Positions 1 through 64,000 of a stretch of 64,000 bases of DNA are shown here, piece by piece. The translations under genes and the position numbers were made by a program. The stretch is from Pedobacter sp. (GTDB taxonomy: Bacteria > Desulfobacterota > Desulfuromonadia > Desulfuromonadales > Syntrophotaleaceae), in assembly GCA_050253415.1 (NCBI GenBank), contig JBFWJC010000002.1, forward strand, positions 741,567 through 805,566, in the 5' to 3' direction. Positions within the stretch are counted from its first letter, which is position 1, and each line of letters opens with the position of its first letter. The notes under the pieces were generated by a model that saw nothing but the letters and a program-made list of their open reading frames with translations, did no database searches and was not told the origin of the DNA.

Positions 1-2
1 GT

Positions 3-719
3 TGGCAGGCACCCTGCGAGTTGCAGACTCCTTCGGTGTCGCAAGGTGTCGGGGTTCTTTCCGACGCTCCGATTCTGCTTCAGGTGCGGGATCTGACTTT
101 TATGGGGTATGGGGATAAGCCGGTTTGGGATGGCGTTTCCTTTGACATCAGGCGCGGGCAGTGTGTCGTTATAACGGGCATGAACGGAACGGGAAAGACC
201 ACTCTTTTGCGAGTGCTTGCCGGGTTTCTCAAGCCGGGAAGCGGCAATATCCGGATCTTCAATGCCGAACCGGATCCCCGTTTGTTGCGTCGCAGGCTGG
301 GGTGCCTGTTTCAGAATCCCCATAAACAGATTTTTGAAAACACCGTGCGCGAGGAGATTGCCTTTCCCTTGAAACGATTCGGTTGGCCTTCGGAAGAACG
401 TACCGCCCGTATCGAAGAGACCCTACGTCTGTGCGGTATTGAAAATCTCATCGACGATTCGCCGCATAAACTCAGTTACGGTCAAAAACACCTGGTGGCT
501 ATTGCTTCGGTATTGGCACCTGCTCCGGAGATGCTTTTAATGGATGATCCCTTTGCCGGTCTTGACGGTGCGCGCCAGCGGGATGTGATGAGGGTTCTGG
601 CCGACTGGAACAGGGAACAGGGAGTCACCTTGGTGATGACGTCGCACGACCCCGATCAAATTCCGGTCTTGGCCGACGGTCATTTGCATATCGAAGGGGG
701 CCACATTGGCTGGCAATAG
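3..719 (+). CDS. ECF-type transporter ATPase (EcfA/CbiO family), 5'-truncated by the window edge
   Basis: Walker A GMNGTGKT, Q-loop LFQNP..QIF, signature LSYGQK, Walker B LLMDDP, H-loop SHD. The frame is open from base 3, so the true start is probably upstream (possibly the second domain of a duplicated ATPase). Confidence 0.85.
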   Translation, partial: WQAPCELQTPSVSQGVGVLSDAPILLQVRDLTFMGYGDKPVWDGVSFDIRRGQCVVITGMNGTGKTTLLRVLAGFLKPGSGNIRIFNAEPDPRLLRRRLGCLFQNPHKQIFENTVREEIAFPLKRFGWPSEERTARIEETLRLCGIENLIDDSPHKLSYGQKHLVAIASVLAPAPEMLLMDDPFAGLDGARQRDVMRVLADWNREQGVTLVMTSHDPDQIPVLADGHLHIEGGHIGWQ

Positions 720-1407
720 TTTTTTGCGTATGCACGGGGCGTTGGCCCATGGCCAGCGTCGAGACGACGGCCCCGAAAAGTCCGACAGGGGGCTGCCCTT
801 GCCGGTGGGTGTCAAGATGCTGCTGGCGTTAACCCTTTCCTGTGGGGCTTTTGTGGCCCGTACCGGAACATTTCTCGGGGGACTTACCGCCGTCAATGCG
901 CTGGTCTTTTTGCTGCTCCGCCCACAGGGCCTGTCCTGGTGGCGGCAAGGGAGATATTTTCTGGTTCAATCCTCCACCGTCATGGTGCTTTATATTATTC
1001 GGTTCCGATCTCTGTCAGGAGTATGGGACGGACTCTTGATTTCCTGGCAGCTTTTTCTGGCCTTTTGGCCGACCATGGTTTTCGCCAAAACCACTTCGCA
1101 AACGAAGATTGTGCGTGCCATGAATCGCGTCATACCGAGCCGTATGTCGTTCGTGCTGGCCACCTGTCTTAAATTCGCGCCGCACTTGCTGGAAGAAGTG
1201 CGGGACATTTACGAAGGGCAGGTATTGCGCGGTGCCAGGATCCTGCCTAAAGATCTGGTAAAACCGTCGAATTGGCCCGACCTTATGCATTGTGTTGTAG
1301 TGCCGGCCGTTGTGCAGGGGATGGCTCTGGCCAGCAATATTGCTCTGGCGGCGCGTGCACGCGATTTTGGACTGTACCGCAGGCGTACCTGTTGGCCTGG
1401 GGAATAA
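706..1407 (+). CDS. ecfT: ECF transporter transmembrane component T (EcfT/CbiQ family)
   Basis: Multi-TM protein with coupling-helix motifs Q.LRG and ALAARARDF; TTG start after AAGGGGG; overlaps the ATPase gene. Confidence 0.75.
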   Translation: MAGNSFLRMHGALAHGQRRDDGPEKSDRGLPLPVGVKMLLALTLSCGAFVARTGTFLGGLTAVNALVFLLLRPQGLSWWRQGRYFLVQSSTVMVLYIIRFRSLSGVWDGLLISWQLFLAFWPTMVFAKTTSQTKIVRAMNRVIPSRMSFVLATCLKFAPHLLEEVRDIYEGQVLRGARILPKDLVKPSNWPDLMHCVVVPAVVQGMALASNIALAARARDFGLYRRRTCWPGE

Positions 1408-1435
1408 TTTGCCGGCTCCCAAGGAGTTTTGTCGC

Positions 1436-1990
1436 ATGGTCAAGTCGTTTGTGGCGCGTTTTTCAGACAGTTTTCGCTTGCCTCTCAAGGATGCCTTGTT
1501 TCTTGGTTTTTGCGCTGTGTTTGCGGTGCTGGTGCGGGTTGTCCTGCGACTGCATCTGAGCATCTCCGGGCACGCCATGATTATCAAGATTTTCTTTTTG
1601 ATGTTGGGCAGGGCGAGCACTCCCTGTCGCTACGGTGCCAGTTTTACGGCGCTGCTGGCTGGGACGGCAGCCATGTTTCTCGGGTTTGCCAAGGCTGGTC
1701 CATTTATAGTCGTCAAATACCTGATGGCGGGTGTGATTATTGACCTTTCGGCCTATTTCCTGCCGGTACTGTTTAGCAGCTATGTCTTGTGTGCCCTGGT
1801 GGCGGCAGTGGCATCGTCCACCAAGTTCGCTACCGCCTACGCAGTTAATGCCATGGTTGGTATGGATCCGGTGGTAAATATGCAGCGATCCCTTCTGGAA
1901 GCGACGGGTGCAGTGATTTTTGGCGTCATCGGTGGTTTGCTGGTGCCGATGGTTGTGCGACGTCTCAAGGCTTACGGCGTTATTCGATAG
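1436..1990 (+). CDS. Putative ECF substrate-specific (S) component
   Basis: About 184 aa with 5-6 hydrophobic helices, directly after ecfA-ecfT. Start moved to ATG 1436 behind AAGGAG (1421-1426). Confidence 0.65.
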   Translation: MVKSFVARFSDSFRLPLKDALFLGFCAVFAVLVRVVLRLHLSISGHAMIIKIFFLMLGRASTPCRYGASFTALLAGTAAMFLGFAKAGPFIVVKYLMAGVIIDLSAYFLPVLFSSYVLCALVAAVASSTKFATAYAVNAMVGMDPVVNMQRSLLEATGAVIFGVIGGLLVPMVVRRLKAYGVIR

Positions 1991-2030
1991 GCAGAGAACA
2001 GGGCAGCCTGCGAGCTGCCGGGAGTGAGTA

Positions 2031-2774
2031 ATGATGAAAATTCTTGTATGTATCGACGACACGGATAATCTCGAATCACGCGGCACCGGTGATCTGGCGA
2101 CGGAACTCGCCGAAGAACTCGAAAATCGTGGTTGGGGGCGCAGTAGCTTTGTGACCCGTCATCAATTGCTGGTGCACCCCGATGTGCCTTACACGTCGCA
2201 CAATAGCTCCATGTGTTTTGAGGCGGAGATCGATCCTGCTTATCTGGAGTCGCTGATTTCCTACGCCGGAGAGTATCTGGAGAGAGAAAGTGCCACCGGT
2301 TCCGATCCTGGCCTGTGTGTTACTGTCTTGGAACGCCTGGCGGAACCGCAAGCGATGGTAGATTTCGGGCGCAGTGCCAAAGAAACGGTGCTTAACAAAA
2401 AAATGGCCTATGACCTGGCAGAGAAGTTAGGTGTGCACCTTTCCGAGCATGGCGGTACCGGGCAGGGCGTGGTCGGTGCATTGGCCGGTATCGGCCTGAG
2501 GATGAGTGGCAAGGACGGGCGCATGAAAGGCTGGTTGAAAATCAGCACCGATAACGGGCTGGCCCGGGTAGGCGATATCTTGGATGAGGTAGATCTGCGG
2601 GGTGTTCGCACCATGGCCGGCGAGGTGCTTGGCCACGAAGAAATCGTAGCCGTTGATGACAAACCGAAAGCGGTCATGGTCGATGGTGGCACTTATTTGA
2701 TGGTGTCGCCGGTGGATAATGGTGACGGGGTACGCTGGCGCACCACTCCGCGGCAGCAACTCAAGCGGTTTTGA
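2031..2774 (+). CDS. TiaS-like protein (N-terminal catalytic region of the agmatidine synthetase family only); function unknown
   Basis: Motifs IDDTD, PYTSHNS, SDPG and GQGVVGALA parallel TiaS GIDDTD, PYKTRGN, NPG and GRGxIGALA. At 247 aa it has no OB or Zn-ribbon region. Confidence 0.65.
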   Translation: MMKILVCIDDTDNLESRGTGDLATELAEELENRGWGRSSFVTRHQLLVHPDVPYTSHNSSMCFEAEIDPAYLESLISYAGEYLERESATGSDPGLCVTVLERLAEPQAMVDFGRSAKETVLNKKMAYDLAEKLGVHLSEHGGTGQGVVGALAGIGLRMSGKDGRMKGWLKISTDNGLARVGDILDEVDLRGVRTMAGEVLGHEEIVAVDDKPKAVMVDGGTYLMVSPVDNGDGVRWRTTPRQQLKRF

Positions 2775-2784
2775 GGAGGACGCC

Positions 2785-2988
2785 ATGTGGCATAGCAATA
2801 AACACGGAGAACGCGAATTCCGCCATGGCCAGGAAGCCTATAGCCTTGCCGCGGATCAAGCCGGGGCTTGCCATCACTTTTGCCCCGACGTGGAGGAGGA
2901 ATGGGCTACCGATGACGAGCGTTCCTGCTACAACTGCCGGCTAAGACGCTGGACAGTTGCCTCATTCCTTTGCATGCGGCCAGCCTGA
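2785..2988 (+). CDS. Small Cys-rich hypothetical protein (67 aa)
   Basis: ATG 2785 behind a strong GAGGAGG RBS; C-x3-C...CYNC-RLRRW...C motif; fills the operon gap. Confidence 0.7.
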   Translation: MWHSNKHGEREFRHGQEAYSLAADQAGACHHFCPDVEEEWATDDERSCYNCRLRRWTVASFLCMRPA

Positions 2989-3017
2989 TCGTTGTTATGA
3001 ACCATATAGGGGGATCC

Positions 3018-3833
3018 ATGTACACAAGACTGCTGATGGCTGTAATAGTTATGCTGCTGGGCGCCGGGTGGTCGGCGGCGGAGGATTGGGTTCAGGAAAG
3101 TCCGGGACAAAAAGCATACTACGACGCAGATGGCAACTTGGTACGGGTGCTGCTCGACACGGATGGCGACAAAAGGTTCGAAACCGAAGAACTTTACGGG
3201 GGGCGGCGTCTTTCCCGGCGCGAAGATCGGGACGGAGACGGCGTCTGGGAGCGCCAGTTCTCCTGGCAGAAGGATGGTTCGGCCATCCTGGTGGAGGACC
3301 GGGGTAAAGGGGCCAGGCAGACAACCTGGTTCGATTCCCGGGGTACCATGATTAAGGTGGAAAAAGATAAGGATCGCGACGGATGCCCTGAAACCACCTG
3401 GCATTATGAAAGGGGAGTGTTGCGGGAGGTTGTCAAAGCCCGTGGTACCTGGTTTTATAAGGATGGCCAGATGATTCATGCCGAAATCGATACAGATCGT
3501 GATGGCCGGATCGATCGTAAGGAATATTATAGGCAGGGTCATCTGGATCGCGCAGAGGAGATGAATGCTTCCGGCAAGGTCCGCTGCGTGTGGACCTTTG
3601 ATACAAGCGGCAGGCCGTTGCGGGCTGAAGAGGATGCCAACGGCGACGGGCGCAGGGAGACCACCCGCGTTTATCAAAAGGATGGCTCCCAGAGCATGAC
3701 CGTGGATGCTGATGGAAACGGTACACCCGAACTTCGAGAACATTATTCGGCAAAAGGGCGGATGATCAGTCGCGAAGAAGATCTGGACGGCGACGGTGTA
3801 TTTGATTTGCGCACCGGACGCGTTAAGGAGTAA
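3018..3833 (+). CDS. Secreted/periplasmic repeat protein with multiple DxDxDG (Ca-binding-like) loops
   Basis: Signal peptide MYTRLLMAVIVMLLGAGWSAA; DTDGDK, DRDGDG, DKDRDG, DTDRDG, DANGDG, DADGNG, DLDGDG; AGGGGG RBS before ATG 3018. Confidence 0.75.
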   Translation: MYTRLLMAVIVMLLGAGWSAAEDWVQESPGQKAYYDADGNLVRVLLDTDGDKRFETEELYGGRRLSRREDRDGDGVWERQFSWQKDGSAILVEDRGKGARQTTWFDSRGTMIKVEKDKDRDGCPETTWHYERGVLREVVKARGTWFYKDGQMIHAEIDTDRDGRIDRKEYYRQGHLDRAEEMNASGKVRCVWTFDTSGRPLRAEEDANGDGRRETTRVYQKDGSQSMTVDADGNGTPELREHYSAKGRMISREEDLDGDGVFDLRTGRVKE

Positions 3834-3838
3834 GGAAC

Positions 3839-4543
3839 ATGCAGAGCTGGGTTGCTTTTATGGAAAAAGCCGGTCCCATCGGGATCACTATTCTTTTCTG
3901 TTCGGTGATCGCACTGTTTATCATCATCGAACGGGTCCTGGCCTACCGGTCGCTCCGGTTGAAAGACCCGCGCCTGTTTCATCGTTTGCGCAAACGGGCG
4001 CAAGAAGGTCAGTTTTCCGAGGCCGCCACCATGGTCAGGGATGAGCGCCATCCCTGGGCGGTGGCCATGACAGAGGTTCTGGCACGCCTTGACAGTAAGA
4101 CCCGCGCTACCGGTCGCACCGAGCTGGAAAAAACCTTCGCCCATGCCGCGACGCGCGAAGTGCGCAAGATGGAACGCTTTCTCCCCACCCTGTATCTTAT
4201 CGCCAGTATCTCGCCGTTGCTCGGTCTGCTTGGCACGGTGGCGGGCATGATCAAGGCTTTTCAGGCCATTGAAAACCTCGGCGGTAAAGTCGATTCATCG
4301 GTGCTGGCGGGGGGGATATGGGAAGCGATGTTGACCACTGCTCTTGGCCTCGGGGTGGCTATCCCGGCCATGGTGGCGCATAACTACCTGCAAGGTAAAG
4401 TGCATGCCATGGTGGCCGATATGAAGGAAGAAACCGGAGTTTTTCTCGACGCCCTCGAAGATACCGGGCAGCTCGGAGTCAACAAGGATAAAGGTCTGGC
4501 TTCGGTTCATTCCGTGCCCGGTGCTGGCAGGGAGGCTCGATAA
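3839..4543 (+). CDS. exbB: ExbB/TolQ/MotA family proton channel
   Basis: SPLLGLLGTVAGMIKAF and AGGIWEAMLTTALGLGVAIPA motifs. Confidence 0.9.
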   Translation: MQSWVAFMEKAGPIGITILFCSVIALFIIIERVLAYRSLRLKDPRLFHRLRKRAQEGQFSEAATMVRDERHPWAVAMTEVLARLDSKTRATGRTELEKTFAHAATREVRKMERFLPTLYLIASISPLLGLLGTVAGMIKAFQAIENLGGKVDSSVLAGGIWEAMLTTALGLGVAIPAMVAHNYLQGKVHAMVADMKEETGVFLDALEDTGQLGVNKDKGLASVHSVPGAGREAR

Positions 4544-4944
4544 TGGATATCCCGGTTCGCTCCCAGACGACGGGGTTGAACCTGACCCCTCTTATCGATA
4601 TCGTATTCCTGCTGCTGGTTTTTTTTCTGCTTACCACGCAATTTATAGAGGAAGACGGCATCGGTGTGCGGCTGCCGGCGGCCACCGCCAGCACTACCCG
4701 CGAGAAGGACGAGATTGCGGTGGCCATCACGCGTGATGGGAAGTTGTTTGTCGCAGGTCAGCCACTGCCGTTATCCGACCTCGAGCAGAAGCTGCGCAGC
4801 CTGCTCGGGGCTGACACAACGGTTGTTATCCGCGGAGACCGGGATGTCCCTTTGCAGACAGCGGTTTCTGTCATGGAGCGATCCAAGAAAGCTGGGGCAG
4901 TGCGTATTGTCGTTGCAACGCTTGAAGAAGCAGGCTCGCCGTGA
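4543..4944 (+). CDS. exbD: ExbD/TolR family protein
   Basis: LNLTPLIDIVFLLLVFF motif; IRGDRDVP; 1-nt overlap with exbB. Confidence 0.9.
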   Translation: MDIPVRSQTTGLNLTPLIDIVFLLLVFFLLTTQFIEEDGIGVRLPAATASTTREKDEIAVAITRDGKLFVAGQPLPLSDLEQKLRSLLGADTTVVIRGDRDVPLQTAVSVMERSKKAGAVRIVVATLEEAGSP

Positions 4945-5681
4945 AGACCTCTCGCACATGGATGGCCCTGGGCACATCTCTCACTATACATATAGGCCTG
5001 GTGCTGGTCCTCGGTATGGGATTGATGCAACCCCATCGGGTGGTCAATCGCATAGAGGTCAATCTCGAGGGGGCCGCAGTACCCAGCAGGCCGCCGGGAG
5101 TGCAAGCTCCGTCGCCCGTTGCCGGTCCGGAAATGCCTAACTCCGCATCCCTGCCGACGTCGACGTCGGTCGCTCCGCATCTGTCTTTGAAGGCACCTTC
5201 TGTCGTTGCACCGGCTCCGGCCAATTTCGATGATGATGGAGCGCTTCCGCCGCCGGTTGCCGGAGGGGTGCCTGGGCCCATCGGTGTACCTCTGCATGCC
5301 GTGAGTGGGGGCGGCATGGACGGGGCGGGTTCGGGTAGCGGTCCCGGTGTAGCCGGAGGTGGGCAAGGTCGGCAGGGAGCAGGACCTTCATCCGCATTGG
5401 CCGGCTATCTCAATGCCATAAGGGCCCGCGTGGATGCCGCTAAGCGTTACCCTCAGATGGCCCAGCAGCGTCGCCTGGAAGGAGTTGTTGTCGTAACCTT
5501 CCGGTTGACCTTCGATGGTCGATTAATGGGTGAGCCTCTGGTCACCAGGAGCTCAGGTTCAAAGCAGCTCGATAGGGCCGCGTTGCTGGCGGTGCGACGT
5601 GGTGCTCCTTATCCTTCCTTTCCATTGAATCCGAAGGATATGAAAGCGCTCGAAATTCCGGTGAAGTTTTTCCTGCGCTGA
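4941..5681 (+). CDS. tonB: TonB family energy transducer
   Basis: N-terminal TM with SxxxH (SLTIH), Pro/Gly-rich linker, C-terminal YP..A....EG.V.V.F...SSG...LD.AA domain. Confidence 0.85.
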   Translation: MKTSRTWMALGTSLTIHIGLVLVLGMGLMQPHRVVNRIEVNLEGAAVPSRPPGVQAPSPVAGPEMPNSASLPTSTSVAPHLSLKAPSVVAPAPANFDDDGALPPPVAGGVPGPIGVPLHAVSGGGMDGAGSGSGPGVAGGGQGRQGAGPSSALAGYLNAIRARVDAAKRYPQMAQQRRLEGVVVVTFRLTFDGRLMGEPLVTRSSGSKQLDRAALLAVRRGAPYPSFPLNPKDMKALEIPVKFFLR

Positions 5682-5715
5682 GCAGGGGGGCTTATCTGTG
5701 AGTCGGTTAAACTGG

Positions 5716-5744
5716 AAAATCCGCAATTAATTGCGGATTTTTTT
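5716..5744 (+). terminator. Intrinsic terminator after tonB
   Basis: Perfect palindrome AAAATCCGCAATT/AATTGCGGATTTT ending in a T-run. Confidence 0.75.
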
Positions 5745-5834
5745 GTTTAATAGAGAGACAAGTAGCGGATTTTTCGTATGCTATGGACATAAGCGTCAAC
5801 ACGCTCCCCAACTTCTCTAGCGAAGGGCTAAGGC

Positions 5835-7079
5835 ATGGGAAAGCATGCAGCATCCACTCTGGTGGGGATGGACGAAAATGTGCAGTTACCGGTAGAGAGT
5901 CTGCCGGCGCAGCACTGGGATGTGATTATTGTCGGAGCAGGACCGGCGGGCTGTGTTGCGGCCATAGAACTGGCCGGGATGGGGCACCGCGTATTGCTGG
6001 CCGACCGGGATTGGTTTCCGCGCGATAAAGTTTGCGGTGACGGACTTACCCCGGGTGCCATCCGGATTCTGCGGCGTTTGGGGCTTTATGATACGGTAAG
6101 AAAAGTTGGACGACACTGCTCGGAGATGAGTGTCTTCAGTCCGGCACATGTTCGTATCGATGTGCCGGGAGACTATATAACCGTAAGGCGCAAAATTCTT
6201 GATCAGCTAATGGTTCGCAAGGCACTTGCTGCCGGGGTGACTTTTGTTCGGGGCACGGCCGATATTCTGGAATCGCAAGCTGATAGCAAAGCAAACGTGC
6301 ACTTTGGTGAAGGTCAGGCGGTGCACACCGCAGAATGTTGTCTGTTGGCGACCGGAGGACGGCTGGCTCTGGCGCAAAGAGCGGGCCTGGTGACGCATCC
6401 AGTTGCCAGCGGAGCAGCGGTTCGTTGTTATATTCGCTCACGTATATCTCTTGATCGACTGGTCGTTGCCTGCGAACGCAATATTCTGCCTGGTTACGCC
6501 TGGATCTTTCCTGTCGACAAGGATCTGTTCAATGTTGGCTGTGGTCGCTTCATGTACGGCCGCAACGAAAAGCATGTCAGCCTTCGAAAAGTCTTTGCGG
6601 CTTTTGTCGACGAATTTCCTCTGGCCCGGGAACTTTTGAGCCAGGGCGCAATCGAAACGCCTTTGAAAGGCGGTGTTCTTCGCAGTGGCTGGCAGCAGGC
6701 GGGACCAATGGCCCGCGGGCCTTTTTTAGGCATGGGGGAAATGGTCGGTACAACCTCGCCTTACACCGGTGAAGGTATAGGCAAGGCCATGCAAAGTGGT
6801 GTTCTGTCAGCCAGGCTTGTGCATCGGTGTCTTCTTAAAGGGGAGATGTCCGCATTGCGGCGTTACCCGGAATATCTTCAACAGCTTGGGGGGTTGCATT
6901 ACGAAGGGTTCAAGCGTACCCGTCGTTGGTTTTTGCAGCCCTGGTTGGTCGACTTTTTTGCTCGTCGCATAAACAGAAGTCCCTACCTGTACGAAACTTT
7001 CAAAGGTATTCTCCAGGAAAAAAACGACCCCGCGCAGGTCTTCTCCTGCCGCGGGGTTTGGCGTTCTCTTTGGCACTGA
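5835..7079 (+). CDS. Geranylgeranyl reductase family FAD-dependent oxidoreductase
   Basis: DVIIVGAGPAG, FPRDKVCGDGL, GYAWIFP, SPYTGEGI motifs; start uncertain. Confidence 0.85.
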   Translation: MGKHAASTLVGMDENVQLPVESLPAQHWDVIIVGAGPAGCVAAIELAGMGHRVLLADRDWFPRDKVCGDGLTPGAIRILRRLGLYDTVRKVGRHCSEMSVFSPAHVRIDVPGDYITVRRKILDQLMVRKALAAGVTFVRGTADILESQADSKANVHFGEGQAVHTAECCLLATGGRLALAQRAGLVTHPVASGAAVRCYIRSRISLDRLVVACERNILPGYAWIFPVDKDLFNVGCGRFMYGRNEKHVSLRKVFAAFVDEFPLARELLSQGAIETPLKGGVLRSGWQQAGPMARGPFLGMGEMVGTTSPYTGEGIGKAMQSGVLSARLVHRCLLKGEMSALRRYPEYLQQLGGLHYEGFKRTRRWFLQPWLVDFFARRINRSPYLYETFKGILQEKNDPAQVFSCRGVWRSLWH

Positions 7080-7114
7080 TACCTTGGCGTCATCTCCATT
7101 ATCTTCTGATGCTC

Positions 7115-8245
7115 TCAGTGAAGAGAATTTCCCTGATTCAATGAACGTATCTGGGCTTCCGTGTAGTCGTCAAACCAGTATGCTTGCGGATTACGTTTGA
7201 ACGCCAGGAGTTCATCGAGTCTCTGTCTGGAGTCTGCCGGGCGGTGATAGCGGAAAAAAATCTGATCCTTTGTCAGGCCTGCAACCTCAATTTTACCGGT
7301 AACATGAGACATGGCGTACCGACTGCGGCGAGCGAGCCCGGAGCAGGCTTTGAGGGCCTCGGCAAAAACTCCATAGCCTTTTTCGATGGGGACGGTGTAG
7401 GCGGCATTGCCTTCAGTGGGGCGGCATTGGAAAACATAGTAGGGCGCAATGCCGAGATATGACAATTCGTTGAGCAACTTCGATAAAACTCTGGGGTTAT
7501 CATTGACGCCTTGGATCATGGGCGTCTGATGCATGATACTCACTCCGCATTTTTGTATCTGGTCCAGTGCGCGCCGTGCTTCGGGTGTCAGTTCCCTGGG
7601 GTGATTGAACTGCGCCATAAGGTAGATCCGTCGATCAGACAAACTATGGGTTTTGAACATCTGCAGAAGTTCCGGATCATCCAGAATGCGAAAAGGATTA
7701 AAGGCAAGCATTTTGGTGCCTATGCGAATGATCCGCACGTGATCGATAGCGCGCAACTGCTCGATTATTTCCGTCAGTTTGTGCGTTGAAAGGAGCAGAG
7801 GATCCCCTCCTGTAACAAGCACATTATTGATTTCAGGGTGTTTGCGAATGTATTCCAACCCACCGGAAACATCCCTTGCCACTTCCTGATTGTCCTCCAT
7901 AAAAAGGCGCTTGCGAAAACAGAACCTGCATAAAGCTCCGCAGACATCGCTCACCAGCAGTACCGCCGTGTCGGCATATTTGTGCTCAAGTCCCGGAGCT
8001 TTGGCATAATGAGATTCGCCGGATGCGTCAAGAGCCCCCCAGGGTTCAAGCTCGTCCGTACTGGGAATAACAATGCGGCGAATAGGATCCTTTGGGTCAT
8101 CCCAGTCGATGAGTGATTGGTAGTACCCGTTAGTCCGGAAAGCATAGCGTTCTTCGACAACGCGCAGATTCTGACGCTGCTTATCGCTCAATGCTTCCAG
8201 TTCAGGAATCTGATCAATGCTTGTGATGTACTTCCTGTAGCTCAT
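7115..8245 (-). CDS. KamA-family radical SAM enzyme (aminomutase-like)
   Basis: GLEHKY, CGALCRFCFRKR (CxxxCxxC), TGGDPL, FNHPREL, GVNDN, PYYVFQC; AAGGAGGA RBS. Confidence 0.85.
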   Translation of the reverse strand: MSYRKYITSIDQIPELEALSDKQRQNLRVVEERYAFRTNGYYQSLIDWDDPKDPIRRIVIPSTDELEPWGALDASGESHYAKAPGLEHKYADTAVLLVSDVCGALCRFCFRKRLFMEDNQEVARDVSGGLEYIRKHPEINNVLVTGGDPLLLSTHKLTEIIEQLRAIDHVRIIRIGTKMLAFNPFRILDDPELLQMFKTHSLSDRRIYLMAQFNHPRELTPEARRALDQIQKCGVSIMHQTPMIQGVNDNPRVLSKLLNELSYLGIAPYYVFQCRPTEGNAAYTVPIEKGYGVFAEALKACSGLARRSRYAMSHVTGKIEVAGLTKDQIFFRYHRPADSRQRLDELLAFKRNPQAYWFDDYTEAQIRSLNQGNSLH

Positions 8246-8838
8246 GCGTCCTCCTTTCCCATAATATTACCGGCTCAAAATGGGGGCAGGTGTACCTTGT
8301 CCTCGAGATAATCGAGCATATAAGGCTGGGCCTTGAAAATAGGCACTGCACACCGGCAAAGGGGAATTCGTGGTGTTGGTAGAATGAAAACTGCGGAACG
8401 TTTTTGAAAGTGGCTTACTGATTCGAGGTGTTGTGTTTAATTGCGATCCCAGCGTTTTTATGGCTTGATTTCAGCTATTGTGGCTGATTTTGTTTTATAG
8501 AGCATAACACGGTTTTTTAAGTTAATCAACATCTTGCTTCTATCTTGTTTTTCAATATATCACTTGCTGAAATTGTCAGAAAAATAAGCCTAATTTTATT
8601 TTTTATCGGTTTGCCTGATAAAAATATATTTTATGTAGCCTTTTTTGGATTATGCATACACATGTTGGGGAATGGTGACCTGGGTTTGGTATTTATTTCG
8701 ATGGGTTGTGCAAAGGGGGTAGGGTCCTTCACTTTTTTGCGAGATATTTTCAAAACAACAAAATTAGACACCAAAATAGGTTCTCCAGGGTTATTTTTGG
8801 TAAGTAATGGTAAGGTATTTATTATTTTATGAAGCCTA

Positions 8839-8868
8839 TTGACCATAAAAAACTTAGAGTGATATAGT
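8839..8868 (+). promoter_or_regulatory. Putative sigma-70 promoter for the sRNA candidate
   Basis: TTGACC (8839-8844), 18 nt, then TATAGT (8863-8868) with extended -10 TG at 8860-8861; AT-rich upstream. Confidence 0.55.
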
Positions 8869-8873
8869 GCTAA

Positions 8874-9033
8874 ACACTAAATGTGCGACGGGTATTTGTG
8901 GGTCGCAGATCGAGTGTTTGACAGTCTCCCCGGCCACTATTCCGAATGTGGCTTTTTTCTCCTCCTCCTGATATCTGGTCGTTGCTTACGGCCCCCTGGC
9001 CAGCGCGCTTATCAGCGGCGCTGGCTTTTTTTT
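8874..9033 (+). ncRNA. Candidate ~160-nt small RNA with CU-rich anti-SD tract
   Basis: Bounded by a promoter and an intrinsic terminator; three internal hairpins; single-stranded CTCCTCCTCCT at 8959-8969. Confidence 0.5.
8999..9033 (+). terminator. Intrinsic terminator
   Basis: GCCAGCGC (8999-9006) / GCGCTGGC (9018-9025) stem followed by 8 T. Confidence 0.75.
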
Positions 9034-9299
9034 GTTGAGATCCTAAAAGACATGTTCTCTCATCGGGTCACATTGACTTTCCCTAAGTAATATAATTTAT
9101 TGTTTCAACGTGGGCACGTTTGTTATAGTGCCCCGGCATTCGGTCTCAGGCAATTATGCCCAAGTCTGGAACTGGTGCGTTGTTTCACGTTTCGTGCATT
9201 GTGTTTAGCGCATCGTGCCGGATGCGTTAGGTTTGACATCAGTCATGCAAACTTTGCGATTCGGCAGTTTAACTCAGTTATTACCATAGGGAGTATGCC

Positions 9300-10106
9300 A
9301 TGGCCGGCAGACATGAGGTGCAGAACAAGTTACAGGGTGAAACCTTGGGACGTAAAGGTTTGATGAAAAAACATGATCATATTCAGCCGATGCGTTTGGT
9401 TCCGGATTTACAGGTGGTGAAGATCGGAGGGCATGGCACCATCGATTTTGGGCGTGAGGTTGTCATGCCGCTGCTTGAGGAGATTGGCGAACAGGTTAAG
9501 AACCATAAAATGCTGGTGGTAACCGGCGGAGGGGTCAGGGTGCGCCACATTCTCGATGTGGGCATTGACCTCGGTATGCCTACGGGAGTGCTTGCGAAAC
9601 TGGCTAGCAAAATTAGTGAACAGAATGCGGAAATGGTTGCGTTGCTTCTTTCAAAATGGGGTGGAACGCATATCGACAGCGGCGACATTCTTGAACTGCC
9701 TATGTTGCTTAAGCTGGGGTTCTTGCCTGTAACCCATGGGACTCCTCCGTATGGACTGTTTGAACATCCGCCGGAGTTCGGGTTGATACCTCCTCATCGC
9801 ACCGATACGGGGGCCTTTTTGATGGCAGAAGTTCTCGGAGCCAAAAGTTGCATCCTGGTGAAAAACGTGGATGGACTTTACACTGAAAATCCTACGGTCA
9901 ATCCGGATGCCGAATTGATCGAAGACATAACCGTGGATGAGTTAATCGCGATGGATATGGAGGATATGGTAATGGAAAGCAAATTGCTGTATCTGCTTAA
10001 GGATGCAAACAGTCTCAAAGAATTGCGAATCGTCAATGGCCACAAGCGTGGAAATGTGGAAAAAGCACTGCGTGGAGAAAAGGTCGGCACGATCATCCGT
10101 GTCTAG
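9300..10106 (+). CDS. Molybdenum storage protein (MosA/MosB)-like member of the amino-acid/uridylate kinase fold
   Basis: LQVVKIGG, TGGGVRVRH, LGMPTGVLA, QNA, PPY, IPPHRTDTGAFL, KNVDGLYTENP and VNG...ALRGEKVGTII match my recollection of the Azotobacter MoSto subunits; AGGGAG RBS. Confidence 0.75.
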   Translation: MAGRHEVQNKLQGETLGRKGLMKKHDHIQPMRLVPDLQVVKIGGHGTIDFGREVVMPLLEEIGEQVKNHKMLVVTGGGVRVRHILDVGIDLGMPTGVLAKLASKISEQNAEMVALLLSKWGGTHIDSGDILELPMLLKLGFLPVTHGTPPYGLFEHPPEFGLIPPHRTDTGAFLMAEVLGAKSCILVKNVDGLYTENPTVNPDAELIEDITVDELIAMDMEDMVMESKLLYLLKDANSLKELRIVNGHKRGNVEKALRGEKVGTIIRV

Positions 10107-10205
10107 GTATGATTTGTGTTGAAGCTCCTGCTGCCTCATGGTATAGCTCAAACATCATGTATCTACCGCTACTGAAGAGCGGTATACCCTAGACAGGAGG
10201 CAACA

Positions 10206-10415
10206 ATGAGTGGAAAGATTTTTTATCGTGAGCGGCGTAAGGTCGTCGACGGAGGCAAGCAGCCGCGCTATGTGCTGGTAGCTGTGGCGGATGTCAATCT
10301 GAAGGTATTCGGAAAGCACCTGCGGATGAGTGAAATGAAAGCCATTGCTGAAGCCACCGGTGCCGAGTTGGTGCCACTGCCGCGCGGCAGCAAGCACGCG
10401 GAAGAAGAAGAATAA
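10206..10415 (+). CDS. Small hypothetical protein (69 aa)
   Basis: AGGAGG RBS, ATG start, followed by a strong terminator; protein-like composition. Confidence 0.7.
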   Translation: MSGKIFYRERRKVVDGGKQPRYVLVAVADVNLKVFGKHLRMSEMKAIAEATGAELVPLPRGSKHAEEEE

Positions 10416-10435
10416 ACAAGCCGTTTGTCAGCTAT

Positions 10436-10477
10436 AAAAAAACAGCCTCCGCCTTTATGGGCGGAGGCTGTTTTTTT
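10436..10477. terminator. Bidirectional intrinsic terminator
   Basis: A7-CAGCCTCCGCC / GGCGGAGGCTG-T7 between convergent genes. Confidence 0.85.
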
Positions 10478-10513
10478 ATGGCGAAGACCATGACCTTTGT
10501 TCTCTGGAGAGGT

Positions 10514-12073
10514 TTAATCCCAGGAATCGATTTTCATGGTGCCGTGGGTGGCAAGGTTTTGCTGCATGCGGAATACCCGGTCCAGCAGGTGCGGTTCGTG
10601 GCCGACTCCGCGGGAGAGGCAGTCTTGGCTGGCGCGGTCGAAATAATCTTGCAGCAGAGGGCGATAATCCGGATGAGCGCACTTGTCGATGATCAGTTGT
10701 GCGCGATCGCGGGGGCACAACCCCCTCAAGTCGGCCAAGCCCTGTTCGGTGACCAGGACGTCGAGGTCGTGCTCCGTATGGTCGACATGGGGGACCATCG
10801 GTACTACACAGGTGATGCCGGTGGGGTCGGTTTTGGTGGGGCGGACCGATGGGGAGTGCATGATCGACAAAAAGGCGTTGCGCAGAAAGTCGCCGGAGCC
10901 GCCGATGCCGTTGATCATACGCGTGCCCCCTACCAGGGTTGAGTTAGCATGTGCATACATGTCGAATTCCACCGGGGTGTTCATGGCGATTACGCCGAGG
11001 CGTCGGATCATCTCGGGGTTGTTGGCCAGTTGCTGCGGGCGCAACACGATCTTGCGCGTGTATTCGTCCCATTTGTTGTAAAACCGTTCAAAGCCATTGG
11101 CAGAGAAAGACAGGGACGTGGCTGAGGCATAATCCAGCTTTCCCGAGTCGAAAAAGTCGAGCATAGTATCTTGCAACACTTCGGTATAAACCGTCAGATT
11201 GCTGAAAGGACCTTTGACCAGGTCACCGACCACGGCATTGGCAATATTGCCGACCCCCGATTGCAAAGGCAACAAGTTAGCCGGAAGTCGTCCAGCCTTG
11301 ACCTCGGCCTGGAAGAAATCGAGAATATGATCGGCAATTTTCTGGGAGATGGCATCTGTTGCTCCCAGCGAGCGGCCTTTGTCAGGTTCCCGTGATTCGA
11401 CGATGGCGATGATCTTTGACGTGTCGCAGGGTACATAGGTGGTGCCGATGCGGTCGCCGACCCGGCTGATCAGGTAGGGCTGGCGATGGGGTGGCATTTC
11501 CGGAAGCACGATATCATGCAGGCCCTCGTAGGAGGGGATGGAGGTGTTCAGCTCGATGATAAGATGCTCAGCGGTTTGGATAATCTCAGGAGCGATGCCT
11601 ACAGATCCGGCCAGGATAATGTGGCCCTCCTCGGTAATGGCACTTGCTTCAATGATGCCGAGATCCAGTTTGCCCCCGAGGTCCTTGGTATAAAATCCGT
11701 AACCCAGATCCTGGGCGAACATGGAAAGGTGCTTGTCGTGCATGCGAATGCGACCGGAGTTGATCCCCTTCTGGATATTCTTGCCGCTCTGGTAAGGCCA
11801 GCGCCTGGCTATCATATCGAGGGAAGCCCAGCGGTCTTCCGTTTCGGTTCCGACGGAAGCGCCGATGAGCAGGTTGAAGCGCATCTTACCCTGAAGATTG
11901 TATTTTTCCACATAATCAGCCAGTGCTTTGGGAATGGCTTTGGGGTATCCGACGGGGGTGAATCCGGACCAGCCCAGGTTCATACCGTCTTTGAAGTGGG
12001 GAAGAACATCTTCAACGGACCGGATACGGTCCAATAGTTGTGGGCAGGCTATGCGGTCATGCAGGGTAGACAT
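10514..12073 (-). CDS. ato: Succinyl-CoA:acetate CoA-transferase (acetyl-CoA hydrolase/transferase family)
   Basis: SGFTPVGYPK, LQSGVGNIANAV, YTEVLQD, INGIGGSGDF, VTEQGLADLRG; ATG 12073 behind GAGGAG. Confidence 0.88.
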   Translation of the reverse strand: MSTLHDRIACPQLLDRIRSVEDVLPHFKDGMNLGWSGFTPVGYPKAIPKALADYVEKYNLQGKMRFNLLIGASVGTETEDRWASLDMIARRWPYQSGKNIQKGINSGRIRMHDKHLSMFAQDLGYGFYTKDLGGKLDLGIIEASAITEEGHIILAGSVGIAPEIIQTAEHLIIELNTSIPSYEGLHDIVLPEMPPHRQPYLISRVGDRIGTTYVPCDTSKIIAIVESREPDKGRSLGATDAISQKIADHILDFFQAEVKAGRLPANLLPLQSGVGNIANAVVGDLVKGPFSNLTVYTEVLQDTMLDFFDSGKLDYASATSLSFSANGFERFYNKWDEYTRKIVLRPQQLANNPEMIRRLGVIAMNTPVEFDMYAHANSTLVGGTRMINGIGGSGDFLRNAFLSIMHSPSVRPTKTDPTGITCVVPMVPHVDHTEHDLDVLVTEQGLADLRGLCPRDRAQLIIDKCAHPDYRPLLQDYFDRASQDCLSRGVGHEPHLLDRVFRMQQNLATHGTMKIDSWD

Positions 12074-12311
12074 GGTTGAACTCCTCGGTCTGTTGCTTCG
12101 GGCCGGGAACTCGCGATCACATGCGCAATGACGCACGGGGTGACTTGTTCTTCAGGTAATCTGCTAAACAGAAGGCCGAAGCGGCAACGGACCGGCTTGA
12201 TATGGCCGGTCCGTTGCATTATGTCAGGTATATACAACGTCGTTGCGATTTCAGTGGTAGGCGGCTGTTGGTCACAGGGCGTGACAGCACCACGGCGAAG
12301 TTCGCGTTATA

Positions 12312-13049
12312 TCAGAATTCCTCACGCAGCAGTGTCTTGGCTTTTGCGGCGAGAGGGCTGCGTGGAAAGTCGGCAATCAGGTTCTCAAAAGTAGCCACAG
12401 CCAGGTTGGGGTGGCCGTTTTTAAGGAAAGTATTACCCAGATAGAAGTATGCCTGATCTTTTTCCGGGCTATCGGGAAATTTTTGCAGCAACTCGGAGAG
12501 CCGGTCGATAGCGGCCTTGTGCTCGTCCATTTTGTAATAGAAGATGCCGACATACAATTCGTTGGCGGCAAGGTGGTTACGGCAGGCACGAATTCTGTCG
12601 GGAGCGACGCTGCTCTCGGGTGCATTGGGGTAAAGTTTAACCAGGCTTTCAAATGTCACCAGCGCGTTGCGGGTTGCTGTCTGGTCCCGGTCGATGGCAA
12701 GGATCTGATTGAAATAGGATTCGCCGAGTTGGGACAGGACCCTTGCAGACTGGGGTGTGCCCGGATGACGCTTCAGGAAATCCTCGTAACCGGCAGCGGC
12801 CTCGACATACTCTTTATCGGCAAAGTGTGCATCGGCGATGCGCAGTTCCGCGCGTCTGTTCAATTCTGCTGTTTCGTAGATCTCCATGGCCTTTTCGTAC
12901 GCCTTGATGGCATCCTGGTAGTCTTCGTTGGCAAACGCCATCTCCGCTTTGTTGTAATACTCCTCGGCAGTTTGAGGCTCCACGGAACCGGTGGTCGAAC
13001 AGGCGGTAAGTATGCACAAAACGGATAAAGTGGCAAAAATAGCTTTCAT
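12312..13049 (-). CDS. bamD: Outer membrane protein assembly lipoprotein BamD (TPR)
   Basis: Lipobox LTAC; TPR helices; DRDQT, LAANELYVGIFY motifs; start at MKAIF. Confidence 0.85.
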   Translation of the reverse strand: MKAIFATLSVLCILTACSTTGSVEPQTAEEYYNKAEMAFANEDYQDAIKAYEKAMEIYETAELNRRAELRIADAHFADKEYVEAAAGYEDFLKRHPGTPQSARVLSQLGESYFNQILAIDRDQTATRNALVTFESLVKLYPNAPESSVAPDRIRACRNHLAANELYVGIFYYKMDEHKAAIDRLSELLQKFPDSPEKDQAYFYLGNTFLKNGHPNLAVATFENLIADFPRSPLAAKAKTLLREEF

Positions 13050-13313
13050 GAAGTGTCTTCCCCGCCTTCTATGGAGTGTCATCGGATTCAGTTCAAAATC
13101 GTCAATCGCGTATCGCACGGAATAAGAAAATATAGCGATGGAATTTAGTCGGTTTGATTGGTCACCGCCCCGGGTTCCGTGAAAGCCGGGGCGATAAGAT
13201 GTTTTCGAGAGGAACCTTGCTCAAGCAACAAGCCCGCTAAAGGTAAGGGATTTTCCCTGAATTGTCAATCGTCAGCACGCATGCAAACGACCACTCCTGA
13301 ACCTGATAGGCCT

Positions 13314-14183
13314 TTAGTTGGTCAGCAGGGCGGGGGAGTTGGAGGTCAGCGCTTTGCGAAGTTTCTCCAAGGCATTTTTTTCCAACTGACGGATTCGCTC
13401 GCGACTGATACCGTAGTCGTCCGCAAGGGCCTGCAGGGTGCAGGGCTCGTCGCTAAGAATGCGATCCTCGACAATACGGCGTTCTCGTTCGTTCAGGTGG
13501 CACATGGCATCGTGGACGCGTGATGCCTTTAATTCTTTTTCCTGGTTGTTGATCAACAGATCTTCCTGGTTCTCACGTTCGTCAGGTAGGGAGTCGAGCA
13601 GGCTGAATCCCTCCCCTTCGATAAGGGTGGCATCCAGTGATGTGTCGCGACCCGCCATGCGTAGCGACATGTCTTCAACCTCTTTGTCTCTGACATTGAG
13701 TTCCAGTGCGATAGCCTGGGTGTCGTCGCCGCCGGTCAGGCGCTGTATGGTTTTTCGGGCCTGGTTGAGTTTGAAAAAGAGTTTTTTCTGGGCCTGGGTG
13801 GTCCCAATTTTAACCAGCGACCAGTTGCGAATAATGAAATTATGCATGTAGGCCCGAATCCACCAGACAGCATAGGTGATGAAACGCAAACCCCGTTCAG
13901 GATCAAATTTTTTCAATGCTTTCATCAGGCCGATATTGCCCTCTTGGATAAGGTCGAGGAGTTTCAGGCCATAGCCTCGGTATTCGTGGGCAATTTTGAC
14001 AACAAAGCGCAGGTTGGCGCAAATCAGACGCTGAGCTGCGTCAAGGTTGCCATGGACATGGTAGGCGTGTGACAATCGATATTCTTCTTCCTTGGACAGG
14101 ACTTCAAAGTCCCGGATCTGGGCAATGTAAAGTGACAGGCTGTCCGAAAGGACCGGTATTGGCAAGTTGCTCATGCGGGCCAT
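13314..14183 (-). CDS. rpoH: Heat-shock sigma factor RpoH (sigma-32)
   Basis: DLIQEGNIGLMKA, YAVWWIRA, RpoH box QKKLFFKL, ISRERIRQLE. Confidence 0.92.
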   Translation of the reverse strand: MARMSNLPIPVLSDSLSLYIAQIRDFEVLSKEEEYRLSHAYHVHGNLDAAQRLICANLRFVVKIAHEYRGYGLKLLDLIQEGNIGLMKALKKFDPERGLRFITYAVWWIRAYMHNFIIRNWSLVKIGTTQAQKKLFFKLNQARKTIQRLTGGDDTQAIALELNVRDKEVEDMSLRMAGRDTSLDATLIEGEGFSLLDSLPDERENQEDLLINNQEKELKASRVHDAMCHLNERERRIVEDRILSDEPCTLQALADDYGISRERIRQLEKNALEKLRKALTSNSPALLTN

Positions 14184-14205
14184 CTCCTTTGGGTCAAGTC
14201 AAGTT

Positions 14206-14232
14206 TTAGCACTCTATGGTGCCGAGTGCTAA
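14206..14232. promoter_or_regulatory. CIRCE element (HrcA operator) upstream of rpoH
   Basis: Exact TTAGCACTC-N9-GAGTGCTAA. Confidence 0.95.
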
Positions 14233-14401
14233 ATAGTTATATCAAATCTTGACGGTCCGTTCAACCCCGAATGGAGGCTGCAGCTTCACCTGCGTCGAGT
14301 TGACAGACGCGGGAGGAGGGCACATAATGGGCGACATTCATTCCCGTCTTTAGGCAACCCGACCTGCTTGTTTGCCTTCCCACCGACCAAAGGGGTTTTT
14401 C

Positions 14402-16192
14402 ATGCTGCCTACTCCCCTCGATACCCTTAGACGGGTTTTCGGGTTTCAATCCTTTCGTCCCTTTCAGGAAGAAATCGTCAATCGCCTTATTGCAGGGCGG
14501 GACGCTTTTGTTCTGATGCCCACCGGAGGAGGCAAGTCGCTTTGCTTTCAACTGCCGGCACTTCAGCGTAAAGGCCTCGGCATCGTGGTGTCGCCTCTGA
14601 TTTCGTTGATGAAGGACCAGGTCGATGCATTGCGAACAAACGGGGTCAGAGCTGCCTACTATAATTCCTCCCTGGGTCAGAAGGAAGCGCGCCAAGTGCT
14701 GGCCGACCTGCATGCCGGGCGTCTTGATTTGCTGTATATTGCCCCTGAACGACTTTTAAGTGCCGGGTTTCTTGAGCGTTTGCAAGACATCGATATTGCG
14801 CTGCTTGCCATAGACGAGGCCCATTGCATTTCTCAATGGGGGCATGATTTCCGCCCTGAATATACCCAACTTGGCTCGCTTCGAAAGAGTTTTCCCGGAA
14901 CGCCGATGGTGGCGTTAACCGCTACCGCCGATGACCAGACCCGCAAAGATATTCTGGAGAGACTCGATCTTAAGCTGGACGATTGTTTCATCACCAGCTT
15001 CGATCGTCCGAATATCCGCTATACGGTTTTGGAAAAGCATCAGCCAGCCAGGCAGCTTATGACTTTTCTAGGCAGTCGCGGCAGCGAGGCGGGTATCGTC
15101 TACGCCCTGAGCCGCAAACGTGTCGAGGAAGTGGCCCGCCGACTGTGCGATGCAGGACTGTCTGCTGCTCCTTATCATGCCGGCCTCAGTGATAAGGAAC
15201 GGCAGCGTGTGCAGGATTTGTTTTTACGGGATGAACTGCAAATCGTGGTAGCGACGGTGGCCTTCGGCATGGGCATCGACAAATCCAATGTGCGGTTTGT
15301 GGTGCACTACGACCTGCCGAAAAATATCGAGAGCTATTACCAGGAAACCGGCAGAGCCGGTCGTGACGGACTTCCCGCAGAAGCTCTGTTGCTTTTCGGC
15401 TACGGCGATATTGCCTTGTGTCGGGGACTGATCGAAAAGGGTAACAACGAACAGCAAAACCGTATCGAATTGCATAAACTCAACGCCATGGCGTCCTTTG
15501 CCGAGGCTTTGATCTGCAGGCGCCGCGTGTTGTTGGGATACTTCGGAGAGACCGCAACGGAAGATTGCGGTAACTGCGATATCTGCCTGCAACCGCCGGA
15601 ATCCTACGATGCGACCGAGGATGCACGCAAAGCTCTGTCCTGTGTCTTTCGGGTAGGACAGCGTTTTGGTGCCGGCCATGTCATCGATGTGCTGCGAGGC
15701 ACCCGCAATGATCGTATCGTCCGATTGAAGCACGATAGTCTCACCACTTACGGCATTGGTGGCGACGTCAGCCGGGACGCCTGGGGCAGCCTTTTGCGGC
15801 AACTGGTGCACCACGGTTATCTTTATCTGGATGTCGGAAACTATTCGGTGCTGCGACTGACCGAAAAGGCGCGGCCTTTGCTGCGGGGCGAAGAGACACT
15901 GCGGTTGGCCAAACCGCGCGTCAAGATGAAGGTTACGAAAAAAATATCTTCCCGACGACATACTGACTTGTCGTATGATCCTGCTCTGTTTGAAGGGTTG
16001 CGAGAGCTTCGCAAGCGACTTGCTGAGCGGGACCAGGTGCCTCCTTTTGTGGTCTTCTCCGATGCGACCCTGGCGGAGATGGCGGCACGGCGACCACGAG
16101 ACAGCGAAAGTTTCCTCGCCATCAATGGTGTCGGACAGCGCAAGTTGGAACGTTACGGTGAAGATTTCCTGGCATTGTTGATTGATTACTGA
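14402..16192 (+). CDS. recQ: ATP-dependent DNA helicase RecQ
   Basis: [38 protein letters not shown] Cys cluster, C-terminal HRDC. Confidence 0.96.
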
Positions 16193-16227
16193 AGGAGCGG
16201 AGGGAGGTTAAAACCCTTCTTTTTTAC

Positions 16228-16530
16228 CACGAAGATCGCGAAGGACACGAAGAAGCCATATATTAAAGTTTCGCAGCGGAAATTTGCTTGTTGATCCAAA
16301 AAGAGGTGGTGACACAAACTTTTATCTCCTGCTCCCTTCGTGATCTTCGAGTCCTTATATGTTGATGATCATTGTCCTCTGCAATCTTGTTTTTACTGGG
16401 ATATGCAAGATGATCAGGATAAACCCCTAAACCCAAGGCCGTTGGTTTTCATCCTGTCTATCCTGGATATCCCTGTTCGTAGTGGTTTTATCGTTATCGG
16501 AATTTCTTCATGTCCTTCGCAATCTTCGTG
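16228..16530. repeat. Nested palindromic element built of 9-nt-period units
   Basis: 27-bp arms at 16228-16254 and 16504-16530 are inverted copies (25/27). A second right arm lies at 16336-16361, and an inner (CAGGAT)-type inverted pair at 16395-16423 / 16448-16476. Confidence 0.75.
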
Positions 16531-16587
16531 CTGGGATGAATGCACTTATTGAGTTGATGCGGATTTAGAAAATGAGGTGAGGCAGAA

Positions 16588-17418
16588 ATGAAGGTTGTTT
16601 CTTTTAATGTGAATGGCATTCGAGCCCGCCTGCATCAGTTACAGGCTGTTATCGAGAACCATGCACCGGCAATTATCGGTTTGCAGGAGACCAAGGCCAC
16701 GGATGCGGATTTCCCTGTGGCAGCAATTCAGGAAATGGGCTACCACGTGGAATACCATGGCCAGAAAAGCCATTACGGGGTGGCTCTTTTGTCGCGGCAA
16801 CCCCCGAAACAGGTAATCAAGGGGTTGCCAGGAGACGAAAAAGATGCCCAACGGCGTCTGATCGGCGCTGCCTATGAAACTGTGAATGATGGGCTTTTCT
16901 GGGTGTTTAATGGCTATTTTCCCCAGGGTGAATCGCGGCAGCATGCCGTCAAGTTTCCGGGCAAGGAGCGGTTTTACCGTGAACTCAGCGCATTCCTGGA
17001 GGAACGTTTCAGCGCGGAGGATGCGTTGATTGTGATGGGCGATGCCAATGTGGCACCAAGGGATGAGGATATCGGTATTGGTGAAGACAATGCCAGGCGT
17101 TGGCTGCGCACCGGCAAATGCAGTTTCCTTCCTGAAGAACGGGCATGGCTGGAGCGCTTGCTCGACTGGGGGCTGTTCGATACATTTAGGCATTGCCATA
17201 CCGATGCGGCAGATCTGTACAGCTGGTTCGATTACCGTAGTCGCGGTTTTGAAAGAGAACCCCGTCGTGGATTGCGCATCGATCTGATACTTGCCAGCTC
17301 TATCCTGGGGAGCCGATGCATTGATGCCGGTATCGATTACGAAGTGCGGGGCATGGAAAAACCCTCCGACCATTGTCCTGTCTGGACCGAGGTCGATGTA
17401 TGTCTTGCGGCCAAGTAA
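16588..17418 (+). CDS. xthA: Exodeoxyribonuclease III
   Basis: SFNVNGIRAR, GLQETK, NGYFPQGE, GLRIDLIL, PSDHCPV. Confidence 0.95.
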   Translation: MKVVSFNVNGIRARLHQLQAVIENHAPAIIGLQETKATDADFPVAAIQEMGYHVEYHGQKSHYGVALLSRQPPKQVIKGLPGDEKDAQRRLIGAAYETVNDGLFWVFNGYFPQGESRQHAVKFPGKERFYRELSAFLEERFSAEDALIVMGDANVAPRDEDIGIGEDNARRWLRTGKCSFLPEERAWLERLLDWGLFDTFRHCHTDAADLYSWFDYRSRGFEREPRRGLRIDLILASSILGSRCIDAGIDYEVRGMEKPSDHCPVWTEVDVCLAAK

Positions 17419-17546
17419 CTGAAATGACATGAGCGCTCGAAAGTGCCATGAATGTAAGCAAAATATCTATGGATGTGTTTGTTTGATATGGATGGTAACA
17501 ATGTTATGAACCTGTAAGATTTTTTGTTGTATACGGAACTATGGCG

Positions 17547-17576
17547 TTGACAAAGCTGTAGACGCTGTTTTATACC
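17547..17576 (+). promoter_or_regulatory. Possible sigma-70 promoter of ompW
   Basis: TTGACA-N18-TATACC. Confidence 0.35.
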
Positions 17577-17692
17577 ATCAATGTTATTCGCTGGCAGGAG
17601 GGGGTAAATAACACTGTTAATTAAAAATTGAATTTTGGGAACGGCGTGGTGTCGTTCTTTTTTTTGGGAAATATTCCAATTGGAGGTAAGTC

Positions 17693-18298
17693 GTGAAAAA
17701 CAGAATTCTTGGTATTGTGCTGGCGGCCATGATGGTCGTCTCCGTAGCTTCGGTTTGTGCTGCTGAAGATTTCCAGCGCTACAGCGTTGGTATCCAGATG
17801 ATGTACCTCAATCCGGACGTGGATGAAGTGCTTGGTGCTGTCAGTGCCAGTGATGAAATGACCGGCGGTCTGACTCTGGAGTACTTCTTTACTCCTAACT
17901 TCAGCACCGAGCTGGTAGCTGCTGTTTCTAATGTTGACGTTAAAGTGGGCGGAGCTACCGTTGGCTCCGCGTGGCTGCTGCCCCCCTCCTTGTATGTAAA
18001 ATACCATCCGATGCCCCAGTGGAAAATCAGCCCCTATGTTGGCGTTGGTGTTGACTGGGTCTATGCTTGGGATGAAGAATTGGATGGACTTGGCGCTGAT
18101 CTGGATATTGAAGACAGCTTCGGTTGGGCCGCCAAGGTTGGTGCCGATATCAAGGTAACCAAAAACCTGGTTTTTAACGTTGACGTCATGTACCTCAACA
18201 ACGAAACCGAAATGAACATCGACGCTCTTGGTATTAGCGGAGCCGACTTCGACCTTAAGGTCTGGAGCTACAACATTGGTATGAAATACCGCTTCTAA
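17693..18298 (+). CDS. ompW: OmpW family outer membrane protein
   Basis: Signal peptide, LLPPSL.V.YH, PYVGVGV, C-terminal YRF; GTG start after GGAGG. Confidence 0.88.
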   Translation: MKNRILGIVLAAMMVVSVASVCAAEDFQRYSVGIQMMYLNPDVDEVLGAVSASDEMTGGLTLEYFFTPNFSTELVAAVSNVDVKVGGATVGSAWLLPPSLYVKYHPMPQWKISPYVGVGVDWVYAWDEELDGLGADLDIEDSFGWAAKVGADIKVTKNLVFNVDVMYLNNETEMNIDALGISGADFDLKVWSYNIGMKYRF

Positions 18299-18322
18299 GA
18301 ATTTGATCTGTATTTATCTTTT

Positions 18323-18351
18323 AAGGGCCTGCATCTGCAGGCCCTTTTTTT
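18323..18351 (+). terminator. Intrinsic terminator after ompW
   Basis: AAGGGCCTGCA/TGCAGGCCCTT plus T-run. Confidence 0.8.
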
Positions 18352-18513
18352 GTTTTGTGCACTTTAAACTCCATGTTGAACAGGGTTTCCCCTCCGACAT
18401 GCCATGTGTACCTGATGGTATACTATGAGGCGTAGCAAGTGTTGGACTGCGCTGGCACGCCGGTCAACAGAGCATGTCGTTCACATTCTCCTATAGGCGG
18501 GAAGGCGATGGAC

Positions 18514-18631
18514 AAAACCTATATCGCGCTCGCTCCTTTCAGTCGCTCAAGCCACGAAGCTACAGAGAAAGACTGAACTTCGTGGCTTTGTGGCTTGAAT
18601 GAGCAACGCGAACGAGCGCGAGATGGGTTTT
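18514..18631. repeat. Long composite palindrome with 8-nt-period core
   Basis: Outer AAAACC..TCGCGCTCG / CGAGCGCGA..GGTTTT; inner TCAAGCCACGAAGC / GCTTTGTGGCTTGA. Confidence 0.65.
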
Positions 18632-18810
18632 GGGTCTGTTAGTGTAGGATTTTGTGAGGCACGAACCTTACAGTGTTGGGAGGGGCGACTATGCGGATAG
18701 AGCGGTTCACTTCGTTTGCCATATCCTACAGTCATTTCTTCTCCGTGAGGTGCATGAATCCAGAGTTGGTCTTTTCCTTTGAGAGATTTGCAAGTGCTTA
18801 AAAAGACTGC

Positions 18811-18845
18811 AAAAAAAATGGGACCGACGATTGCCGGTCCCGTTT
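18811..18845 (-). terminator. Terminator after the ompA-family gene
   Basis: GGGACCG/CGGTCCC stem with A8 on the plus strand (U-tract on minus). Confidence 0.65.
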
Positions 18846-18866
18846 GTATTTTTTTTAGGGGAAAAT

Positions 18867-20153
18867 TTATTTTTTTGCCAGGGCATAAACGCTCAACTCA
18901 ACTCGCCGGTTGCGTTGCCGCCCCTGTGGCGTGTCGTTGTCGGCGATGGGGAATGTCTCACCGTATCCTTTGGCCTCAAGCCGCGAGGCCTTGACGCCGA
19001 AGTTGCTGATCAAATAGCTGCGTACGCTATCAGCGCGACGCTGGGACAATTCCAGATTGTAGGCATTTGATGCGGTTGAATCGGTATGGCCTGCAATAAG
19101 AATGCGTGAGGACGGATACTTGCGGATAAAGTCTGCACCGCGCTTCAGTTCGGATTTGTAACGCGGCTTGATGTCTGCTTTGTCAACGTCGAATTCGATG
19201 GCCAGGGTTAAGGAGATGGGGCAACCCTTTTTATCAACCATCAATCCTGCCGGAGTACCAGCGCATTTGTCCATTGGATCGGCAATGCTATCGCCGTCCG
19301 TGTCCATCATGCAGCCCTTGTCGTCGACAGCCATGCCTTGCGGAGTGGCGGGGCACTTGTCGCCTCTGTCGGGGACGCCGTCACCGTCTGTATCCAGCGC
19401 GCAGCCCTGTTTGTTAACAGGTGTCGATTTGGGGGTATTCGGACATTTGTCCCGGTAGTCAGGTACGCCGTCGTGGTCGCTGTCGAGAGGACAACCGACG
19501 CGGTCGACCGGTGCTCCGGTGGGAGTTCCGGGGCATGCATCGTTGGCATCGATGACACCGTCGCCATCGGTGTCTTTGGGCTCTATCCGCGAGATCGGCT
19601 TTTGTTGGTTGCCGAAAAGGTAGGTCAGTCCAGCGGAGTAAATGAAGTTATTGTTCGGGTCTCCAAAAGCGAAAACATGCCTCAGGTCACCGCGCAGTGC
19701 AAGGCTGTCGGTGAAGAAGTACTTCAGCCCGATGCCGTAGTTGATAAGAAAATCGGTTTCACTGCTGCCGCGGTCCGGATCGATGGTCATCCCGCCGATG
19801 CCACCGGCAAGATAAGGTACCAGGCTGTTCTCCGGCATGAAGTGATAAAGTGTGTCGAGATGGTACAGCACACCGTCGACATCTCCGCCGCCCTGACTGC
19901 GTTTGAAGTCGGTATTGAAGTAGTTGAGTACGAACTCGGTGCTCCAGCTGTCTGTCAGATTGTAACCTAAGCCCAGGCTGTAAGTCAGATCATCTTCAAG
20001 TTCCTGGTCACCTTCAAAAACGTAACCCCCAATCATCGGGGAAAGGGAATAATCTTTTTTTGCGCGCGTTGCCGCGTTGCCGGTCAAGGCCGGCAGGCAG
20101 ATCAGACATACACACAGGGCGCTTATAAATAAGCGCAAAAACACGGTTTTCAT
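18867..20153 (-). CDS. OmpA/OprF family protein with beta-barrel, thrombospondin type-3-like repeats and peptidoglycan-binding domain
   Basis: Signal peptide; four DxDxDxxxDxxDxC repeats; AGHTDS...NLELSQRRA...GRQRNRRVE; start at MKTVF. Confidence 0.9.
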   Translation of the reverse strand: MKTVFLRLFISALCVCLICLPALTGNAATRAKKDYSLSPMIGGYVFEGDQELEDDLTYSLGLGYNLTDSWSTEFVLNYFNTDFKRSQGGGDVDGVLYHLDTLYHFMPENSLVPYLAGGIGGMTIDPDRGSSETDFLINYGIGLKYFFTDSLALRGDLRHVFAFGDPNNNFIYSAGLTYLFGNQQKPISRIEPKDTDGDGVIDANDACPGTPTGAPVDRVGCPLDSDHDGVPDYRDKCPNTPKSTPVNKQGCALDTDGDGVPDRGDKCPATPQGMAVDDKGCMMDTDGDSIADPMDKCAGTPAGLMVDKKGCPISLTLAIEFDVDKADIKPRYKSELKRGADFIRKYPSSRILIAGHTDSTASNAYNLELSQRRADSVRSYLISNFGVKASRLEAKGYGETFPIADNDTPQGRQRNRRVELSVYALAKK

Positions 20154-20256
20154 TTTATCCCTCCCGAGGCTATCCAACGGGAATATGTATGTGAAACTAA
20201 AGGGTGCAGAAGTTCCATTATATTAACATTTCAGCGTTTTAATTCAAGGGTAAACT

Positions 20257-21498
20257 TCAAAAGTGCCAGCTCAGGAACAACCCGCCGGAGTCGCCGCGTG
20301 TACCAAATTCACTGCGTGCGACCATCCCCCTTTCCGGGGTATTACCAAGATTTATCGCCCAAAATATCATCAGGCTCACGTTGTCGGAAAGGGAAATATC
20401 CAGGGCCGGTCTCAGCAGGCAGGAGCTGTCATCCAAGTTCCAGATCACCAGCCCCGACAAGGTCGCCAGTGGGTGTAGTTCGTAAGAGGGGGCGAGCAAT
20501 AGATAGTGTTGTCCAAGCAGAAAACTCATCCCCTCTTTGATCGGAGCGGATTCCAGTGCCTGCACATAATCGGTGGGCCGGTCGGTCCCGGCCCCGTTAT
20601 ACAGATATTGGCTGGTAAGTATCAGCCCGTTGCTGAACCGGTACCAGCATTCCAGTGCTGCAATGGTGAAAAGATGGTGCAGATCGCCGCCGGGGTTGGA
20701 AACATGCTTGCCAGCGTAACCGGCTGCCTCAAGCTTTAGACCCAGCCCACCCACATCGCCGGCCACTCCGAAACCGACCATGGGGCGGTCTCGCAGGGTG
20801 CCTGCAATGCCCAGTATATCTGCGCCCCCGGTGTTCCCGGAAAAGCTCACAAGCCAACTGCTGTCACTGAGACGGTCTCCCAGAACCGCATAGGCACCGA
20901 TTTCAATAGACGGGACAAAATAGCCCTGCACTTTCACGGCATCGACTCCCGGTCGGATTTCCGTATCGATGGCGTCCGGCGCAAAGGGGGCGATTACATC
21001 CAGAGGAGACATTAACAGAATCCGACCGAATCCGATAGCTTGCCTGCCCACCGCCCATTCAAGGTGGTCGGATCGGCCGCTCAGGGACAGGCGGTCGATC
21101 TGTACCTGGGTGCTTATAGCGTCCCCTTTACCCCAGGTTTTCGTCAGGTCCAGAGCCCGATTTCCATTATTTTCGGGAATCGAAATCAGACCGGCCGGAT
21201 GTGTCGCGAGTAGACCGGTTTCCAAGGCGGTTTCCAAAGCAAGGTTATATGGCAGGTCGGCCTGCATGGTCAGGCGCAGGCTGTTGAAGGAAAGTTCGCC
21301 CTCCTCGGAGCCTTTGGTGGGGGTGGGTTCCAGGCGAAGGTTGAGGGATTTGAACCGACCTCCCCAGGTGGTGACCTGTCCAGACGCAGGGCCAGCCGTC
21401 AGCCCGGACCAACAAAGCAAAATCAAGGCCACGGCAGCGATATGGTGTCGGTGCCGGTAGGTTTTACTGGATGGGGAGCGGTGCACTCTGCTACTCAT
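20257..21498 (-). CDS. Putative outer-membrane beta-barrel protein, last gene of the LolA-like/ABC operon
   Basis: Signal peptide, IDRL...VGRQAIGFG...PLD motif, alternating strands, terminal aromatic (WHF). Confidence 0.65.
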   Translation of the reverse strand: MSSRVHRSPSSKTYRHRHHIAAVALILLCWSGLTAGPASGQVTTWGGRFKSLNLRLEPTPTKGSEEGELSFNSLRLTMQADLPYNLALETALETGLLATHPAGLISIPENNGNRALDLTKTWGKGDAISTQVQIDRLSLSGRSDHLEWAVGRQAIGFGRILLMSPLDVIAPFAPDAIDTEIRPGVDAVKVQGYFVPSIEIGAYAVLGDRLSDSSWLVSFSGNTGGADILGIAGTLRDRPMVGFGVAGDVGGLGLKLEAAGYAGKHVSNPGGDLHHLFTIAALECWYRFSNGLILTSQYLYNGAGTDRPTDYVQALESAPIKEGMSFLLGQHYLLLAPSYELHPLATLSGLVIWNLDDSSCLLRPALDISLSDNVSLMIFWAINLGNTPERGMVARSEFGTRGDSGGLFLSWHF

Positions 21499-22184
21499 GC
21501 AGGTTGTTCCCGGTCATCTTCCAGCCGTCCGTCCCTGAGCCGGATGATCCTGCGTGCCCGGGAAATCACCAGGGGATCGTGGGAGCTGAAAATAAAGGTT
21601 GTCCGATACCGGGTGTTGAGTCTGAGCATCAGATCAAGCAGCTCTTCGGCTGTCTGGGAATCGAGATTGGCGGTTGGCTCGTCCGCAAGGACCACGGCGG
21701 GGTGCGAGGCTATAGCGCGGGCAACGGCGACCCGCTGCTGCTGACCACCTGACAGGTCCCGGGGTTTGCGGTTTTCCAGTCCGGCGATGCCCAGATCGGC
21801 AAACAATTCCCGTATGCGGGTTTGACGCTCGGGTTTGGCCACGCCTTGCAGCATGAGAGTGAATTCGGCATTTTCCGCCGCGGTCAGCACCGGGATAAGG
21901 TTGTAGGATTGAAAAATGAAACCGATATGGTGCAGTCTGAAATCCGCCAAGGCCCGGGTGGAGCGGTTTCCGACGTCGCGACCCTCGATGATGATGGTGC
22001 CGGCAGTCGGTTGATCGATGCCCCCGATCAGGTTGAGGACGGTCGTTTTGCCACTGCCGGACGGGCCCGCCAGCACCGTGAATTCGCCCTTGTTGATAGA
22101 CAGCGTAAATCCGGCCAAGGCAGTGACCTGCTGGTTACCCAGGGGATAGACTTTTTCGACCTTGGCAAGTTCGATGAGGGCCAT
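21495..22184 (-). CDS. ABC transporter ATPase (LolD/MacB-like)
   Basis: GPSGSGKT, IGFIFQSYNL, LSGGQQQRVAVARA, LADEPTANLD; start at MALIE. Confidence 0.92.
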   Translation of the reverse strand: MALIELAKVEKVYPLGNQQVTALAGFTLSINKGEFTVLAGPSGSGKTTVLNLIGGIDQPTAGTIIIEGRDVGNRSTRALADFRLHHIGFIFQSYNLIPVLTAAENAEFTLMLQGVAKPERQTRIRELFADLGIAGLENRKPRDLSGGQQQRVAVARAIASHPAVVLADEPTANLDSQTAEELLDLMLRLNTRYRTTFIFSSHDPLVISRARRIIRLRDGRLEDDREQPA

Positions 22185-22188
22185 GAAA

Positions 22189-22285
22189 AATTGTCCTTTG
22201 TCGCTTGTCCTTTGTCTCGTGTCACGGCCGCATTTTGTTTGCTGATTCAATACAAATGACCAACGACGAAGGACAAAGGACGATT
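22189..22285. repeat. Inverted heptamer-repeat element inside the operon
   Basis: Five TTGTC(C/G)N-type heptamers (22191-22225) facing five GACAAAG-type heptamers (22251-22285). Confidence 0.75.
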
Positions 22286-22287
22286 GG

Positions 22288-23517
22288 TTAAATATGCCGC
22301 ATCGCTGTGGCGGGGGCCAGACGGGCCGCCTTGATGGCCGGATAAAGGCTTGCCGCTATTGCGATCAGCATCAGGTATATGGAAATTTTGATCATCCATA
22401 AAATGTCCCACTTCGCCCGGATAACAGGATCAAAGATGACCCCGCCGAATTCCATGTTCTCCGGCATAAGCTGGCGCAGATCAATGCCGTGGACGACCAG
22501 GTACCAGCTGAGAAGGCTTCCGAGCAGCGAGCCGGCCAACACGGAGATGACACCCAGAGCAAGACCCTCGGCGAGGATCATGCGGCAAAGACGGCCGGGG
22601 GTCGCCCCCACGGCGAGGATGATACCGAATTCCCGGATGCGTTCCATGACCGACATCAGCATGGTATTGATTACACCGATAGAGACGATCACTATCATGA
22701 TGACAAACATGAATTTCTGGCTGGCGTAGTCGAGTTTGATGGAATTGGCCAGATTCGGCATGGCTTGATCCCAGGCCACGGCGCGTATCGGCGATGCTTG
22801 CAGGCGTTGCAGCAATATCGGCATGACGGCTGCCTCGTCATCCGCCTGTTTGAGAATCAGGGCCAGTTCGTGGATTTCGCCGGGGAAGCCGCCCATGGCC
22901 GCGGCTTTCTCCCACCCGACCATGACCAGCGAACCGTCAACGTCGCGCAGGCCGGTCTGCACCATTCCTCGTACCCGAAACAGTTCACTGGCCAGCTCCC
23001 CCTGACGGTTTTGGACGGTAATAACCAGTTTGTTGCCGACAGCCAGTTTGAGTTCGGATAAAAGCTTGCTGCCAAGCAAAGCATCACGGCTATCGAGGCT
23101 GTCTAACATGCTCTTGGCCGGCAGCTTGCGCAAAAACGGATTGACGGCATATTCACCGGGGGGAGAGATGCCGGTCAACAGAATGCCGCGGCTTTCGCGA
23201 CTCGACTGGGCCAGACCCGGCAGGTAGACGCGCGGCAGGGCATGCGCAACTTCGGTCATGCCGAGCAGTTGTTTTTCGAGCTTCGCAGGGTTGAAGGTCA
23301 AGGTTTCATCGCGGGACTGCTCATAATCCCCCCGGTAGAGGGCTATGTGACCCGAACCGGCGCGCACCCCACTGTCGATCATGCGTGCATAGGTGCCAAT
23401 GGCGAGGTTGTGAAATCCCTGCATCAGCATGAGGCTGATGCTCAACGCGGCCAGAGTGATAAGGCTGCGGCGTCTGTTGCGCCAGAGGTTTTTCCAGGCC
23501 AGCACCAGGGTATCCAC
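22288..23517 (-). CDS. ABC permease, FtsX/LolC/E family
   Basis: LAWKNLWRNRRRS, NTMLMSVMERIREFG, YPAIKAARL; GTG start at 23517 behind GGAGGA. Confidence 0.9.
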   Translation of the reverse strand: MDTLVLAWKNLWRNRRRSLITLAALSISLMLMQGFHNLAIGTYARMIDSGVRAGSGHIALYRGDYEQSRDETLTFNPAKLEKQLLGMTEVAHALPRVYLPGLAQSSRESRGILLTGISPPGEYAVNPFLRKLPAKSMLDSLDSRDALLGSKLLSELKLAVGNKLVITVQNRQGELASELFRVRGMVQTGLRDVDGSLVMVGWEKAAAMGGFPGEIHELALILKQADDEAAVMPILLQRLQASPIRAVAWDQAMPNLANSIKLDYASQKFMFVIMIVIVSIGVINTMLMSVMERIREFGIILAVGATPGRLCRMILAEGLALGVISVLAGSLLGSLLSWYLVVHGIDLRQLMPENMEFGGVIFDPVIRAKWDILWMIKISIYLMLIAIAASLYPAIKAARLAPATAMRHI

Positions 23518-23518
23518 G

Positions 23519-24742
23519 TCAATCCTCCCGCAACGCATCCGCTGGCTGCAAGCGGGCGGCCCGTCTGGCGGGCAACCATCCAGCCAGCACTGCGATGATC
23601 AGCAACAGCGCTGCCGGCATCAGGTAGTTGCCGGGTTCGCTGACAGCGTGCAGTCTCGGTAAAATAGTGCTGCCGGCATAGGTGATAGGCGTCAGGTGGG
23701 CGGACAAGTCGATGCCGACACGCTGCATATACAACGTCATAAGCCCACCCAGAGCGCAACCGACAGCCAACGCTACCAGACCCATGATCAGGGTTTCGGT
23801 CAGCACCAGCATCCGGACCTGCCAGCAGCGCATTCCCAGGGCCATCAGTACGCCGAATTCCCGGGTGCGCTCCATGACCGACATGTAAAAAGTGTTGAGG
23901 ATGCCGAGGCCGGTGGCCAGGTACAGGATCACGGCCACCACCAGGCGACTGGCGTCAAAGCTGAGAATCGCCTCCTGCAATTCCGGCATCAATGCGCTCC
24001 AGGGGGTCGCCAGCAGCCCGTCGGGCAGACCGGCACTCAACCGGTCGGCCAGCAGGTTGGCATCCCGCGGAGACTTGATGCGCAAGGCCAGTTCGTGTAC
24101 CTGGCCATTCAGTACCAGTACCCTCTGCAGCCAGGGCAGGGGGACCAGCACCAGGTTGTTATCGTGCACGGCATCGCCCGTGGTAAAGATGCCGGTTACG
24201 GTCAACAGGTCGTTACCGATCGAGCCGTCCGCGGCCTGCGTGACGAACACCAGCTCGTCTCCAGGTTTCACCCCTAATTTTTGCGCCAGCCCCCGGCCGA
24301 GCAGTGCTTCGTTTTCTGCTTGCGGTAGGGGGTAGCGGCCGGCGACCAGATGGTCCGCCAGGTTGGTCACCTGTCGCTCGCTGTTCGGACGCACTCCCAG
24401 TAGTTCGGCCGGGTAGGTGCTTTGTGCATGCGACAGCAAGCCGAAACCCCGAAGCCGCGGAGATACCCCTGTGACCTCGGGGGTTCTTTCAAGTCCGACG
24501 ATGAGCCCACTGTCGGGTGGGAAGGTGGCAAACAGCTCGCGGTCCTGCTGGTACCCGGGACGGGAGATGACAATGTGTCCGCGATACTGTTCGGTGGCCG
24601 CAGCAAGCATGTCGTCCAGCATGCCGCCGAAAACTCCCAGCGCCAGGATGAGCAGCGACGATGAAACCACCATGGCGGACAGGGTCAGCAGGGTGCGGCG
24701 CTTGTTGCGCCAGATATTGCGCGAGGCCAGGGCCAGAATCAT
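23519..24742 (-). CDS. ABC permease, FtsX/LolC/E family
   Basis: RNIWRNKRRT, NTFYMSVMERTREFG, LPARRAARLQP. Confidence 0.9.
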   Translation of the reverse strand: MILALASRNIWRNKRRTLLTLSAMVVSSSLLILALGVFGGMLDDMLAAATEQYRGHIVISRPGYQQDRELFATFPPDSGLIVGLERTPEVTGVSPRLRGFGLLSHAQSTYPAELLGVRPNSERQVTNLADHLVAGRYPLPQAENEALLGRGLAQKLGVKPGDELVFVTQAADGSIGNDLLTVTGIFTTGDAVHDNNLVLVPLPWLQRVLVLNGQVHELALRIKSPRDANLLADRLSAGLPDGLLATPWSALMPELQEAILSFDASRLVVAVILYLATGLGILNTFYMSVMERTREFGVLMALGMRCWQVRMLVLTETLIMGLVALAVGCALGGLMTLYMQRVGIDLSAHLTPITYAGSTILPRLHAVSEPGNYLMPAALLLIIAVLAGWLPARRAARLQPADALRED

Positions 24743-25503
24743 GGTCGGCTTCGTTTCAGGTTGCGCAGCGAAAAGAAATCCTCGTTCAGGGGAATGTCGA
24801 ATGCAATCTGATGATATTGTAACAGTGTCTGTTCCTCTGGCTTGTCCATCGGTTGTACAATCATGCGCAGGGGCAGGCGCCGGTCATCGACGGTTTTTAC
24901 CTGGTCGAACAGAATTTCGCGCACTTTGACCATGGCTTCGTCGAAATATTCGACACGTTGCGGAACCCGGTCGGCTTTGCCAACCTGGTAGATAATCTTG
25001 CCCCACACGACCGCGGCATCCGGTTTTGGCAGTCCCTCGATGCGCCAGAAATCTTCGGTTTCCGTCAGCAGTGAAAAATCGTAGTCCTGGTCGATGTGAG
25101 ACTGTTTGACCAGATCGTTGTTGGTGATATGGCTGCCCATCCAGGCACCCCCCATCATGGACGGTGGGATTTTGATGGTGCGGTCGACTTTGGGCAGGTA
25201 GTTCCACACTTCCCGACCGATTTTGAGGGTCGCGACGTCCCGCTCCTTGGCCGGTTCAAGAATGCGGATCAGAAACTGGTCGCGCCCCAGCGACCATGCC
25301 TCCATTTTCAAGGAACGCTGCCAGTGTTCCGTGCGCACCTGCATGGTCATGATCGCATGGGAAGAAATGCCGGTATATTGATCTTCCACTTCACGGATAA
25401 GGGCACGCAGGTCAAGACCGGGTGTGCCCGCCGCATATGCGGAGGCGACCAGTGAGGTTGCCAGGAGAAACAGAAGAAGTATTCTGCTGCCGGATCGCGT
25501 CAT
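24739..25503 (-). CDS. LolA-like periplasmic (outer membrane lipoprotein-sorting-like) protein
   Basis: Signal peptide; WNYLPKVDRTIKI...WMGSHITNNDL; FSLRNL ending typical of the LolA-like family. Confidence 0.8.
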   Translation of the reverse strand: MTRSGSRILLLFLLATSLVASAYAAGTPGLDLRALIREVEDQYTGISSHAIMTMQVRTEHWQRSLKMEAWSLGRDQFLIRILEPAKERDVATLKIGREVWNYLPKVDRTIKIPPSMMGGAWMGSHITNNDLVKQSHIDQDYDFSLLTETEDFWRIEGLPKPDAAVVWGKIIYQVGKADRVPQRVEYFDEAMVKVREILFDQVKTVDDRRLPLRMIVQPMDKPEEQTLLQYHQIAFDIPLNEDFFSLRNLKRSRP

Positions 25504-25618
25504 CGATTAACCTTGTCGGGAGGGCTGAGGATGGATTCTTTTCAATTATAGAGTGGATTTGTGCGAAGCAAAGGCAGGTTTTTATTTACCTGATGATAAG
25601 GGCGTGTTGTGCTGCCCC

Positions 25619-25647
25619 TTGACCGTGGGCAGGGCCTGCATTACATT
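25619..25647 (+). promoter_or_regulatory. Putative sigma-70 promoter
   Basis: TTGACC-N17-TACATT. Confidence 0.45.
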
Positions 25648-25685
25648 GTCCGCCATCTGTTCAAATAATAAACAAGGGAGTTTTT

Positions 25686-27383
25686 ATGAGTAAAACCGAA
25701 AAACCGGGAACGGAAGGCCAATCCAAACCACTGGTTGCCTCATCTCACCCGGCACGAGACTCTCGACCTTTCACCAGTTTATCTCTTCAGGAACAACAGG
25801 ATAGGGTACGTCGGGCCGACCCGTCCACCCGTTATCGTATGATTCTCGAGGTTGCCGACGGTCAGGCGCTGGTACAGTCTTTGGCCTCGCAGGACCTGTT
25901 TTTGACCATTAAAGAACTGGGCCGGGACGAGGTGCCGGAACTTGTCTCCATGGCCTCGGGTGAACAGTTGACCGCATTTGTCGATCTTGACTGCTGGCGC
26001 AAGGATCTGATCGATGCACCGGAAGCGTTGCATTGGCTGGCCTTGGCCATGACCGAAGGCGAAGACAAAGTTTTGGAGGCTGCACTTTCCATCGATTTTG
26101 AGCTGCTGGTGCTCATCATGCGCAACTTCGTGCAGGTTCTGAGGGGCGCGCAGGCTTTTGAGGATGAAGACAATCCCGCTGACCGCTCCAAGTGCATTGG
26201 CGGGTATGAGCTGGAAATGCTGCAACCGAAGTATGCGAAGCTTGTAAGAAGTATGCTGGATTGCCTGTACCGTCTGGATGAAGGTTTTTATACCCATCTG
26301 ATGGAGGTGTTGCGGTGGGAACTCCCATCCTCCCTTGAGGAGAACGCCTTTCAGTCCCACTGCGAACGTCTGCAGGATCTCGGTTTTCCTGATCCCTCGC
26401 AGGCTAGGGAAATCTATGCCTGGGTCGATCCGGATACCTTTGATGCGGAGCAGTACCGGCGCCATCCGGGGATGCCCGAAACCGAACCGGCTCCCGGCTT
26501 TGTTTTGAGCGTGGTGCGGGCCAGGGATCTGCTGGGAGAAGTCCTGGCAGCCGGCCTGAATGATGCTTCTGGTTGGGAACTGACTTATCTGGCCAATAAG
26601 GTGCTGGTGGCCGATGGTATCGACTTTGGCGACCGTGCTCAGTTGCAGGGCGCCATGGACAAGGTCTACGGGTATCTGAATCTGGCGCTCGAACATTTGT
26701 GTCATACCGATGAGCAACGTGCAACCCAGCTGTTTGGCGACACGTATCTGTTGCCCCTGTTTCGGCTGGGATACAGTCTGACATTGCAATTGCAGCGGCA
26801 GGCCAGGCGATTGCTGGCGTCGTCCGTCGGTCCTTGGCTCGATGGTGTCTGGCAACAGTGCATCGAGCTCGTTGCCATGGGACAGCCCGTTTGTCCCCGG
26901 GTGCTGGATGAACCATCCGTTGAAGGTGCGCGGCCCTATCGCAACATGTCCGATGTGCGCCGGGTTAAGGAATTGCTCGACACGGCAGATGCGACCCGCC
27001 GGTTGTTCGAGGAACATTTCCCCTTCCGTTTGCCGGTACCGGACGAGCTTGATCTGAACGGCTGCCAGCCGGAGCAGCCCCAGGCTGTCGGCCTGCGGCA
27101 CTTTTTCCTTACTGCTCTGGCCAATCGCCTGCTGGGCAGGGCGTTTGATGCTACGCCGTTACCGGCCACAGAGTTGGCCGCTCTGCATGACAGGGTCTGC
27201 AGGGATAAGATGCTGGCCGGGGCCTTACGCGAAGAAACGCACACCTGGTTGCAATCGCTGGAACCCGCTGCCTGGAGCTTCGCCGAAGCATGCTTGCACT
27301 GTTGGGAGGATACCCTTTGCCCCCTGCGGGCAGATATGCTTGATCCACGCTATGTCGATGGTCTGCTGATTCGGATCGTTTAA
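25686..27383 (+). CDS. Conserved hypothetical protein (resembles DUF6178-type deltaproteobacterial proteins)
   Basis: 565-aa helical protein; D.DCW..D, RLQDLGFPD, LFRLGYS motifs; AGGGAG RBS. Family name is from memory. Confidence 0.7.
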   Translation: MSKTEKPGTEGQSKPLVASSHPARDSRPFTSLSLQEQQDRVRRADPSTRYRMILEVADGQALVQSLASQDLFLTIKELGRDEVPELVSMASGEQLTAFVDLDCWRKDLIDAPEALHWLALAMTEGEDKVLEAALSIDFELLVLIMRNFVQVLRGAQAFEDEDNPADRSKCIGGYELEMLQPKYAKLVRSMLDCLYRLDEGFYTHLMEVLRWELPSSLEENAFQSHCERLQDLGFPDPSQAREIYAWVDPDTFDAEQYRRHPGMPETEPAPGFVLSVVRARDLLGEVLAAGLNDASGWELTYLANKVLVADGIDFGDRAQLQGAMDKVYGYLNLALEHLCHTDEQRATQLFGDTYLLPLFRLGYSLTLQLQRQARRLLASSVGPWLDGVWQQCIELVAMGQPVCPRVLDEPSVEGARPYRNMSDVRRVKELLDTADATRRLFEEHFPFRLPVPDELDLNGCQPEQPQAVGLRHFFLTALANRLLGRAFDATPLPATELAALHDRVCRDKMLAGALREETHTWLQSLEPAAWSFAEACLHCWEDTLCPLRADMLDPRYVDGLLIRIV

Positions 27384-27576
27384 GCCGGACATTTCGCCAG
27401 TCAAAAGGGGTTGATTTTGCGCCATTGTTATGTTAGTGAACTTATATTAATAAACGGCCAGTCATGTGGTTTTCTGAATAACACGTTGTTATTGCGGCCC
27501 CATGACGGCTCCGGTCCGGGTTGATGGCGGAGCCAGGCAAGTGTTGGCGTAGCGCAAGATCAAAGGAGTGACCAAA

Positions 27577-27777
27577 ATGGCAGTAGGCGTGGTGAAGTGG
27601 TTTAATGATGCGAAGGGGTTCGGATTTATCGAACAGGAAGGTGGGGCGGACGTTTTCGTACACTTTTCGGTGATTCAGTCCGAAGGTTTCAAGAGTCTGA
27701 CTCAGGGGCAGCAAGTTGAATTCGAAGTCATCGAAAGCCAGAAAGGGCCCCAGGCAAGCAATGTGATCAAGCTATAG
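27577..27777 (+). CDS. Cold-shock protein (CspA family)
   Basis: [33 protein letters not shown]. Confidence 0.95.
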
Positions 27778-27802
27778 GAACTTCTTGATCTTGATATCTC
27801 CA

Positions 27803-27850
27803 TTTACACAACAAAGCTCCGCGGATTTCCGCGGAGCTTTGTTGTGTAAA
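27803..27850. terminator. Bidirectional terminator, 23-bp perfect inverted repeat
   Basis: TTTACACAACAAAGCTCCGCGGA-TT-TCCGCGGAGCTTTGTTGTGTAAA between convergent csp and rlmD. Confidence 0.75.
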
Positions 27851-27929
27851 GTCGTAATCGGGAATGGATAGCAACTACCCGGCAAAAATTTTGCTGTTGC
27901 TACTCACCAATCATTAATCACTGTCTTTG

Positions 27930-29336
27930 TCATTTGCCGATTCTGACCAGGCGTGCCACCGATTCAACATGCGCGGTTTGCGGGAACATGTCGACGGGCT
28001 GGATTTCCGCGGTGCGGTAGCCCAGTCGGCTAAGTTCATCCAGGTCGCGTGCCAGCGTTTCGGGGTTGCATGATACGTAAATGAGAACCCTCGGTTGCAG
28101 TTGCGTTACGGCCTGCAACACCTCGACATCGCAACCGCTGCGCGGCGGGTTGAGAACGGCCGCTGCCAGTGACGGCAAATCCGTAACCAGATCCTGTAAT
28201 AATTCCGCTGTGTCGCCTGCCAGGAACCGGCAGTTGTTAAGATTGTTCATGGCGGCGTTTTGCTGGGCATTGCGCACCGCGTCCTCGACCATTTCCACGC
28301 CGATGACCCGGCCGGCATCTTGTGCCAGATGCAGGGCAATACCACCGATGCCGCAATACAGATCCAGAGCATATTCATGATTTTCAAGCGCGGCCCAGCG
28401 TCGCACCAACTCATAGATGCGGGCAGCCTGGGCATGGTTGACCTGAAAGAAGGAAGTGGGTGAAATGCGCAGTCGGATATCGCCGACCTGATCGAACAGG
28501 TCGGGTTGACCGACCATGCTCAGGGTTTCGCGGCCCATGATGACATTGCCGCTTGATGCATTGACATTCTGCTGCACCGAAACGACTTGCGGAACTTTGC
28601 GCGCCACCCACTTGGCCAGGGCCGTAATGCGTTTGTATTCCCGTTGTGCCGTGACGAAGGTTACCATGGCCTTGCCGGTGGTGGGACTGACCTTGATCAA
28701 CAGGTAACGCAGCAGCCCTCGGCGGGTTATCGGGTTATAGAGGTAGATGTCCTGCCGCGCGATTTCGTCCCGTACCACCTCGACGATATGGTTGACCAGC
28801 GGGTGATGAAGCGGGCAGGCGCCGATGTCGGCCACCTCATGGCTGCCGCGCCGGTACAGGCCGATGACAATCCGTCCGTTGCGGCGCGCAAGGGCCAGCT
28901 TGACGCTGGTGCGATAGCCAAGAGGTTCCTCTGCCGCCCAGATAGGCGAGATGCCGGTATGTTTCAGCTGCGGATAGGTCGCTAGCGCATCGCGCACCTT
29001 GTCTTGTTTAAAACTCAGTTGGTCGGAATAGCCCATGGACATCAATGAGCAGCCCTGGCAATCCCGCAGGCACGGGCAGGGAGAGGGCTTGCGGAGTGGG
29101 CTCTTGGTGATTAAACGGCGAAACTGGCCGATAATGCGGCGTTGGCCTGCATGTTCGATGGCAATGCAGATTTTTTCGCCGGGCAGGGATCCGGCCACCA
29201 GCACCTCTTTTCCCTGGTATTGACCGACGCCGACACCATCGTCATTGAGGCGGTCGATGGTGACTTCGATAAGCTCTGCCGACGGCTTACGCCGGGGACG
29301 CGCTGGCTGTGACTGTTTTTCTTTTTGTTTAGACAT
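27930..29336 (-). CDS. rlmD: 23S rRNA (uracil-C5)-methyltransferase RlmD family
   Basis: TRAM domain, Cys cluster CPCLRDCQGC, SFFQVN, DLYCGIG, YVSCNP, DMFPQTAHVE. Confidence 0.9.
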   Translation of the reverse strand: MSKQKEKQSQPARPRRKPSAELIEVTIDRLNDDGVGVGQYQGKEVLVAGSLPGEKICIAIEHAGQRRIIGQFRRLITKSPLRKPSPCPCLRDCQGCSLMSMGYSDQLSFKQDKVRDALATYPQLKHTGISPIWAAEEPLGYRTSVKLALARRNGRIVIGLYRRGSHEVADIGACPLHHPLVNHIVEVVRDEIARQDIYLYNPITRRGLLRYLLIKVSPTTGKAMVTFVTAQREYKRITALAKWVARKVPQVVSVQQNVNASSGNVIMGRETLSMVGQPDLFDQVGDIRLRISPTSFFQVNHAQAARIYELVRRWAALENHEYALDLYCGIGGIALHLAQDAGRVIGVEMVEDAVRNAQQNAAMNNLNNCRFLAGDTAELLQDLVTDLPSLAAAVLNPPRSGCDVEVLQAVTQLQPRVLIYVSCNPETLARDLDELSRLGYRTAEIQPVDMFPQTAHVESVARLVRIGK

Positions 29337-29577
29337 TTTGTTGTTTTCCGGCTCTTTGGGCTCAATTGTAAGTGTGTCGGCACCTTAAATCGTTCTCCGG
29401 TCAGTGTCAACGGCTGTTTTGCCGGCTTGACTTCGCGCATGGCTGGGTCGTAAACTCGACCGTTGCAGCCCGCAACCGGTCGGTTGCGTTCCGTTGTCCG
29501 TATGAACACTATTTATATATTTACCATATTGCAGTGCTCGGGGGTTTCACCCGGCCGAAATTCAGGAGTAAATCTAT

Positions 29578-30648
29578 ATGAGACGCGTTTCTCGACGGAT
29601 CCAACTCGGCAACATCGCCATCGGTGGCGATGCGCCCGTATCCGTGCAATCGATGTGCAGTACCCCGACCAGCGATGTGACGGCTACTTTGGAACAGATC
29701 GGCCGCCTCGCCGACGCCGGTTGCGAAATTGTACGCTGTGCCGTTCCTGACGAAGCTGCCGCTCAGGCTTTATCCGCCATTCGCGCTCAGTGCCCCATCC
29801 CCCTTGTGGCGGATATCCATTTCGATTATCGCCTGGCTCTGACCGCCCTGCAAAGCGGTGTCGATGGTCTGCGGCTTAACCCCGGTAACATCGGCGAGCG
29901 TTGGAAGGTTGAAGAGGTGGTCAAGGCCTGCGCCGAACGCCGCGTACCGATTCGCATCGGGGTCAATGCCGGCTCTCTTGAGAAAGAGTTGCTGGAGCGG
30001 TACGGACACCCCACCGCCGAGGCCATGGTGGAGAGTGCTCTGGGGCATATCCGCATCCTTGAGGATCTTGGCTATCAGGACATCAAGGTCAGTCTCAAGG
30101 CTTCGGATATCCGGCGTACCGTCAAAGCTTATCGCCTGCTGGCTGCCAAGGTCGATTATCCCTTGCATATCGGTATCACCGAGGCGGGTACCACCTGGGC
30201 CGGTACCATCAAGAGTGCCGTCGGTCTGGGAGCGCTGCTGTACGACGGCATCGGCGACACCTTGCGGGTCTCGCTGACCGGCGACCCGGTCGAAGAGGTG
30301 CGGGTTGGCTGGGAAATACTCAAGTCCCTGGAGTTGCGTCAGCGCGGCCCGGTATTTGTCAGTTGTCCCACCTGCGGCCGCTGCCAGATCGATCTCATTT
30401 CTGTGGCGGAGGAGGTGGAGTCGCGCCTGCAGAATTTCCCCAAAGCCATTACCGTGGCGGTCATGGGTTGTATTGTTAATGGTCCTGGTGAGGCCCGCGA
30501 AGCCGATCTCGGGATTGCCGGCGGCAAGGGGCAGGGGATTCTCTTCCGGCGCGGCGAAGTGCTGCGCAAGGTGCCGCAGGCCGAGCTGGCCGATGCCCTG
30601 GTTGCAGAGGCCTGGAAGATGGTTGAGGAAGAATCTTCGGACAGTTAA
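29578..30648 (+). CDS. ispG: (E)-4-hydroxy-3-methylbut-2-enyl-diphosphate synthase
   Basis: VQSM, ADIHF, RLNPGN, RIGVNAGSL, SCPTCGR, MGCIVNGPGE. Confidence 0.96.
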   Translation: MRRVSRRIQLGNIAIGGDAPVSVQSMCSTPTSDVTATLEQIGRLADAGCEIVRCAVPDEAAAQALSAIRAQCPIPLVADIHFDYRLALTALQSGVDGLRLNPGNIGERWKVEEVVKACAERRVPIRIGVNAGSLEKELLERYGHPTAEAMVESALGHIRILEDLGYQDIKVSLKASDIRRTVKAYRLLAAKVDYPLHIGITEAGTTWAGTIKSAVGLGALLYDGIGDTLRVSLTGDPVEEVRVGWEILKSLELRQRGPVFVSCPTCGRCQIDLISVAEEVESRLQNFPKAITVAVMGCIVNGPGEAREADLGIAGGKGQGILFRRGEVLRKVPQAELADALVAEAWKMVEEESSDS

Positions 30649-30674
30649 ACCTTTACCCGGAATGTGAAAAATAC

Positions 30675-30712
30675 AAGCCGATTTCCATAGTCACTGGAAA
30701 TCGGCTTTTTTT
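30675..30712 (+). terminator. Intrinsic terminator after ispG
   Basis: AAGCCGATTTCCA/TGGAAATCGGCTT plus T-run. Confidence 0.8.
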
Positions 30713-30933
30713 ATGGCTTACTTGGGTGGGGATTTTTTTGGGCCACCGATGGCCAAAACGGCTTGGTGAATTATCCGGGCTTGGTCAAAAACCTTTGACT
30801 CTGTTTTGGTTTTGATTAATTATTGCCGATCGGTGGGTAAATTAGCTTTTACTTGATAGCCATACCTGGATGAATAGATTGTGAAAAGTTAACCCGGCGG
30901 CTTATGGCTTCAGGTACTAACGGAGGAGGCAAG

Positions 30934-32580
30934 GTGCGGACCCACCCACAAGCATGGCAAGCGTTGCAACAACATCAACAACAAGTGTCTTCATTGCACA
31001 TGCGCGACCTGTTTTTGCAGGATCCTGAACGCTTTCAGCGTTTTTCCCTGCAATTCGAAGATCTTCTATTCGATTACTCCAAAAATCGCATTACAGGGCA
31101 AACCGTCAAACTTTTATGTGAACTGGCGGGCGAATGCGGACTCGAAGACAAAATCCAGCGGATGTTTGCGGGCGAGCAGATTAACTGCTCGGAGCAACGT
31201 CCGGCACTGCATGTGGCTTTGCGCAATCGTTCCAACCGTCCTATACAGGTCGACGGGCAGGATGTCATGCCCGGAGTGAACGCGGTATTACAGCAGATGA
31301 GGGAATTCGTCGCCCGGGTGCATGCCGGTGACTGGCGTGGGTATACCGGTGAGCCAATCCGCGATGTGGTCAATATCGGCATTGGCGGATCCGACCTTGG
31401 ACCTCGCATGGTAGTCGAGGCTCTGACTCCTTACCACAAGCCTGATTTAAAGGTCCATTTTGTCTCCAATATCGATCCTGCAGATCTGTTTGATACGTTG
31501 GCCGGACTGCGGCCGGAGACGACCCTGTTTCTTATTGCATCCAAGACCTTCAGCACCCAGGAGACCCTGGCCAATGCCCATGCCGCCCGTGACTGGTTTT
31601 TAACTGCCGCCAAGCAGCCGCAACATGTAGCACGGCATTTTGTCGCCATATCGTCTCATCGGCAGCGGGTCCAGGAGTTCGGTATCGATCCGGCCAACAT
31701 GTTCACCTTTTGGGATTGGGTGGGGGGACGTTACTCGCTGTGGTCAGCCATTGGTTTGTCCATCGCTCTAGCCGTTGGCATGGATCACTTTGAGGCACTG
31801 TTGTCGGGTGCCCATGGCATGGACGAGCATTTTCGCAGTGCGCCGCTGGATGAAAACCTGCCGGTGCTGATGGGGCTTGTGGGGATCTGGTATGTCAACT
31901 TTTTTGATGCGGCCAGTCATGCGATTGTACCCTATGCCGAGCATCTGAAACATCTACCCGCCTATCTGCAACAAGCCGATATGGAGAGCAACGGCAAGGG
32001 GACAACTTGTGATGGTTGCACGGTAATCTGTGATACCGGACCGGTGGTATGGGGGGCACCCGGTACCAACGGGCAGCACGCGTTTTTCCAGTTGCTGCAC
32101 CAGGGTACCCGTCTGATTCCGGTCGATTTTCTCGTGCCGCTGCGGAGTCATTACTCGCTTAGCCTCAATCATGAGATTCTCTTGGCCAATTGTCTGGCCC
32201 AAAGCGAGGCGCTGATGCGTGGGCGTACAGCCGAAGAAGCCCGGCAGCAGATGCAGCAGCAGGGGGTGGATGATGCAACTCTCGAGCGTCTTACGCCGCA
32301 CAGGATCTTCCCGGGTAACCATCCCAGCAACCTGTTGATGTTTGATAAGTTGACTCCGCGTACCCTGGGGACTCTTATTGCTTTGTACGAGCACAAAATT
32401 TATGTACAGGGAGTTTTGTGGGGGATTAACTCCTTTGATCAGTGGGGGGTGGAACTTGGTAAACAACTGGCTGGTGCCATTCTGCCGCAATTGCAGGGGG
32501 ACGGTTCATTACAGTCGCACGATGGGTCGACCGCTGCGCTGATCCAGCATGCCCGGAACACGTTGCATCACCCGGCATGA
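30934..32580 (+). CDS. pgi: Glucose-6-phosphate isomerase
   Basis: [46 protein letters not shown] 30934 behind GGAGG (ATG 30904 is an alternative). Confidence 0.95.
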
Positions 32581-32834
32581 CAAAACAGCTGTTCATAAAG
32601 GTGATGGCATTCATGGTTTTCCGGTTGGCCAGCTGGTGCCCATTGAAAAATCTCGCAGCAATTAAAACCAGCCGGGATGTTGAAGTCTTCGTTGAGGCAA
32701 GGAACTCAAGGACTTGCACGGTATGATATGTTGTCGTCACACAGGCCAGTCCGCCGAAAAGGGTGGCTAGGGCGGAGGAACAAGCTTTTTACAGCGGAAA
32801 ACGCTTAAGAATTCGCGTGCAGTTGTCGATAAAC

Positions 32835-32873
32835 AAAACAGGTAGCCGTCCAGTGCGGCAACCTGTTTTTTTT
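32835..32873 (+). terminator. Intrinsic terminator/attenuator just upstream of the sensor kinase
   Basis: AAAACAGGTAGCCG / CGGCAACCTGTTTT stem plus T8. Confidence 0.65.
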
Positions 32874-32900
32874 CTTAATGCTATAAGGCGGAGATCCGTT

Positions 32901-35900
32901 GTGTGCTTGCCTCTGACTAGTGTTCCGTGGCGTTTGACCTGCTTATGTTTCTGGTTTGCTCTGATGGCCGGGGTATTATGCCCCCCTGGCGTGTGGGCGG
33001 GAGATATGAGTGTTCTCATGCTGCACTCCTATCATGCCGAATACACCTGGACCCGCAATCAGCATGCCGGGTTCATTGCTGCGTTGACACAAGACCTTCC
33101 GCAGCAGAATATCACTTATTTCGCCGAGTACCTTGACACCAAACGCAACGATTACAATCCCGAATACGAAACTTTTTTTGCCGATTACCTGCAACACAAA
33201 TTCCGCGGTTATCATCCTGATGCCATTTATGCTACCGACGATAATGCCCTGACCTTTCTTTTGCACTGCAAAAACCGCCTTTTCCCTCAAATCCCCGTGG
33301 TTTTCAGCGGAATTAACAACCTGGGGTTGGAAACGCAACTTGATCCTCAAACCTTCATGGGGGTATACGAGCGCAAGGATATTGTCGGTAATGTCAAACT
33401 GGCTTTAAAGCTGGCCCCCGCGCTTAAAACCCTTTATTTCCTCGGTGACGGAAGCAGCTCCCATGAGCTTATCGCCCAATTTGCCGCCGAGGAAATGGCA
33501 CGTGAATTTCCGGATCTGGCCTTTGAAGTTGTAGCGGATAAAACAGTGTCCGGCTTGCGACGCAAATTGGCGGCCAAGGGTGAAGGTACTGTGATTTTGA
33601 CCACCCTGGGAGGGCTTCTTGGTCCGGATGGCAAGCCGGTGTCGATTCCTTTGGCTATTCAGACGCTGGCCGAAGCGGGCGACTTTATAATTCTGTCCAT
33701 GGGCACCAATTATCTCACCGAGGGCGTTGTCGGCGGCAGTGTCGTGGATGGTTTTGCCCAAGGTCAGGGGGCGGCGCACGTCCTTGTCAATAAAGTGTTG
33801 GGTCAGCAAAGTGTCACCTTGGACGAAATAGGCAATGCAAACAATGCGCGTTACGTCTTGCGGTATCCGGCCCTGAATCAGAGGAATATCCCGTTGAGCG
33901 TGTTACCTGAGGGGAGTACGATTCTGGATGAGCCGGTCAAGCCCGCTGGAATGGACGTCCCTCTGGTGCTGGGCGGGGTGCTGTTTCTGCTTTTGCAAAG
34001 CGTGTTGTTGGTCATGTGGTTGCCCAAGGTACGCTCTCTGTCTCTGACCCGTCAGGCGCTCAAAGGCAGTGAAAGGCGTTTTAATGCCGTAGTCAAGATC
34101 ATCAACGATGCAGTGGTCGGTATTAACGAAAAAGGGCGGGTGGTTGTTTTTAATCCAGCCGCGCAAAAGATGTTTGGTTATTCCGAAGCGGAAATTTTCG
34201 ATCAGCCCCTCGATATGTTGATCCCTGAGAGGTTCCGCGACCAACACCGTCAGCATTTAAAGATGTTTTTTTCCGGAGATATATCTTCGGACCTGATTGG
34301 ACAGAACATCGAATTGCCGGCCCGGCGCAGCAACGGGGAGGAATTTTACGCCGAGTTGTCCCTGTCCCTGTGGCAGCACGGTCATACTTCCAAGGTTATT
34401 GCCGCCCTGCGCGATGTTACCGAGCGCAGGCGCGCCGATGAGGAGGTGCGTTGCAGCGAGGAGCGTTACCGGGCCCTGGTGCAGACACAGGTCGAAGCGG
34501 TTTGCCGCTGGTTGCCCGACACGACTCTGACCTACGTCAACCAGGCCTATTGCCGCTTGTTCAACAAAAGACCGGAAGAGTTGCTGGGACGCAAGTTTAT
34601 TGCGCGGATGCCGGATGATGTCCGGGCATCGATGGAGGATCATGTCCGGATACTGATGTCCAATCCCGGCACTCTGTACCATGAAACACCGATCCCCCAA
34701 AGTGACGGGAGTTGCTTGTGGTACCGGTGGAGCAATACCGCTATTGTGGGTGAGCTTGGCGAAGTGACAGAGGTTCAAGCCGTCGGTCTGGACATCACCG
34801 AGCGTAAAAAGATCGAGGAAGAGTTGCGCGAAAGCGAATCCCGGTTTCGTGATACAGCCGACCTGCTGCCGCAGTCGGTGTTTGAGACCGATACCCTCGG
34901 TAAATTGACGTTCGCCAACCGCGTGACCATGGAGATGACCGGTTGCAGTGTTTCCGATCTCCAGGACGGGGTCAGTATTTTTGACTTGATGGCCAAGTCC
35001 GATCGCGGTCGCCTGATGAAGGCGTTTGAGCGGGTTCTCACCGGTGAAACCATCAGCGCCAATGAATGCCTGATCGAGGCGCGTAACGGATTTTGCTTTA
35101 AAGTCCTGATCTCGGCATCCCCCATGGTGCGCAAGGGGCGTATCGTCGGGGTGCGTGCCGTGGCGGTAGATATCTCCGACCGGATTGTTGCGGAACAGGC
35201 GCTGCGTCAGAGCGAAAAAAAGTTTAAACGGTTGTTCAGCGAATATCAAACCTTGCTCGACGGGATTCCCGACCCGATTGCACTTATCGCCCCCGATCGC
35301 ACTGTATTGCGCACCAACCTCAGTACTTCCAAGATTTTAGGGGTGCCGGTGCAGGAGATCCCGGGCAAAAAGTGTTGTTCCCTGTGGGTGGATTGCTCTT
35401 GTGAAAGCGGGGAATGTCCGGTGATGGAGAGCTTTCGCACTGGCATAACGCAGAAGGTGGTGATCAAGGCGGTGAATGGGCGCAGCTGGGAGGTAAGAAC
35501 TTTCCCTGTGACGGATAAGGCTGGCAATACGGTGCAGGTGATTCGTTACGCCAATGATATCACTCGCCAGATCCAGTTGCGGGAGGAAACCTTGCGTACC
35601 GGGCAGCTGGCTTCTCTCGGTGAGTTGGCAGCCGGGGTGGCGCATGAAATCAATAATCCCATCAACGGCATTATCAACTACGCGCAGCTGCTGGCCGACA
35701 GCCTGGAAATCGAGCAGGAAGATATGGATATCCTGCGCGGTATCATCGATGAAGGGGAGCGCATTGCCAACATCGTACGCAACCTGTTGGCCTTTGCCCG
35801 GGCACGCAAGGAGCACAAGGATCATGTTGCTCTCTGGGAAACTCTTGCCTGCTCCCTGGCTCTGACCGAATCGCAATTACGTAAGGACGGTATTCATCTT

Positions 35901-36317
35901 TTACTGGATGTGCCACCCGATCTCCCCGAAGTGGTGGCACATGCCCAGGAAATTCAGCAGGTGATACTCAACCTTTTCAGTAATTCCCGCTATGCGTTGA
36001 ACAAAAGATTTCCAAACGTTCATCCTGACAAGATATTGCGCATCAAGGCCGAAACCTGCGAGTATCAGGGGCGCTCGTCGGTGCAGTTGGCCTTCCACGA
36101 TCAGGGGATCGGGATCCCGCAGGGCTCACTGCACAAGGTTCTCGACCCGTTTTACACCACCAAGCCTTCCGGAGAGGGGACCGGGCTAGGGCTCAGTATC
36201 AGCCACGGTATTATAAAAGACCACCAGGGGGATATTGTCATCGACAGCAAGGAAGGCCACTACACGACGGTCACCCTTATTCTTCCCGTAGCGATAGAGG
36301 AATACCATGAATCCTAA
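32901..36317 (+). CDS. Membrane sensor histidine kinase: periplasmic binding-protein-like domain, four PAS domains, HisKA/HATPase
   Basis: LHSYH..YTW periplasmic start, TM, PAS/PAC repeats (DVTER, DITER, DISDR, DITRQ), AGVAHEINNP, GTGLGLSI; GTG start at 32901 inferred from RBS. Confidence 0.88.
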   Translation: MCLPLTSVPWRLTCLCFWFALMAGVLCPPGVWAGDMSVLMLHSYHAEYTWTRNQHAGFIAALTQDLPQQNITYFAEYLDTKRNDYNPEYETFFADYLQHKFRGYHPDAIYATDDNALTFLLHCKNRLFPQIPVVFSGINNLGLETQLDPQTFMGVYERKDIVGNVKLALKLAPALKTLYFLGDGSSSHELIAQFAAEEMAREFPDLAFEVVADKTVSGLRRKLAAKGEGTVILTTLGGLLGPDGKPVSIPLAIQTLAEAGDFIILSMGTNYLTEGVVGGSVVDGFAQGQGAAHVLVNKVLGQQSVTLDEIGNANNARYVLRYPALNQRNIPLSVLPEGSTILDEPVKPAGMDVPLVLGGVLFLLLQSVLLVMWLPKVRSLSLTRQALKGSERRFNAVVKIINDAVVGINEKGRVVVFNPAAQKMFGYSEAEIFDQPLDMLIPERFRDQHRQHLKMFFSGDISSDLIGQNIELPARRSNGEEFYAELSLSLWQHGHTSKVIAALRDVTERRRADEEVRCSEERYRALVQTQVEAVCRWLPDTTLTYVNQAYCRLFNKRPEELLGRKFIARMPDDVRASMEDHVRILMSNPGTLYHETPIPQSDGSCLWYRWSNTAIVGELGEVTEVQAVGLDITERKKIEEELRESESRFRDTADLLPQSVFETDTLGKLTFANRVTMEMTGCSVSDLQDGVSIFDLMAKSDRGRLMKAFERVLTGETISANECLIEARNGFCFKVLISASPMVRKGRIVGVRAVAVDISDRIVAEQALRQSEKKFKRLFSEYQTLLDGIPDPIALIAPDRTVLRTNLSTSKILGVPVQEIPGKKCCSLWVDCSCESGECPVMESFRTGITQKVVIKAVNGRSWEVRTFPVTDKAGNTVQVIRYANDITRQIQLREETLRTGQLASLGELAAGVAHEINNPINGIINYAQLLADSLEIEQEDMDILRGIIDEGERIANIVRNLLAFARARKEHKDHVALWETLACSLALTESQLRKDGIHLLLDVPPDLPEVVAHAQEIQQVILNLFSNSRYALNKRFPNVHPDKILRIKAETCEYQGRSSVQLAFHDQGIGIPQGSLHKVLDPFYTTKPSGEGTGLGLSISHGIIKDHQGDIVIDSKEGHYTTVTLILPVAIEEYHES

Positions 36318-38034
36318 TGCCAGCAGCGCTCCAAAAATTCTGATTATCGATGATGAAAAGTGTCTGCGCTTCAGCTTTGAACGTTTTCTTTCGGCTGAAG
36401 GTTACCAGGTCTCGACGGCAGCTGACTTCGATGAGGCCCTGAGTCTTCTGCAGAGCATTGAGTTCGATCTGGTTTTTTCGGATATCGTGCTTGGCGGACG
36501 TACCGGTCTTGAAGTGCTGCGTGCCCTGCGCGAGTATGACCAAAGTACGCCGGTGGTTATGGTGACCGGTTTTCCGCATGTCGATACCGCTTCCGAAGCG
36601 GTGCGGCTTGGAGCCTATGATTATATTTCCAAGCCAGTGGTAAAAAAAGACTTGTTGCAGGTAGCACGTTCCGCTCTCAAGTATAAGCAGGCCATTGATC
36701 GTGAGGCAAAAACCAAAAGCAACCTTGCGGCAATATTCGACAGTGTCAGGGATGGCCTGGTTTCGGTAGATGAAACGGGAATTATTACCGATTTTAACGG
36801 CTCGGCCCGGCATATCTGCGGATTGGGGGATGATGATCGAAGTGAAGAAATCGACAGTCTCACCATGCTCTGTGGCGGCAAATGCCGTGAGCTTCTCAAT
36901 CGCACTCTCGTCGAGCGCAAGCCCATGCTGCTCGAGCGCATGGAGTGCGAACACCTCGAGCGCCCCAATCAAGTGGTATCCCTGTCTGTCGCGCCATTGC
37001 AAAATACCGAGGGTGATTTTTTTGGTGCGGTAATGGTTGTGCGTGATGAAACGCGCCTCAACGATCTAGAGCGCAGCCTCAACAAACGCCAGTCATTCCA
37101 TCGCATGATAGGCAAAAGCCAAAAAATGCAGGAAGTCTTCGGCTTGATCGAAAACCTTGCGCAAGTGCCGTCCACCGTTCTGATTCTTGGCGAAAGCGGA
37201 ACCGGCAAGGAACTTGTGGCCGAGGCGTTACACCTTTCCGGAAACCGCAAGAAAAAGCCTCTGGTCAAAGTCAACTGCGCGGCCTTGTCTGACACCTTGC
37301 TGGAAAGCGAGCTTTTCGGGCATGTCAAGGGGGCCTTTACCGGTGCCGTCAAGGATCACGTCGGACGTTTCCAAAAAGCCAACGGAGGCACTATTTTTCT
37401 CGATGAAATAGGTGATATCTCCCCGCGGATGCAATTACGCTTGTTGCGTGTGCTGCAGGAAAAAGAGGTCGAGCGCATCGGCGATTCTACCCCCATCAAG
37501 GTTGATGTACGGATCGTCTCAGCGACCAATCAGGACCTGGAAGAAAAGGTTCGCATCGGAGAGTTCCGGCAGGATCTTTACTACCGACTCAAGGTTATCA
37601 CCCTGGCCCTGCCGCCTTTGCGTGAGCGTAAAGAGGACATCCCGCCGATGGTGGATCATTTCATCCGGCACTACAATGCTGAGTTCGGCCGCAACCTCCA
37701 AGGTGTCAGCCAGAATTGTATGCAGACCATGCTGGATTACGACTGGCCGGGGAACATCCGTCAGTTGGAACATGCTGTCGAACATATACTCATTCATTGC
37801 AAACAGTCTGTTGCCGATGTTGACGATATGCCCGCTGAGATCATTCAATCGCGGCCTCTGATTGCGATGCCCAGCGGTGAATCGGAGGATCAGGAACAGC
37901 AGTCTGTCCTCGATGCGCTGGAAAAGACTGCCTGGAATAAAGCCAAGGCGGCTCGCTTACTGGGGATTGACCGCAAGACCCTGTATCGAAAAATAGAAAA
38001 GTTCCAAATTGTTGAACCGACCTGTGCTGCATAG
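36307..38034 (+). CDS. Sigma-54-dependent response regulator (REC-PAS-AAA+-Fis HTH)
   Basis: REC (IIDDE, FSDIV), PAS insert, GESGTGKE, ESELFGHVKGAFTGA, WPGNIRQL, AARLLGIDRKTLYRK. Confidence 0.92.
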   Translation: MNPNASSAPKILIIDDEKCLRFSFERFLSAEGYQVSTAADFDEALSLLQSIEFDLVFSDIVLGGRTGLEVLRALREYDQSTPVVMVTGFPHVDTASEAVRLGAYDYISKPVVKKDLLQVARSALKYKQAIDREAKTKSNLAAIFDSVRDGLVSVDETGIITDFNGSARHICGLGDDDRSEEIDSLTMLCGGKCRELLNRTLVERKPMLLERMECEHLERPNQVVSLSVAPLQNTEGDFFGAVMVVRDETRLNDLERSLNKRQSFHRMIGKSQKMQEVFGLIENLAQVPSTVLILGESGTGKELVAEALHLSGNRKKKPLVKVNCAALSDTLLESELFGHVKGAFTGAVKDHVGRFQKANGGTIFLDEIGDISPRMQLRLLRVLQEKEVERIGDSTPIKVDVRIVSATNQDLEEKVRIGEFRQDLYYRLKVITLALPPLRERKEDIPPMVDHFIRHYNAEFGRNLQGVSQNCMQTMLDYDWPGNIRQLEHAVEHILIHCKQSVADVDDMPAEIIQSRPLIAMPSGESEDQEQQSVLDALEKTAWNKAKAARLLGIDRKTLYRKIEKFQIVEPTCAA

Positions 38035-38118
38035 AAAGAGGAGGGGCTTTTATCCGAATCGTGCTCATTCGGTGGCTCTGGTCGATAAATAGATAGTTTT
38101 GTTCACCACCAAAACGAC

Positions 38119-38161
38119 AAAAGAGAGGCAACAGATCACAAGATCTGTTGCCTCTCTTTTT
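38119..38161 (+). terminator. Intrinsic terminator
   Basis: 19-bp perfect stem AAAAGAGAGGCAACAGATC / GATCTGTTGCCTCTCTTTT. Confidence 0.8.
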
Positions 38162-38486
38162 GTTTTGACAAGGTCCTTCAGCTGTATGGGTCTAAATAGG
38201 TCCGGGCTGTCACAGTAACTGCTCCTGTGCATAATTCTACTGAAAAAATCAACTAATAATTCAACGTCTTAGGAGTGTGACTTGAAGGCGCTACAGGAAT
38301 GTGGCGGATGTCGAGGATGTCACAACGATGGGGAAATGTTGTATACGGCTCATTATAGGGGGTCCATAACGGGGTTTTTTCTTCGGAATATGTGACGTTT
38401 TTACTGCCCTATTGGTTTGAAGGCCGCCTGATTAATGGTTTTGTTGGCGAAATCTTATCTGGAATGTATGCAAATAACGGCAAGGT

Positions 38487-38503
38487 TAGGCATGGACGTT
38501 GCT
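38487..38503 (+). promoter_or_regulatory. Sigma-54 (-24/-12) promoter upstream of the first MCP
   Basis: TAGGCATGGACGTTGCT: GG-N10-GC with GGCA and TTGC context. Confidence 0.65.
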
Positions 38504-38695
38504 GTTATACGATTTACTGTAAACGCTATCTATCTTTATTGAACTTGTAGGGTAATTGCGTTTACAGGTTGGTGTTTGTCAATAGAAACAGTATGCAAAA
38601 AATAATTCATGAGTCGCTGCCACTGTTATGTGCGCTTTTGCCTCGAGTACAGCTGCTCTTATCCGGACTTTTTAAAACAACCATAACAGGAGTGC

Positions 38696-40801
38696 ATGAT
38701 GAAGCTTAAGCTGCGAGGAAAATTATTGTTGCCCAGTTTTTCGATCATTTTGCTTGGTATGACTCTGGCTGGCTGGTTATCGTATCGAGCGACCAAATCA
38801 GCGCTTGAAACGCTTATCGAGGCGCAGGTGGCTCAGGTATCGTCGAGTCTGGCCCGGCAGATCGACGGGTTTCTTGACGATGCTTCTGGTACCATAACCC
38901 TGATGGCTAAACGTAGCATCACCCTCGATTTGTTCCAAGGTGAAGGTATGGCATCCAAGTCTGCGGTCACCCGCGCCAACGCGGCCCTCCGGGAGATGCT
39001 CGACGATCTGGGCAAGTACGAGATGCTGGCGGTTGTACGAGCCGACGGCCAGGTTATCGCTGCTTCGGATTCCGATGTTGTTGGTCAACTCGACCTGTCG
39101 GAACGGCCCTACTTCCGCCAGGCGATGGCTGGACAGATCGCCTTTTCCAATGTCATTCGCAGTAAACAGACCGGCAAGCCTACCTTTGTGGTTGCGGTAC
39201 CAGTGACTATAGGCGGGCGGCCCGTCGGAATTTGCCTTGGAACCGTGGATCTGGTGGGTTTCAACGAACTTTTCATCAATCCCATTCGCATCGGGAAACT
39301 CGGGTATGCCTATATGGTGGATGATACAGGAGTGTTTCTGGCTCATCCCGTAGCGGAGAATATTCTTGACAAGGGAATCTCGGAATATGCCTGGGGCAAG
39401 TCCATGCTCCAAAAGGAACAGGGCTTCGAACGCTACCCGTGGCAGGGACAGGACAAAATGGTGGCCTACAAGCATGTCGCAAAGACCGGATGGGTCGTGG
39501 CGGCGGGCGCCGAAATGAATGATATCTTTGCTCCTGTTCGCCATATAGGCAACCTGACACTGCTGGTAACCCTGTTGACTCTGCTGGTGGTCGGCGGTGT
39601 GATCTTTGTCATTGCGCAGACCATCGTTAAAGCGCTGCAGGCCGGGGTCGGTTTTGCTGAAGAAATCACGGCAGGAGATTTGTCCAAACGGCTCAAGATG
39701 AAGAGTGAGGACGAAATCGGCCTGCTGGCAGGAGCGCTCGACCGCATGGCCGATGGTTTGGAAGAAAAAGCCCGTCTGGCGGAGCAGATCGCGGCGGGGA
39801 ACCTGACTGTCGATGTGTCCCTTGCCTCGGATCGGGACCGCCTTGGCAAAGCTCTGACCGTGATGACCGACAGCCTCAATGAAGTTGTGTCTCAGGTTCA
39901 ATTGGCCGGAGAGCAGATTGTCGCCGGCTCCGGGCAGGTTGCCGATAGCAGCCAGAGTCTGTCTCAGGGGGCCACTGAGTCGGCATCCTCGCTGGAAGAG
40001 ATTTCGGCTTCCATGATTGAGCTCGGGTCTCAAACCCGGTTCAATGCCGATAATGCCGCCAAGGCAAATCAGTTGGCCACACACGCCAAGGATGCGGCTG
40101 AAAAGGGGAACCGTCAGATGGTACAAATGGTGGCTGCCATGGAAGACATCGACGCATCCGGTCAGAGTATTTCAAAAATCATCCGGGTCATTGACGAAAT
40201 CGCATTTCAAACCAACCTGCTTGCCCTCAATGCGGCAGTCGAAGCGGCCCGCGCGGGGCAACACGGCAAAGGGTTTGCCGTTGTTGCTGAAGAAGTTCGC
40301 AGCTTGGCGGCTCGAAGCGCCAAAGCTGCAAGAGAAACGGCTGAACTCATCGAAGGATCGGTCGGCAATACCCAACATGGCAAACGCATAGCCGATGAGA
40401 CCGCGGAGGCCTTGAAGGATATTGTCGACGGTGTGTCCAAGGTCACCGATCTGGTCAGCGAAATTGCCGCCGCTTCCGATGAACAGGCCGGTGGTATTGA
40501 GCAAATCAATCAGGGGTTGGGACAGATCGATCAGGTCACGCAACAGAATACGGCCAGTGCCGAGGAATCTGCCGCCGCTGCCGAAGAACTGGCCGGCCAG
40601 TCTGAGCAGATGCGTCAGATGCTCAGTCGTTTCAAGGTGCGCCAAGCTGGACAGACGGTTATCTCCAGATCTTCAGCCAAGCCCCTGCCTGCATTGAAGG
40701 AAGCGCGGAAACCTATCCAACGGGCACTACCGGCACCCTCTGCAGCGCGAAGCCCTGAACAGGTGATAGCTCTGGATGATGCCGATTTCGGTAAATATTG
40801 A
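38696..40801 (+). CDS. Methyl-accepting chemotaxis protein (dCache sensor, HAMP, signalling domain)
   Basis: Two TMs, Cache motifs (RPYF, GYAYMVD), [21 protein letters not shown]-terminal DFGKY. Confidence 0.93.
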
Positions 40802-40943
40802 AGAAGAGACAGTTTGGTAGGCGTGAAGGATGCCTGATTCTAATTAACAGGCGGGAGGCGTTCTCTTCCGGACTGCGATGCAGGTGTCAATGTTCGGGTG
40901 AGAGCAGGCGCTTGTCGGATCTCTTCTACAGGGAGTCGAGGCT

Positions 40944-41126
40944 ATGGACTTGGAAAAGACCCATCTCAAGGTCTGTCCCCTGGTGGGAAATCCATCTCGT
41001 GAATGCTATTTTCTGCAGATGGACGACAGGAATATTCAGAAAGTTATCGATTATTGCACTGGAATGTTTGCCGAGTGTGCAATCTTTCGATCCTGTCATC
41101 TGGCCGGCGAGATATTAAGCGATTGA
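40944..41126 (+). CDS. Small Cys-rich hypothetical protein (60 aa)
   Basis: ATG after GGGAG..GAGG; CPL...CY...YC...F..C.I pattern. Confidence 0.55.
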   Translation: MDLEKTHLKVCPLVGNPSRECYFLQMDDRNIQKVIDYCTGMFAECAIFRSCHLAGEILSD

Positions 41127-41314
41127 CGGTATTTTCCGCCTGGCGTGCTGTTTATGTCTGGCAAGCGGGCACTTGTGGGCTGCCACAGAAGTGGGGCGTA
41201 TACATGGCGGGACTGTCCCGGGGGAGGCTGCAGGATTTCCTGTTTTGTGGTCGCCATCGAGTAACCGCTCGTATTCTTTGGGGTTTGATATTTTCTTTGG
41301 TTGTCTGACCAAGG

Positions 41315-41330
41315 CGGCATGTGTTTTGCT
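41315..41330 (+). promoter_or_regulatory. Sigma-54 (-24/-12) promoter upstream of cheW
   Basis: CGGCATGTGTTTTGCT: GG-N10-GC. Confidence 0.65.
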
Positions 41331-41500
41331 AAACAATAACACTGTTGAAAAAACGTGCCGGAACCCATTTCTTGAAAGTGTTTCTGAAGGATGGTTTTTG
41401 CCTGATAATGGGTTCAATCCGGGATGCCATAACGTTGTTTGTGAAACTTGTAACCGACATAGGGACCGATAAAAATCGGACGGAGGGATGGGGGCGATAG

Positions 41501-41971
41501 ATGGAAAATACCGCGCGTAATGATGAGGGGTTTGGCTTTGTTGAGGAAGATACCCAGAAGGATAAATATCTTACCTTTTCCCTGGCTGAAGAAGTTTATG
41601 CTATAGACATATGTTATGTAACTGAAATTATTGGCATTCTAAAGATAACCAAGGTGCCGGACATGCCCCCCTTTATCAAAGGCGTGATCAATTTGCGTGG
41701 CAAGGTGATCCCGGTTATGGATGTTCGGGCCCGGTTCAGGCTACCGGCTCGCGATTACGACGAGCGCACCTGCGTGGTGGTGGTCAATGTCGCGGAAAAT
41801 GTCATGGGGTTGGTGGTCGACCATGTCAACGAAGTCATGGACATCCCTTCCGGTCAGGTAGAACCGCCACCAGCGGCCAACGCCAACGGAGGCGGAAAAT
41901 ATATCAAGGGTATCGGCAAGATTGGTGATGAAGTGAAAATCCTGCTTGAGGTCGAGTGCCTGCTGGGTTAG
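41501..41971 (+). CDS. cheW: Chemotaxis coupling protein CheW
   Basis: [34 protein letters not shown]. Confidence 0.95.
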
Positions 41972-42039
41972 CTCAACAGGATTCGCCTCCAGGGGTGGCA
42001 GGCGTCCGTGGTTATATTCGCAGTCACAGAGGGGGAGCG

Positions 42040-43734
42040 ATGGAATGGTTTGCAAATCTTAAAATAAACGCGAAGCTTGGTTTTGCCTTTGCTTTTATGA
42101 CCATCATGATAGCCGCTCTGGGGGCTTCAGGGTATGGGAGCCTTGGGGGACCGAGCACGCTTCTCACTGCCGCATCCGAGACCCATGAACCGCTCCTCGA
42201 ACATCTTGGTCAACTGCAACGGGATCTGCAACAGGTGCTTGAGGGGGATTCCGGCGCCACTATGGATGCGATTCGCGCCGAAATCGATGGCTTGATCAAA
42301 CGGGTAGAAACATCCGCTACCACGGCATCCGAGTTGAGGGGAAAGGTTCACGATGCAAGAGTTTTGCAGTTGAGCTTGCTGGTAGCCGCCCTGGGTACAG
42401 CTCTAGCCCTTGGTTGGGTTTTGTCTCGCTTCTTAACCGGTCCTCTGAACAAAACGCTGGGGATGGCGGAAAATATTGCCAAGGGAGATTTCAGCCAGCG
42501 GCTGGGGATGCAGCATCGGGATGAAACCGGTCTGCTGGCTCAGCAACTCGACCTGATAGCGCAGAGGCTGACCCGTCAGGCGGATTTTGCCGAAAACATA
42601 GCCCAGGGGCACCTTGAACATACGGTCGAGCTTGCCTCCGACAGGGATCAGTTGGGTAAAGCATTGCAGCATATGAGTGATGGACTCAACGATTTGGTAA
42701 GTCGGGTGCAAACCTCTGTCCAGCAGATCGATGCCGGCTCGCAAATGGTCGCCACTGCCAGTCAGATTCTATCGCAGGGCGCGACGCAATCCGCCGCTTC
42801 CATCGAAGAAATTTCCGCCTCTATGACGCAGATGTCGTCCCAGACCAGGATGACGGCGGCAAATGCCAACCAGGCCCACTCTTTATCCAAGGGGTCGAGT
42901 AATGCGGCAGCCCGTGGGGACAAACTCATGGAAGAACTGGTCGGGGCCATGGAGGAAATTGATCGCTCGGGCCAGGACATCAATAAAATTATCAAAGTCA
43001 TCGACGAGATTGCTTTTCAGACCAATTTGCTGGCATTGAATGCCGCGGTTGAGGCGGCCCGGGCCGGTCAACATGGGAAAGGTTTTGCCGTTGTAGCCGA
43101 AGAAGTCCGCAATCTCGCGGCGCGTAGCGCACGTGCTGCCAAGGAGACTGCACAGCTGATTGAAGGTTCTGCGGAAAAGACCCGCAACGGGTCATCTATT
43201 GCCAGTCGTACAGCCGCAGCTCTCAAGGGGATTGTGGCCGGAGCAGCCAAAGTATCCGGGCTGGTCGATGAAATCGCGGCAGCGGCTAACGAGCAGGCCG
43301 CAGGCTTTGAGCAGGTCAGCAGAGGGTTGACGCAGATTGAACAGGTGACGCAGCAGAATACCGGCCATGCCGAGGAAAGTGCCGCGGCGGCCACCGAATT
43401 GTCCAGCCAATCGGCACAACTCAAAGCTGTCGCCGGTCGCTTCCAGGTGCGTGGCGGTTCGATGGTATCTGTCAGCAAGATGCCCGAGGCTCGGAAGCCT
43501 GAAAAAATGCAGCCGGTCAAGGCCGCGCGATCGCGCAGTGTGGAGATCGGTCAGGGGGCGGTTAAGCGTCAAAAGAGCACCAACCTGTTGCCAGCTCCAG
43601 CCAGGAAGGTTGCTGCTGAGTCAACCGTTAAGGTTAAACCGGCCCCAGCTCCAAGGCCGGTCCCGGAAAAAAAGGTGGACTTAAAACCGGAAGAAATTAT
43701 AGCGCTGGATGATTCGGAATTTGGCCGATACTAA
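42040..43734 (+). CDS. Methyl-accepting chemotaxis protein with short periplasmic domain
   Basis: MEWFANLKI start after GGGGGAG; two TMs, [25 protein letters not shown]-terminal EFGRY. Confidence 0.92.
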
Positions 43735-43758
43735 AATCGTTGCATCTATTGAATAAGC

Positions 43759-43789
43759 AAGGGCCTGCACAGAATGGTGCAGGCCCTTT
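43759..43789. terminator. Terminator between convergent MCP and trmO
   Basis: AAGGGCCTGCAC / GTGCAGGCCCTT stem. Confidence 0.65.
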
Positions 43790-43796
43790 GTCGTTA

Positions 43797-44510
43797 TCAG
43801 TCCTGGATTTTTGTCAGGGAGATGACCGTGATACGATTATGTTCGGCTTGCCAGCGCAGTTCAAAATCGAGCAGACGCATGCCGAACGAGTGTGTTCCAG
43901 GGCGGGTAATATGGTAGGCGGGCCTCGGGTCGTTCTCCAGAACCTGCCGGATCAACTGCAATAGTTGTGGATATCCCGCGCTTTGCTGGGCCAGGCCATA
44001 GGTCAACGCCTCCGGTGCGAACTCTATCTGCAGGGGTTGGTCCGGGCGTTCGGCGGCAAAGCCCCCTTGTGCATCGGGCATGGCATCGGCGTAAGGCAGG
44101 TACGGTTTGATATCGAGTACAGGCGTGCCGTCAAGGAGATCGACGCCCCGCAGATGCAGGACGGTGTGGCCTTTATTTGTAGTAATGCGGTCCAGGGTAA
44201 CGGCCGACATGCCGATGGGGTTGGGGCGAAACGGCGACCGGGTGGCGAAAACCCCCAGCCTTTTGTTGCCGCCCAGGCGTGGCGGTCGTACCGTTGGTTT
44301 CCAGCCACTGCCCAGATGGGCATGGAAAACAAAGATCAGCCACACATGGGAAAAGCCTTCCAGTCCCCTGACGGCTTCGGGAGTGTCGTAGGGCGAAACC
44401 AACTCCAGGGTGGCGCAGGCTTCGGCAACCAGTCCGGCTTGCCGCGGGATGCCGAATTTTTCAGGGAAGCAGGAATGGACGAAGCCAATAGGTTGCATGG
44501 GGATGATCAT
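43797..44510 (-). CDS. trmO: tRNA m6t6A37 methyltransferase TrmO (TsaA/YaeB)
   Basis: KFGIPRQ, VRPPRLGGN, GVFATRSPFRPNPIG, DGTPVLDIKPY. Confidence 0.92.
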   Translation of the reverse strand: MIIPMQPIGFVHSCFPEKFGIPRQAGLVAEACATLELVSPYDTPEAVRGLEGFSHVWLIFVFHAHLGSGWKPTVRPPRLGGNKRLGVFATRSPFRPNPIGMSAVTLDRITTNKGHTVLHLRGVDLLDGTPVLDIKPYLPYADAMPDAQGGFAAERPDQPLQIEFAPEALTYGLAQQSAGYPQLLQLIRQVLENDPRPAYHITRPGTHSFGMRLLDFELRWQAEHNRITVISLTKIQD

Positions 44511-44655
44511 GGCTGTGTAAATACCATGAATTGAGGCGGGGAGGTAGAGTAAAAATTTGTGTACAAGCTCAAATAATTTTCATGGATAGCCTTGGTAGCA
44601 TGGTATAACAAAAAGGGTTAATTTTTTGGTTACCAATTCTTCGATGGGGTGTTCC

Positions 44656-47130
44656 ATGGTAACGCTTTCTGCCACTGGTAATGAGGGCAAGCAACAACTT
44701 GAGGATCTGCAATGGCCTGAGCATGTTTGCTTTGTCTATGATGAAGCGAAAGACTGGTCGGGTGCCGTGGTCCGCTTTTTAAAGGTCGGGTTGGGCCATG
44801 CCGAGACATGCTTTTGCCTGCTACCTGAGGGATTCTTTTCCGATGGGGCGTTCATGTCGCCTGTCGATAGGGTTTTGTTTCAGCAAGCCATCGAAGAGGG
44901 CACGCTGGTGCCGCTGCAAAATAACGAAGCATTGAGGGAACCGATGACCAAGGTCGGCGGGTTCCTGGAACAGCTTGCCGCCCGATGCAAATCCGCAGGA
45001 CCTTCCGGGAGTCGTATTGTCTGCGACATGACGTGGCTTAAGGATTGTGGGTATTCGGAAAAATGGCGAGCCGACTTGCTGGCCTGGTTGTGCGAGAGCG
45101 GCGAGGATCACACTCTGTTGGTCATGAGCGGTTATGATCGCACCAACACCTCTGCTCCCGAGCTTCGGAAAACTTTCGGCAGGCACATTTACATTCACCA
45201 TGGTGGGCATCTATTACCCGGGGGCTTTGGTGAAATTCATCCCAAACGATTTAAACCGACGGTTTCCGCCTGGCGGCGAACCTTTCGGCGTGGCCAGGTT
45301 CTGGATGCGATTTTCAACGCCGCGCCTTTTGCCATGTGGATGCTGGACCGGAACAAGGAGGTCGTCTTCGTTAACCGTCAGGTGTGCGAAATTCTGGGCG
45401 TTGCCGAGGCGCAGATCCTTGGCACCCAATGTCGTGCGCAGCATCAAGGCGTCGCCGAGAAGGTTGTTGGGCCCTTTGTCCTGGACGATATCGGTGTGGA
45501 TCAGGAGGACGGGCCGCTTGAAAAAGAACAGACCTTTTTGCATGCCGATGGCCAATTGCACGAATACCGGGTGATTCGCGCCAAGGTTCTGGGCGACGAC
45601 GGGAAGGTTGAGGGACTGTTGGGGCTGGCGCTGGATATCACTGCGCATAAAAAAGCCGAGCGGTTGCTTTTGGAGGGGGAAAGGCGGTTTCGGGATATTG
45701 CCCTGAGCGTTGGAGACCTGATCTGGGAGGTGGGACCGGATTGGCGGTTTCGCTACCTCTCGGAGAGGGCCAGCAGTATCCTCGGGTATACGGCAGACAC
45801 GCTGCTTGGGAAATCTCTTGCCGAGATGGACACTGCTGCGGAAGCGGAGACCTGGCAGATCCTGTTTCGTGAGTGGGAAAAAACACCGGCAACTTTCCGA
45901 AACGTGGAAAAGTGGCTGCAACATAAAGACGGGCGGCAACGCTGCCTGTTGCTGAGCGGAATGCCGATTGTTAATGAAGACGGTCGGCCGGATGGTTTTC
46001 GTGGCGTGGCCGAAGACATCACCGATCGCAAACAGCAGGAGGCCAGCCTCAAAAGTGCTTTGTGGGAGGCTGAGGATGCCCGCGACAAGATCGACAGCAT
46101 TCTGCGTTCTATTACGGATGCCCTGGTGGTTATCAATAATACAGGTCGGGTCGTGATGCTCAATCCAGAAGCCGAGGCGCTGTTCGGCACGCCCGCCGAA
46201 CAGGCTGTCGGACTCCCCATTTATGGCCTTTGTCAACCCGGTGAAGTACGTAACGGTATGATGCAATTGCTTGAGAGCGTGGTGTCGGGCGTCTGTGAAG
46301 CCTGTCTTGCCTGGCCATGCGGCACGGAGCAGAAGCAGGTGTTTTTCAAAGCGAGGGCTTCACGGGTGCGTAACATGCAGGGGGACAATACCGGTTATAT
46401 CGTCATCCTGCAGGATATGACCCGTGAAAGGGAGATGGAGCGGGTCAAGACGGAATTCATTTCCACCGCGGCTCACGAACTTCGTACCCCGCTGACGTCC
46501 ATCATGGGATATATGGAATTTTGCATGCATCCTGAAGAATTTGGGGGGTTTTCAGCGACTCAGCTTAAAGAGTTCATGTCGGAAATTTATGATAAAGCCG
46601 AAGTGCTTGAGCGCATTGTTTCCGATTTGCTCGATATCAGCCGCATGGAAGCCGGACGGGATATCCCTCTGGTCATGGAATCGGTCAACGTGGAGGAGGT
46701 CAGCCGCAAACTCCTGAAACACTTCCAATTGCAATTTCCGCATTACCGCTTTGAAATGGAGTTTGCCGCGGGGACAGTGCATCTGGTGCGGGCCGATCGG
46801 GAAAAGCTGGTGCAAGTCATGGAGAACCTGATCAGCAATGCCGTAAAATATTCCGCCGAAGGCAGCCCGGTCAGGGTAACCGGCATGCGCGAGTCAACTT
46901 CTTACAGGATTTCGGTTCGCGATAAAGGTATCGGCATGACACCGGCGCAGATAGAGCGCATGTTCGAACGGTTTTACCGCGCAGTGGACCTCAACAGCGG
47001 GGTGCGTGGACTAGGGCTGGGCATGCATATCGTCAAACACATCATTGAGCGGCACGGGGGTAGCATACAGGTTGTCAGCGCTCCCCGGCAGGGTACCGAA
47101 ATTATTTTCAGCCTGCCTTTTAGCGAATAG
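44656..47130 (+). CDS. Cytoplasmic sensor histidine kinase (MEDS-like N-domain, three PAS, HisKA/HATPase)
   Basis: HVCFVYD...FLKVGL...RIVCDMTW...GYD (MEDS-like); PAS repeats; AHELRTPLT, NLISNAVKY, GLGLGM; no TM; start uncertain. Confidence 0.85.
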   Translation: MVTLSATGNEGKQQLEDLQWPEHVCFVYDEAKDWSGAVVRFLKVGLGHAETCFCLLPEGFFSDGAFMSPVDRVLFQQAIEEGTLVPLQNNEALREPMTKVGGFLEQLAARCKSAGPSGSRIVCDMTWLKDCGYSEKWRADLLAWLCESGEDHTLLVMSGYDRTNTSAPELRKTFGRHIYIHHGGHLLPGGFGEIHPKRFKPTVSAWRRTFRRGQVLDAIFNAAPFAMWMLDRNKEVVFVNRQVCEILGVAEAQILGTQCRAQHQGVAEKVVGPFVLDDIGVDQEDGPLEKEQTFLHADGQLHEYRVIRAKVLGDDGKVEGLLGLALDITAHKKAERLLLEGERRFRDIALSVGDLIWEVGPDWRFRYLSERASSILGYTADTLLGKSLAEMDTAAEAETWQILFREWEKTPATFRNVEKWLQHKDGRQRCLLLSGMPIVNEDGRPDGFRGVAEDITDRKQQEASLKSALWEAEDARDKIDSILRSITDALVVINNTGRVVMLNPEAEALFGTPAEQAVGLPIYGLCQPGEVRNGMMQLLESVVSGVCEACLAWPCGTEQKQVFFKARASRVRNMQGDNTGYIVILQDMTREREMERVKTEFISTAAHELRTPLTSIMGYMEFCMHPEEFGGFSATQLKEFMSEIYDKAEVLERIVSDLLDISRMEAGRDIPLVMESVNVEEVSRKLLKHFQLQFPHYRFEMEFAAGTVHLVRADREKLVQVMENLISNAVKYSAEGSPVRVTGMRESTSYRISVRDKGIGMTPAQIERMFERFYRAVDLNSGVRGLGLGMHIVKHIIERHGGSIQVVSAPRQGTEIIFSLPFSE

Positions 47131-47390
47131 GTGCGCCGTCCTTAACCCGCCTAAAAGGCAGGCCGCCGGTTTCTCGAAGGCGCTTTCTTCAACTTGATAT
47201 TGAACGAAAGGCCTTTTTAGGTAGTGTGCAGGAATTGTTGGATTAAATTCAGTAGACACCCTCTCCAAGAGAAGGGGCACATTCACTGTCCGTACAAAAA
47301 GATGCGAGCAATGATGCCTCAATAAAAAGAACCGGGTGTTTCACAAAAACATAGAAACACCTATCAAAATAACCGGCCCTGAAATCGTGA

Positions 47391-47855
47391 TCAGTCTTGT
47401 CCTGGGTGACGGAGCGAAACCGGATCCGGCGAGGCCGTTTGTGTTGAGGTGAGGTGAGAGCCCTGCTGATCTTGACTACCCAGACGCGCGAAAAGGGGTC
47501 GGTCTGCAGGCAGAATCTCATATCGGTCATGATCCTGCGGGTGTATCCAGCAATGGTCATCCACTTCCAGATGCAGAAATTCTCCCGCCAGCCAACGACA
47601 TTCATAAACCAGGACCAGCACCGCTCCCCAATCGTAACGATGATAGATCACGTCGAAAACAGCCTCGACCGCAACCTCGATACCCAACTCTTCGCGCAGT
47701 TCCCTTTGCAGGGCTTGCTGGGGGGATTCGTTGCCCTCGAGCTTTCCACCGGGTAGCTCCCACATGCCGCCATGGGGTTTGTCGGCGGGGCGCCGAGTGA
47801 TGAGTATGCGATTCTGGCGGCGCAAAAGGGCTGCGGTGACGATGAGTGGTTGCAT
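47391..47855 (-). CDS. Nudix hydrolase, MutT/NudG family
   Basis: WELPGGKLEGNESPQQALQRELREELG Nudix box; LPAD. Confidence 0.88.
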   Translation of the reverse strand: MQPLIVTAALLRRQNRILITRRPADKPHGGMWELPGGKLEGNESPQQALQRELREELGIEVAVEAVFDVIYHRYDWGAVLVLVYECRWLAGEFLHLEVDDHCWIHPQDHDRYEILPADRPLFARLGSQDQQGSHLTSTQTASPDPVSLRHPGQD

Positions 47856-48038
47856 GGGAATCTCTCTTATTCGCTTATTTCCTGTGAATTACAGTTGATC
47901 GACGCGCGGTTTGTTCGCGAATTCATGGAACGGCAGCTCGAATGTCAAGCCCGTACCTCGGGTTTTTACTGGCCAGTCCCGTCCGCCTGTGCTAAATAGA
48001 AACGCTTACCCACAGCCAACCCCAGCAGGAAACATTCC

Positions 48039-48752
48039 ATGGCCAAAGACTACAGACCGGGACAGGATACCCGACATCTTTTCGATCGTATCGCTCCCCG
48101 TTACGATTTGCTGAACCGCTTGCTGTCCTTCGGCATCGATCGTCGCTGGCGTCTGGCGGCGGTGCGGGAGCTTGCGCTGGACGGGCAAGGGCGCATTCTG
48201 GATGCGGCCACCGGCACCGGTGACGTGGCCCTGACCATTACGGCTCTTCATCCTCGGGCAAAGGTGGTCGGGGTTGATTTGTCCATGAATATGTTGCGGG
48301 CGGCGGTGCCCAAACTTGTTCCGGACGGTGGCCGGGTAACTTTTTTGCAGGCATCTTGCGAGAGCCTGCCGCTGGCCGCAGAAACGTGCGATGCTGCGGT
48401 TATTGCCTTTGGCATTCGCAACGTTCTGCAGCGGCAGGTCGCTCTGACGGAATTCTTGAGAGTACTGAAGCCTGGCGGTCGCTTGGTCGTGCTTGAGTTC
48501 TCTCAGCCGACAAGGCCCTTGCTGGCCGGTTTGTATCGCTGGTATAGCCGGCATATCCTGCCGCGCGTCGGCAGCCTTCTGTCCGATGGCGCCGCTTACC
48601 GTTACCTGCCCGATTCCGTCGAGGTATTTCCTTCGCGGCAAATTTTTCTGGAAATGATGGAGTCGGCCGGTTTTAGGCAGGTGTTCCATCGCGACCTTAC
48701 CGGCGGAATCGTTACCCTTTACTGTGGTTCCCGTCCTGCCTCGGCTCCCTGA
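48039..48752 (+). CDS. ubiE: Demethylmenaquinone methyltransferase (UbiE/MenG)
   Basis: FDRIAPRYDLLN, LDAATGTGD, AFGIRNV, RVLKPGG, AYRYLPDS. Confidence 0.9.
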   Translation: MAKDYRPGQDTRHLFDRIAPRYDLLNRLLSFGIDRRWRLAAVRELALDGQGRILDAATGTGDVALTITALHPRAKVVGVDLSMNMLRAAVPKLVPDGGRVTFLQASCESLPLAAETCDAAVIAFGIRNVLQRQVALTEFLRVLKPGGRLVVLEFSQPTRPLLAGLYRWYSRHILPRVGSLLSDGAAYRYLPDSVEVFPSRQIFLEMMESAGFRQVFHRDLTGGIVTLYCGSRPASAP

Positions 48753-51700
48753 TTCGGTGAGAGGGTCGCTGGTTGTCCTGCCCGATCTTCAAGTTTTTCC
48801 TCGCCCTGAAACAGCGTTCCCACATCGCTGACGACTTTCCCCGGCAGACCCAGCACCCGTTGGAATATGCCGAATACCTTTTTCGAAACCGAAGTGATGG
48901 GGATCGCCTCCACTTCCGGTGCTTCGCTCGGCCCCAGGATGCGGAAATGCGCAGTGATCAGAGACTTGTTTTCGCCCGTGAGAATCCATCCTGCCAAGGG
49001 TATTTTGGATACGATTTTATCAACGGTCCCGAAAGGTTTAACTCCCATCAGTAGGTCCAGTTGGTCCTGTTTCAGATCGAAGCTTCCCACCAACGACAGG
49101 TTCATCGCATTGCTTGCGACGGCCAGATCCTCCGTGGTCAACCGACCCTCGCCAAGTTCGATAGTCCCATCGAGGGAGGTAAAGGGCATGCCATGACTTG
49201 CCATATCTGGAAGGTGCAAGGTGAAAATCTGAGAGACGTTGAGCAGGGAAAAGACCTTGGATAAAAATGAAAATTTGCGCAGCACGCCATCTTTTATGTG
49301 GATGTTAACCTTACCGGTGCCCCTGGTAAGCAGCTCGGGGCCGGCCGGCCCCTGCAGTTGCACCTGCCCGTTCAATTTGCCGGTCACCAAGCCCTGATGT
49401 CGCAGCAATTCGTTATGAAGGTACGCTGCATCGATATCTTTCATTTGGCCGGAAATGACCAGCATGGATTGGTGGTCATCGCTGTTGTCGATCAGCACCT
49501 CTCCCTGGCAGGATCCCGACCCGGTGAGGAACGTCAAAGGGCTGATGGCCACCGTGTTCCTTTCCGCCACGACGATACCCTTGGCGTCGGAAAATGTTAG
49601 ATTTCCGTACTGCCCCTTATCAACGCTGGCCTGGATGACGACGCGGTGTTGGCTGTTTTCTTCTTCGGCCTCGACCTCGGCTGGAGCCTCTTCTTCCCAT
49701 AGCGCCAGAACTTCGTCGATGGAAGCTTTTTTTGCATGAATGTTCAATTCGGCAAGGACCGGATTGGATATCCCTTGGCTGCCATCAAGTTTGAACCCCA
49801 TGCCGGTTCCCAGATCGAAGAGGATGTTTTCGTAGCGGATTCGATTACGGGTGAACGCGAGCGTTCCGCCCAGGTTGCGAAACACCACCTTGCTGCCTGG
49901 AAAGATAATCTCCCCGGCAGCTACTTTGGGTGCCTTGAAGTGCACAGTGAAGGCTGGGTCCGCATACCCTCTCAATTCTCCATCCAGGATGAGGGCTGAC
50001 TGGCCCAGGCGGGCGTGCAGGTCGGTGAACTGGCACTGCTGATCGCTGATAGTAATGGTGCCGTTTATATCCCGCACCTCGGCTTCCAGGGGGGGGATAG
50101 CCACGGCGGCGGCATCAAGCCGAGCTTGGCCAGCAAACGACGGTTTTGCAAGGGAACCCGAAAGTTTTCCGTTAACAGCAAGTGTGCCTTCTGTACGGTA
50201 GGTGGCCAGGAGCGGCGCCAGTTGATTCGCTTTCTTAAGATCCGTTGGGGGAAGCTGCATGTGCAGGTCGAGGGGCAACTTATCCGCCAGACCGATTGTT
50301 CCGGAAACGCGCAGGTCGCAGGGGGCCAGACTGATGAGTCCCTCTTCAACGATAAAAACCTGATTCTTCTGGTATCCCGACAGACGGAGTTCGGCTGGGC
50401 TGCCGGCTGGCTTGGAAACAATGCCCGGCCAGTCAAGGACGCAACTGGCAAGGTTGGCGTGCAGATTGCCGCGCAACTGCCCAAGCGGGCCGGTCAGTGA
50501 AACCGAGACCGGGATGATGCCGTGGGCTTTGCCGCGCCATGCCCGGGGGGCGGCCAGATCTTTCCACAATTGGGTTGCGGGGGCGTCCCATTCGGCACTG
50601 AAAGAAAAAGCCTGATCTTCCTTCAGAAGCTGCGTGGCGGTGCCGGAAAAACGCACCGGACTTTTCATGAGCTCAGCCGTACCTTCGTTCAAGTGCAAAT
50701 CGCCATCCCTGAGCGTCAGGGCGGTATTTAAGTGCTCAAGGGGAGCAGTGGAAGGCAAGGGTAGCCGTGCATCGCTCAGGGTGATGCGGGCATCGGTTAT
50801 CGGCAGCAGGGTCTCGGCTTGTCCGAGGTGCTGTAGCGGGCCGGCAATGCGCAGATGGTGGATTTGCACAGTGCCCTGTTCCAGGATGGTATGCAAAAGG
50901 TTCCCTTTTGATAACCTGATCTGGTCGGGCACAAATTCGCGAAGATCCGCCAAATTCAAAGGAGGGCTGCTCAGAGTTCCTTCCAGCCACGGTTGATCCT
51001 GACTGACCTGCAGCGATAGGTGCCCCTGCAGGTGTAGATTGTCAAGCTGCAGACTAAGCTCACTGAGCGTGCTCAGACTTTCCGAGTCGGTCCAGACCCC
51101 GGCGATCGTGAAGGTGTTTAATGAAGGAGAATTCTGATAGCGACTCGGCCAGATAAGAGCAAGACTCTGGCCGGCCAGATTGGCGTTAAAGTGCAGGCCG
51201 TCGACGACGCTACCTTCCGTGGTGAGAGTGAGTGTCGTCTTGCCGCTCAGCTTTGGGCTGCCGGACGGGGGAGGAAGCCATGTGAATATCTGTTCGGTAG
51301 CGATATTCTGGAGTTGCACCTGTAGCTTGCCCCTGGCCTGTCGCCAGTTGTTTATGTCTGAATCCTGGGCTACGCGCCCCGTGACACTCAGGGTGGCGAC
51401 TTCCTGGTTTTGCAGCAGTTCGGCAGTGAGTTGCAGTTTGCCGGGGCGTCCGGTCAACAAGTTGCGTATTTTCAGCTCGATGGCACGGATCCGCAACTGT
51501 GCAGAAGGGCCGCTTGTCCGGCGGTCATCAAGATCCAGTTGGCCATCGATGACTGCCAGGTTGCGCACCTGCACGGTTTGCAGTAAGGCCTTCAGCAGAG
51601 AGATTGGCAGCTCGGTGGTGCTGTCGGACGGCATCAGGCACAGTTTGTAACGCGGGCGGTCGAGGATCATGTCGTCGAAAACGACTTTGCCCCGCAGCAA

Positions 51701-52012
51701 GGGCAGCAGGCGTGGTTGCAGGAAAAGGTGCTCGATTTTGCCCATTGGTTCCGTGGCGGGATCCCCGATGCGAAGGTCCGAAATATCGAATGCCGGGCCC
51801 CGTCGCCAGGACATGGACGCCGAGCCTATGCTCACAGGTTGCGCAAGGGCTGAACTTAACCGGCTTGCCAGCGATTCCCTGTAACTGTTCAGGTCGAAAG
51901 TTGCCAAAAAGGTGCATGCTGCGGCCACGCAGATAGCGGCCAACAAAACGATGGCAGTCAGTATCGGGTGCCGGCGGAATATGGAGATCCTGGCGGGGGA
52001 TGATTTGGCCAT
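48719..52012 (-). CDS. AsmA-like/YhdP family intermembrane lipid-transfer protein
   Basis: N-terminal anchor plus FDLNSYRE, long beta-rich body, AsmA_2-type end (KIPLAGWIL); 34-nt convergent overlap with ubiE. Confidence 0.8.
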   Translation of the reverse strand: MAKSSPARISIFRRHPILTAIVLLAAICVAAACTFLATFDLNSYRESLASRLSSALAQPVSIGSASMSWRRGPAFDISDLRIGDPATEPMGKIEHLFLQPRLLPLLRGKVVFDDMILDRPRYKLCLMPSDSTTELPISLLKALLQTVQVRNLAVIDGQLDLDDRRTSGPSAQLRIRAIELKIRNLLTGRPGKLQLTAELLQNQEVATLSVTGRVAQDSDINNWRQARGKLQVQLQNIATEQIFTWLPPPSGSPKLSGKTTLTLTTEGSVVDGLHFNANLAGQSLALIWPSRYQNSPSLNTFTIAGVWTDSESLSTLSELSLQLDNLHLQGHLSLQVSQDQPWLEGTLSSPPLNLADLREFVPDQIRLSKGNLLHTILEQGTVQIHHLRIAGPLQHLGQAETLLPITDARITLSDARLPLPSTAPLEHLNTALTLRDGDLHLNEGTAELMKSPVRFSGTATQLLKEDQAFSFSAEWDAPATQLWKDLAAPRAWRGKAHGIIPVSVSLTGPLGQLRGNLHANLASCVLDWPGIVSKPAGSPAELRLSGYQKNQVFIVEEGLISLAPCDLRVSGTIGLADKLPLDLHMQLPPTDLKKANQLAPLLATYRTEGTLAVNGKLSGSLAKPSFAGQARLDAAAVAIPPLEAEVRDINGTITISDQQCQFTDLHARLGQSALILDGELRGYADPAFTVHFKAPKVAAGEIIFPGSKVVFRNLGGTLAFTRNRIRYENILFDLGTGMGFKLDGSQGISNPVLAELNIHAKKASIDEVLALWEEEAPAEVEAEEENSQHRVVIQASVDKGQYGNLTFSDAKGIVVAERNTVAISPLTFLTGSGSCQGEVLIDNSDDHQSMLVISGQMKDIDAAYLHNELLRHQGLVTGKLNGQVQLQGPAGPELLTRGTGKVNIHIKDGVLRKFSFLSKVFSLLNVSQIFTLHLPDMASHGMPFTSLDGTIELGEGRLTTEDLAVASNAMNLSLVGSFDLKQDQLDLLMGVKPFGTVDKIVSKIPLAGWILTGENKSLITAHFRILGPSEAPEVEAIPITSVSKKVFGIFQRVLGLPGKVVSDVGTLFQGEEKLEDRAGQPATLSPNQGAEAGREPQ

Positions 52013-52066
52013 AGCTTAAGCGTCCGAAGGGAATGGTGTGAGCATTGGCTGCAATCTGCCAGGTCC

Positions 52067-52942
52067 TCAGGTCGGGAATGGAAAGTCGATATGCATGGTA
52101 CGCAGAATGGTACGCAAATCACCGGGCAGAGGGCTTGATACACAGAACCGGGGAGCTTCTTCCCCCGTTGGCCAGGACAATTGCCAGCAATGCAGAAACA
52201 GCCGATCCAATCCGGCCAGTGTCGGGCCGCCATAGCGGCTGTCTCCATATACCGGCCAGCCTGCATCGGAGCACTGTTGACGGATCTGATGTTTGCGACC
52301 GCTCAAGAGTTCTATTTCGAGTAGAGCCGCGTTGTCGCAACGCCCTCGCACCCAGAAACGGGTTGCCGCCTCTTTGATCTTGTCCTGTACCTGAACCTCG
52401 GTGGTCAGGGTTCCCGATTCGGGCGGTACGCCATGGACCAGTGCCAGATAGGATTTTTTTATCTGACCTTCTTGTAGTAGCCGTCCCAGTTCGGCTGTAA
52501 ACTTGCGCCCCTTGCCGAACAGTACCGGCCCGGATGTGCCGATATCCAGGCGATGAGCAGGGGCCACCTTATAGAGGACCTTGCGGTGACTGATCAGGGC
52601 GCGAACACGGTCGGTGAGATTGTCTTCCGTGTGGTTAACGCTGCTGTGAATGGCGAGGCCCGCAGGTTTGAAGACCACCAGAAAGGCCTCCGTTTCGAGC
52701 AGAATAGTCACTTTTGGCAGAGGACTGTCACAAAGTTCCTGTAATCTTCCGCTGTTGGGGAGTTGTAACGTTTCATGGCCATGCAGGTGGGATTCTTCAT
52801 CCAAGGCGATACCGTTGCTGCAAACTTTGCCGCGACGCAGCAATTGTCGCAGATAAGACTGGGGTGCCGCCGGTATGTGCTGTTGGAGAATGTCCAGGAC
52901 TGCGTGCCCGGCATCTTGTTCAGTAAGTTCGATAGTAATCAT
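52067..52942 (-). CDS. RluA/RluC family RNA pseudouridine synthase
   Basis: KPAGL, HRLDIGTSG (catalytic Asp), GRKHQIR, GDSRYG, LFLHC. Confidence 0.9.
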   Translation of the reverse strand: MITIELTEQDAGHAVLDILQQHIPAAPQSYLRQLLRRGKVCSNGIALDEESHLHGHETLQLPNSGRLQELCDSPLPKVTILLETEAFLVVFKPAGLAIHSSVNHTEDNLTDRVRALISHRKVLYKVAPAHRLDIGTSGPVLFGKGRKFTAELGRLLQEGQIKKSYLALVHGVPPESGTLTTEVQVQDKIKEAATRFWVRGRCDNAALLEIELLSGRKHQIRQQCSDAGWPVYGDSRYGGPTLAGLDRLFLHCWQLSWPTGEEAPRFCVSSPLPGDLRTILRTMHIDFPFPT

Positions 52943-53171
52943 AGAAGCACATCATAGCTGTAGTTTTGTTTTCAAACAAGAGGCCTTGATTTGAGTATTT
53001 AGTGAACCCGGGAAAAGTGCCTTTGGATTCAGCCTCTCGAACCTTCCGCTGCTGGCTGCAGCCCCTGGTGAAAATGTTTAGCCCGTAAACTGCTTTACAT
53101 GGTATTTTGGGCTTGTTAACATGCTGGGTCATTTAAATACTATGGCCAGAAAGGACTTTCCCCGCGTACCC

Positions 53172-56100
53172 ATGCAGATCAAACGGATAGAAATCGTCGG
53201 GTTTAAATCGTTTGTCGATCGCGTCACCCTTGATTTTGGTGCGGGGATAGCGGCCGTAGTCGGTCCCAACGGCTGTGGCAAGAGCAATGTCGTCGATGCC
53301 ATTCGTTGGGCCATGGGAGAACAAAGCCCCAAGAATTTGCGTGGCCGGGCCATGGAAGACGTCATATTCGGTGGCAGCGAGAGTCGCAAGCCGGTTGGGA
53401 TGGCCGAGGTGTCGCTGGTTTTTTCCAACGAAAAAGGCCAGGGGCCGGTTGCGGTGCGTGACTATGCCGAATTTATGGTGACGCGCCGACTTTATCGCAA
53501 TGGCGACAGCGAATACCTGTTGAATAAAACCCCCTGTCGCTTGCTCGACATTTCCGAGCTTTTCATGGATACCGGTATCGGTGCCCGGGCTTATTCCATT
53601 ATCGAGCAGGGCAAGGTAGGCCAGTTACTCAATGCCAAGCCGGAAGACCGGCGCTATCTCATAGAAGAGGCGGCCGGAGTCAGCAAATTCAAGGCGCGCA
53701 AAAAAACGGCCCTGCGCAAGATTGAGGCTACCCGCCAGAATCTGGTACGTTTGCGGGATATCATTGGCGAGGTGCGCCGTCAGCTGGGGACCCTTAAACG
53801 CCAGGCCCGCAAGGCTGAACAATACCGCAGTTATCGCGAAGAACAAAAACAGATTGAACTCGGGTTTGCCCGTCGTCGCTATGCCGAACTGGTGGAGGAC
53901 CGTGATCAGCGCGGCCGCGACGAGACGCAGGCTCAATTGCAGGTTGTTGCGCTGGAAGGACGCTTTGGGCAGCTTGAACTCGAGCTGGCGGAACTGCGAC
54001 TGGTCCAGGTGAGCTCCGAAAAAGAACTCGGGCAGTGTCAGGAGGGTTTTTTTAACCTGAGCGGAGAATTGCAGCGGGTTGAGGGGAGTCTCGAGTTCAG
54101 CGCTCAGGCCTTGCAGAATATTGCCCGCCAGCAACAGCAGTACAGCGAGGAAAGGCAGGATCTTCAGAGACGCCTGGAGGAGATTCGGCAGGAGGCATCC
54201 GCTCTGGCGGCTGCCGGCGTTTCCCTGGCGGATGAGCTTCAGGAGCAATCCGCCATCCTGGAGCGTGAAACAACAGCCCTTGAGGAACAACAGGCGCAGG
54301 AACGCCAATGTGTGACCGATCTGGAAGATGCGCGCCGACGGTTGTTCGAGCGTATGACGGAGTTATCCAAAAGCCGTAACGCTCTGGAGGATGCGCGCCG
54401 CCGCTTGCAGGGGATTGATGATCGCAGTGCACAGCAGCGCCGCGAAACAGTACAGTTGCAGGAAAAACGCATCTCTACCGAGTCTATGGTTGCCTGCGGC
54501 GAGCAGGGCCTCGAATCTTTCGATGTCCAACGCAAGGAGCTGGAACAGGCTCTGGAGGAAAGTCGCGAGCAGTCGCTGGTCATGCGGCGGCAAATCGAGG
54601 AGAACGAACGCCAGTTGCTCGATGGCCAGGGGCGACTGGGAGAGTGCCGTTCCCGATTACAATCCCTGGAGCAGATGGAACGCAATCTGGAAGGCTACGG
54701 GGCAGGGGTCAAGCTGCTGTGGCAGGACACACCGTTGCGAAATCGCATGGCCGGCATGGTGGCGGACTTGCTGGAGGTTCCGGCAGTTCATGAACTGGCC
54801 GTTGAGGCGGTACTTGGAGACCGCTTGCAGGCATTGGTGACGCGACAACCGCAGGATGCACTGGAGGCCTTGCAGATTCTCCGGGACGGTGGCGGTCGAG
54901 CCACCCTGGTGTTGCCTTCCGCGGACGCCGTTCCCCCTGTGACGTTCGCTGCCGGGCAGCCGTTGGTAGAGCTGGTTTCACCTCGTCCGGATGCCGCTCA
55001 TCAGTTGATGTCCTTATTGCAAGGTGTTTTCCTGGTTGAGGATCTTGGTCCTTTTCTTGCCAATCCTCTGCCGGCCGGAGTGACGCTGGTGACATCCGCC
55101 GGTGATTGCCTGACCCATAGGGGCACTTTGTGTGGCGGCGCCCGTGAAGGTCTGGGACACAGTTTCCTGTCGCAAAAACGCGAGGTCAAAGAGCTTCAAG
55201 CCCGGCAGAAGGTTCTGGATGCCGATCTTTCGCGCTTGCGTCAGCAGCGGGTAGATCAAAAAGCCGCCCTTGCTGCGGCTGAAGAGCTGCAAAATACCCT
55301 GCGGGAAGAGCTCCATGTTCTGGAATTAAAGCGCACCGCGGCGGAAAAGGATCTGGCACGTGCCCGGCAGGAGCTTATGCGCGTCGACGAGCGTTTGGAA
55401 GTCGTGGCATTCGAAAATGATCAGCTCGAAGAGGAAAGCGGCGCCTTGCAGCGGCAGCAGATTGAAGCCGAAACGGTCTGCAGCCGGCTTGAAAACGAAC
55501 GGCTGGAGCAGGAGGCTCTCGTCGCTCGCGGTGAAGAAGAATTGCGGGTGAGACGACGGGGACAAGAGACTCTCCGCGATTCAGTGACTTCCCTCAAGGT
55601 GACTCTGGCCGAATTGCGAGAACGTCAGGAGGGGGGGCGTCGTCAGATTCGGCAGCTTACCTCTGCCGCGCAGGATCTGGAACGGCAACTGCTGCAACGT
55701 GAGCAGAGTCAGCAGGAAGCCGAAGCCGAGACGACGCACTTGCAGGGCGAGCAACAGCGGTTGCGCGTCGAAATGGAAGTGTTGCATGGCCGGCGAGAGG
55801 AACAGCAGGTTCGCCTGAATCGATTGAAAGATGTATTCGAAGAACAACTGCAGCAGATCGAAACCCGCGAAGAAGCCATACGGACGGTGCGCGGACAGTT
55901 GTCGCAGGCTCGCGAACTATTATCCGGGCTGCAGATACGTGTCCGTGAAATCGACATGGAAACGGAACATCTGCGTCACGATGTCGAGTTTCGTTACCGG
56001 GTTGATCTGGCACAGGATGATGTCAGCGAAAGGGACGAGGCTTTTGATCCGGATGCGGCGGAGGCCCGGCTCGAAGAGCTGCGTCGGTGCATTGATACTA

Positions 56101-56699
56101 TCGGAGAGGTGAATCTGACCGCCATAGATCAATACCGTGAGCTTGAGCAGCGATGGGAGTTTCTCTGCCAGCAGGACCAGGATCTGCAGACTTCGCTGGA
56201 AGGGTTGCAAACTGCCATCGCCAAGATCAACAGAACGACACGCAAGCGGTTTCGGGAGACCTTCGATCAGGTCAATGCCATGTTCAAGGAAATTTTCCCG
56301 AGACTTTTTTTGGGGGGGCGTGCAGAGTTGACTCTGACGGATGAGCAGGATCTGCTTGAAACAGGCATTGAAATCGTCGTACAACCTCCCGGCAAGCGTT
56401 TGCAGAATGTTGGTTTGTTATCCGGCGGCGAAAAAGCTCTCACCGCCATTGCTCTGATTTTCGCTATTTTTCTTATAAAGCCATCACCTTTTTGTGTACT
56501 GGATGAGGTCGATGCGCCGTTGGATGAAGCCAATATTCAGCGTTTTAATGAAATGGTACGCGAGATGTCGTCCAAGTCGCAGTTTATTGTTATTACCCAT
56601 AGCAAACGCACCATGGAAATGGCCGATATTCTTTTCGGTGTTACCATGGAAGATCCGGGAATTTCTAAGCTGGTATCCGTCCAGCTGAATGACTATTGA
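53172..56699 (+). CDS. smc: Chromosome partition protein SMC
   Basis: GFKSF, GPNGCGKSN, coiled coils and hinge, LSGGEK, LDEVDAPLD. Confidence 0.96.
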   Translation: MQIKRIEIVGFKSFVDRVTLDFGAGIAAVVGPNGCGKSNVVDAIRWAMGEQSPKNLRGRAMEDVIFGGSESRKPVGMAEVSLVFSNEKGQGPVAVRDYAEFMVTRRLYRNGDSEYLLNKTPCRLLDISELFMDTGIGARAYSIIEQGKVGQLLNAKPEDRRYLIEEAAGVSKFKARKKTALRKIEATRQNLVRLRDIIGEVRRQLGTLKRQARKAEQYRSYREEQKQIELGFARRRYAELVEDRDQRGRDETQAQLQVVALEGRFGQLELELAELRLVQVSSEKELGQCQEGFFNLSGELQRVEGSLEFSAQALQNIARQQQQYSEERQDLQRRLEEIRQEASALAAAGVSLADELQEQSAILERETTALEEQQAQERQCVTDLEDARRRLFERMTELSKSRNALEDARRRLQGIDDRSAQQRRETVQLQEKRISTESMVACGEQGLESFDVQRKELEQALEESREQSLVMRRQIEENERQLLDGQGRLGECRSRLQSLEQMERNLEGYGAGVKLLWQDTPLRNRMAGMVADLLEVPAVHELAVEAVLGDRLQALVTRQPQDALEALQILRDGGGRATLVLPSADAVPPVTFAAGQPLVELVSPRPDAAHQLMSLLQGVFLVEDLGPFLANPLPAGVTLVTSAGDCLTHRGTLCGGAREGLGHSFLSQKREVKELQARQKVLDADLSRLRQQRVDQKAALAAAEELQNTLREELHVLELKRTAAEKDLARARQELMRVDERLEVVAFENDQLEEESGALQRQQIEAETVCSRLENERLEQEALVARGEEELRVRRRGQETLRDSVTSLKVTLAELRERQEGGRRQIRQLTSAAQDLERQLLQREQSQQEAEAETTHLQGEQQRLRVEMEVLHGRREEQQVRLNRLKDVFEEQLQQIETREEAIRTVRGQLSQARELLSGLQIRVREIDMETEHLRHDVEFRYRVDLAQDDVSERDEAFDPDAAEARLEELRRCIDTIGEVNLTAIDQYRELEQRWEFLCQQDQDLQTSLEGLQTAIAKINRTTRKRFRETFDQVNAMFKEIFPRLFLGGRAELTLTDEQDLLETGIEIVVQPPGKRLQNVGLLSGGEKALTAIALIFAIFLIKPSPFCVLDEVDAPLDEANIQRFNEMVREMSSKSQFIVITHSKRTMEMADILFGVTMEDPGISKLVSVQLNDY

Positions 56700-56708
56700 G
56701 AGGTCGCG

Positions 56709-57068
56709 ATGCCTTTTAAATCTGTTCTTATGGAGTTAGTGAATAGTGTTCCCGGCGCCACCGGCGCCATTATCGCCGATTGGGAAGGCGAATCTGTTGA
56801 TCAGGTCGGGAACATGGATGATTATGATTTACGATTGGTCGGTGCGCATAAAGGGATCATTCTCGGGAACATGCGCGCCATGCTTGGCCGGATCGGCAAC
56901 GATGATTTGCAAGAGGTCATTATCTCGACCCGTGATACCCAGACACTGGTGGTACCTATCACCACCGATTATTTCCTGGTACTGACCGGGTGCCGCAGTC
57001 AGTTATTGGGGCTAGCCCGTTTTGCCGCCCGTCGTTGTGTCGACCTGCTTAAAAAGGAAATCGCCTGA
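56709..57068 (+). CDS. Roadblock/LC7 (MglB-like) domain protein
   Basis: 119 aa, VPGATGAIIADWEGE...YFLVL...LGLARF pattern. Confidence 0.75.
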   Translation: MPFKSVLMELVNSVPGATGAIIADWEGESVDQVGNMDDYDLRLVGAHKGIILGNMRAMLGRIGNDDLQEVIISTRDTQTLVVPITTDYFLVLTGCRSQLLGLARFAARRCVDLLKKEIA

Positions 57069-57119
57069 TCGACTTCGCTCGAGCGGGTTTTTCACTGGAT
57101 ATTCAAGGAGTAGAAAAAG

Positions 57120-58460
57120 ATGGATTTGTTTTTCCGCTGTATCGAATGGCTGACCCAGGTGGCTGCCCGTGTAGGCGTGCCCGAACAGCAGCAGTCATTA
57201 GTGGCCACGATCACCTTCTGGGCCGGTTTAGCCGTGGTGGTTCTAATGGGAACTGGGCTTTTACGTCGGTTCATGCGTGTGTTCGCTGGTAAGCCGGTGC
57301 AAAAGGTCAAGCCGCCTGTAGAAGAACCCGCGGTGGAAGAACCTGCGGTGGAAGAACCTGCGGTGGAAGAACCTGCGGTGGAAGAACCCGCAGTGGAAGA
57401 ACCTGCGGTGGAAGAACCCGCAGTGGAAGAACCCGCGGTGGAAGAACCCGCAGTAGAAGAACCCGCAGTGGAAGAACCCGCAGTGGAAGAACCCGCAGTG
57501 GAAGAACCTGCAGTGGAAGAACCTGCAGTGGAAGAACCCGCAGGACTACTGCGGCGTATGCGTGCCGGGCTTTCTAAAACCCAGGCCTCGTTTGTGGGCA
57601 GAATCGATGCGTTGTTACGAGGACGCCAGGGTGTTGATGAAGAACTCCTTGAAGATCTGGAGGAAATTCTCATTACGGCCGATCTTGGGATGAAAACGAC
57701 TCAGCAACTTATTCAATCGCTTGAAACGCGGCTGGCTAAAGGACAGGCCAATGATCCTGGTGCCTTGCGCAACGCTCTTAAAGAGGAGATTCATCAACGT
57801 CTCATGCGGGAGTCTGCTCCATTGGATCCTCAGCGGGCGACCCCCTTTGTGATCATGGTCGTGGGGGTCAATGGTGTTGGCAAAACCACCACCATCGGCA
57901 AGTTGGCCCACCAGTTTATGCGTCAGGGCAAAAAGGTCGTGGTAGGAGCCGGCGACACCTTTCGAGCCGCGGCGGCGGAACAGCTTGAGGTGTGGGGACA
58001 ACGTGCCGGAGTTGACGTGATTCGCCAATCGGCAGGTTCCGATCCTGCGGCCGTGGCTTTTGACGCCATCAAGGCGGCCCAGGCCCGTAAGGCTGATGTG
58101 TTGCTGCTCGATACGGCCGGGCGTCTTCATAATAAGGTTCATCTTATGGAGGAACTCAAGAAGATTCGCCGGGTTCTTGATCGCGAAATGCCGGGGGCGC
58201 CACATGAAACATTGCTGGTGATCGATGCCACAACTGGACAGAACGCCCTGGTACAGGCACGATTATTTCAGGAAGCGGTGGCCGTAACGGGAGTCGCATT
58301 GACCAAACTCGATGGCACTGCGCGCGGCGGGATGCTGGTTGCCATCGGAGATGAACTCGGGTTGCCTATTCACTTTGTCGGTATAGGCGAAGGCATTGAG
58401 GACCTGCGGCCCTTCGATCCGGAACTTTTTGTTGAGGCGCTGTTTCGACAGGATGGATAA
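57120..58460 (+). CDS. ftsY: SRP receptor FtsY with N-terminal TM and acidic repeat linker
   Basis: [32 protein letters not shown]. Confidence 0.96.
57318..57542 (+). repeat. Coding tandem repeat, 15 x 15 bp (VEEPA)
   Basis: GTRGAAGAACCYGCR repeated 15 times (225 bp), with only synonymous variation. Confidence 0.97.
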
Positions 58461-58464
58461 TTCC

Positions 58465-58494
58465 TTGACTAAAGGGTTCTTTCTTTTCTAAAAT
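58465..58494 (+). promoter_or_regulatory. Putative sigma-70 promoter for zapB-zapA
   Basis: TTGACT-N18-TAAAAT. Confidence 0.5.
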
Positions 58495-58519
58495 TCATTT
58501 TCAATGAGCAGAGGTTGCC

Positions 58520-58711
58520 GTGGACTTAGCACTGATTCTTCAATTGGAAAAAAAGATCGATCAACTTCTGGCCCGCAAACAGGCGCTGGAAGAACAATGT
58601 CAGCAGTTGGTTGCCGACAGGGATCGTCTGGCGCAGGAACGGGAACGTTTTGTTGCCGAGGTGGATAGGATTCTGGCCAAGCTTGACGGTTTGGATCTGG
58701 AGGTGTCTTGA
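58520..58711 (+). CDS. zapB: ZapB-like coiled-coil cell division protein
   Basis: 63-aa heptad coiled coil (LEKKIDQLL) directly upstream of zapA. Confidence 0.65.
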   Translation: MDLALILQLEKKIDQLLARKQALEEQCQQLVADRDRLAQERERFVAEVDRILAKLDGLDLEVS

Positions 58712-59010
58712 AGCAGGCTGTCCAGGTTACAGTTTTAGGTCAGCAATACACCATCCGAAGCGCGATGGCGCCGGAACAAGTGTGCCGGGTCGCCGATTTT
58801 GTGAATGAAAAGATTGCCGAGGTTGTGGCTGCCAGTCGGGCGGTCGATACCTTGAATACGGCGGTTCTTGCTCTGCTCAATGTGGGCGAAGCCTACTTGC
58901 GGTTGCGTGATGCCAGTCAGGTTAGTGACGAGGCTTTGACGGCACAATTGCAGGATCTTGTGGCGCGCCTCGAAGCAGCTTGTCCGGAAGCGCTTCCGCC
59001 AGAAAAGTGA
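58708..59010 (+). CDS. zapA: Cell division protein ZapA
   Basis: VQVTVLGQQYTI...VADFVNEKI...AVLALLN; TTG start after GGAGG. Confidence 0.85.
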   Translation: MKQAVQVTVLGQQYTIRSAMAPEQVCRVADFVNEKIAEVVAASRAVDTLNTAVLALLNVGEAYLRLRDASQVSDEALTAQLQDLVARLEAACPEALPPEK

Positions 59011-59140
59011 ATTTGTGGATGCTGTTGTCGGCAGGCAGTTCAATGTTTTGTTTGTAAGATGCATTCAAAGGGCGCTTTGCGCCAGGCCATCTCTGTTTGG
59101 AGATTTTAGATAGATTCGGTTGGTTGATGCTTTCCAAAAC

Positions 59141-59424
59141 CCTGCGTATTTGGCCAGGTGTTTTGTTTGTTCGGTTTTTCAGATATCTTTTGCGTGTGCT
59201 ATTGCGCTTTATCGTTTCTTGTGAGCTGATTTGTCGCTGTTATTTGAGGCGGAATGCCAGATTCTCTCGTTTTGTCCCGGAAAAACTGCCAGGTGAAGTG
59301 CCTGTGCCCTTTTCGGAATGAAGGTATTCAAGAAACGGTTTCTGTAAAACTGGACAGGTTGATGCCTCTCTCCCCATCTCTCATCTAGAAAATCTCCCAT
59401 CGGAGATCGCCGCTGTATGCGGGG
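59141..59424 (+). ncRNA. ssrS: Possible 6S RNA (ssrS) locus, atypical length
   Basis: Canonical position between zapA and ygfA; closing stem CCCTGCGTAT / GTATGCGGGG. The interior is not recognisably canonical. Confidence 0.4.
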
Positions 59425-59432
59425 TCTCTACC

Positions 59433-60020
59433 ATGCCCAAAAAATCGCTTCGCGGGACCATGCTGGCCCGCCGCAAACATCTGGCAGCGGAAGTCTGCCT
59501 TAGCCACAGTCTCAGGATTCAGCGGCGGGTGGTGATGTTGCCTGCCTTTGAGCAGGCTGAGGTCGTTGCACTTTACAGTCCTATCCTGAACGAAGTTTTT
59601 ACGGAGGAGGTTTTTCACGAGGCTCTGCGCCAGGGAAAAACCATTGCCTATCCGCGGGTGATCGGCGAGCGACTCGATTTCGTTTCAGTGGCGTCGCCCT
59701 CCGAGCTTTCGCCCGGGGCGTTTGGTGTGTTGGAACCGACTGGTACCAAGGTGCTGCCATCCAATGTTCTGGATTTGGTGTTGGTGCCAGGGGTGGCTTT
59801 TGATGTGGCGGGGAACCGGTTGGGATACGGTAAGGGGTTTTATGACCGGGTGCTTTGCGGGGCAGGGCGTCCTGCTTTGTCCGTAGGACTGTGTTTTGAA
59901 TTGCAGTTGGTAGAGCGCCTGCCGGTTGAAGATCACGATGCATGTCTGGATCTATTGATTACCGAAGAAAGAGATTACTCTTTCACACCGTCTGGGCGGT
60001 GTATGCTGGAAAGCACATAA
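59433..60020 (+). CDS. ygfA: 5-formyltetrahydrofolate cyclo-ligase
   Basis: K..LR, NEV, YPRV, LVPGVAFD..GNRLGYGKGFYDR, HD..LD..ITE. Confidence 0.92.
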   Translation: MPKKSLRGTMLARRKHLAAEVCLSHSLRIQRRVVMLPAFEQAEVVALYSPILNEVFTEEVFHEALRQGKTIAYPRVIGERLDFVSVASPSELSPGAFGVLEPTGTKVLPSNVLDLVLVPGVAFDVAGNRLGYGKGFYDRVLCGAGRPALSVGLCFELQLVERLPVEDHDACLDLLITEERDYSFTPSGRCMLEST

Positions 60021-60038
60021 ATTTAGGAGGTTTGAACT

Positions 60039-61601
60039 TTGAGCATAGACATTCAGTGGATAGGGTTTGGCGCGGCCTTTTTGGTCGGCGCCCTTGGAGG
60101 TGCGCTGGTGCGCCGTAAGGTTGCCGCAACGCATCTGGCTGAAGCCAAACGAGCGGCCGATCAGATTTTGTTGGAGGCCGGCAAGGAAGCAGATATCCTC
60201 CGTAAGGAAGCGGAAATTCAGAAAAAAGACGCATTGCTGGAAGCAAAAACCGCATGGGAACAAGAGTCCCGTGAAATGCGCAAGGAATTGCAGTCACAGG
60301 AAAAGCGGCTTTTGCAGCGTGAGGAAAATCTTGATCGTAAGATCACGCAGGTTGATGCACGTGATGAAGAGATCATTCAGCGGGAAAAGCGCCTTGCCCA
60401 ACAGGAATCGCGCATCCGTACTTGCGAAAAGGAAGCCGAAGGCCTGCTGATTCAGCAGCGTGATAAACTCGAGGAAATTGCCGGACTCGGCGCTGAAGAA
60501 GCAAAGAAACAGCTTATGGAACAGGTGGCGAGCGAGGCCCGTCACGAGTGTGCTAAATGGGTCAAGCAGATCGAGGATGAAGCTAAGGAAACTGCCGATA
60601 AAAAAGCCCAGGAAATTCTGGCCTTGGCCGTGCAGCGTTATGCCGGTGATTTTGTCTCGGAAAACGCCGTCAGCGTCGTGCCTTTGCCCAACGATGAAAT
60701 GAAAGGTCGCATTATCGGCCGCGAGGGGCGCAATATCCGCGCCATCGAGGCGGCTACCGGTATCGATCTGATTATCGATGACACCCCTGAGGCCGTAATC
60801 ATTTCAGGGTTTAACCCGGTCCGGCGGGAGATTGCGCGTCTGGCTCTGGAGAAACTCATCGGCGATGGGCGTATTCACCCGGCACGCATCGAAGAAGCGG
60901 TGACCAAGGCTACCCAGGATGTCGATACGGCGATCCGGGAGGCTGGCGAACAAGCTACTTTCGATGTTGGCGTGCATGGTATCCATCCCGAGATCGTTAA
61001 ACTTATCGGACGCCTGCGTTACCGCACCTCCTATGGGCAGAACGTGTTGCAGCATTCCATTGAGGTTGCCTTCCTTTGTGGCATCATGGCGGCGGAGCTG
61101 GGTATTAATGTCAAGCAGGCTAAGCGAGCAGGCTTGCTGCACGATATCGGCAAGGCTGTCGATCACGAGGTTGAAGGGTCGCATGCGGTTATCGGCGCCA
61201 ACCTGGCGCGCAAATACGGTGAATCATCCAAGATTGTTCACGCCTTGGCCGCCCATCACGAGGATGAAAAACCCTCAACTGTGTTGGCGGTATTGGTGCA
61301 AGCTGCGGATGCTCTTTCCGGTGCCCGGCCCGGCGCCCGTCGTGAAATGCTGGAAACCTACGTCAAGCGCTTGCAGGACCTGGAGCGAATCGGGACATCG
61401 TTTGCTGGCGTGACCAATTGTTTTGCCATTCAGGCGGGTCGCGAAATTCGTGTCATGGTTGCCAGCGAAGAGGTGTCGGATGTGCAGTCGCATGCACTGG
61501 CCAAGCAGATCGCCAAGCAGATTGAAGAAGAAATGGCTTATCCCGGTCAGATCAAGGTGAATGTCATCCGCGAAACCAGAGCGGTTGAGTTTGCCAAGTA
61601 A
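60039..61601 (+). CDS. rny: Ribonuclease Y
   Basis: N-terminal TM, coiled coil, KH ([13 protein letters not shown]), HD domain (LLHDIGK), [10 protein letters not shown]. Confidence 0.96.
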
Positions 61602-61685
61602 GAGCTCATTTTCAAGGGAGTCTGGTGAGAGTTTCTGCTGTCGGGTATCCCCGGAATTGTTTGTTTATTATGGAGAACGATACTT

Positions 61686-62468
61686 TTGAATATTTTGTTT
61701 ATCGGGGATATTATCGGCCGTACCGGTCGGCGTGCGGTTGAGGCGCGGCTTCATCATCTGGTGGATGCACATAGCATCGATCTGGTGATAGCCAATGGCG
61801 AAAATGCTGCAGCGGGATTCGGGCTGACGATCAACATCGCTGCTGAATTATATGATCTGGGTATTGATGTCATAACCTCCGGCAATCATATCTGGGATAA
61901 GCGGGAGGTCTACGATTATCTTGACCGCGAACCGCGTTTGCTGCGGCCAGGCAATTATCCTCCGGGGTTACCCGGTCGCGGCAGCGGGGTTTATTCTACG
62001 GCGGCTGGCTTGAAGGTGGGAGTACTTAATCTCGAGGGGCGGGTCTTTATGAATAATCTCGATTGCCCTTTCCGTGCCGCTGATCGCGAAATAGAAATCT
62101 TGCGTCAGCAGACGCCCATCATTCTGGTCGATTTTCATGCCGAGGCCACCAGCGAAAAGGCGGCCCTCGGCTTCTATCTTGACGGTAGGGTGTCCGCAGT
62201 TGTCGGTACCCACACCCATGTGCAGACGGCTGACGAGAGGATCCTCGCCAATGGTACGGCTTATATTTCCGATGCCGGCTTGACCGGAAGCCGAGATGCC
62301 GTCATCGGCATGCGCAAGGATGAAGCTATCGATAAATTTCTTACTCAGTTGCCTGTGCGTTTCGAGGTTGCGAAAAAAGATCCGATCCTGTGTGGTGTTC
62401 TGGTTGAGGTAGATGAGGTGACCGGCAGGGCCACTAAGGTCCAGCGCATTCTTGAGGAAGTGGCGTAG
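61686..62468 (+). CDS. ymdB: YmdB-family (TIGR00282) metallophosphoesterase
   Basis: GDIIG, NGENAAAG, SGNHIWD, DFHAEATSEK, GTHTHVQTAD. Confidence 0.9.
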   Translation: MNILFIGDIIGRTGRRAVEARLHHLVDAHSIDLVIANGENAAAGFGLTINIAAELYDLGIDVITSGNHIWDKREVYDYLDREPRLLRPGNYPPGLPGRGSGVYSTAAGLKVGVLNLEGRVFMNNLDCPFRAADREIEILRQQTPIILVDFHAEATSEKAALGFYLDGRVSAVVGTHTHVQTADERILANGTAYISDAGLTGSRDAVIGMRKDEAIDKFLTQLPVRFEVAKKDPILCGVLVEVDEVTGRATKVQRILEEVA

Positions 62469-62566
62469 CTGGCTGGTTGCTTAAGGGCGCCGTCGGCGGA
62501 AACACAGTTCGGGGAAAATCGGCCAACGATAGGGCTGTCTACCCAATTTAGTGAAAAGGTGTACGT

Positions 62567-63784
62567 ATGAAATCGGTTCAGGAGCAGATGGCAATCATTC
62601 GCCGCGGTGCGGTGGAAATTCTGGTAGAAAGCGAACTTGAGCAGAAGCTCAAAAAGTCTGTCGAGACCGGAGTTCCTCTTAAAATCAAGGCTGGATTTGA
62701 TCCGACTGCACCCGACCTGCACCTCGGACATACCGTACTGATTCAGAAGTTGAAACAGTTTCAGGACCTGGGTCACGATGTGCATTTTTTGATCGGTGAT
62801 TTTACCGGTATGATCGGTGATCCGACGGGTAAAAATGAAACCCGCAAGGCTTTGACCCGCGAAGAAGTCCTGAAGAACGCTGAAACTTACAAGGAGCAGG
62901 TGTTTAAGATACTCGATCCGGCTCGTACCAAGGTTGTATTTAATAGCAGCTGGATGGGGCAGATGTCCGCTGCTGATCTGATCGGTTTGGCCGGGCGCTA
63001 TACCGTGGCCCGCATGCTGGAGCGTGATGATTTTCATAAACGGTTTACCGGTCAGCAGCCTATCGCCATTCATGAATTTCTTTACCCTCTGGTCCAGGGA
63101 TATGACTCGGTGGCGCTGCAAGCGGACGTGGAGCTCGGTGGAACCGACCAGAAGTTCAATTTGTTGGTCGGTCGGGAGTTGCAAAAGCAGGAAGGGCAGG
63201 CGCCGCAATGTGTGCTCACCATGCCCCTGCTTGAAGGGTTGGACGGTGTCAATAAGATGAGCAAGTCTCTTGGTAACTATATCGGCATCACAGAGGCTCC
63301 CAAGGAGATCTTTGGCAAGGTGATGAGTGTCTCCGATGAGCTGATGCTGCGATATTATGAATTGCTGTCCGATGTAGACCTTATCCATTTACAAGCCGTG
63401 CGGGATGGAGTGCATGGCAAGGATGGGGGTAAGCACCCCATGGAAAGTAAGAAAGCCCTGGCCCGTGAGATGGTGGCGCGGTTTTACGACCAGGATGCCG
63501 CGTTGCGTGCCGAAGAAGATTTCGTTCATCAGTTCAAGCAGAAGGAAATCCCTGACGATATTCCGGAGGTTGTTGTCGATAGCAAGGAGCCCGTGTGGAT
63601 CTGCCGGTTGCTGACCGATGCGGGATTGACCGCCTCCAACGGCGAGGCCCGACGGCTCATCAAGCAGGGCGCGGTTAAACTCGATGGCGAAAAGGTTGAG
63701 GATGCCGACAGGGAGATTCCAGCCACTGGTGAGTTGATTCTGCAGGCGGGTAAGAGACGTTTTGCCCGGATAAAATTTTTTTGA
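62567..63784 (+). CDS. tyrS: Tyrosine--tRNA ligase
   Basis: [33 protein letters not shown]-terminal S4. Confidence 0.97.
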
Positions 63785-63832
63785 AATAAAGCAAAATAAA
63801 AGGTTGACAGTCAAACGAACATCTCGTATATT
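63783..63832 (+). promoter_or_regulatory. rRNA operon promoter with A-rich UP element
   Basis: TTGACA (63804-63809), 17 nt, then TATATT (63827-63832), GC-rich discriminator; boxA-like GGTCTTTGAAAA near 63879. Confidence 0.8.
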
Positions 63833-63976
63833 CGCCTTCCCTTCGGCGAGAAGGCAAGTAGGTAGCCGATGGGAAGCTGGTCTTTGAAAACTAAATAGCA
63901 GATATAAACGATGGTTTGCGGGTCATAAAGCAAACCAAAGCAACACACGAATCAGAATCAAATTATACAGTTATAT

Positions 63977-64000
63977 AAACTGGAGAGTTTGATCCTGGCT
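63977..64000 (+). rRNA. rrs: 5' end of 16S rRNA (truncated by the window)
   Basis: AGAGTTTGATCCTGGCT (27F primer site) at 63984-64000, downstream of the rrn promoter and leader. Confidence 0.95.

Follow-up and report, generated by a model that had tools for sequence, protein, structure and literature searches.

A nine-gene operon at the start of the window (the whole 64,000-nt stretch of DNA analysed here), together with a receptor gene just upstream, probably encodes a two-membrane system for acquiring tungsten, possibly also molybdenum, equipped with a cytoplasmic processing module. We infer both the W/Mo cargo and the direction of import; among the cargo classes entertained in a preliminary description of this DNA, Mo/W is favoured by riboswitches in related loci and by the ModE-like box that this locus and the wtpABC operon have in common, and a corrinoid gained no support. 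Our literature search found no paper describing such a system and no TonB-dependent W/Mo receptor in print, we know of no published ECF transporter or TonB-dependent receptor for either metal, and the cluster looks like a so far undescribed route for W/Mo scavenging.

The preliminary description had read this region as nine packed, co-directional genes with a single terminator and had predicted a TonB-dependent receptor upstream, and both readings are borne out. All nine + strand ORFs lie where it had placed them in the ORF list of the window, with junctions, calculated from their coordinates, of -14, +28, +40, +10, -19, +5, -1 and -4 nt in order (the junction between the Cys protein and the DxDxDG protein is +29 nt if the 2970..3833 ORF starts at ATG 3018). 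An intrinsic terminator on the + strand (5714..5743; a 13-pair stem followed by a T-run, TTTTTTTGTTT) closes the operon. The receptor gene lies outside the window (L002 12167..14092) and encodes 641 aa with Plug and barrel domains; it is a separate transcription unit with its own promoter (L002 12021-12050) and terminator (L002 14129-14155). After that terminator, upstream of the ABC ATPase gene, comes a promoter-like TTGACT-17-TATATT (L002 14219-14247), so that the nine genes are a unit in their own right beside a monocistronic receptor gene. This ten-gene arrangement is kept whole in three related genomes.

The first three genes specify a dedicated ECF transporter. The window edge cuts the first (3..719, + strand), leaving the 3′ half of a fused double ABC ATPase of the ECF A-A′ kind with two ABC_tran stretches; the whole gene (L002 14349..15719, equal to G000:C2:740915-742285) specifies a 456-aa protein in which two ABC domains are fused and which matches the cbiO subfamily TIGR01166 at 285 bits (cut-off 211.8). 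It is followed by a CbiQ-type T (scaffold) component (706..1407, +; PF02361 CbiQ at 34.6 bits, cut-off 25), whose orthologues adjoin the enzyme pair described below in related loci, and by a putative S (substrate-capture) component (1436..1990, +), a hydrophobic membrane protein of 184 aa. The S candidate belongs to no named family and had no match in Pfam or NCBIfam; its closest Atlas cluster, at a score of 0.96, is named 'putative ECF transporter S component', a Sporomusa homologue matches PF09819 at 1e-6, and its orthologues are kept adjacent to the A and T genes in related loci. The distal genes encode ExbB (3839..4543, +; PF01618, 109.5 bits), ExbD (4543..4944, +; PF02472, 106.6 bits) and TonB (4941..5681, +; PF03544 TonB_C, 56 bits), and a dedicated TonB likewise follows the system in three related loci (L016, L024 and L025). 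Before them lies a gene for an exported DxDxDG repeat protein of EF-hand/FG-GAP-like type (2970, or ATG 3018, to 3833, +), with a signal-peptide-like N-terminus and seven D-x-D-G-D-type repeats. It has a weak EF-hand_5 match and Atlas neighbours in EF-hand/DUF6802 clusters at 0.93, and its homologues were seen only in three close relatives, making it lineage-specific; it is probably a periplasmic accessory.

The centre of the operon encodes what appears to be an enzyme and its partner. The 2031..2774 gene (+) specifies a 247-aa protein predicted to fold as a stand-alone TiaS-type kinase (TCKD) domain followed by a C-terminal beta domain. TiaS is the archaeal tRNA(Ile2) 2-agmatinylcytidine synthetase (PDB 3AMT, 3AMU, 3AU7, 4RVZ, 5XOB and 3U02), and the AF2 model (pLDDT 94.4) superimposes on 3amt with Z 22.8 and an rmsd of 1.8 Å over 155 residues at 25% identity, with a Foldseek E of 9e-12. 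The conserved motifs IDDTD, RHQL, PYTSHNS, SDPGLC and GxGVIGALAG line the catalytic face, where Thr19 aligns with Thr18 of TiaS and 33 of 34 aligned rows carry Thr or Ser. A fold search with the C-terminal beta domain gave no match, molbindin-like folds included. The neighbouring gene (2785..2988, +) encodes a 67-aa four-cysteine protein with invariant C29, C48, C51, C63, D35, E39, R54 and W56 across 39 sequences. That these two proteins belong together, as had been proposed, is borne out: the genes are adjacent in 42 of the 76 loci with room downstream among the best 80 of 410, 29 of 32 long homologues carry the Cys domain and TCKD as a fusion, and the two are predicted to dock as a complex (median ipSAE 0.73 versus 0.05 for the best control, contact agreement at least 92%, partner pLDDT at least 85), clearing a mark that 116 of 157 solved complexes and 2 of 215 mismatched pairs also cleared. 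The docked model puts the invariant acidic loop of the partner up against R43, the loop of Thr19 and the YTSHNS motif.

Related loci link this pair to import across both membranes. Among the best 80 of 410, which include many kin, so that the counts are not independent, the pair adjoins orthologous ECF transporters in 19 and TonB-dependent receptors in 20, is preceded by a MolBC-A-type importer set (FecCD, ABC and binding protein) in 31, and has no adjacent transporter in 23. Co-occurrence with ECF and TonB genes in other genomes, on which the preliminary description had staked its reading, was thus found. The closest solved relatives of the MolBC-A-type set are HI1471 MolB (3e-71) and HI1472 MolA (7.5e-28), and the receptor subfamily accompanies both importer types. 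In 23 of the best 80 of 410 loci, the strand of the TCKD gene also carries a Moco riboswitch within -9/+4 kb of it, and Rfam RF01055 at its gathering score re-found 17 riboswitch matches in 8 loci. Orthologues of the ECF transporter stand directly behind the riboswitch in L022, L025, L029 and L034, and it precedes TupA-like genes too; several genomes have the pair by itself, headed by its own riboswitch and without a neighbouring transporter. Neighbours of such stand-alone copies include AOR, MoaE, MoeA, MoaA/C, TupA-like binding proteins, an anion porin and formate dehydrogenase. The P3 hairpin is absent in the four Rfam alignments listed, and Regulski 2008 associates the P3-lacking Moco riboswitch variant with tungsten-cofactor genes.

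In this genome, regulation takes another form. The preliminary description had suggested a check for a cobalamin or Moco riboswitch here, but Rfam scans of the locus found none of any family, those two included. Instead, a box, TCGyTATATTCC..ATAnCG, overlaps the -10 element of both the receptor and the operon promoter. The site at the operon promoter (C2:740804) agrees with the ModE core at 13 of 16 positions, a level reached by 7 of 1500 random 480-bp windows, and in the ModE-like site at the receptor promoter (C2:738607) the spacing falls short of the ModE consensus by one base. A loose form of the pattern occurs five times in the 4.1-Mb genome versus once in controls; three of the five sites are the receptor promoter, the operon promoter and a position ~90 nt upstream of wtpA-wtpB-wtpC-wtpA, and this wtpABC tungstate transporter operon is the only further promoter in the genome to carry the box. 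Boxes also occur at the corresponding promoters in G004, G057, G030 and L044, and the genome has a full-length ModE gene. A scan with the full E. coli ModE consensus was not significant (51 matches versus 25 in the reversed-genome control), and the site at the locus scored 14 against a threshold of 15; judged from sequence, ModE is presumably the protein that binds these boxes. Pointing to tungsten use by the organism, the genome also contains six AFOR_N matches, and all four of its Moco riboswitches stand upstream of AOR-family genes. AOR genes are common across the order (46 of 61 genomes, including 8 of 9 TCKD carriers), and so their presence does not discriminate. With four ModA-type, two WtpA-type and four PBP_like_2 binding-protein genes already present, the need for yet another oxyanion importer is not evident, and the cargo could be some other species.

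Together, these parts would work as follows. The receptor, powered by the ExbB-ExbD-TonB of the operon, would bring some scarce form of W/Mo through the outer membrane into the periplasm, where the exported Ca-binding-type repeat protein may help, and the ECF transporter (S, T and fused A-A′ ATPase) would carry it inside. There the cargo would be processed on arrival, as had been proposed for the TiaS-like enzyme: the TCKD/Cys4 complex may spend ATP to convert the metal species or hand it over, making it available to tungsten or molybdenum cofactor synthesis. Our guess at the chemistry, the weakest step of the scheme, is that ATP serves to activate an oxo group on tungstate or on its carrier, with thiolate hand-over to the Cys partner. 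A ModE-type regulator would repress both units through the box overlapping the -10 element, which is also present before wtpABC; other lineages place the same genes behind tungsten-type Moco riboswitches instead.

An unlikely alternative is that receptor and ECF transporter import a pyranopterin (Moco/Tuco, molybdopterin, cPMP or a breakdown product) from neighbouring anaerobes, which the TCKD enzyme re-phosphorylates or re-activates. Moco riboswitches govern biosynthesis and uptake genes alike and would suit salvage equally; ECF transporters and BtuB-size receptors usually carry vitamins and cofactors, the receptor here (641 aa) is of BtuB size, and many oxyanion importers are already in place. 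TiaS phosphorylates the carbonyl of a pyrimidinone ring, a parallel to pterin chemistry, and the pterin kinase HPPK is among the weak fold neighbours of TCKD (Z 6.8-6.9), although this likeness goes no deeper than a shared ferredoxin-like arrangement. The preliminary description had put forward salvage of a cofactor that contains a nucleotide; uptake of a W/Mo oxyanion or complex is nevertheless more likely, because the transporter that relatives use interchangeably (31 of the best 80 of 410 loci) is nearest the oxyanion importer MolB/MolA; in addition, the box is shared with a tungstate importer, the pair often stands without a transporter, and pyranopterins are labile. The same stand-alone copies (23 of the best 80 of 410 loci) fit the improbable view that the transporter carries W/Mo and the pair is a merely co-regulated regulator or RNA- or protein-modifying enzyme, acting for example on the Cys partner or a tRNA. 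TiaS, to our knowledge the only characterised TCKD relative, modifies tRNA and also autophosphorylates, and the docked acidic loop occupies a substrate-like position in the catalytic face. The TCKD protein, however, has none of the domains with which TiaS binds tRNA (FLD, OB and zinc ribbon), has 247 aa and scores 27.3 bits against the NCBIfam TiaS cut-off of 600, and the pair is tightly linked to two unrelated importer types and itself stands directly behind tungsten-type riboswitches.

Two other cargoes fare far worse. Nickel is highly improbable: the nickel-pincer cofactor genes LarB (291.9 bits, cut-off 175) and LarC lie divergently ~2 kb upstream on the opposite strand, an adjacency conserved in G004 and G030, and both Group I ECF Ni/Co transporters and TonB-dependent nickel uptake are known, but family searches found no CbiM/NikM-type S component, no NikR-box match in the promoter region exceeds 9 of 14, and the examined loci among the best 80 of 410 have no nickel-related context, the informative ones being Mo/W-related. 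Corrinoid (B12) uptake through a BtuB-like receptor is hardly credible. ECF-type B12 importers exist, and the NCBIfam matches of the receptor include TonB-B12, but at 123 bits this is far below the cut-off of 599.7; a much better BtuB candidate (387 bits, L109) is encoded elsewhere in the genome, and no cobalamin riboswitch was found at the locus, nor did Rfam scans of 17 loci, from relatives or from the genome itself, report one.

The proposed W/Mo system shares features with several known ones. WtpABC, TupABC and ModABC, under ModE or Moco-riboswitch control, have regulatory signals in common with it (the box before wtpABC, the riboswitch before TupA-like genes), but they belong to the type I ABC importers, work with a periplasmic binding protein and lack an outer-membrane receptor and a cytoplasmic enzyme. 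MolBC-A (HI1470/HI1471/HI1472), the type II molybdate/tungstate importer of Haemophilus influenzae, is absent from the window; a similar set precedes the TCKD gene in relatives and so stands in for the ECF transporter found here. We know of no partnership of MolBC-A with a TCKD/Cys4 pair or a TonB-dependent receptor. With TiaS, the N-terminal 158 residues of the TCKD protein share the kinase fold, the motifs IDDTD, PY.T..N, (N/D)PG and G.G..GALA..G as well as a Thr matching Thr18, and the separate Cys4 partner is, we presume, reminiscent of the TiaS zinc ribbon. Unlike TiaS, the TCKD protein is bacterial, short and without tRNA context, has a C-terminal domain of its own, and sits among W/Mo transport and cofactor genes. 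CbiMNQO and NikMNQO (Group I ECF) likewise combine A, T and S modules in an operon without a soluble binding protein, with a CbiQ-type T component and cbiO-type ATPases, and Ni/Co ECF systems are reportedly associated with TonB-dependent receptors; here, however, the S component has no match to CbiM/NikM and is unrelated to them, the ATPase domains are fused, the TCKD/Cys4 pair is attached, and both regulation and genomic setting point to W/Mo. TonB-dependent uptake is established for scarce metals and cofactors, namely for BtuB/BtuCDF and for Ni, Zn and Cu receptors, and the plug-and-barrel receptor with its ExbB-ExbD-TonB follows the same plan.

The nine plus-strand genes placed by the preliminary description at window positions 3..5681 were all recovered there, encoding an ATPase, a T component, a putative S component, a TiaS-kinase-fold enzyme (the TCKD protein), a four-cysteine protein (the Cys partner), a DxDxDG-repeat protein, ExbB, ExbD and TonB. 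Junctions calculated from the coordinates are −14, +28, +40, +10, −19, +5, −1 and −4 nt, with the −19-nt junction of the DxDxDG gene becoming +29 if translation starts at the ATG at 3018. The proposed closing terminator corresponds to a 13-pair hairpin and T-run at 5714-5743. In a DNA stretch reaching upstream of the window (L002), the ATPase gene is complete at 14349..15719, encoding 456 aa with two fused ABC domains, and the TonB-dependent receptor that had been expected upstream is encoded at 12167..14092 (641 aa). Because a strong terminator ends the receptor gene (L002 14129-14155) and a second promoter-like site, TTGACT-17-TATATT, lies 5′ of the ATPase gene (L002 14219-14247), the receptor gene and the nine-gene operon are two adjacent predicted transcription units rather than one transcript. 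The ten-gene layout recurs in three related genomes, two from the same genus and one from the wider family; in the last of these, LarC-LarB genes lie between the receptor gene and the remainder.

In both leaders, a short GC hairpin with TTTTAT directly after it sits between promoter and start codon (L002 12100-12128 and 14273-14296), and the receptor-leader hairpin is kept in the related genomes G004 and G057. These hairpins could be attenuators or merely 5′ stabilisers; folding of the whole leader revealed nothing unusual (z 0.66). Divergent from the receptor gene, on the minus strand upstream of the window (L002 8669..11870, equivalent to G000:C2:735235-738436), are genes for LarC (Ni_insertion), LarB (291.9 bits) and a 374-aa AAA_26/Pta-N-terminal-like protein, a trio that also adjoins the system in G004 and in a third related genome, G030. 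Downstream of the operon, here and in G004, come a geranylgeranyl-reductase-family flavoprotein gene (window 5835..7079, plus strand; 151.6 bits, slightly below the cut-off of 158.8) and a KamA-family radical SAM aminomutase gene (7115..8245, minus strand; 211 bits, cut-off 199.2). Further along, G+C falls to 0.37 at 8501-9000 from ~0.55 in the surroundings, which may mark an island or insertion boundary, and overlapping sub-threshold Rfam matches on both strands at 10327-10545 (Thr_leader, 30.9 bits, cut-off 55; sX6; psRNA14) suggest a palindromic or structured element.

As judged from domain content, the TonB-dependent transport set is complete: the receptor has plug and barrel domains (PF07715, 80.1 bits; PF00593, 113.3 bits), and ExbB, ExbD and TonB were assigned in Pfam through PF01618, PF02472 and PF03544. 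The full ATPase gene encodes two ABC_tran stretches and scores 285 bits against TIGR01166 (cut-off 211.8), with 301 and 295 bits against the ECF_ATPase equivalogs, below their cut-offs of 315 and 330, while the T component is of CbiQ/EcfT type (PF02361, 34.6 bits; cut-off 25). The 184-aa hydrophobic membrane protein regarded as the putative S component matched no Pfam or NCBIfam family; the closest cluster in the Atlas bears the name 'S component' (score 0.96), and a homologue matches PF09819 weakly (1e-6). The operon contains no soluble binding-protein gene. Its DxDxDG-repeat protein is of the exported type, with homologues only in three close relatives.

The TCKD protein (window 2031..2774) scored 25.3 bits against PF22641 (TiaS_TCKD), slightly below the cut-off of 27, and a sequence search of solved structures returned TiaS chains alone (E 0.004). 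The alignment spans residues 2-158 and keeps the motifs IDDTD, PY.T..N, (N/D)PG and G.G..GALA..G. An AlphaFold model built from 34 diverse homologues (pLDDT 94.4) had TiaS 3amu as its top Foldseek match (E 9e-12), and VIA-align superposed it on TiaS 3amt with Z 22.8 (rmsd 1.8 Å over 155 residues), the next unrelated chains scoring Z <8. Thr19 pairs with TiaS Thr18, the autophosphorylated residue from which the domain derives its name; across the 34 aligned rows, the column reads Thr 29 times, Ser 4 times and Ala once. We rejected identity as a full TiaS: NF040849 gave 27.3 bits against a cut-off of 600, with profile positions 1-154 of 422 alone matched, the structural alignment was likewise limited to the TCKD domain, and the tRNA-binding domains are missing. 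Methanogenesis marker protein 11 (TIGR03280) was also rejected, at 53.3 bits against a cut-off of 255.8, residues 1-157 aligning to profile positions 132-283 alone. Folded alone, the C-terminal 90 residues reached pLDDT 85.5 and found no match in structure searches (best VIA Z 2.6, best Foldseek E 0.41), and a molbindin-like fold for this domain was not seen in the VIA/Foldseek comparison. The family is large: of 8000 scored candidates, 6011 reach E ≤1e-3, and a 50%-identity library yields 821 representatives at E ≤1e-3 and 174 at ≤1e-30. Its distribution within the order is patchy (9 of 61 genomes), and the closest named relative is Syntrophotalea carbinolica Pcar_2393, at 83% identity.

The 67-aa Cys partner (window 2785..2988) matched no Pfam or NCBIfam family. 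Across 39 sequences, C29, C48, C51 and C63 are invariant, together with D35, E39, R54 and W56. Where a locus extends at least 260 bp downstream (76 loci), a homologue adjoins the TCKD gene in 42, and among the sequences examined the Cys module is fused to the C-terminus of 29 of 32 TCKD family members of at least 275 aa (16 found by regular expression, 13 recognised by eye). Three docking predictions for the pair gave ipSAE values of 0.67, 0.78 and 0.73 (median 0.73; best control 0.05), with contact agreement of at least 92% and partner pLDDT of at least 85. Among solved complexes, 116 of 157 attain the same mark, as do 2 of 215 among mismatched pairs, counts that hold only roughly here because custom alignments fed the docking test. 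In the modelled interface, the partner's acidic loop 36-44 packs onto the conserved face of the enzyme, at R43, residues 54-61 and the 17-21 loop. These models support, but stop short of proving, binding of the Cys partner by the TCKD protein.

Genomic neighbourhoods tie the pair to transport. We labelled genes by phmmer with Pfam checks in the best 80 of 410 confirmed related loci, which span Geobacteraceae, Desulfuromonadales, Syntrophomonadaceae, Sporomusa, Clostridium, Pelotomaculum, Shewanella, Oceanospirillum, Alcaligenaceae, Coriobacteriia, Chloroflexi, Kiritimatiellales and Leptospirales; because this selection includes kin, the counts describe the sample and not independent events. 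Among these best 80 of 410, an ECF set lies near the TCKD gene in 19, including clear orthologues of the window's fused ATPase, T and S components, and a homologous TonB-dependent receptor in 20, so that the co-occurrence of the TiaS-like gene with ECF and TonB genes, on which the initial operon reading depended, recurs in other genomes. A FecCD/ABC/binding-protein set is present in 31 of the 80, never alongside the ECF set. At least one transport part was found in 58 of the 80; of the 59 loci that include 5 kb or more of upstream sequence, 45 had one. In 23 of the 80 no transporter or receptor was found, 7 of these having a Moco riboswitch and several lying on short contigs. The FecCD-type permease is nearest to Haemophilus influenzae MolB (3.3e-71, versus 5e-50 for HmuU and ~1e-42 for BtuC) and the accompanying binding protein to H. 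influenzae MolA (7.5e-28); MolBC-A is described, in the part of the source consulted, as a molybdate/tungstate importer (PMC4031551). A dedicated TonB accompanies the system in three Gram-negative loci, and Big_5 Ig-like or fn3 surface proteins are frequent companions. Around stand-alone copies we found genes for AOR, ThiF/MoeB-like proteins, MoaE, MoeA, TupA-like binding proteins, Porin_O_P, amino-acid-kinase-family (Mo-storage-like) proteins and formate dehydrogenase, and in a Kiritimatiellales locus MoeA-MoaA-MoaC lies immediately 5′ of the receptor and the pair.

Several of these loci are elaborated further. In Gram-positive relatives, the riboswitch-controlled operon opens with giant SLH-anchored surface proteins and small Big_5 Ig-like proteins (L033 2316-6920; L039 174-5238; L017 1046-6271), which may serve to capture the same cargo at the cell surface. 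Some Syntrophomonadaceae carry three (or two) tandem TCKD paralogues after MolBC-A-type genes, with a single Cys gene last (L039 8332-10765; L061 8414-10768; L068 2946-4540). An HdrD-like CCG/4Fe-4S protein adjoins the pair in Sporomusa and Desulfoscipio, and in Clostridium magnum a DAO+BFD flavoprotein follows (redox-protein neighbours at L043 10997-13060, L017 6690-8705 and L037 11074-13898); in one 826-aa protein, P0134, the flavoprotein is fused to TCKD-Cys. Both proteins are possible redox partners of the Cys module.

A riboswitch, suggested as a check on the locus, was absent: Rfam models gave no riboswitch in window 1-12000 or in the receptor leader, and no RF01055 aptamer at the locus at E up to 5. 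In Geomonas limicola, the TCKD gene and the ECF ATPase gene are each directly preceded by a Moco riboswitch (RF01055) identified with Rfam. A covariance model made from seven such RNAs yielded 48 riboswitch matches across 87 loci, and 23 of the best 80 of 410 loci have a Moco riboswitch on the same strand as the TCKD gene and no further from it than −9/+4 kb. Its placement varies: before the pair itself, before a whole Big_5-MolBC-A-TCKD operon, or before ECF genes (loci L022, L025, L029 and L034). Rfam confirmed 17 further matches in the ten loci searched, including L033 at 85.5 bits, and the P3 hairpin is absent from all four alignments shown. In the sections of Regulski et al. (PMC2408646) consulted, the P3-less variant is tied to tungsten-cofactor genes, and a riboswitch-controlled Syntrophomonas wolfei operon is said to hold transport genes and 'genes of unknown function'. 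The present genome has four RF01055 copies, all elsewhere and all 5′ of AOR-family (tungsten enzyme) genes (G000:C1:1369619, C1:1063628, C3:12346 and C1:727300; loci L093-L096 and L106-L109). In the only own-genome alignment shown, that of L093, P3 is absent, and one riboswitch-preceded AOR gene is followed by genes for a BtuB-like receptor (387 bits) and a TonB. Six AFOR_N matches occur in this genome; across the order AFOR_N is too common (46 of 61 genomes) for the distribution of AOR genes to discriminate for TCKD.

At the locus itself, both promoters carry a candidate regulatory box. The receptor promoter, conserved in the genus, bears an inverted repeat, TCGyTATATT-N-rATAnCG, over its −10 element. 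This repeat resembles the ModE consensus, ATCGnTATATA-N6-TATATAnCGAT, and the Geobacter sulfurreducens modDABC site, both as quoted in a portion of Rodionov et al. (PMC545781). The receptor box (G000:C2:738607) scores 13/16 against the ModE core, with spacing one base shorter than consensus; among 1500 random 480-bp windows, 7 reach 13 and 1 reaches 14. A second box, at the operon promoter (C2:740804), also scores 13/16, has the consensus spacing and overlaps the operon's own −10, and the 9.8-kb locus holds no other site scoring at least 13. When eleven other Mo/W-related upstream regions were scored, one reached 14 — the region before wtpA. The pattern CG[TC]TATAT-N6-11-ATA.CG occurs at five sites genome-wide versus one in controls: the two promoters here, one at C3:83211, ~90 nt 5′ of wtpA-wtpB-wtpC-wtpA (WtpA, 455.8 bits; cut-off 355), and two within coding regions. 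The coding-region matches, at C1:669799 and C9:375, fall one in the 3′ end of a photolyase-like gene, ~45-70 nt 5′ of an unnamed 239-aa ORF, and the other in an unnamed 358-aa ORF. In relatives, the box precedes the receptor unit of G004 (14), both units of G057 (14, 14) and G030 (13, 15), and the receptor gene in a Desulfuromonas MAG (13). The present genome encodes a full-length ModE, with two TOBE domains and 97.3 bits against a cut-off of 98.5. Core-motif scoring replaced two earlier approaches: simple regular-expression searches for the ModE box, which found little, and a genome scan with the full 22-position E. coli ModE consensus, which was not significant (51 matches scoring at least 15, versus 25 in the reversed-genome control). 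The two promoters and wtpABC thus carry boxes that resemble one another and the ModE operator, making them candidate ModE sites.

Other cargoes were weighed against tungsten or molybdenum. Nickel would fit the LarB and LarC genes nearby; despite them, nickel gained no support, the promoter region offering no NikR box (best match 9/14) and the other loci examined no nickel context. The best Fur-box match in the same region was 11/18. A corrinoid, among the cargoes first suggested, fared no better, having in its favour only a BtuB score far below threshold. Within a tungsten or molybdenum reading, the chemical form is a separate question. Because the genome already holds oxyanion binding-protein genes — four of ModA type, two of WtpA type and four PBP_like_2 — the cargo may differ from the free oxyanion, being a chelated or thiolated W/Mo species or a pterin instead.

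Tungsten enzymes, namely the AOR family and formate dehydrogenases, play a central part both in syntrophic and metal-reducing anaerobes and in biocatalysis of CO2 reduction. To our knowledge, tungsten and molybdenum are supplied only by oxyanion ABC importers and MoeA-type insertion machinery. Because a widespread family links the presumably ATP-using TiaS-type domain and its four-cysteine partner to tungsten-type riboswitches and three kinds of transport proteins, our results suggest a missing tungsten step, or another route for scarce or differently speciated tungsten. Tentatively, and with somewhat less than even confidence, we propose that the pair would carry out a new ATP-dependent tungsten (or molybdenum) step between import and pyranopterin insertion, such as the activation of tungstate or a tungsten-ligand complex, with the metal then handed to thiolates; the receptor and ECF pump would be the first outer-membrane receptor and ECF-type importer for the metal. 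If true, a pathway thought complete would gain a new enzyme class and two new transporter specificities, and the TiaS kinase fold would have a second function outside RNA. The question can be addressed in culturable carriers (Syntrophotalea, Geomonas, Shewanella and Sporomusa), and heterologous production of tungsten enzymes could benefit.

A full-text literature search covering main texts returned no paper on the TCKD family or the system, on Pcar_2393 or on methanogenesis marker protein 11; the genes may appear as hypothetical ones in Fig. S4 or the gene lists of Regulski 2008. As far as the portions consulted indicate, PMC13119186 concerns CbiMNQO and PMC13197769 concerns MoeA1/MobB/FdhD.

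Compared with known systems, the predicted machinery would work like TonB-dependent and ABC metal-uptake systems and group I ECF metal transporters, the ATPase domains and T component matching features of group I. The parts of the MolBC-A type II importer (FecCD permease, ABC ATPase and class III binding protein) are absent from this operon. With TiaS the 247-aa enzyme shares the TCKD kinase domain, with its DDxD motif and Thr18 equivalent, but it lacks the FLD, OB and zinc-ribbon domains that hold tRNA. The system differs from every described tungsten or molybdenum system in its receptor, its ECF module and, above all, its TCKD/Cys4 pair.

What the first reader, a model, noticed from the sequence alone, without database searches (positions are those of the whole stretch)
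2031..2774. Bacterial stand-alone TiaS-like catalytic domain lacking tRNA-binding modules
Seen: IDDTD, RHQL, PYTSHNS, SDPG and GQGVVGALA motifs in 247 aa. Established: archaeal TiaS uses a DDTD-containing domain to ATP-activate C34 of tRNA-Ile2 and needs OB and Zn-ribbon domains for tRNA; bacteria use TilS instead. Inference: with no tRNA-binding domains and a transporter context, this enzyme probably ATP-activates or cleaves a small molecule, a reaction I do not know to be described.
Basis: partly seen in the sequence, partly recalled or inferred. Interest (0 to 1): 0.7.

Follow-up and report, generated by a model that had tools for sequence, protein, structure and literature searches.

The report
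Tungsten-linked bacterial TiaS-like enzyme
This bacterial gene encodes a stand-alone relative of the ATP-using domain of an archaeal tRNA enzyme, and its gene context points to an undescribed role, with a tiny four-cysteine partner, in supplying tungsten or molybdenum to enzymes.

Summary
Window 2031-2774 (+) is a 247-aa ORF carrying all five motifs, and each falls on invariant or near-invariant columns of a large family.

Residues 1-158 have the TiaS TCKD fold (Z 22.7, rmsd 1.9 A over 154 residues). Residues 160-247 match no solved fold. The genome has TilS, so a tRNA-Ile2 role is unlikely.

- **Partner gene:** a conserved 67-aa four-cysteine ORF (2785-2988) follows the gene, and a complex model supports binding.
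- **Two importer types:** relatives sit beside either a TonB receptor plus ECF-type transporter (as here) or a MolA-like FecCD-type ABC importer.
- **Riboswitch:** 34 of 80 related loci carry Moco/Tuco riboswitches. In 14 the riboswitch lies directly upstream of the gene. The two I aligned lack P3, the variant proposed to sense tungsten cofactor.
- **Neighbours:** TupA-like, MoaA/C/E, MoeA, MoeB-like, MobB and FmdE genes recur.

This window's own operon has no riboswitch, so its tungsten/molybdenum link rests on orthology.

Best reading: an ATP-dependent step, carried out with the cysteine partner, in tungsten (or molybdenum) acquisition. The chemistry is inferred. My literature searches found no description. 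This scan noted the same family three times before on other DNA.

The parts
3..719 (+). 3' half of a fused double ABC ATPase (ECF A/A' type). The 456-aa gene starts upstream of the window (L004 11349-12719).
   Evidence: Pfam ABC_tran, two stretches, 171.7 bits. NCBIfam ECF_ATPase_2 E 1.4e-48, below cut-off. ORF.
706..1407 (+). ECF T component (CbiQ-like)
   Evidence: Pfam PF02361 CbiQ 34.6 bits, over the cut-off of 25. Orthologues (33-50% identity) accompany the TCKD-like gene in 11 related loci.
1436..1990 (+). 184-aa membrane protein, putative ECF S component of an undescribed specificity class
   Evidence: No Pfam or NCBIfam hit. BLASTP 29% identity, E 2e-17, to a Sporomusa ovata ORF that hits PF09819 ABC_cobalt. 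Nearest named Atlas cluster is 'putative ECF transporter S component', score 0.96. Start at 1436 was chosen to avoid overlap with the T component (inference).
2031..2504 (+). TCKD-type domain of the 247-aa protein (residues 1-158) with the DDTD motif
   Evidence: conservation.
2508..2774 (+). C-terminal conserved domain (residues 160-247) of unrecognised fold, plus the stop codon
   Evidence: Model pLDDT 84.2. Best VIA-align Z 2.6, best Foldseek E 0.32. G163, G167, G197, K213 and W236 invariant in 46 sequences (positions 4, 8, 38, 54 and 77 of the domain alignment).
2785..2988 (+).
   Evidence: GAGGAGG Shine-Dalgarno sequence 5 nt before the ATG. tblastn E<=1e-5 directly downstream of the TCKD-like gene in 47 of 80 loci and upstream in 2. 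C29, D35, E39, C48, C51, R54 and C63 invariant in 48 sequences. The complex model supports binding.
3019..3833 (+). Secreted repeat protein with DxDGDG-type repeats. Membership in the system is doubtful.
   Evidence: Signal-peptide-like N-terminus from the ATG at 3019. Only a weak EF-hand_5 hit. No tblastn match in any of the 80 related loci.
3839..4543 (+). ExbB
   Evidence: PF01618, 109.5 bits.
4543..4944 (+). ExbD
   Evidence: PF02472, 106.6 bits.
4941..5681 (+). TonB. It energises the TonB-dependent receptor that opens the operon just upstream of the window (L004 9167-11092).
   Evidence: PF03544, 56 bits. Receptor: Plug plus beta-barrel domains.

Best explanation
The 247-aa protein is a bacterial, non-tRNA member of the TiaS TCKD fold. 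It probably binds ATP-Mg at its DDTD site. It works as a complex with the 67-aa four-cysteine protein encoded just downstream. The pair is the cytoplasmic end of a tungsten (possibly also molybdenum) acquisition route. In this genome the route is: TonB-dependent outer-membrane receptor, then an ECF-type importer (fused A/A' ATPase, T component, novel S component), then the TCKD-like enzyme and its cysteine partner, with ExbB/ExbD/TonB supplying energy.

Proposed mechanism (inferred): the enzyme spends ATP, by analogy with TiaS as AMP + PPi, to activate or release the imported tungsten species. The metal is then handed to the partner's thiolates and passed on to molybdopterin metal insertion (MoeA).

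Shown here: the fold, motif conservation, the conserved partner, linkage to two importer types, riboswitch control in relatives, and Mo/W gene neighbours. Inferred: ATP turnover, the substrate, the metal, and the hand-off.

The confidence of 0.6 is for the general claim: a non-tRNA TCKD enzyme working with the cysteine partner in W/Mo supply. For the specific activation-and-hand-off chemistry I would give about 0.25.
For: Fold and site:
- TiaS is the only strong structural match (Z 22.7, next 15.5 for P. furiosus TiaS, then at most 7.9; Foldseek E 2e-11).
- D9, D10, T11 and D12 are invariant or at least 90% conserved, and T19 aligns with TiaS Thr18.

Partner:
- The small ORF is adjacent in 49 of 80 loci.
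- Complex prediction verdict is 'supports binding': score 0.79, best of 3 controls 0.00. That mark was reached by 116 of 157 solved complexes and 2 of 215 mismatched pairs. The runs agree in at least 95% of contacts and the partner's pLDDT is at least 87.
- The interface includes R43, Y54 and H57-S59 and flanks T19 (residues 17-18 and 20-21) on the enzyme, and residues 36-43 and 52-58 on the partner.
- No solved relative of the partner was found (best PDB E = 1), so the pass is unlikely to come from memory of a known complex.

Transport link through two unrelated importer types:
- ECF-type A/A'-T-S genes lie next to the gene in 11 loci, 7 of them with a TonB receptor as here. One further locus (L024) shows the A/A' and T genes only.
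- A single-domain ABC ATPase lies 1.9-2.2 kb upstream in 30 of 80 loci.
- In 7 of those 30 loci annotated with Pfam, the order is FecCD, ABC, Peripla_BP_2, then the gene. An eighth locus (L042) has the same order with two extra paralogues in between.
- The binding protein of one such operon matches H. influenzae HI_1472 (3psa) at E 1.6e-27, second to 4ovk at 2.5e-28.

Mo/W regulon:
- Rfam RF01055 is present in 7 of 14 loci scanned.
- My own covariance model gives 60 matches in 34 of 80 loci. In 14 loci a match lies within 700 nt directly upstream on the same strand, and in 11 more it leads the operon.
- That is 60 matches in about 1.2 Mb, against 4 in the 4.1-Mb genome of this window.
- Both riboswitches aligned in L034 lack the P3 hairpin. 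Regulski 2008 correlates that variant with tungsten cofactor genes (PMC2408646, passages read).

Neighbours: TupA-like PBP_like_2, MoaA and MoaC (L016); MoaE and two PBP_like_2 (L026); MobB (L014); MoeA and MoaC (L074); FmdE (L082); molybdopterin oxidoreductase and XdhC (L042); ThiF/MoeB-like (L005).

Orthology: the window protein falls in a Desulfuromonadales/Geobacteraceae group where riboswitch-controlled and receptor/ECF-linked genes are interleaved (quick tree, weak deep support).

Tungsten use by this organism: 6 AOR-family matches, and all 4 of its RF01055 riboswitches precede AOR genes.
Against: - This window's own operon has no detectable riboswitch (filters off, best 7.6 bits, E 1.1). 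None of the 7 related loci with the same receptor/ECF layout has one either. The Mo/W link for this copy therefore rests on orthology and shared transporter genes.
- 46 of 80 loci show no riboswitch match. Some of these have little upstream sequence.
- The genome already has 2 WtpA-type and 4 ModA-type binding proteins. A further plain oxyanion importer is not obviously needed, and a TonB receptor suggests a bulkier or scarcer substrate.
- LarB and LarC (nickel-pincer cofactor genes) lie nearby on the other strand, and the transporter parts carry 'cobalt' family names.
- No biochemical datum exists. ATP binding, the cleavage type and any metal binding by the cysteines are all unproven.
- The loop that reads KTRGNG in TiaS reads TSHNSS here, so the chemistry may differ.
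- Pfam TiaS_TCKD scores 25.3 bits, under its cut-off of 27.
- The tungsten-versus-molybdenum call rests on the P3-less riboswitch correlation, checked by alignment in one locus only.
- AOR co-occurrence (22 of 22 carriers) does not discriminate, because 246 of 301 sampled genomes have AOR.
Confidence: 0.6

Rival explanations
1. The importers carry tungsten or molybdenum bound to an organic chelator (a metallophore) or as a thio-anion. The TCKD-like enzyme phosphorylates or otherwise modifies that carrier in the cytoplasm to free the metal, as esterases and reductases free iron from siderophores.
For: A TonB-dependent receptor with ExbBD-TonB in diderms, and Big_5/SLH surface proteins in monoderm loci, suggest capture of a scarce or bulky ligand. 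FecCD/Peripla_BP_2 importers usually carry chelates. The genome already has 6 classical oxyanion-binding proteins.
Against: The binding protein's closest named solved relative is the oxyanion-binding HI_1472. I saw no chelator biosynthesis genes among the neighbours annotated. This reading gives no role to the conserved four-cysteine partner.
Confidence: 0.15
2. The system salvages a pterin (cyclic pyranopterin monophosphate, molybdopterin or a breakdown product). The enzyme then phosphorylates or adenylylates the imported pterin, as vitamin kinases trap their substrates after ECF-type uptake.
For: ECF transporters typically carry vitamins and cofactor precursors (general knowledge). The riboswitch senses the finished cofactor, so it would also repress salvage. 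TiaS acts on a pyrimidine ring (recalled). Weak fold resemblance to the pterin pyrophosphokinase HPPK (1cbk_B Z 6.7, 3mcm_A Z 6.5).
Against: The HPPK scores lie within the tool's stated noise (Z under 8). The MolA-like binding protein and the TupA-like neighbours point to the metal. The cysteine partner is unexplained.
Confidence: 0.08
3. The protein does no chemistry on the cargo. It is an ATP- or metal-sensing regulatory or gating subunit of the importers, with the cysteine protein as its sensor.
For: It is always encoded with importers. Weak fold resemblance of the core to PII/ACT-like ferredoxin folds.
Against: In 14 loci it is the first gene after a riboswitch, and 4 of those (L010, L014, L021, L026) showed no adjacent importer. 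It serves two unrelated importer architectures. The TiaS catalytic DDTD motif is invariant or nearly so.
Confidence: 0.08
4. The transporter is a nickel or cobalt ECF system serving the neighbouring LarB/LarC genes, and the TCKD-like enzyme acts in that pathway.
For: LarC (PF01969, 461.8 bits) and LarB-like AIRC lie 2-5 kb upstream on the opposite strand. The T component matches the 'CbiQ' family.
Against: No CbiM/NikM-type S component is present. LarB/LarC gave no tblastn hit within 6 kb of the gene in any of the 80 related loci. Relatives sit with Mo/W genes and riboswitches instead.
Confidence: 0.04
5. It modifies tRNA or another RNA as TiaS does, with the small cysteine protein standing in for TiaS's zinc ribbon.
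For: Same catalytic fold and DDTD motif. A threonine aligns with TiaS Thr18. The four-cysteine partner might be a zinc ribbon.
Against: TilS is present. There is no OB or ferredoxin-like domain. The partner's profile finds no TiaS chain. The context is transport and Mo/W metabolism throughout. Only 22 of 301 sampled genomes of the phylum carry it, which does not fit a core translation function.
Confidence: 0.02

Closest known systems
TiaS, archaeal tRNA(Ile2) 2-agmatinylcytidine synthetase (PDB 3AMT, 3AMU, 3AU7, 4RVZ, 5XOB, 3U02)
   Same: The N-terminal 158 residues share the TCKD fold (Z 22.7, rmsd 1.9 A over 154 residues, 25% identity). They also share the I-DDTD start, the R-x3-L, P-Y, (N/D)PG and G-x-G-(L/V)-(I/V)-GALA motifs, and a threonine aligned with TiaS Thr18.
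   Different: No ferredoxin-like, OB or zinc-ribbon domains; instead a different 88-residue C-terminal domain. The loop KTRGNG of TiaS reads TSHNSS here. It is bacterial, coexists with TilS, is encoded with importers and a four-cysteine partner, and is under Moco/Tuco riboswitches in relatives. TiaS chemistry (ATP to AMP + PPi, phosphorylation of C34 O2, Thr18 autophosphorylation) is recalled. The primary papers are not held. [quoted passage not shown]
Methanogenesis marker protein 11 (NCBIfam TIGR03280, function unknown)
   Same: It is the best NCBIfam hit: E 2.2e-14, residues 1-157 against model positions 132-283 of 292. It is therefore another non-TiaS protein with this domain.
   Different: 53.3 bits against a cut-off of 255.8. 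The window protein lacks the roughly 130-residue N-terminal part of that family and has its own C-terminal domain. I did not examine the context of marker 11.
MolBC-A (H. influenzae HI1470/71/72), a type II ABC importer whose binding protein binds molybdate and tungstate (function recalled)
   Same: In most Firmicutes-type relatives the gene follows a FecCD permease, an ABC ATPase and a Peripla_BP_2 protein. That binding protein matches HI_1472 (3psa) at E 1.6e-27.
   Different: MolBC-A has no TCKD-like or four-cysteine companion that I know of. This window uses an ECF-type importer and a TonB receptor instead.
ECF transporters of group I (dedicated A, T and S genes, such as CbiMNQO or BioMNY)
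   Same: Fused A/A' ATPase, CbiQ-type T component and a small membrane protein related to PF09819-type S components.
   Different: The S component fits no curated family. The operon opens with a TonB-dependent receptor and ends with ExbB/ExbD/TonB. In Geomonas/Geobacteraceae relatives the A/A'-T-S genes follow their own Moco/Tuco riboswitch (L034, L043, L053).
MogA/MoaB and MoeA (molybdopterin adenylylation and metal insertion; general knowledge)
   Same: An ATP-using step in Mo/W cofactor supply under the same riboswitch regulon. MoeA lies close by in L074.
   Different: No sequence or fold relation was seen. The window protein is tied to uptake genes, not to the moa/moe core.

Membership tests
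TiaS (tRNA(Ile2) 2-agmatinylcytidine synthetase, NF040849) | TCKD catalytic domain with the DDTD motif | tested here: met
   Z 22.7 to 3amt_A. D9 is invariant; D10, T11 and D12 are at least 90% conserved.
TiaS (tRNA(Ile2) 2-agmatinylcytidine synthetase, NF040849) | Ferredoxin-like, OB and zinc-ribbon domains that hold tRNA(Ile2); full-length match to the equivalog model | tested here: not met
   247 aa against about 420. NF040849 scores 27.3 bits against a cut-off of 600 and covers model positions 1-154 only. TiaS chains align only to residues 1-223 at most.
TiaS (tRNA(Ile2) 2-agmatinylcytidine synthetase, NF040849) | Serves AUA decoding in organisms without TilS | tested here: not met
   The genome encodes TilS: TIGR02432 184.9 bits (cut-off 93.6) and TIGR02433 48.1 bits (cut-off 20.2).
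TiaS (tRNA(Ile2) 2-agmatinylcytidine synthetase, NF040849) | ATP cleaved to AMP + PPi, with phosphoryl transfer to the substrate | not testable with these tools
   Needs an enzyme assay.
Pfam PF22641 TiaS_TCKD | Score at or above the gathering cut-off (27 bits) | tested here: not met
   25.3 bits, residues 6-62 only. A paralogue in L042 reaches 29.4 bits, and some relatives carry a precomputed PF22641.3. The family sits at the edge of the model, while the fold match is unambiguous.
Methanogenesis marker protein 11 (TIGR03280) | Full-length match over the cut-off (255.8 bits) | tested here: not met
   53.3 bits, C-terminal half of the model only.
ECF transporter (operon level) | A/A' ATPases and a CbiQ-type T component | tested here: met
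   ABC_tran twice in one 456-aa protein. CbiQ 34.6 bits, over the cut-off of 25.
ECF transporter (operon level) | S component of a recognised family | tested here: inconclusive
   No Pfam or NCBIfam hit. 29% identity (E 2e-17) to an ORF with PF09819. Atlas lead 0.96.
Moco/Tuco riboswitch (RF01055) regulon | Riboswitch upstream of the gene or its operon at this locus | tested here: not met
   None in L004 or the window. The genome has 4 elsewhere.
Moco/Tuco riboswitch (RF01055) regulon | Riboswitch upstream of orthologues | tested here: met
   25 of 80 loci have a same-strand match within 6.5 kb upstream, 14 of them within 700 nt. Confirmed with Rfam's own model in 7 of 14 loci scanned and in L034.

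The most novel reading that the evidence does not exclude
The TCKD-like enzyme is a tungstate-activating enzyme. It uses ATP to convert the imported tungsten species into a reactive intermediate and loads it onto the four cysteines of its 67-residue partner. That would create a dedicated tungsten chaperone acting upstream of MoeA. It would be a previously unknown step in tungsten cofactor biosynthesis, and a place where cells tell tungsten from molybdenum.
Probability: 0.22. Interest if true: 0.85.

Novelty: new variant of a known kind. Interest (0 to 1): 0.72.

Why it matters
How cells acquire tungsten at trace levels, and how they keep it apart from molybdenum on the way to the pterin cofactor, is still open. 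Two 2026 papers turned up address tungsten-specific maturation (titles and abstract starts only).

This family would add a conserved, ATP-using, two-protein module between uptake and cofactor assembly. It is at least as widespread as these counts:
- at least 601 species-representative genomes
- 821 clusters at 50% identity with E <= 0.001

It also shows that the TiaS catalytic fold is common in anaerobic bacteria and has a non-RNA job. A 2026 survey still describes that fold as confined to extremophile archaea (PMC13397572, passage read).

Finally, it points to two candidate new tungsten/molybdenum uptake routes: a TonB receptor with an ECF-type importer, and surface Big_5 proteins with a MolA-like importer. 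Tungsten enzymes (AOR, FDH) matter for syntrophy, CO2 reduction and biocatalysis.

Tried and rejected
- **Riboswitch at this locus:** Rfam at gathering threshold over L004 found nothing. My own model found nothing over the window and L004, or with filters off (best 7.6 bits, E 1.1).
- **C-terminal domain (residues 160-247):** modelled alone (pLDDT 84.2) and searched. VIA-align best Z 2.6, with ubiquitin-like chains. Foldseek best E 0.32, chance rows. I therefore did not call it an OB, TOBE or beta-grasp fold.
- **Small partner:** no Pfam, no NCBIfam, and PDB profile search best E = 1.
- **HPPK resemblance:** Z 6.5-6.7 and Foldseek E 0.004-0.009. This is within noise and is kept only as a lead.
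- **AOR co-occurrence:** 22 of 22 carriers have AOR, but so do 246 of 301 sampled genomes, so it does not discriminate.
- **Riboswitch-AOR-MoaD-like-TonB receptor-TonB cluster elsewhere in this genome (L092):** that receptor is closest to BtuB models (387 bits, below cut-off). I did not count it as tungsten-uptake evidence.
- **RNA evidence:** no RNA holder was listed for window 1-5700.
- **Literature:**
  - (TiaS/TCKD) returned only unrelated 'TIA' papers.
  - (marker protein 11, DUF1743) found one unrelated paper.
  - (Pcar_2391-2396) found none.
  - (tungstate/molybdate/TonB-dependent/riboswitch/FecCD, at least 4 of 5 terms) found none.
  - One search was unhelpful.
  - (TiaS-like, TiaS homolog and similar) found 20 papers. 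None of the 19 listed titles or abstract starts concerns a bacterial stand-alone family.
  - (tungstate/TonB/tungsten cofactor) listed 15 of 63 papers. I read passages of PMC10102598 and found no such gene.
  - The TiaS structure paper is not held.
  - Supplements were not consulted. Figure S4 and the gene tables of Regulski 2008 may list this gene among 'unknown function' genes.
- **Tree:** the careful search did not finish, so a quick tree was used.
Full report
**1. The observation**

Window 2031-2774 (+) is an open frame of 247 codons with an ATG start. A GGGAG ribosome-binding site lies 6-10 nt upstream.

They are not chance strings. In a 60-sequence alignment of relatives (31-83% identical to the window protein), D9, H44, N58, G146, G149 and L156 are invariant. 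D10, T11, D12, G18, T19, G20, R43, Q45, L46, Y54, T55, S56, H57, S59, G94, K117, A150-A152, D162 and G163 are at least 90% conserved.

**2. Is it TiaS-like?**

Yes, for residues 1-158.
- By sequence: PDB chains of A. fulgidus TiaS match at E 0.004-0.006, residues 2-158 against TiaS 1-153. NCBIfam NF040849 matches at E 1.3e-6. Pfam TiaS_TCKD scores 25.3 bits, just under its cut-off of 27.
- By fold: an AlphaFold2 model built on the 60-sequence alignment has mean pLDDT 95.4. Foldseek puts 3amu_A first (E 2e-11, rmsd 2.1 A over 158 columns). VIA-align against 48,161 representative chains gives 3amt_A Z 22.7 (rmsd 1.9 A, 154 residues) and P. furiosus TiaS Z 15.5. Every other chain scores at most 7.9.

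In the pairwise alignment, T19 of the window protein lies opposite TiaS Thr18, which I recall as the autophosphorylation site. The TiaS loop KTRGNG is replaced here by the equally conserved TSHNSS.

The best NCBIfam hit is not TiaS. It is the C-terminal half of methanogenesis marker protein 11 (E 2.2e-14, far below its cut-off).

**3. What else is in the protein**

Residues 160-247 form a second conserved domain; five positions are invariant across 46 sequences. Modelled alone it reaches pLDDT 84.2. It matches nothing convincingly: VIA-align best Z 2.6, Foldseek best E 0.32. The protein therefore lacks TiaS's OB and zinc-ribbon modules, but it is not a bare catalytic domain.

**4. Not a tRNA-Ile2 enzyme**

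The genome encodes a 458-aa TilS that passes both curated domain models: TIGR02432 at 184.9 bits against 93.6, and TIGR02433 at 48.1 bits against 20.2. The family is also patchy. It occurs in 22 of 301 sampled genomes of the phylum, and in none of the 9 sampled genomes of the same order or class.

**5. Size and spread of the family**

- The word-indexed search scored 6011 proteins at E <= 0.001 among its 8000 candidates. The closest named one is Pcar_2393 of Syntrophotalea carbinolica, at 83% identity.
- The exhaustive search over 50%-identity representatives found 821 at E <= 0.001 and 174 at E <= 1e-30. Most are about 247 aa and cover both domains.
Hosts include Geobacteraceae, Desulfuromonadales, Syntrophomonadaceae, Desulfotomaculaceae, Sporomusa, Neobacillus, Leptospirales, Kiritimatiellales and Chloroflexota.

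**6. The operon in this genome**

The window starts inside the operon, so I fetched the upstream DNA as L004. The gene order is:
- TonB-dependent receptor, 641 aa.
- Fused double ABC ATPase, 456 aa; its second half is window 3-719.
- CbiQ-type T component, 706-1407.
- A 184-aa membrane protein, 1436-1990. It has no family hit, but it is 29% identical (E 2e-17) to a Sporomusa ORF carrying PF09819, and its nearest named Atlas cluster is 'putative ECF transporter S component'.
- The TCKD-like gene.
- A small ORF, 2785-2988.
- A non-conserved secreted repeat protein.
- ExbB, ExbD and TonB.

**7. A conserved four-cysteine partner**

Window 2785-2988 encodes 67 residues behind a strong GAGGAGG site.

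tblastn at E <= 1e-5 finds it directly downstream of the TCKD-like gene in 47 of 80 loci and just upstream in 2. Two loci have no room for it, and 29 show none at that threshold. C29, D35, E39, C48, C51, R54 and C63 are invariant in 48 sequences. It has no Pfam, NCBIfam or PDB relative.

Complex prediction returned the verdict 'the model supports binding':
- Score 0.79, best of 3 controls 0.00.
- That mark was reached by 116 of 157 solved complexes and by 2 of 215 mismatched pairs.
- The runs agree in at least 95% of contacts, and the partner's pLDDT is at least 87.
- My own alignments were used, so these counts hold only roughly.

The predicted interface places the partner's acidic stretch (residues 36-43) and its RRW region (52-58) against the enzyme's conserved R43, Y54, H57-S59 and residues 17-18 and 20-21 either side of T19. 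This is a model, not a measurement.

**8. Two unrelated importers, one companion**

tblastn of this operon's proteins against the 80 loci gave two patterns.
- ECF-type: the A/A', T and S genes lie next to the gene in 11 loci. In L007, L011, L012, L033, L035, L069 and L076 they lie upstream with a TonB receptor, as here. In L025, L034, L043 and L053 they lie downstream. L024 shows the A/A' and T genes only.
- FecCD-type: a single-domain ABC ATPase lies 1.9-2.2 kb upstream in 30 loci. In 7 of those 30 that I annotated with Pfam (L015, L058, L016, L048, L050, L062, L082), the order is FecCD permease, ABC ATPase, Peripla_BP_2, then the gene. An eighth locus (L042) has the same order with two extra paralogues in between. 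A Big_5 surface protein precedes the permease in all of these except L082.

The binding protein of one such operon (L031) matches H. influenzae HI_1472 (3psa) at E 1.6e-27, second to 4ovk at 2.5e-28. I recall HI_1472 as the molybdate/tungstate-binding MolA.

**9. The riboswitch link**

Rfam scans of 14 related loci found RF01055, the Moco/Tuco riboswitch, in 7 of them, 10 copies in all. I built a covariance model from those 10 copies and ran it over the window, L004 and all 80 loci. It gave 60 matches at E <= 0.1, in 34 of 80 loci, and none in the window or L004.

Tallied:
- In 14 loci a match lies within 700 nt directly upstream of the gene on the same strand. These are mostly Geobacteraceae, plus one Desulfotomaculaceae locus.
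- In 11 more loci a match lies 0.7-6.5 kb upstream on the same strand, at the head of the importer operon.
- In L034, L043 and L053 a second copy directly precedes the ECF-type A/A'-T-S genes.

One match (L078) lies in a locus where Rfam's own scan listed none, so my model is slightly more permissive.

The density is about 60 copies in 1.2 Mb, against 4 in the 4.1-Mb genome of this window.

Both copies aligned in L034 lack the P3 hairpin; model positions 59-74 are deleted. Fifty-nine of the 60 matches are 116-123 nt long. Regulski et al. 2008 correlate P3-less RNAs with tungsten-cofactor genes (PMC2408646, passages read).

**10. Neighbours**

Pfam on 146 ORFs from 16 loci found, near the gene:
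- L016: a TupA-like PBP_like_2 protein with its permease and ATPase, plus MoaA and MoaC.
- L026: MoaE, two PBP_like_2 proteins, a Porin_O_P and an amino-acid-kinase-family protein.
- L014: MobB, an amino-acid-kinase-family protein and CbiQ.
- L074: MoeA and MoaC.
- L082: FmdE.
- L042: a molybdopterin oxidoreductase with XdhC.
- L005: a ThiF/MoeB-like protein.

**11. Does this carry over to the window's copy?**

The window's operon has no riboswitch, and neither do the 7 related loci with the same layout. The inference therefore rests on three points.
- Orthology. In a quick tree with weak deep branches, the window protein falls in a Desulfuromonadales/Geobacteraceae group. There, riboswitch-controlled and receptor/ECF-linked genes are interleaved; for example L029 is next to L035.
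- Shared transporter genes. The same ECF-type genes are under riboswitches in Geomonas/Geobacteraceae relatives.
- The organism itself. It has 6 AOR-family matches. All four of its RF01055 copies precede AOR genes.

The genome also has 2 WtpA-type and 4 ModA-type binding proteins. This route would therefore be an extra one, perhaps for a scarcer or differently bound form of the metal.

**12. Mechanism**

I commit to the following. The enzyme binds ATP-Mg at the DDTD site and forms a complex with the four-cysteine protein. Together they act on the imported tungsten (or molybdenum) species, so that the metal can be passed on to molybdopterin metal insertion.

Fold, conservation, partner adjacency, importer linkage, riboswitch control and neighbours are shown. 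ATP turnover, the cleavage type, the identity of the substrate and the role of the cysteines are inferred.

The rivals are release of metal from an organic carrier, pterin salvage, a regulatory subunit, a nickel/cobalt role, and RNA modification. They are weighed in their own sections.

**13. Novelty**

My searches found no paper on a bacterial stand-alone TCKD family or on its link to tungsten (with passages read). A 2026 survey states that the TiaS superfamily occurs in extremophile archaea only (PMC13397572). contradict that.

This scan had already noted the family three times on other genomes, with the same general reading. I reached the riboswitch link before reading those notes, took the cysteine-partner lead from them, and tested it here.

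I rate it a new variant of a known kind: a known catalytic fold, in a new architecture, with a new partner and a new biological setting.

Noticed in passing
L004 5669-8870 (minus strand), 0.3-3.5 kb upstream of the operon's receptor gene; outside the window: LarC (PF01969, 461.8 bits), a LarB-like AIRC protein and an AAA_26/DRTGG protein lie divergently upstream. Nickel-pincer cofactor genes next to an ECF-type transporter could mislead annotation towards nickel.
   Followed up: partly
L042 8453-10765; also L059 and L061: Syntrophomonadaceae loci carry three tandem paralogues of the TCKD-like gene after the binding-protein gene.
   Followed up: no
L024 10748-11884: The small four-cysteine ORF runs on in frame, without a stop, into an ORF that begins with a twin-arginine-like signal peptide. 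This is a possible assembly error or a read-through artefact of my ORF extension.
   Followed up: no
L082 10738-11385: An FmdE-family gene (PF02663, E 3.2e-38) directly follows the TCKD-like gene and precedes a second Peripla_BP_2/FecCD/ABC set. Together with the marker-protein-11 similarity, this hints at a link to formylmethanofuran-dehydrogenase-type Mo/W enzymes.
   Followed up: no
L014 7006-7836 and L026 8329-9132: Amino-acid-kinase-family proteins (PF00696) lie just upstream of the riboswitch and gene. The ATP-dependent molybdenum storage protein belongs to that family (recalled).
   Followed up: no
G000:C1:721300-727500 (L092): Elsewhere in this genome: riboswitch, AOR, a 74-aa MoaD-like ORF ending in GGG, a BtuB-like TonB-dependent receptor, then TonB. 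All four RF01055 copies of the genome precede AOR genes.
   Followed up: partly
window 5835-7079 (+) and 7115-8245 (-): A geranylgeranyl-reductase-like FAD protein and a radical SAM protein follow the TonB gene. No link to the operon was seen in relatives.
   Followed up: no
window 8000-9500: G+C falls from about 0.55 to 0.42.
   Followed up: no
L031 10883-10999; L034 11042-11161; L062 11176-11756: Further Moco/Tuco riboswitch copies, some in tandem, lie just downstream of the gene and lead the next operon.
   Followed up: partly
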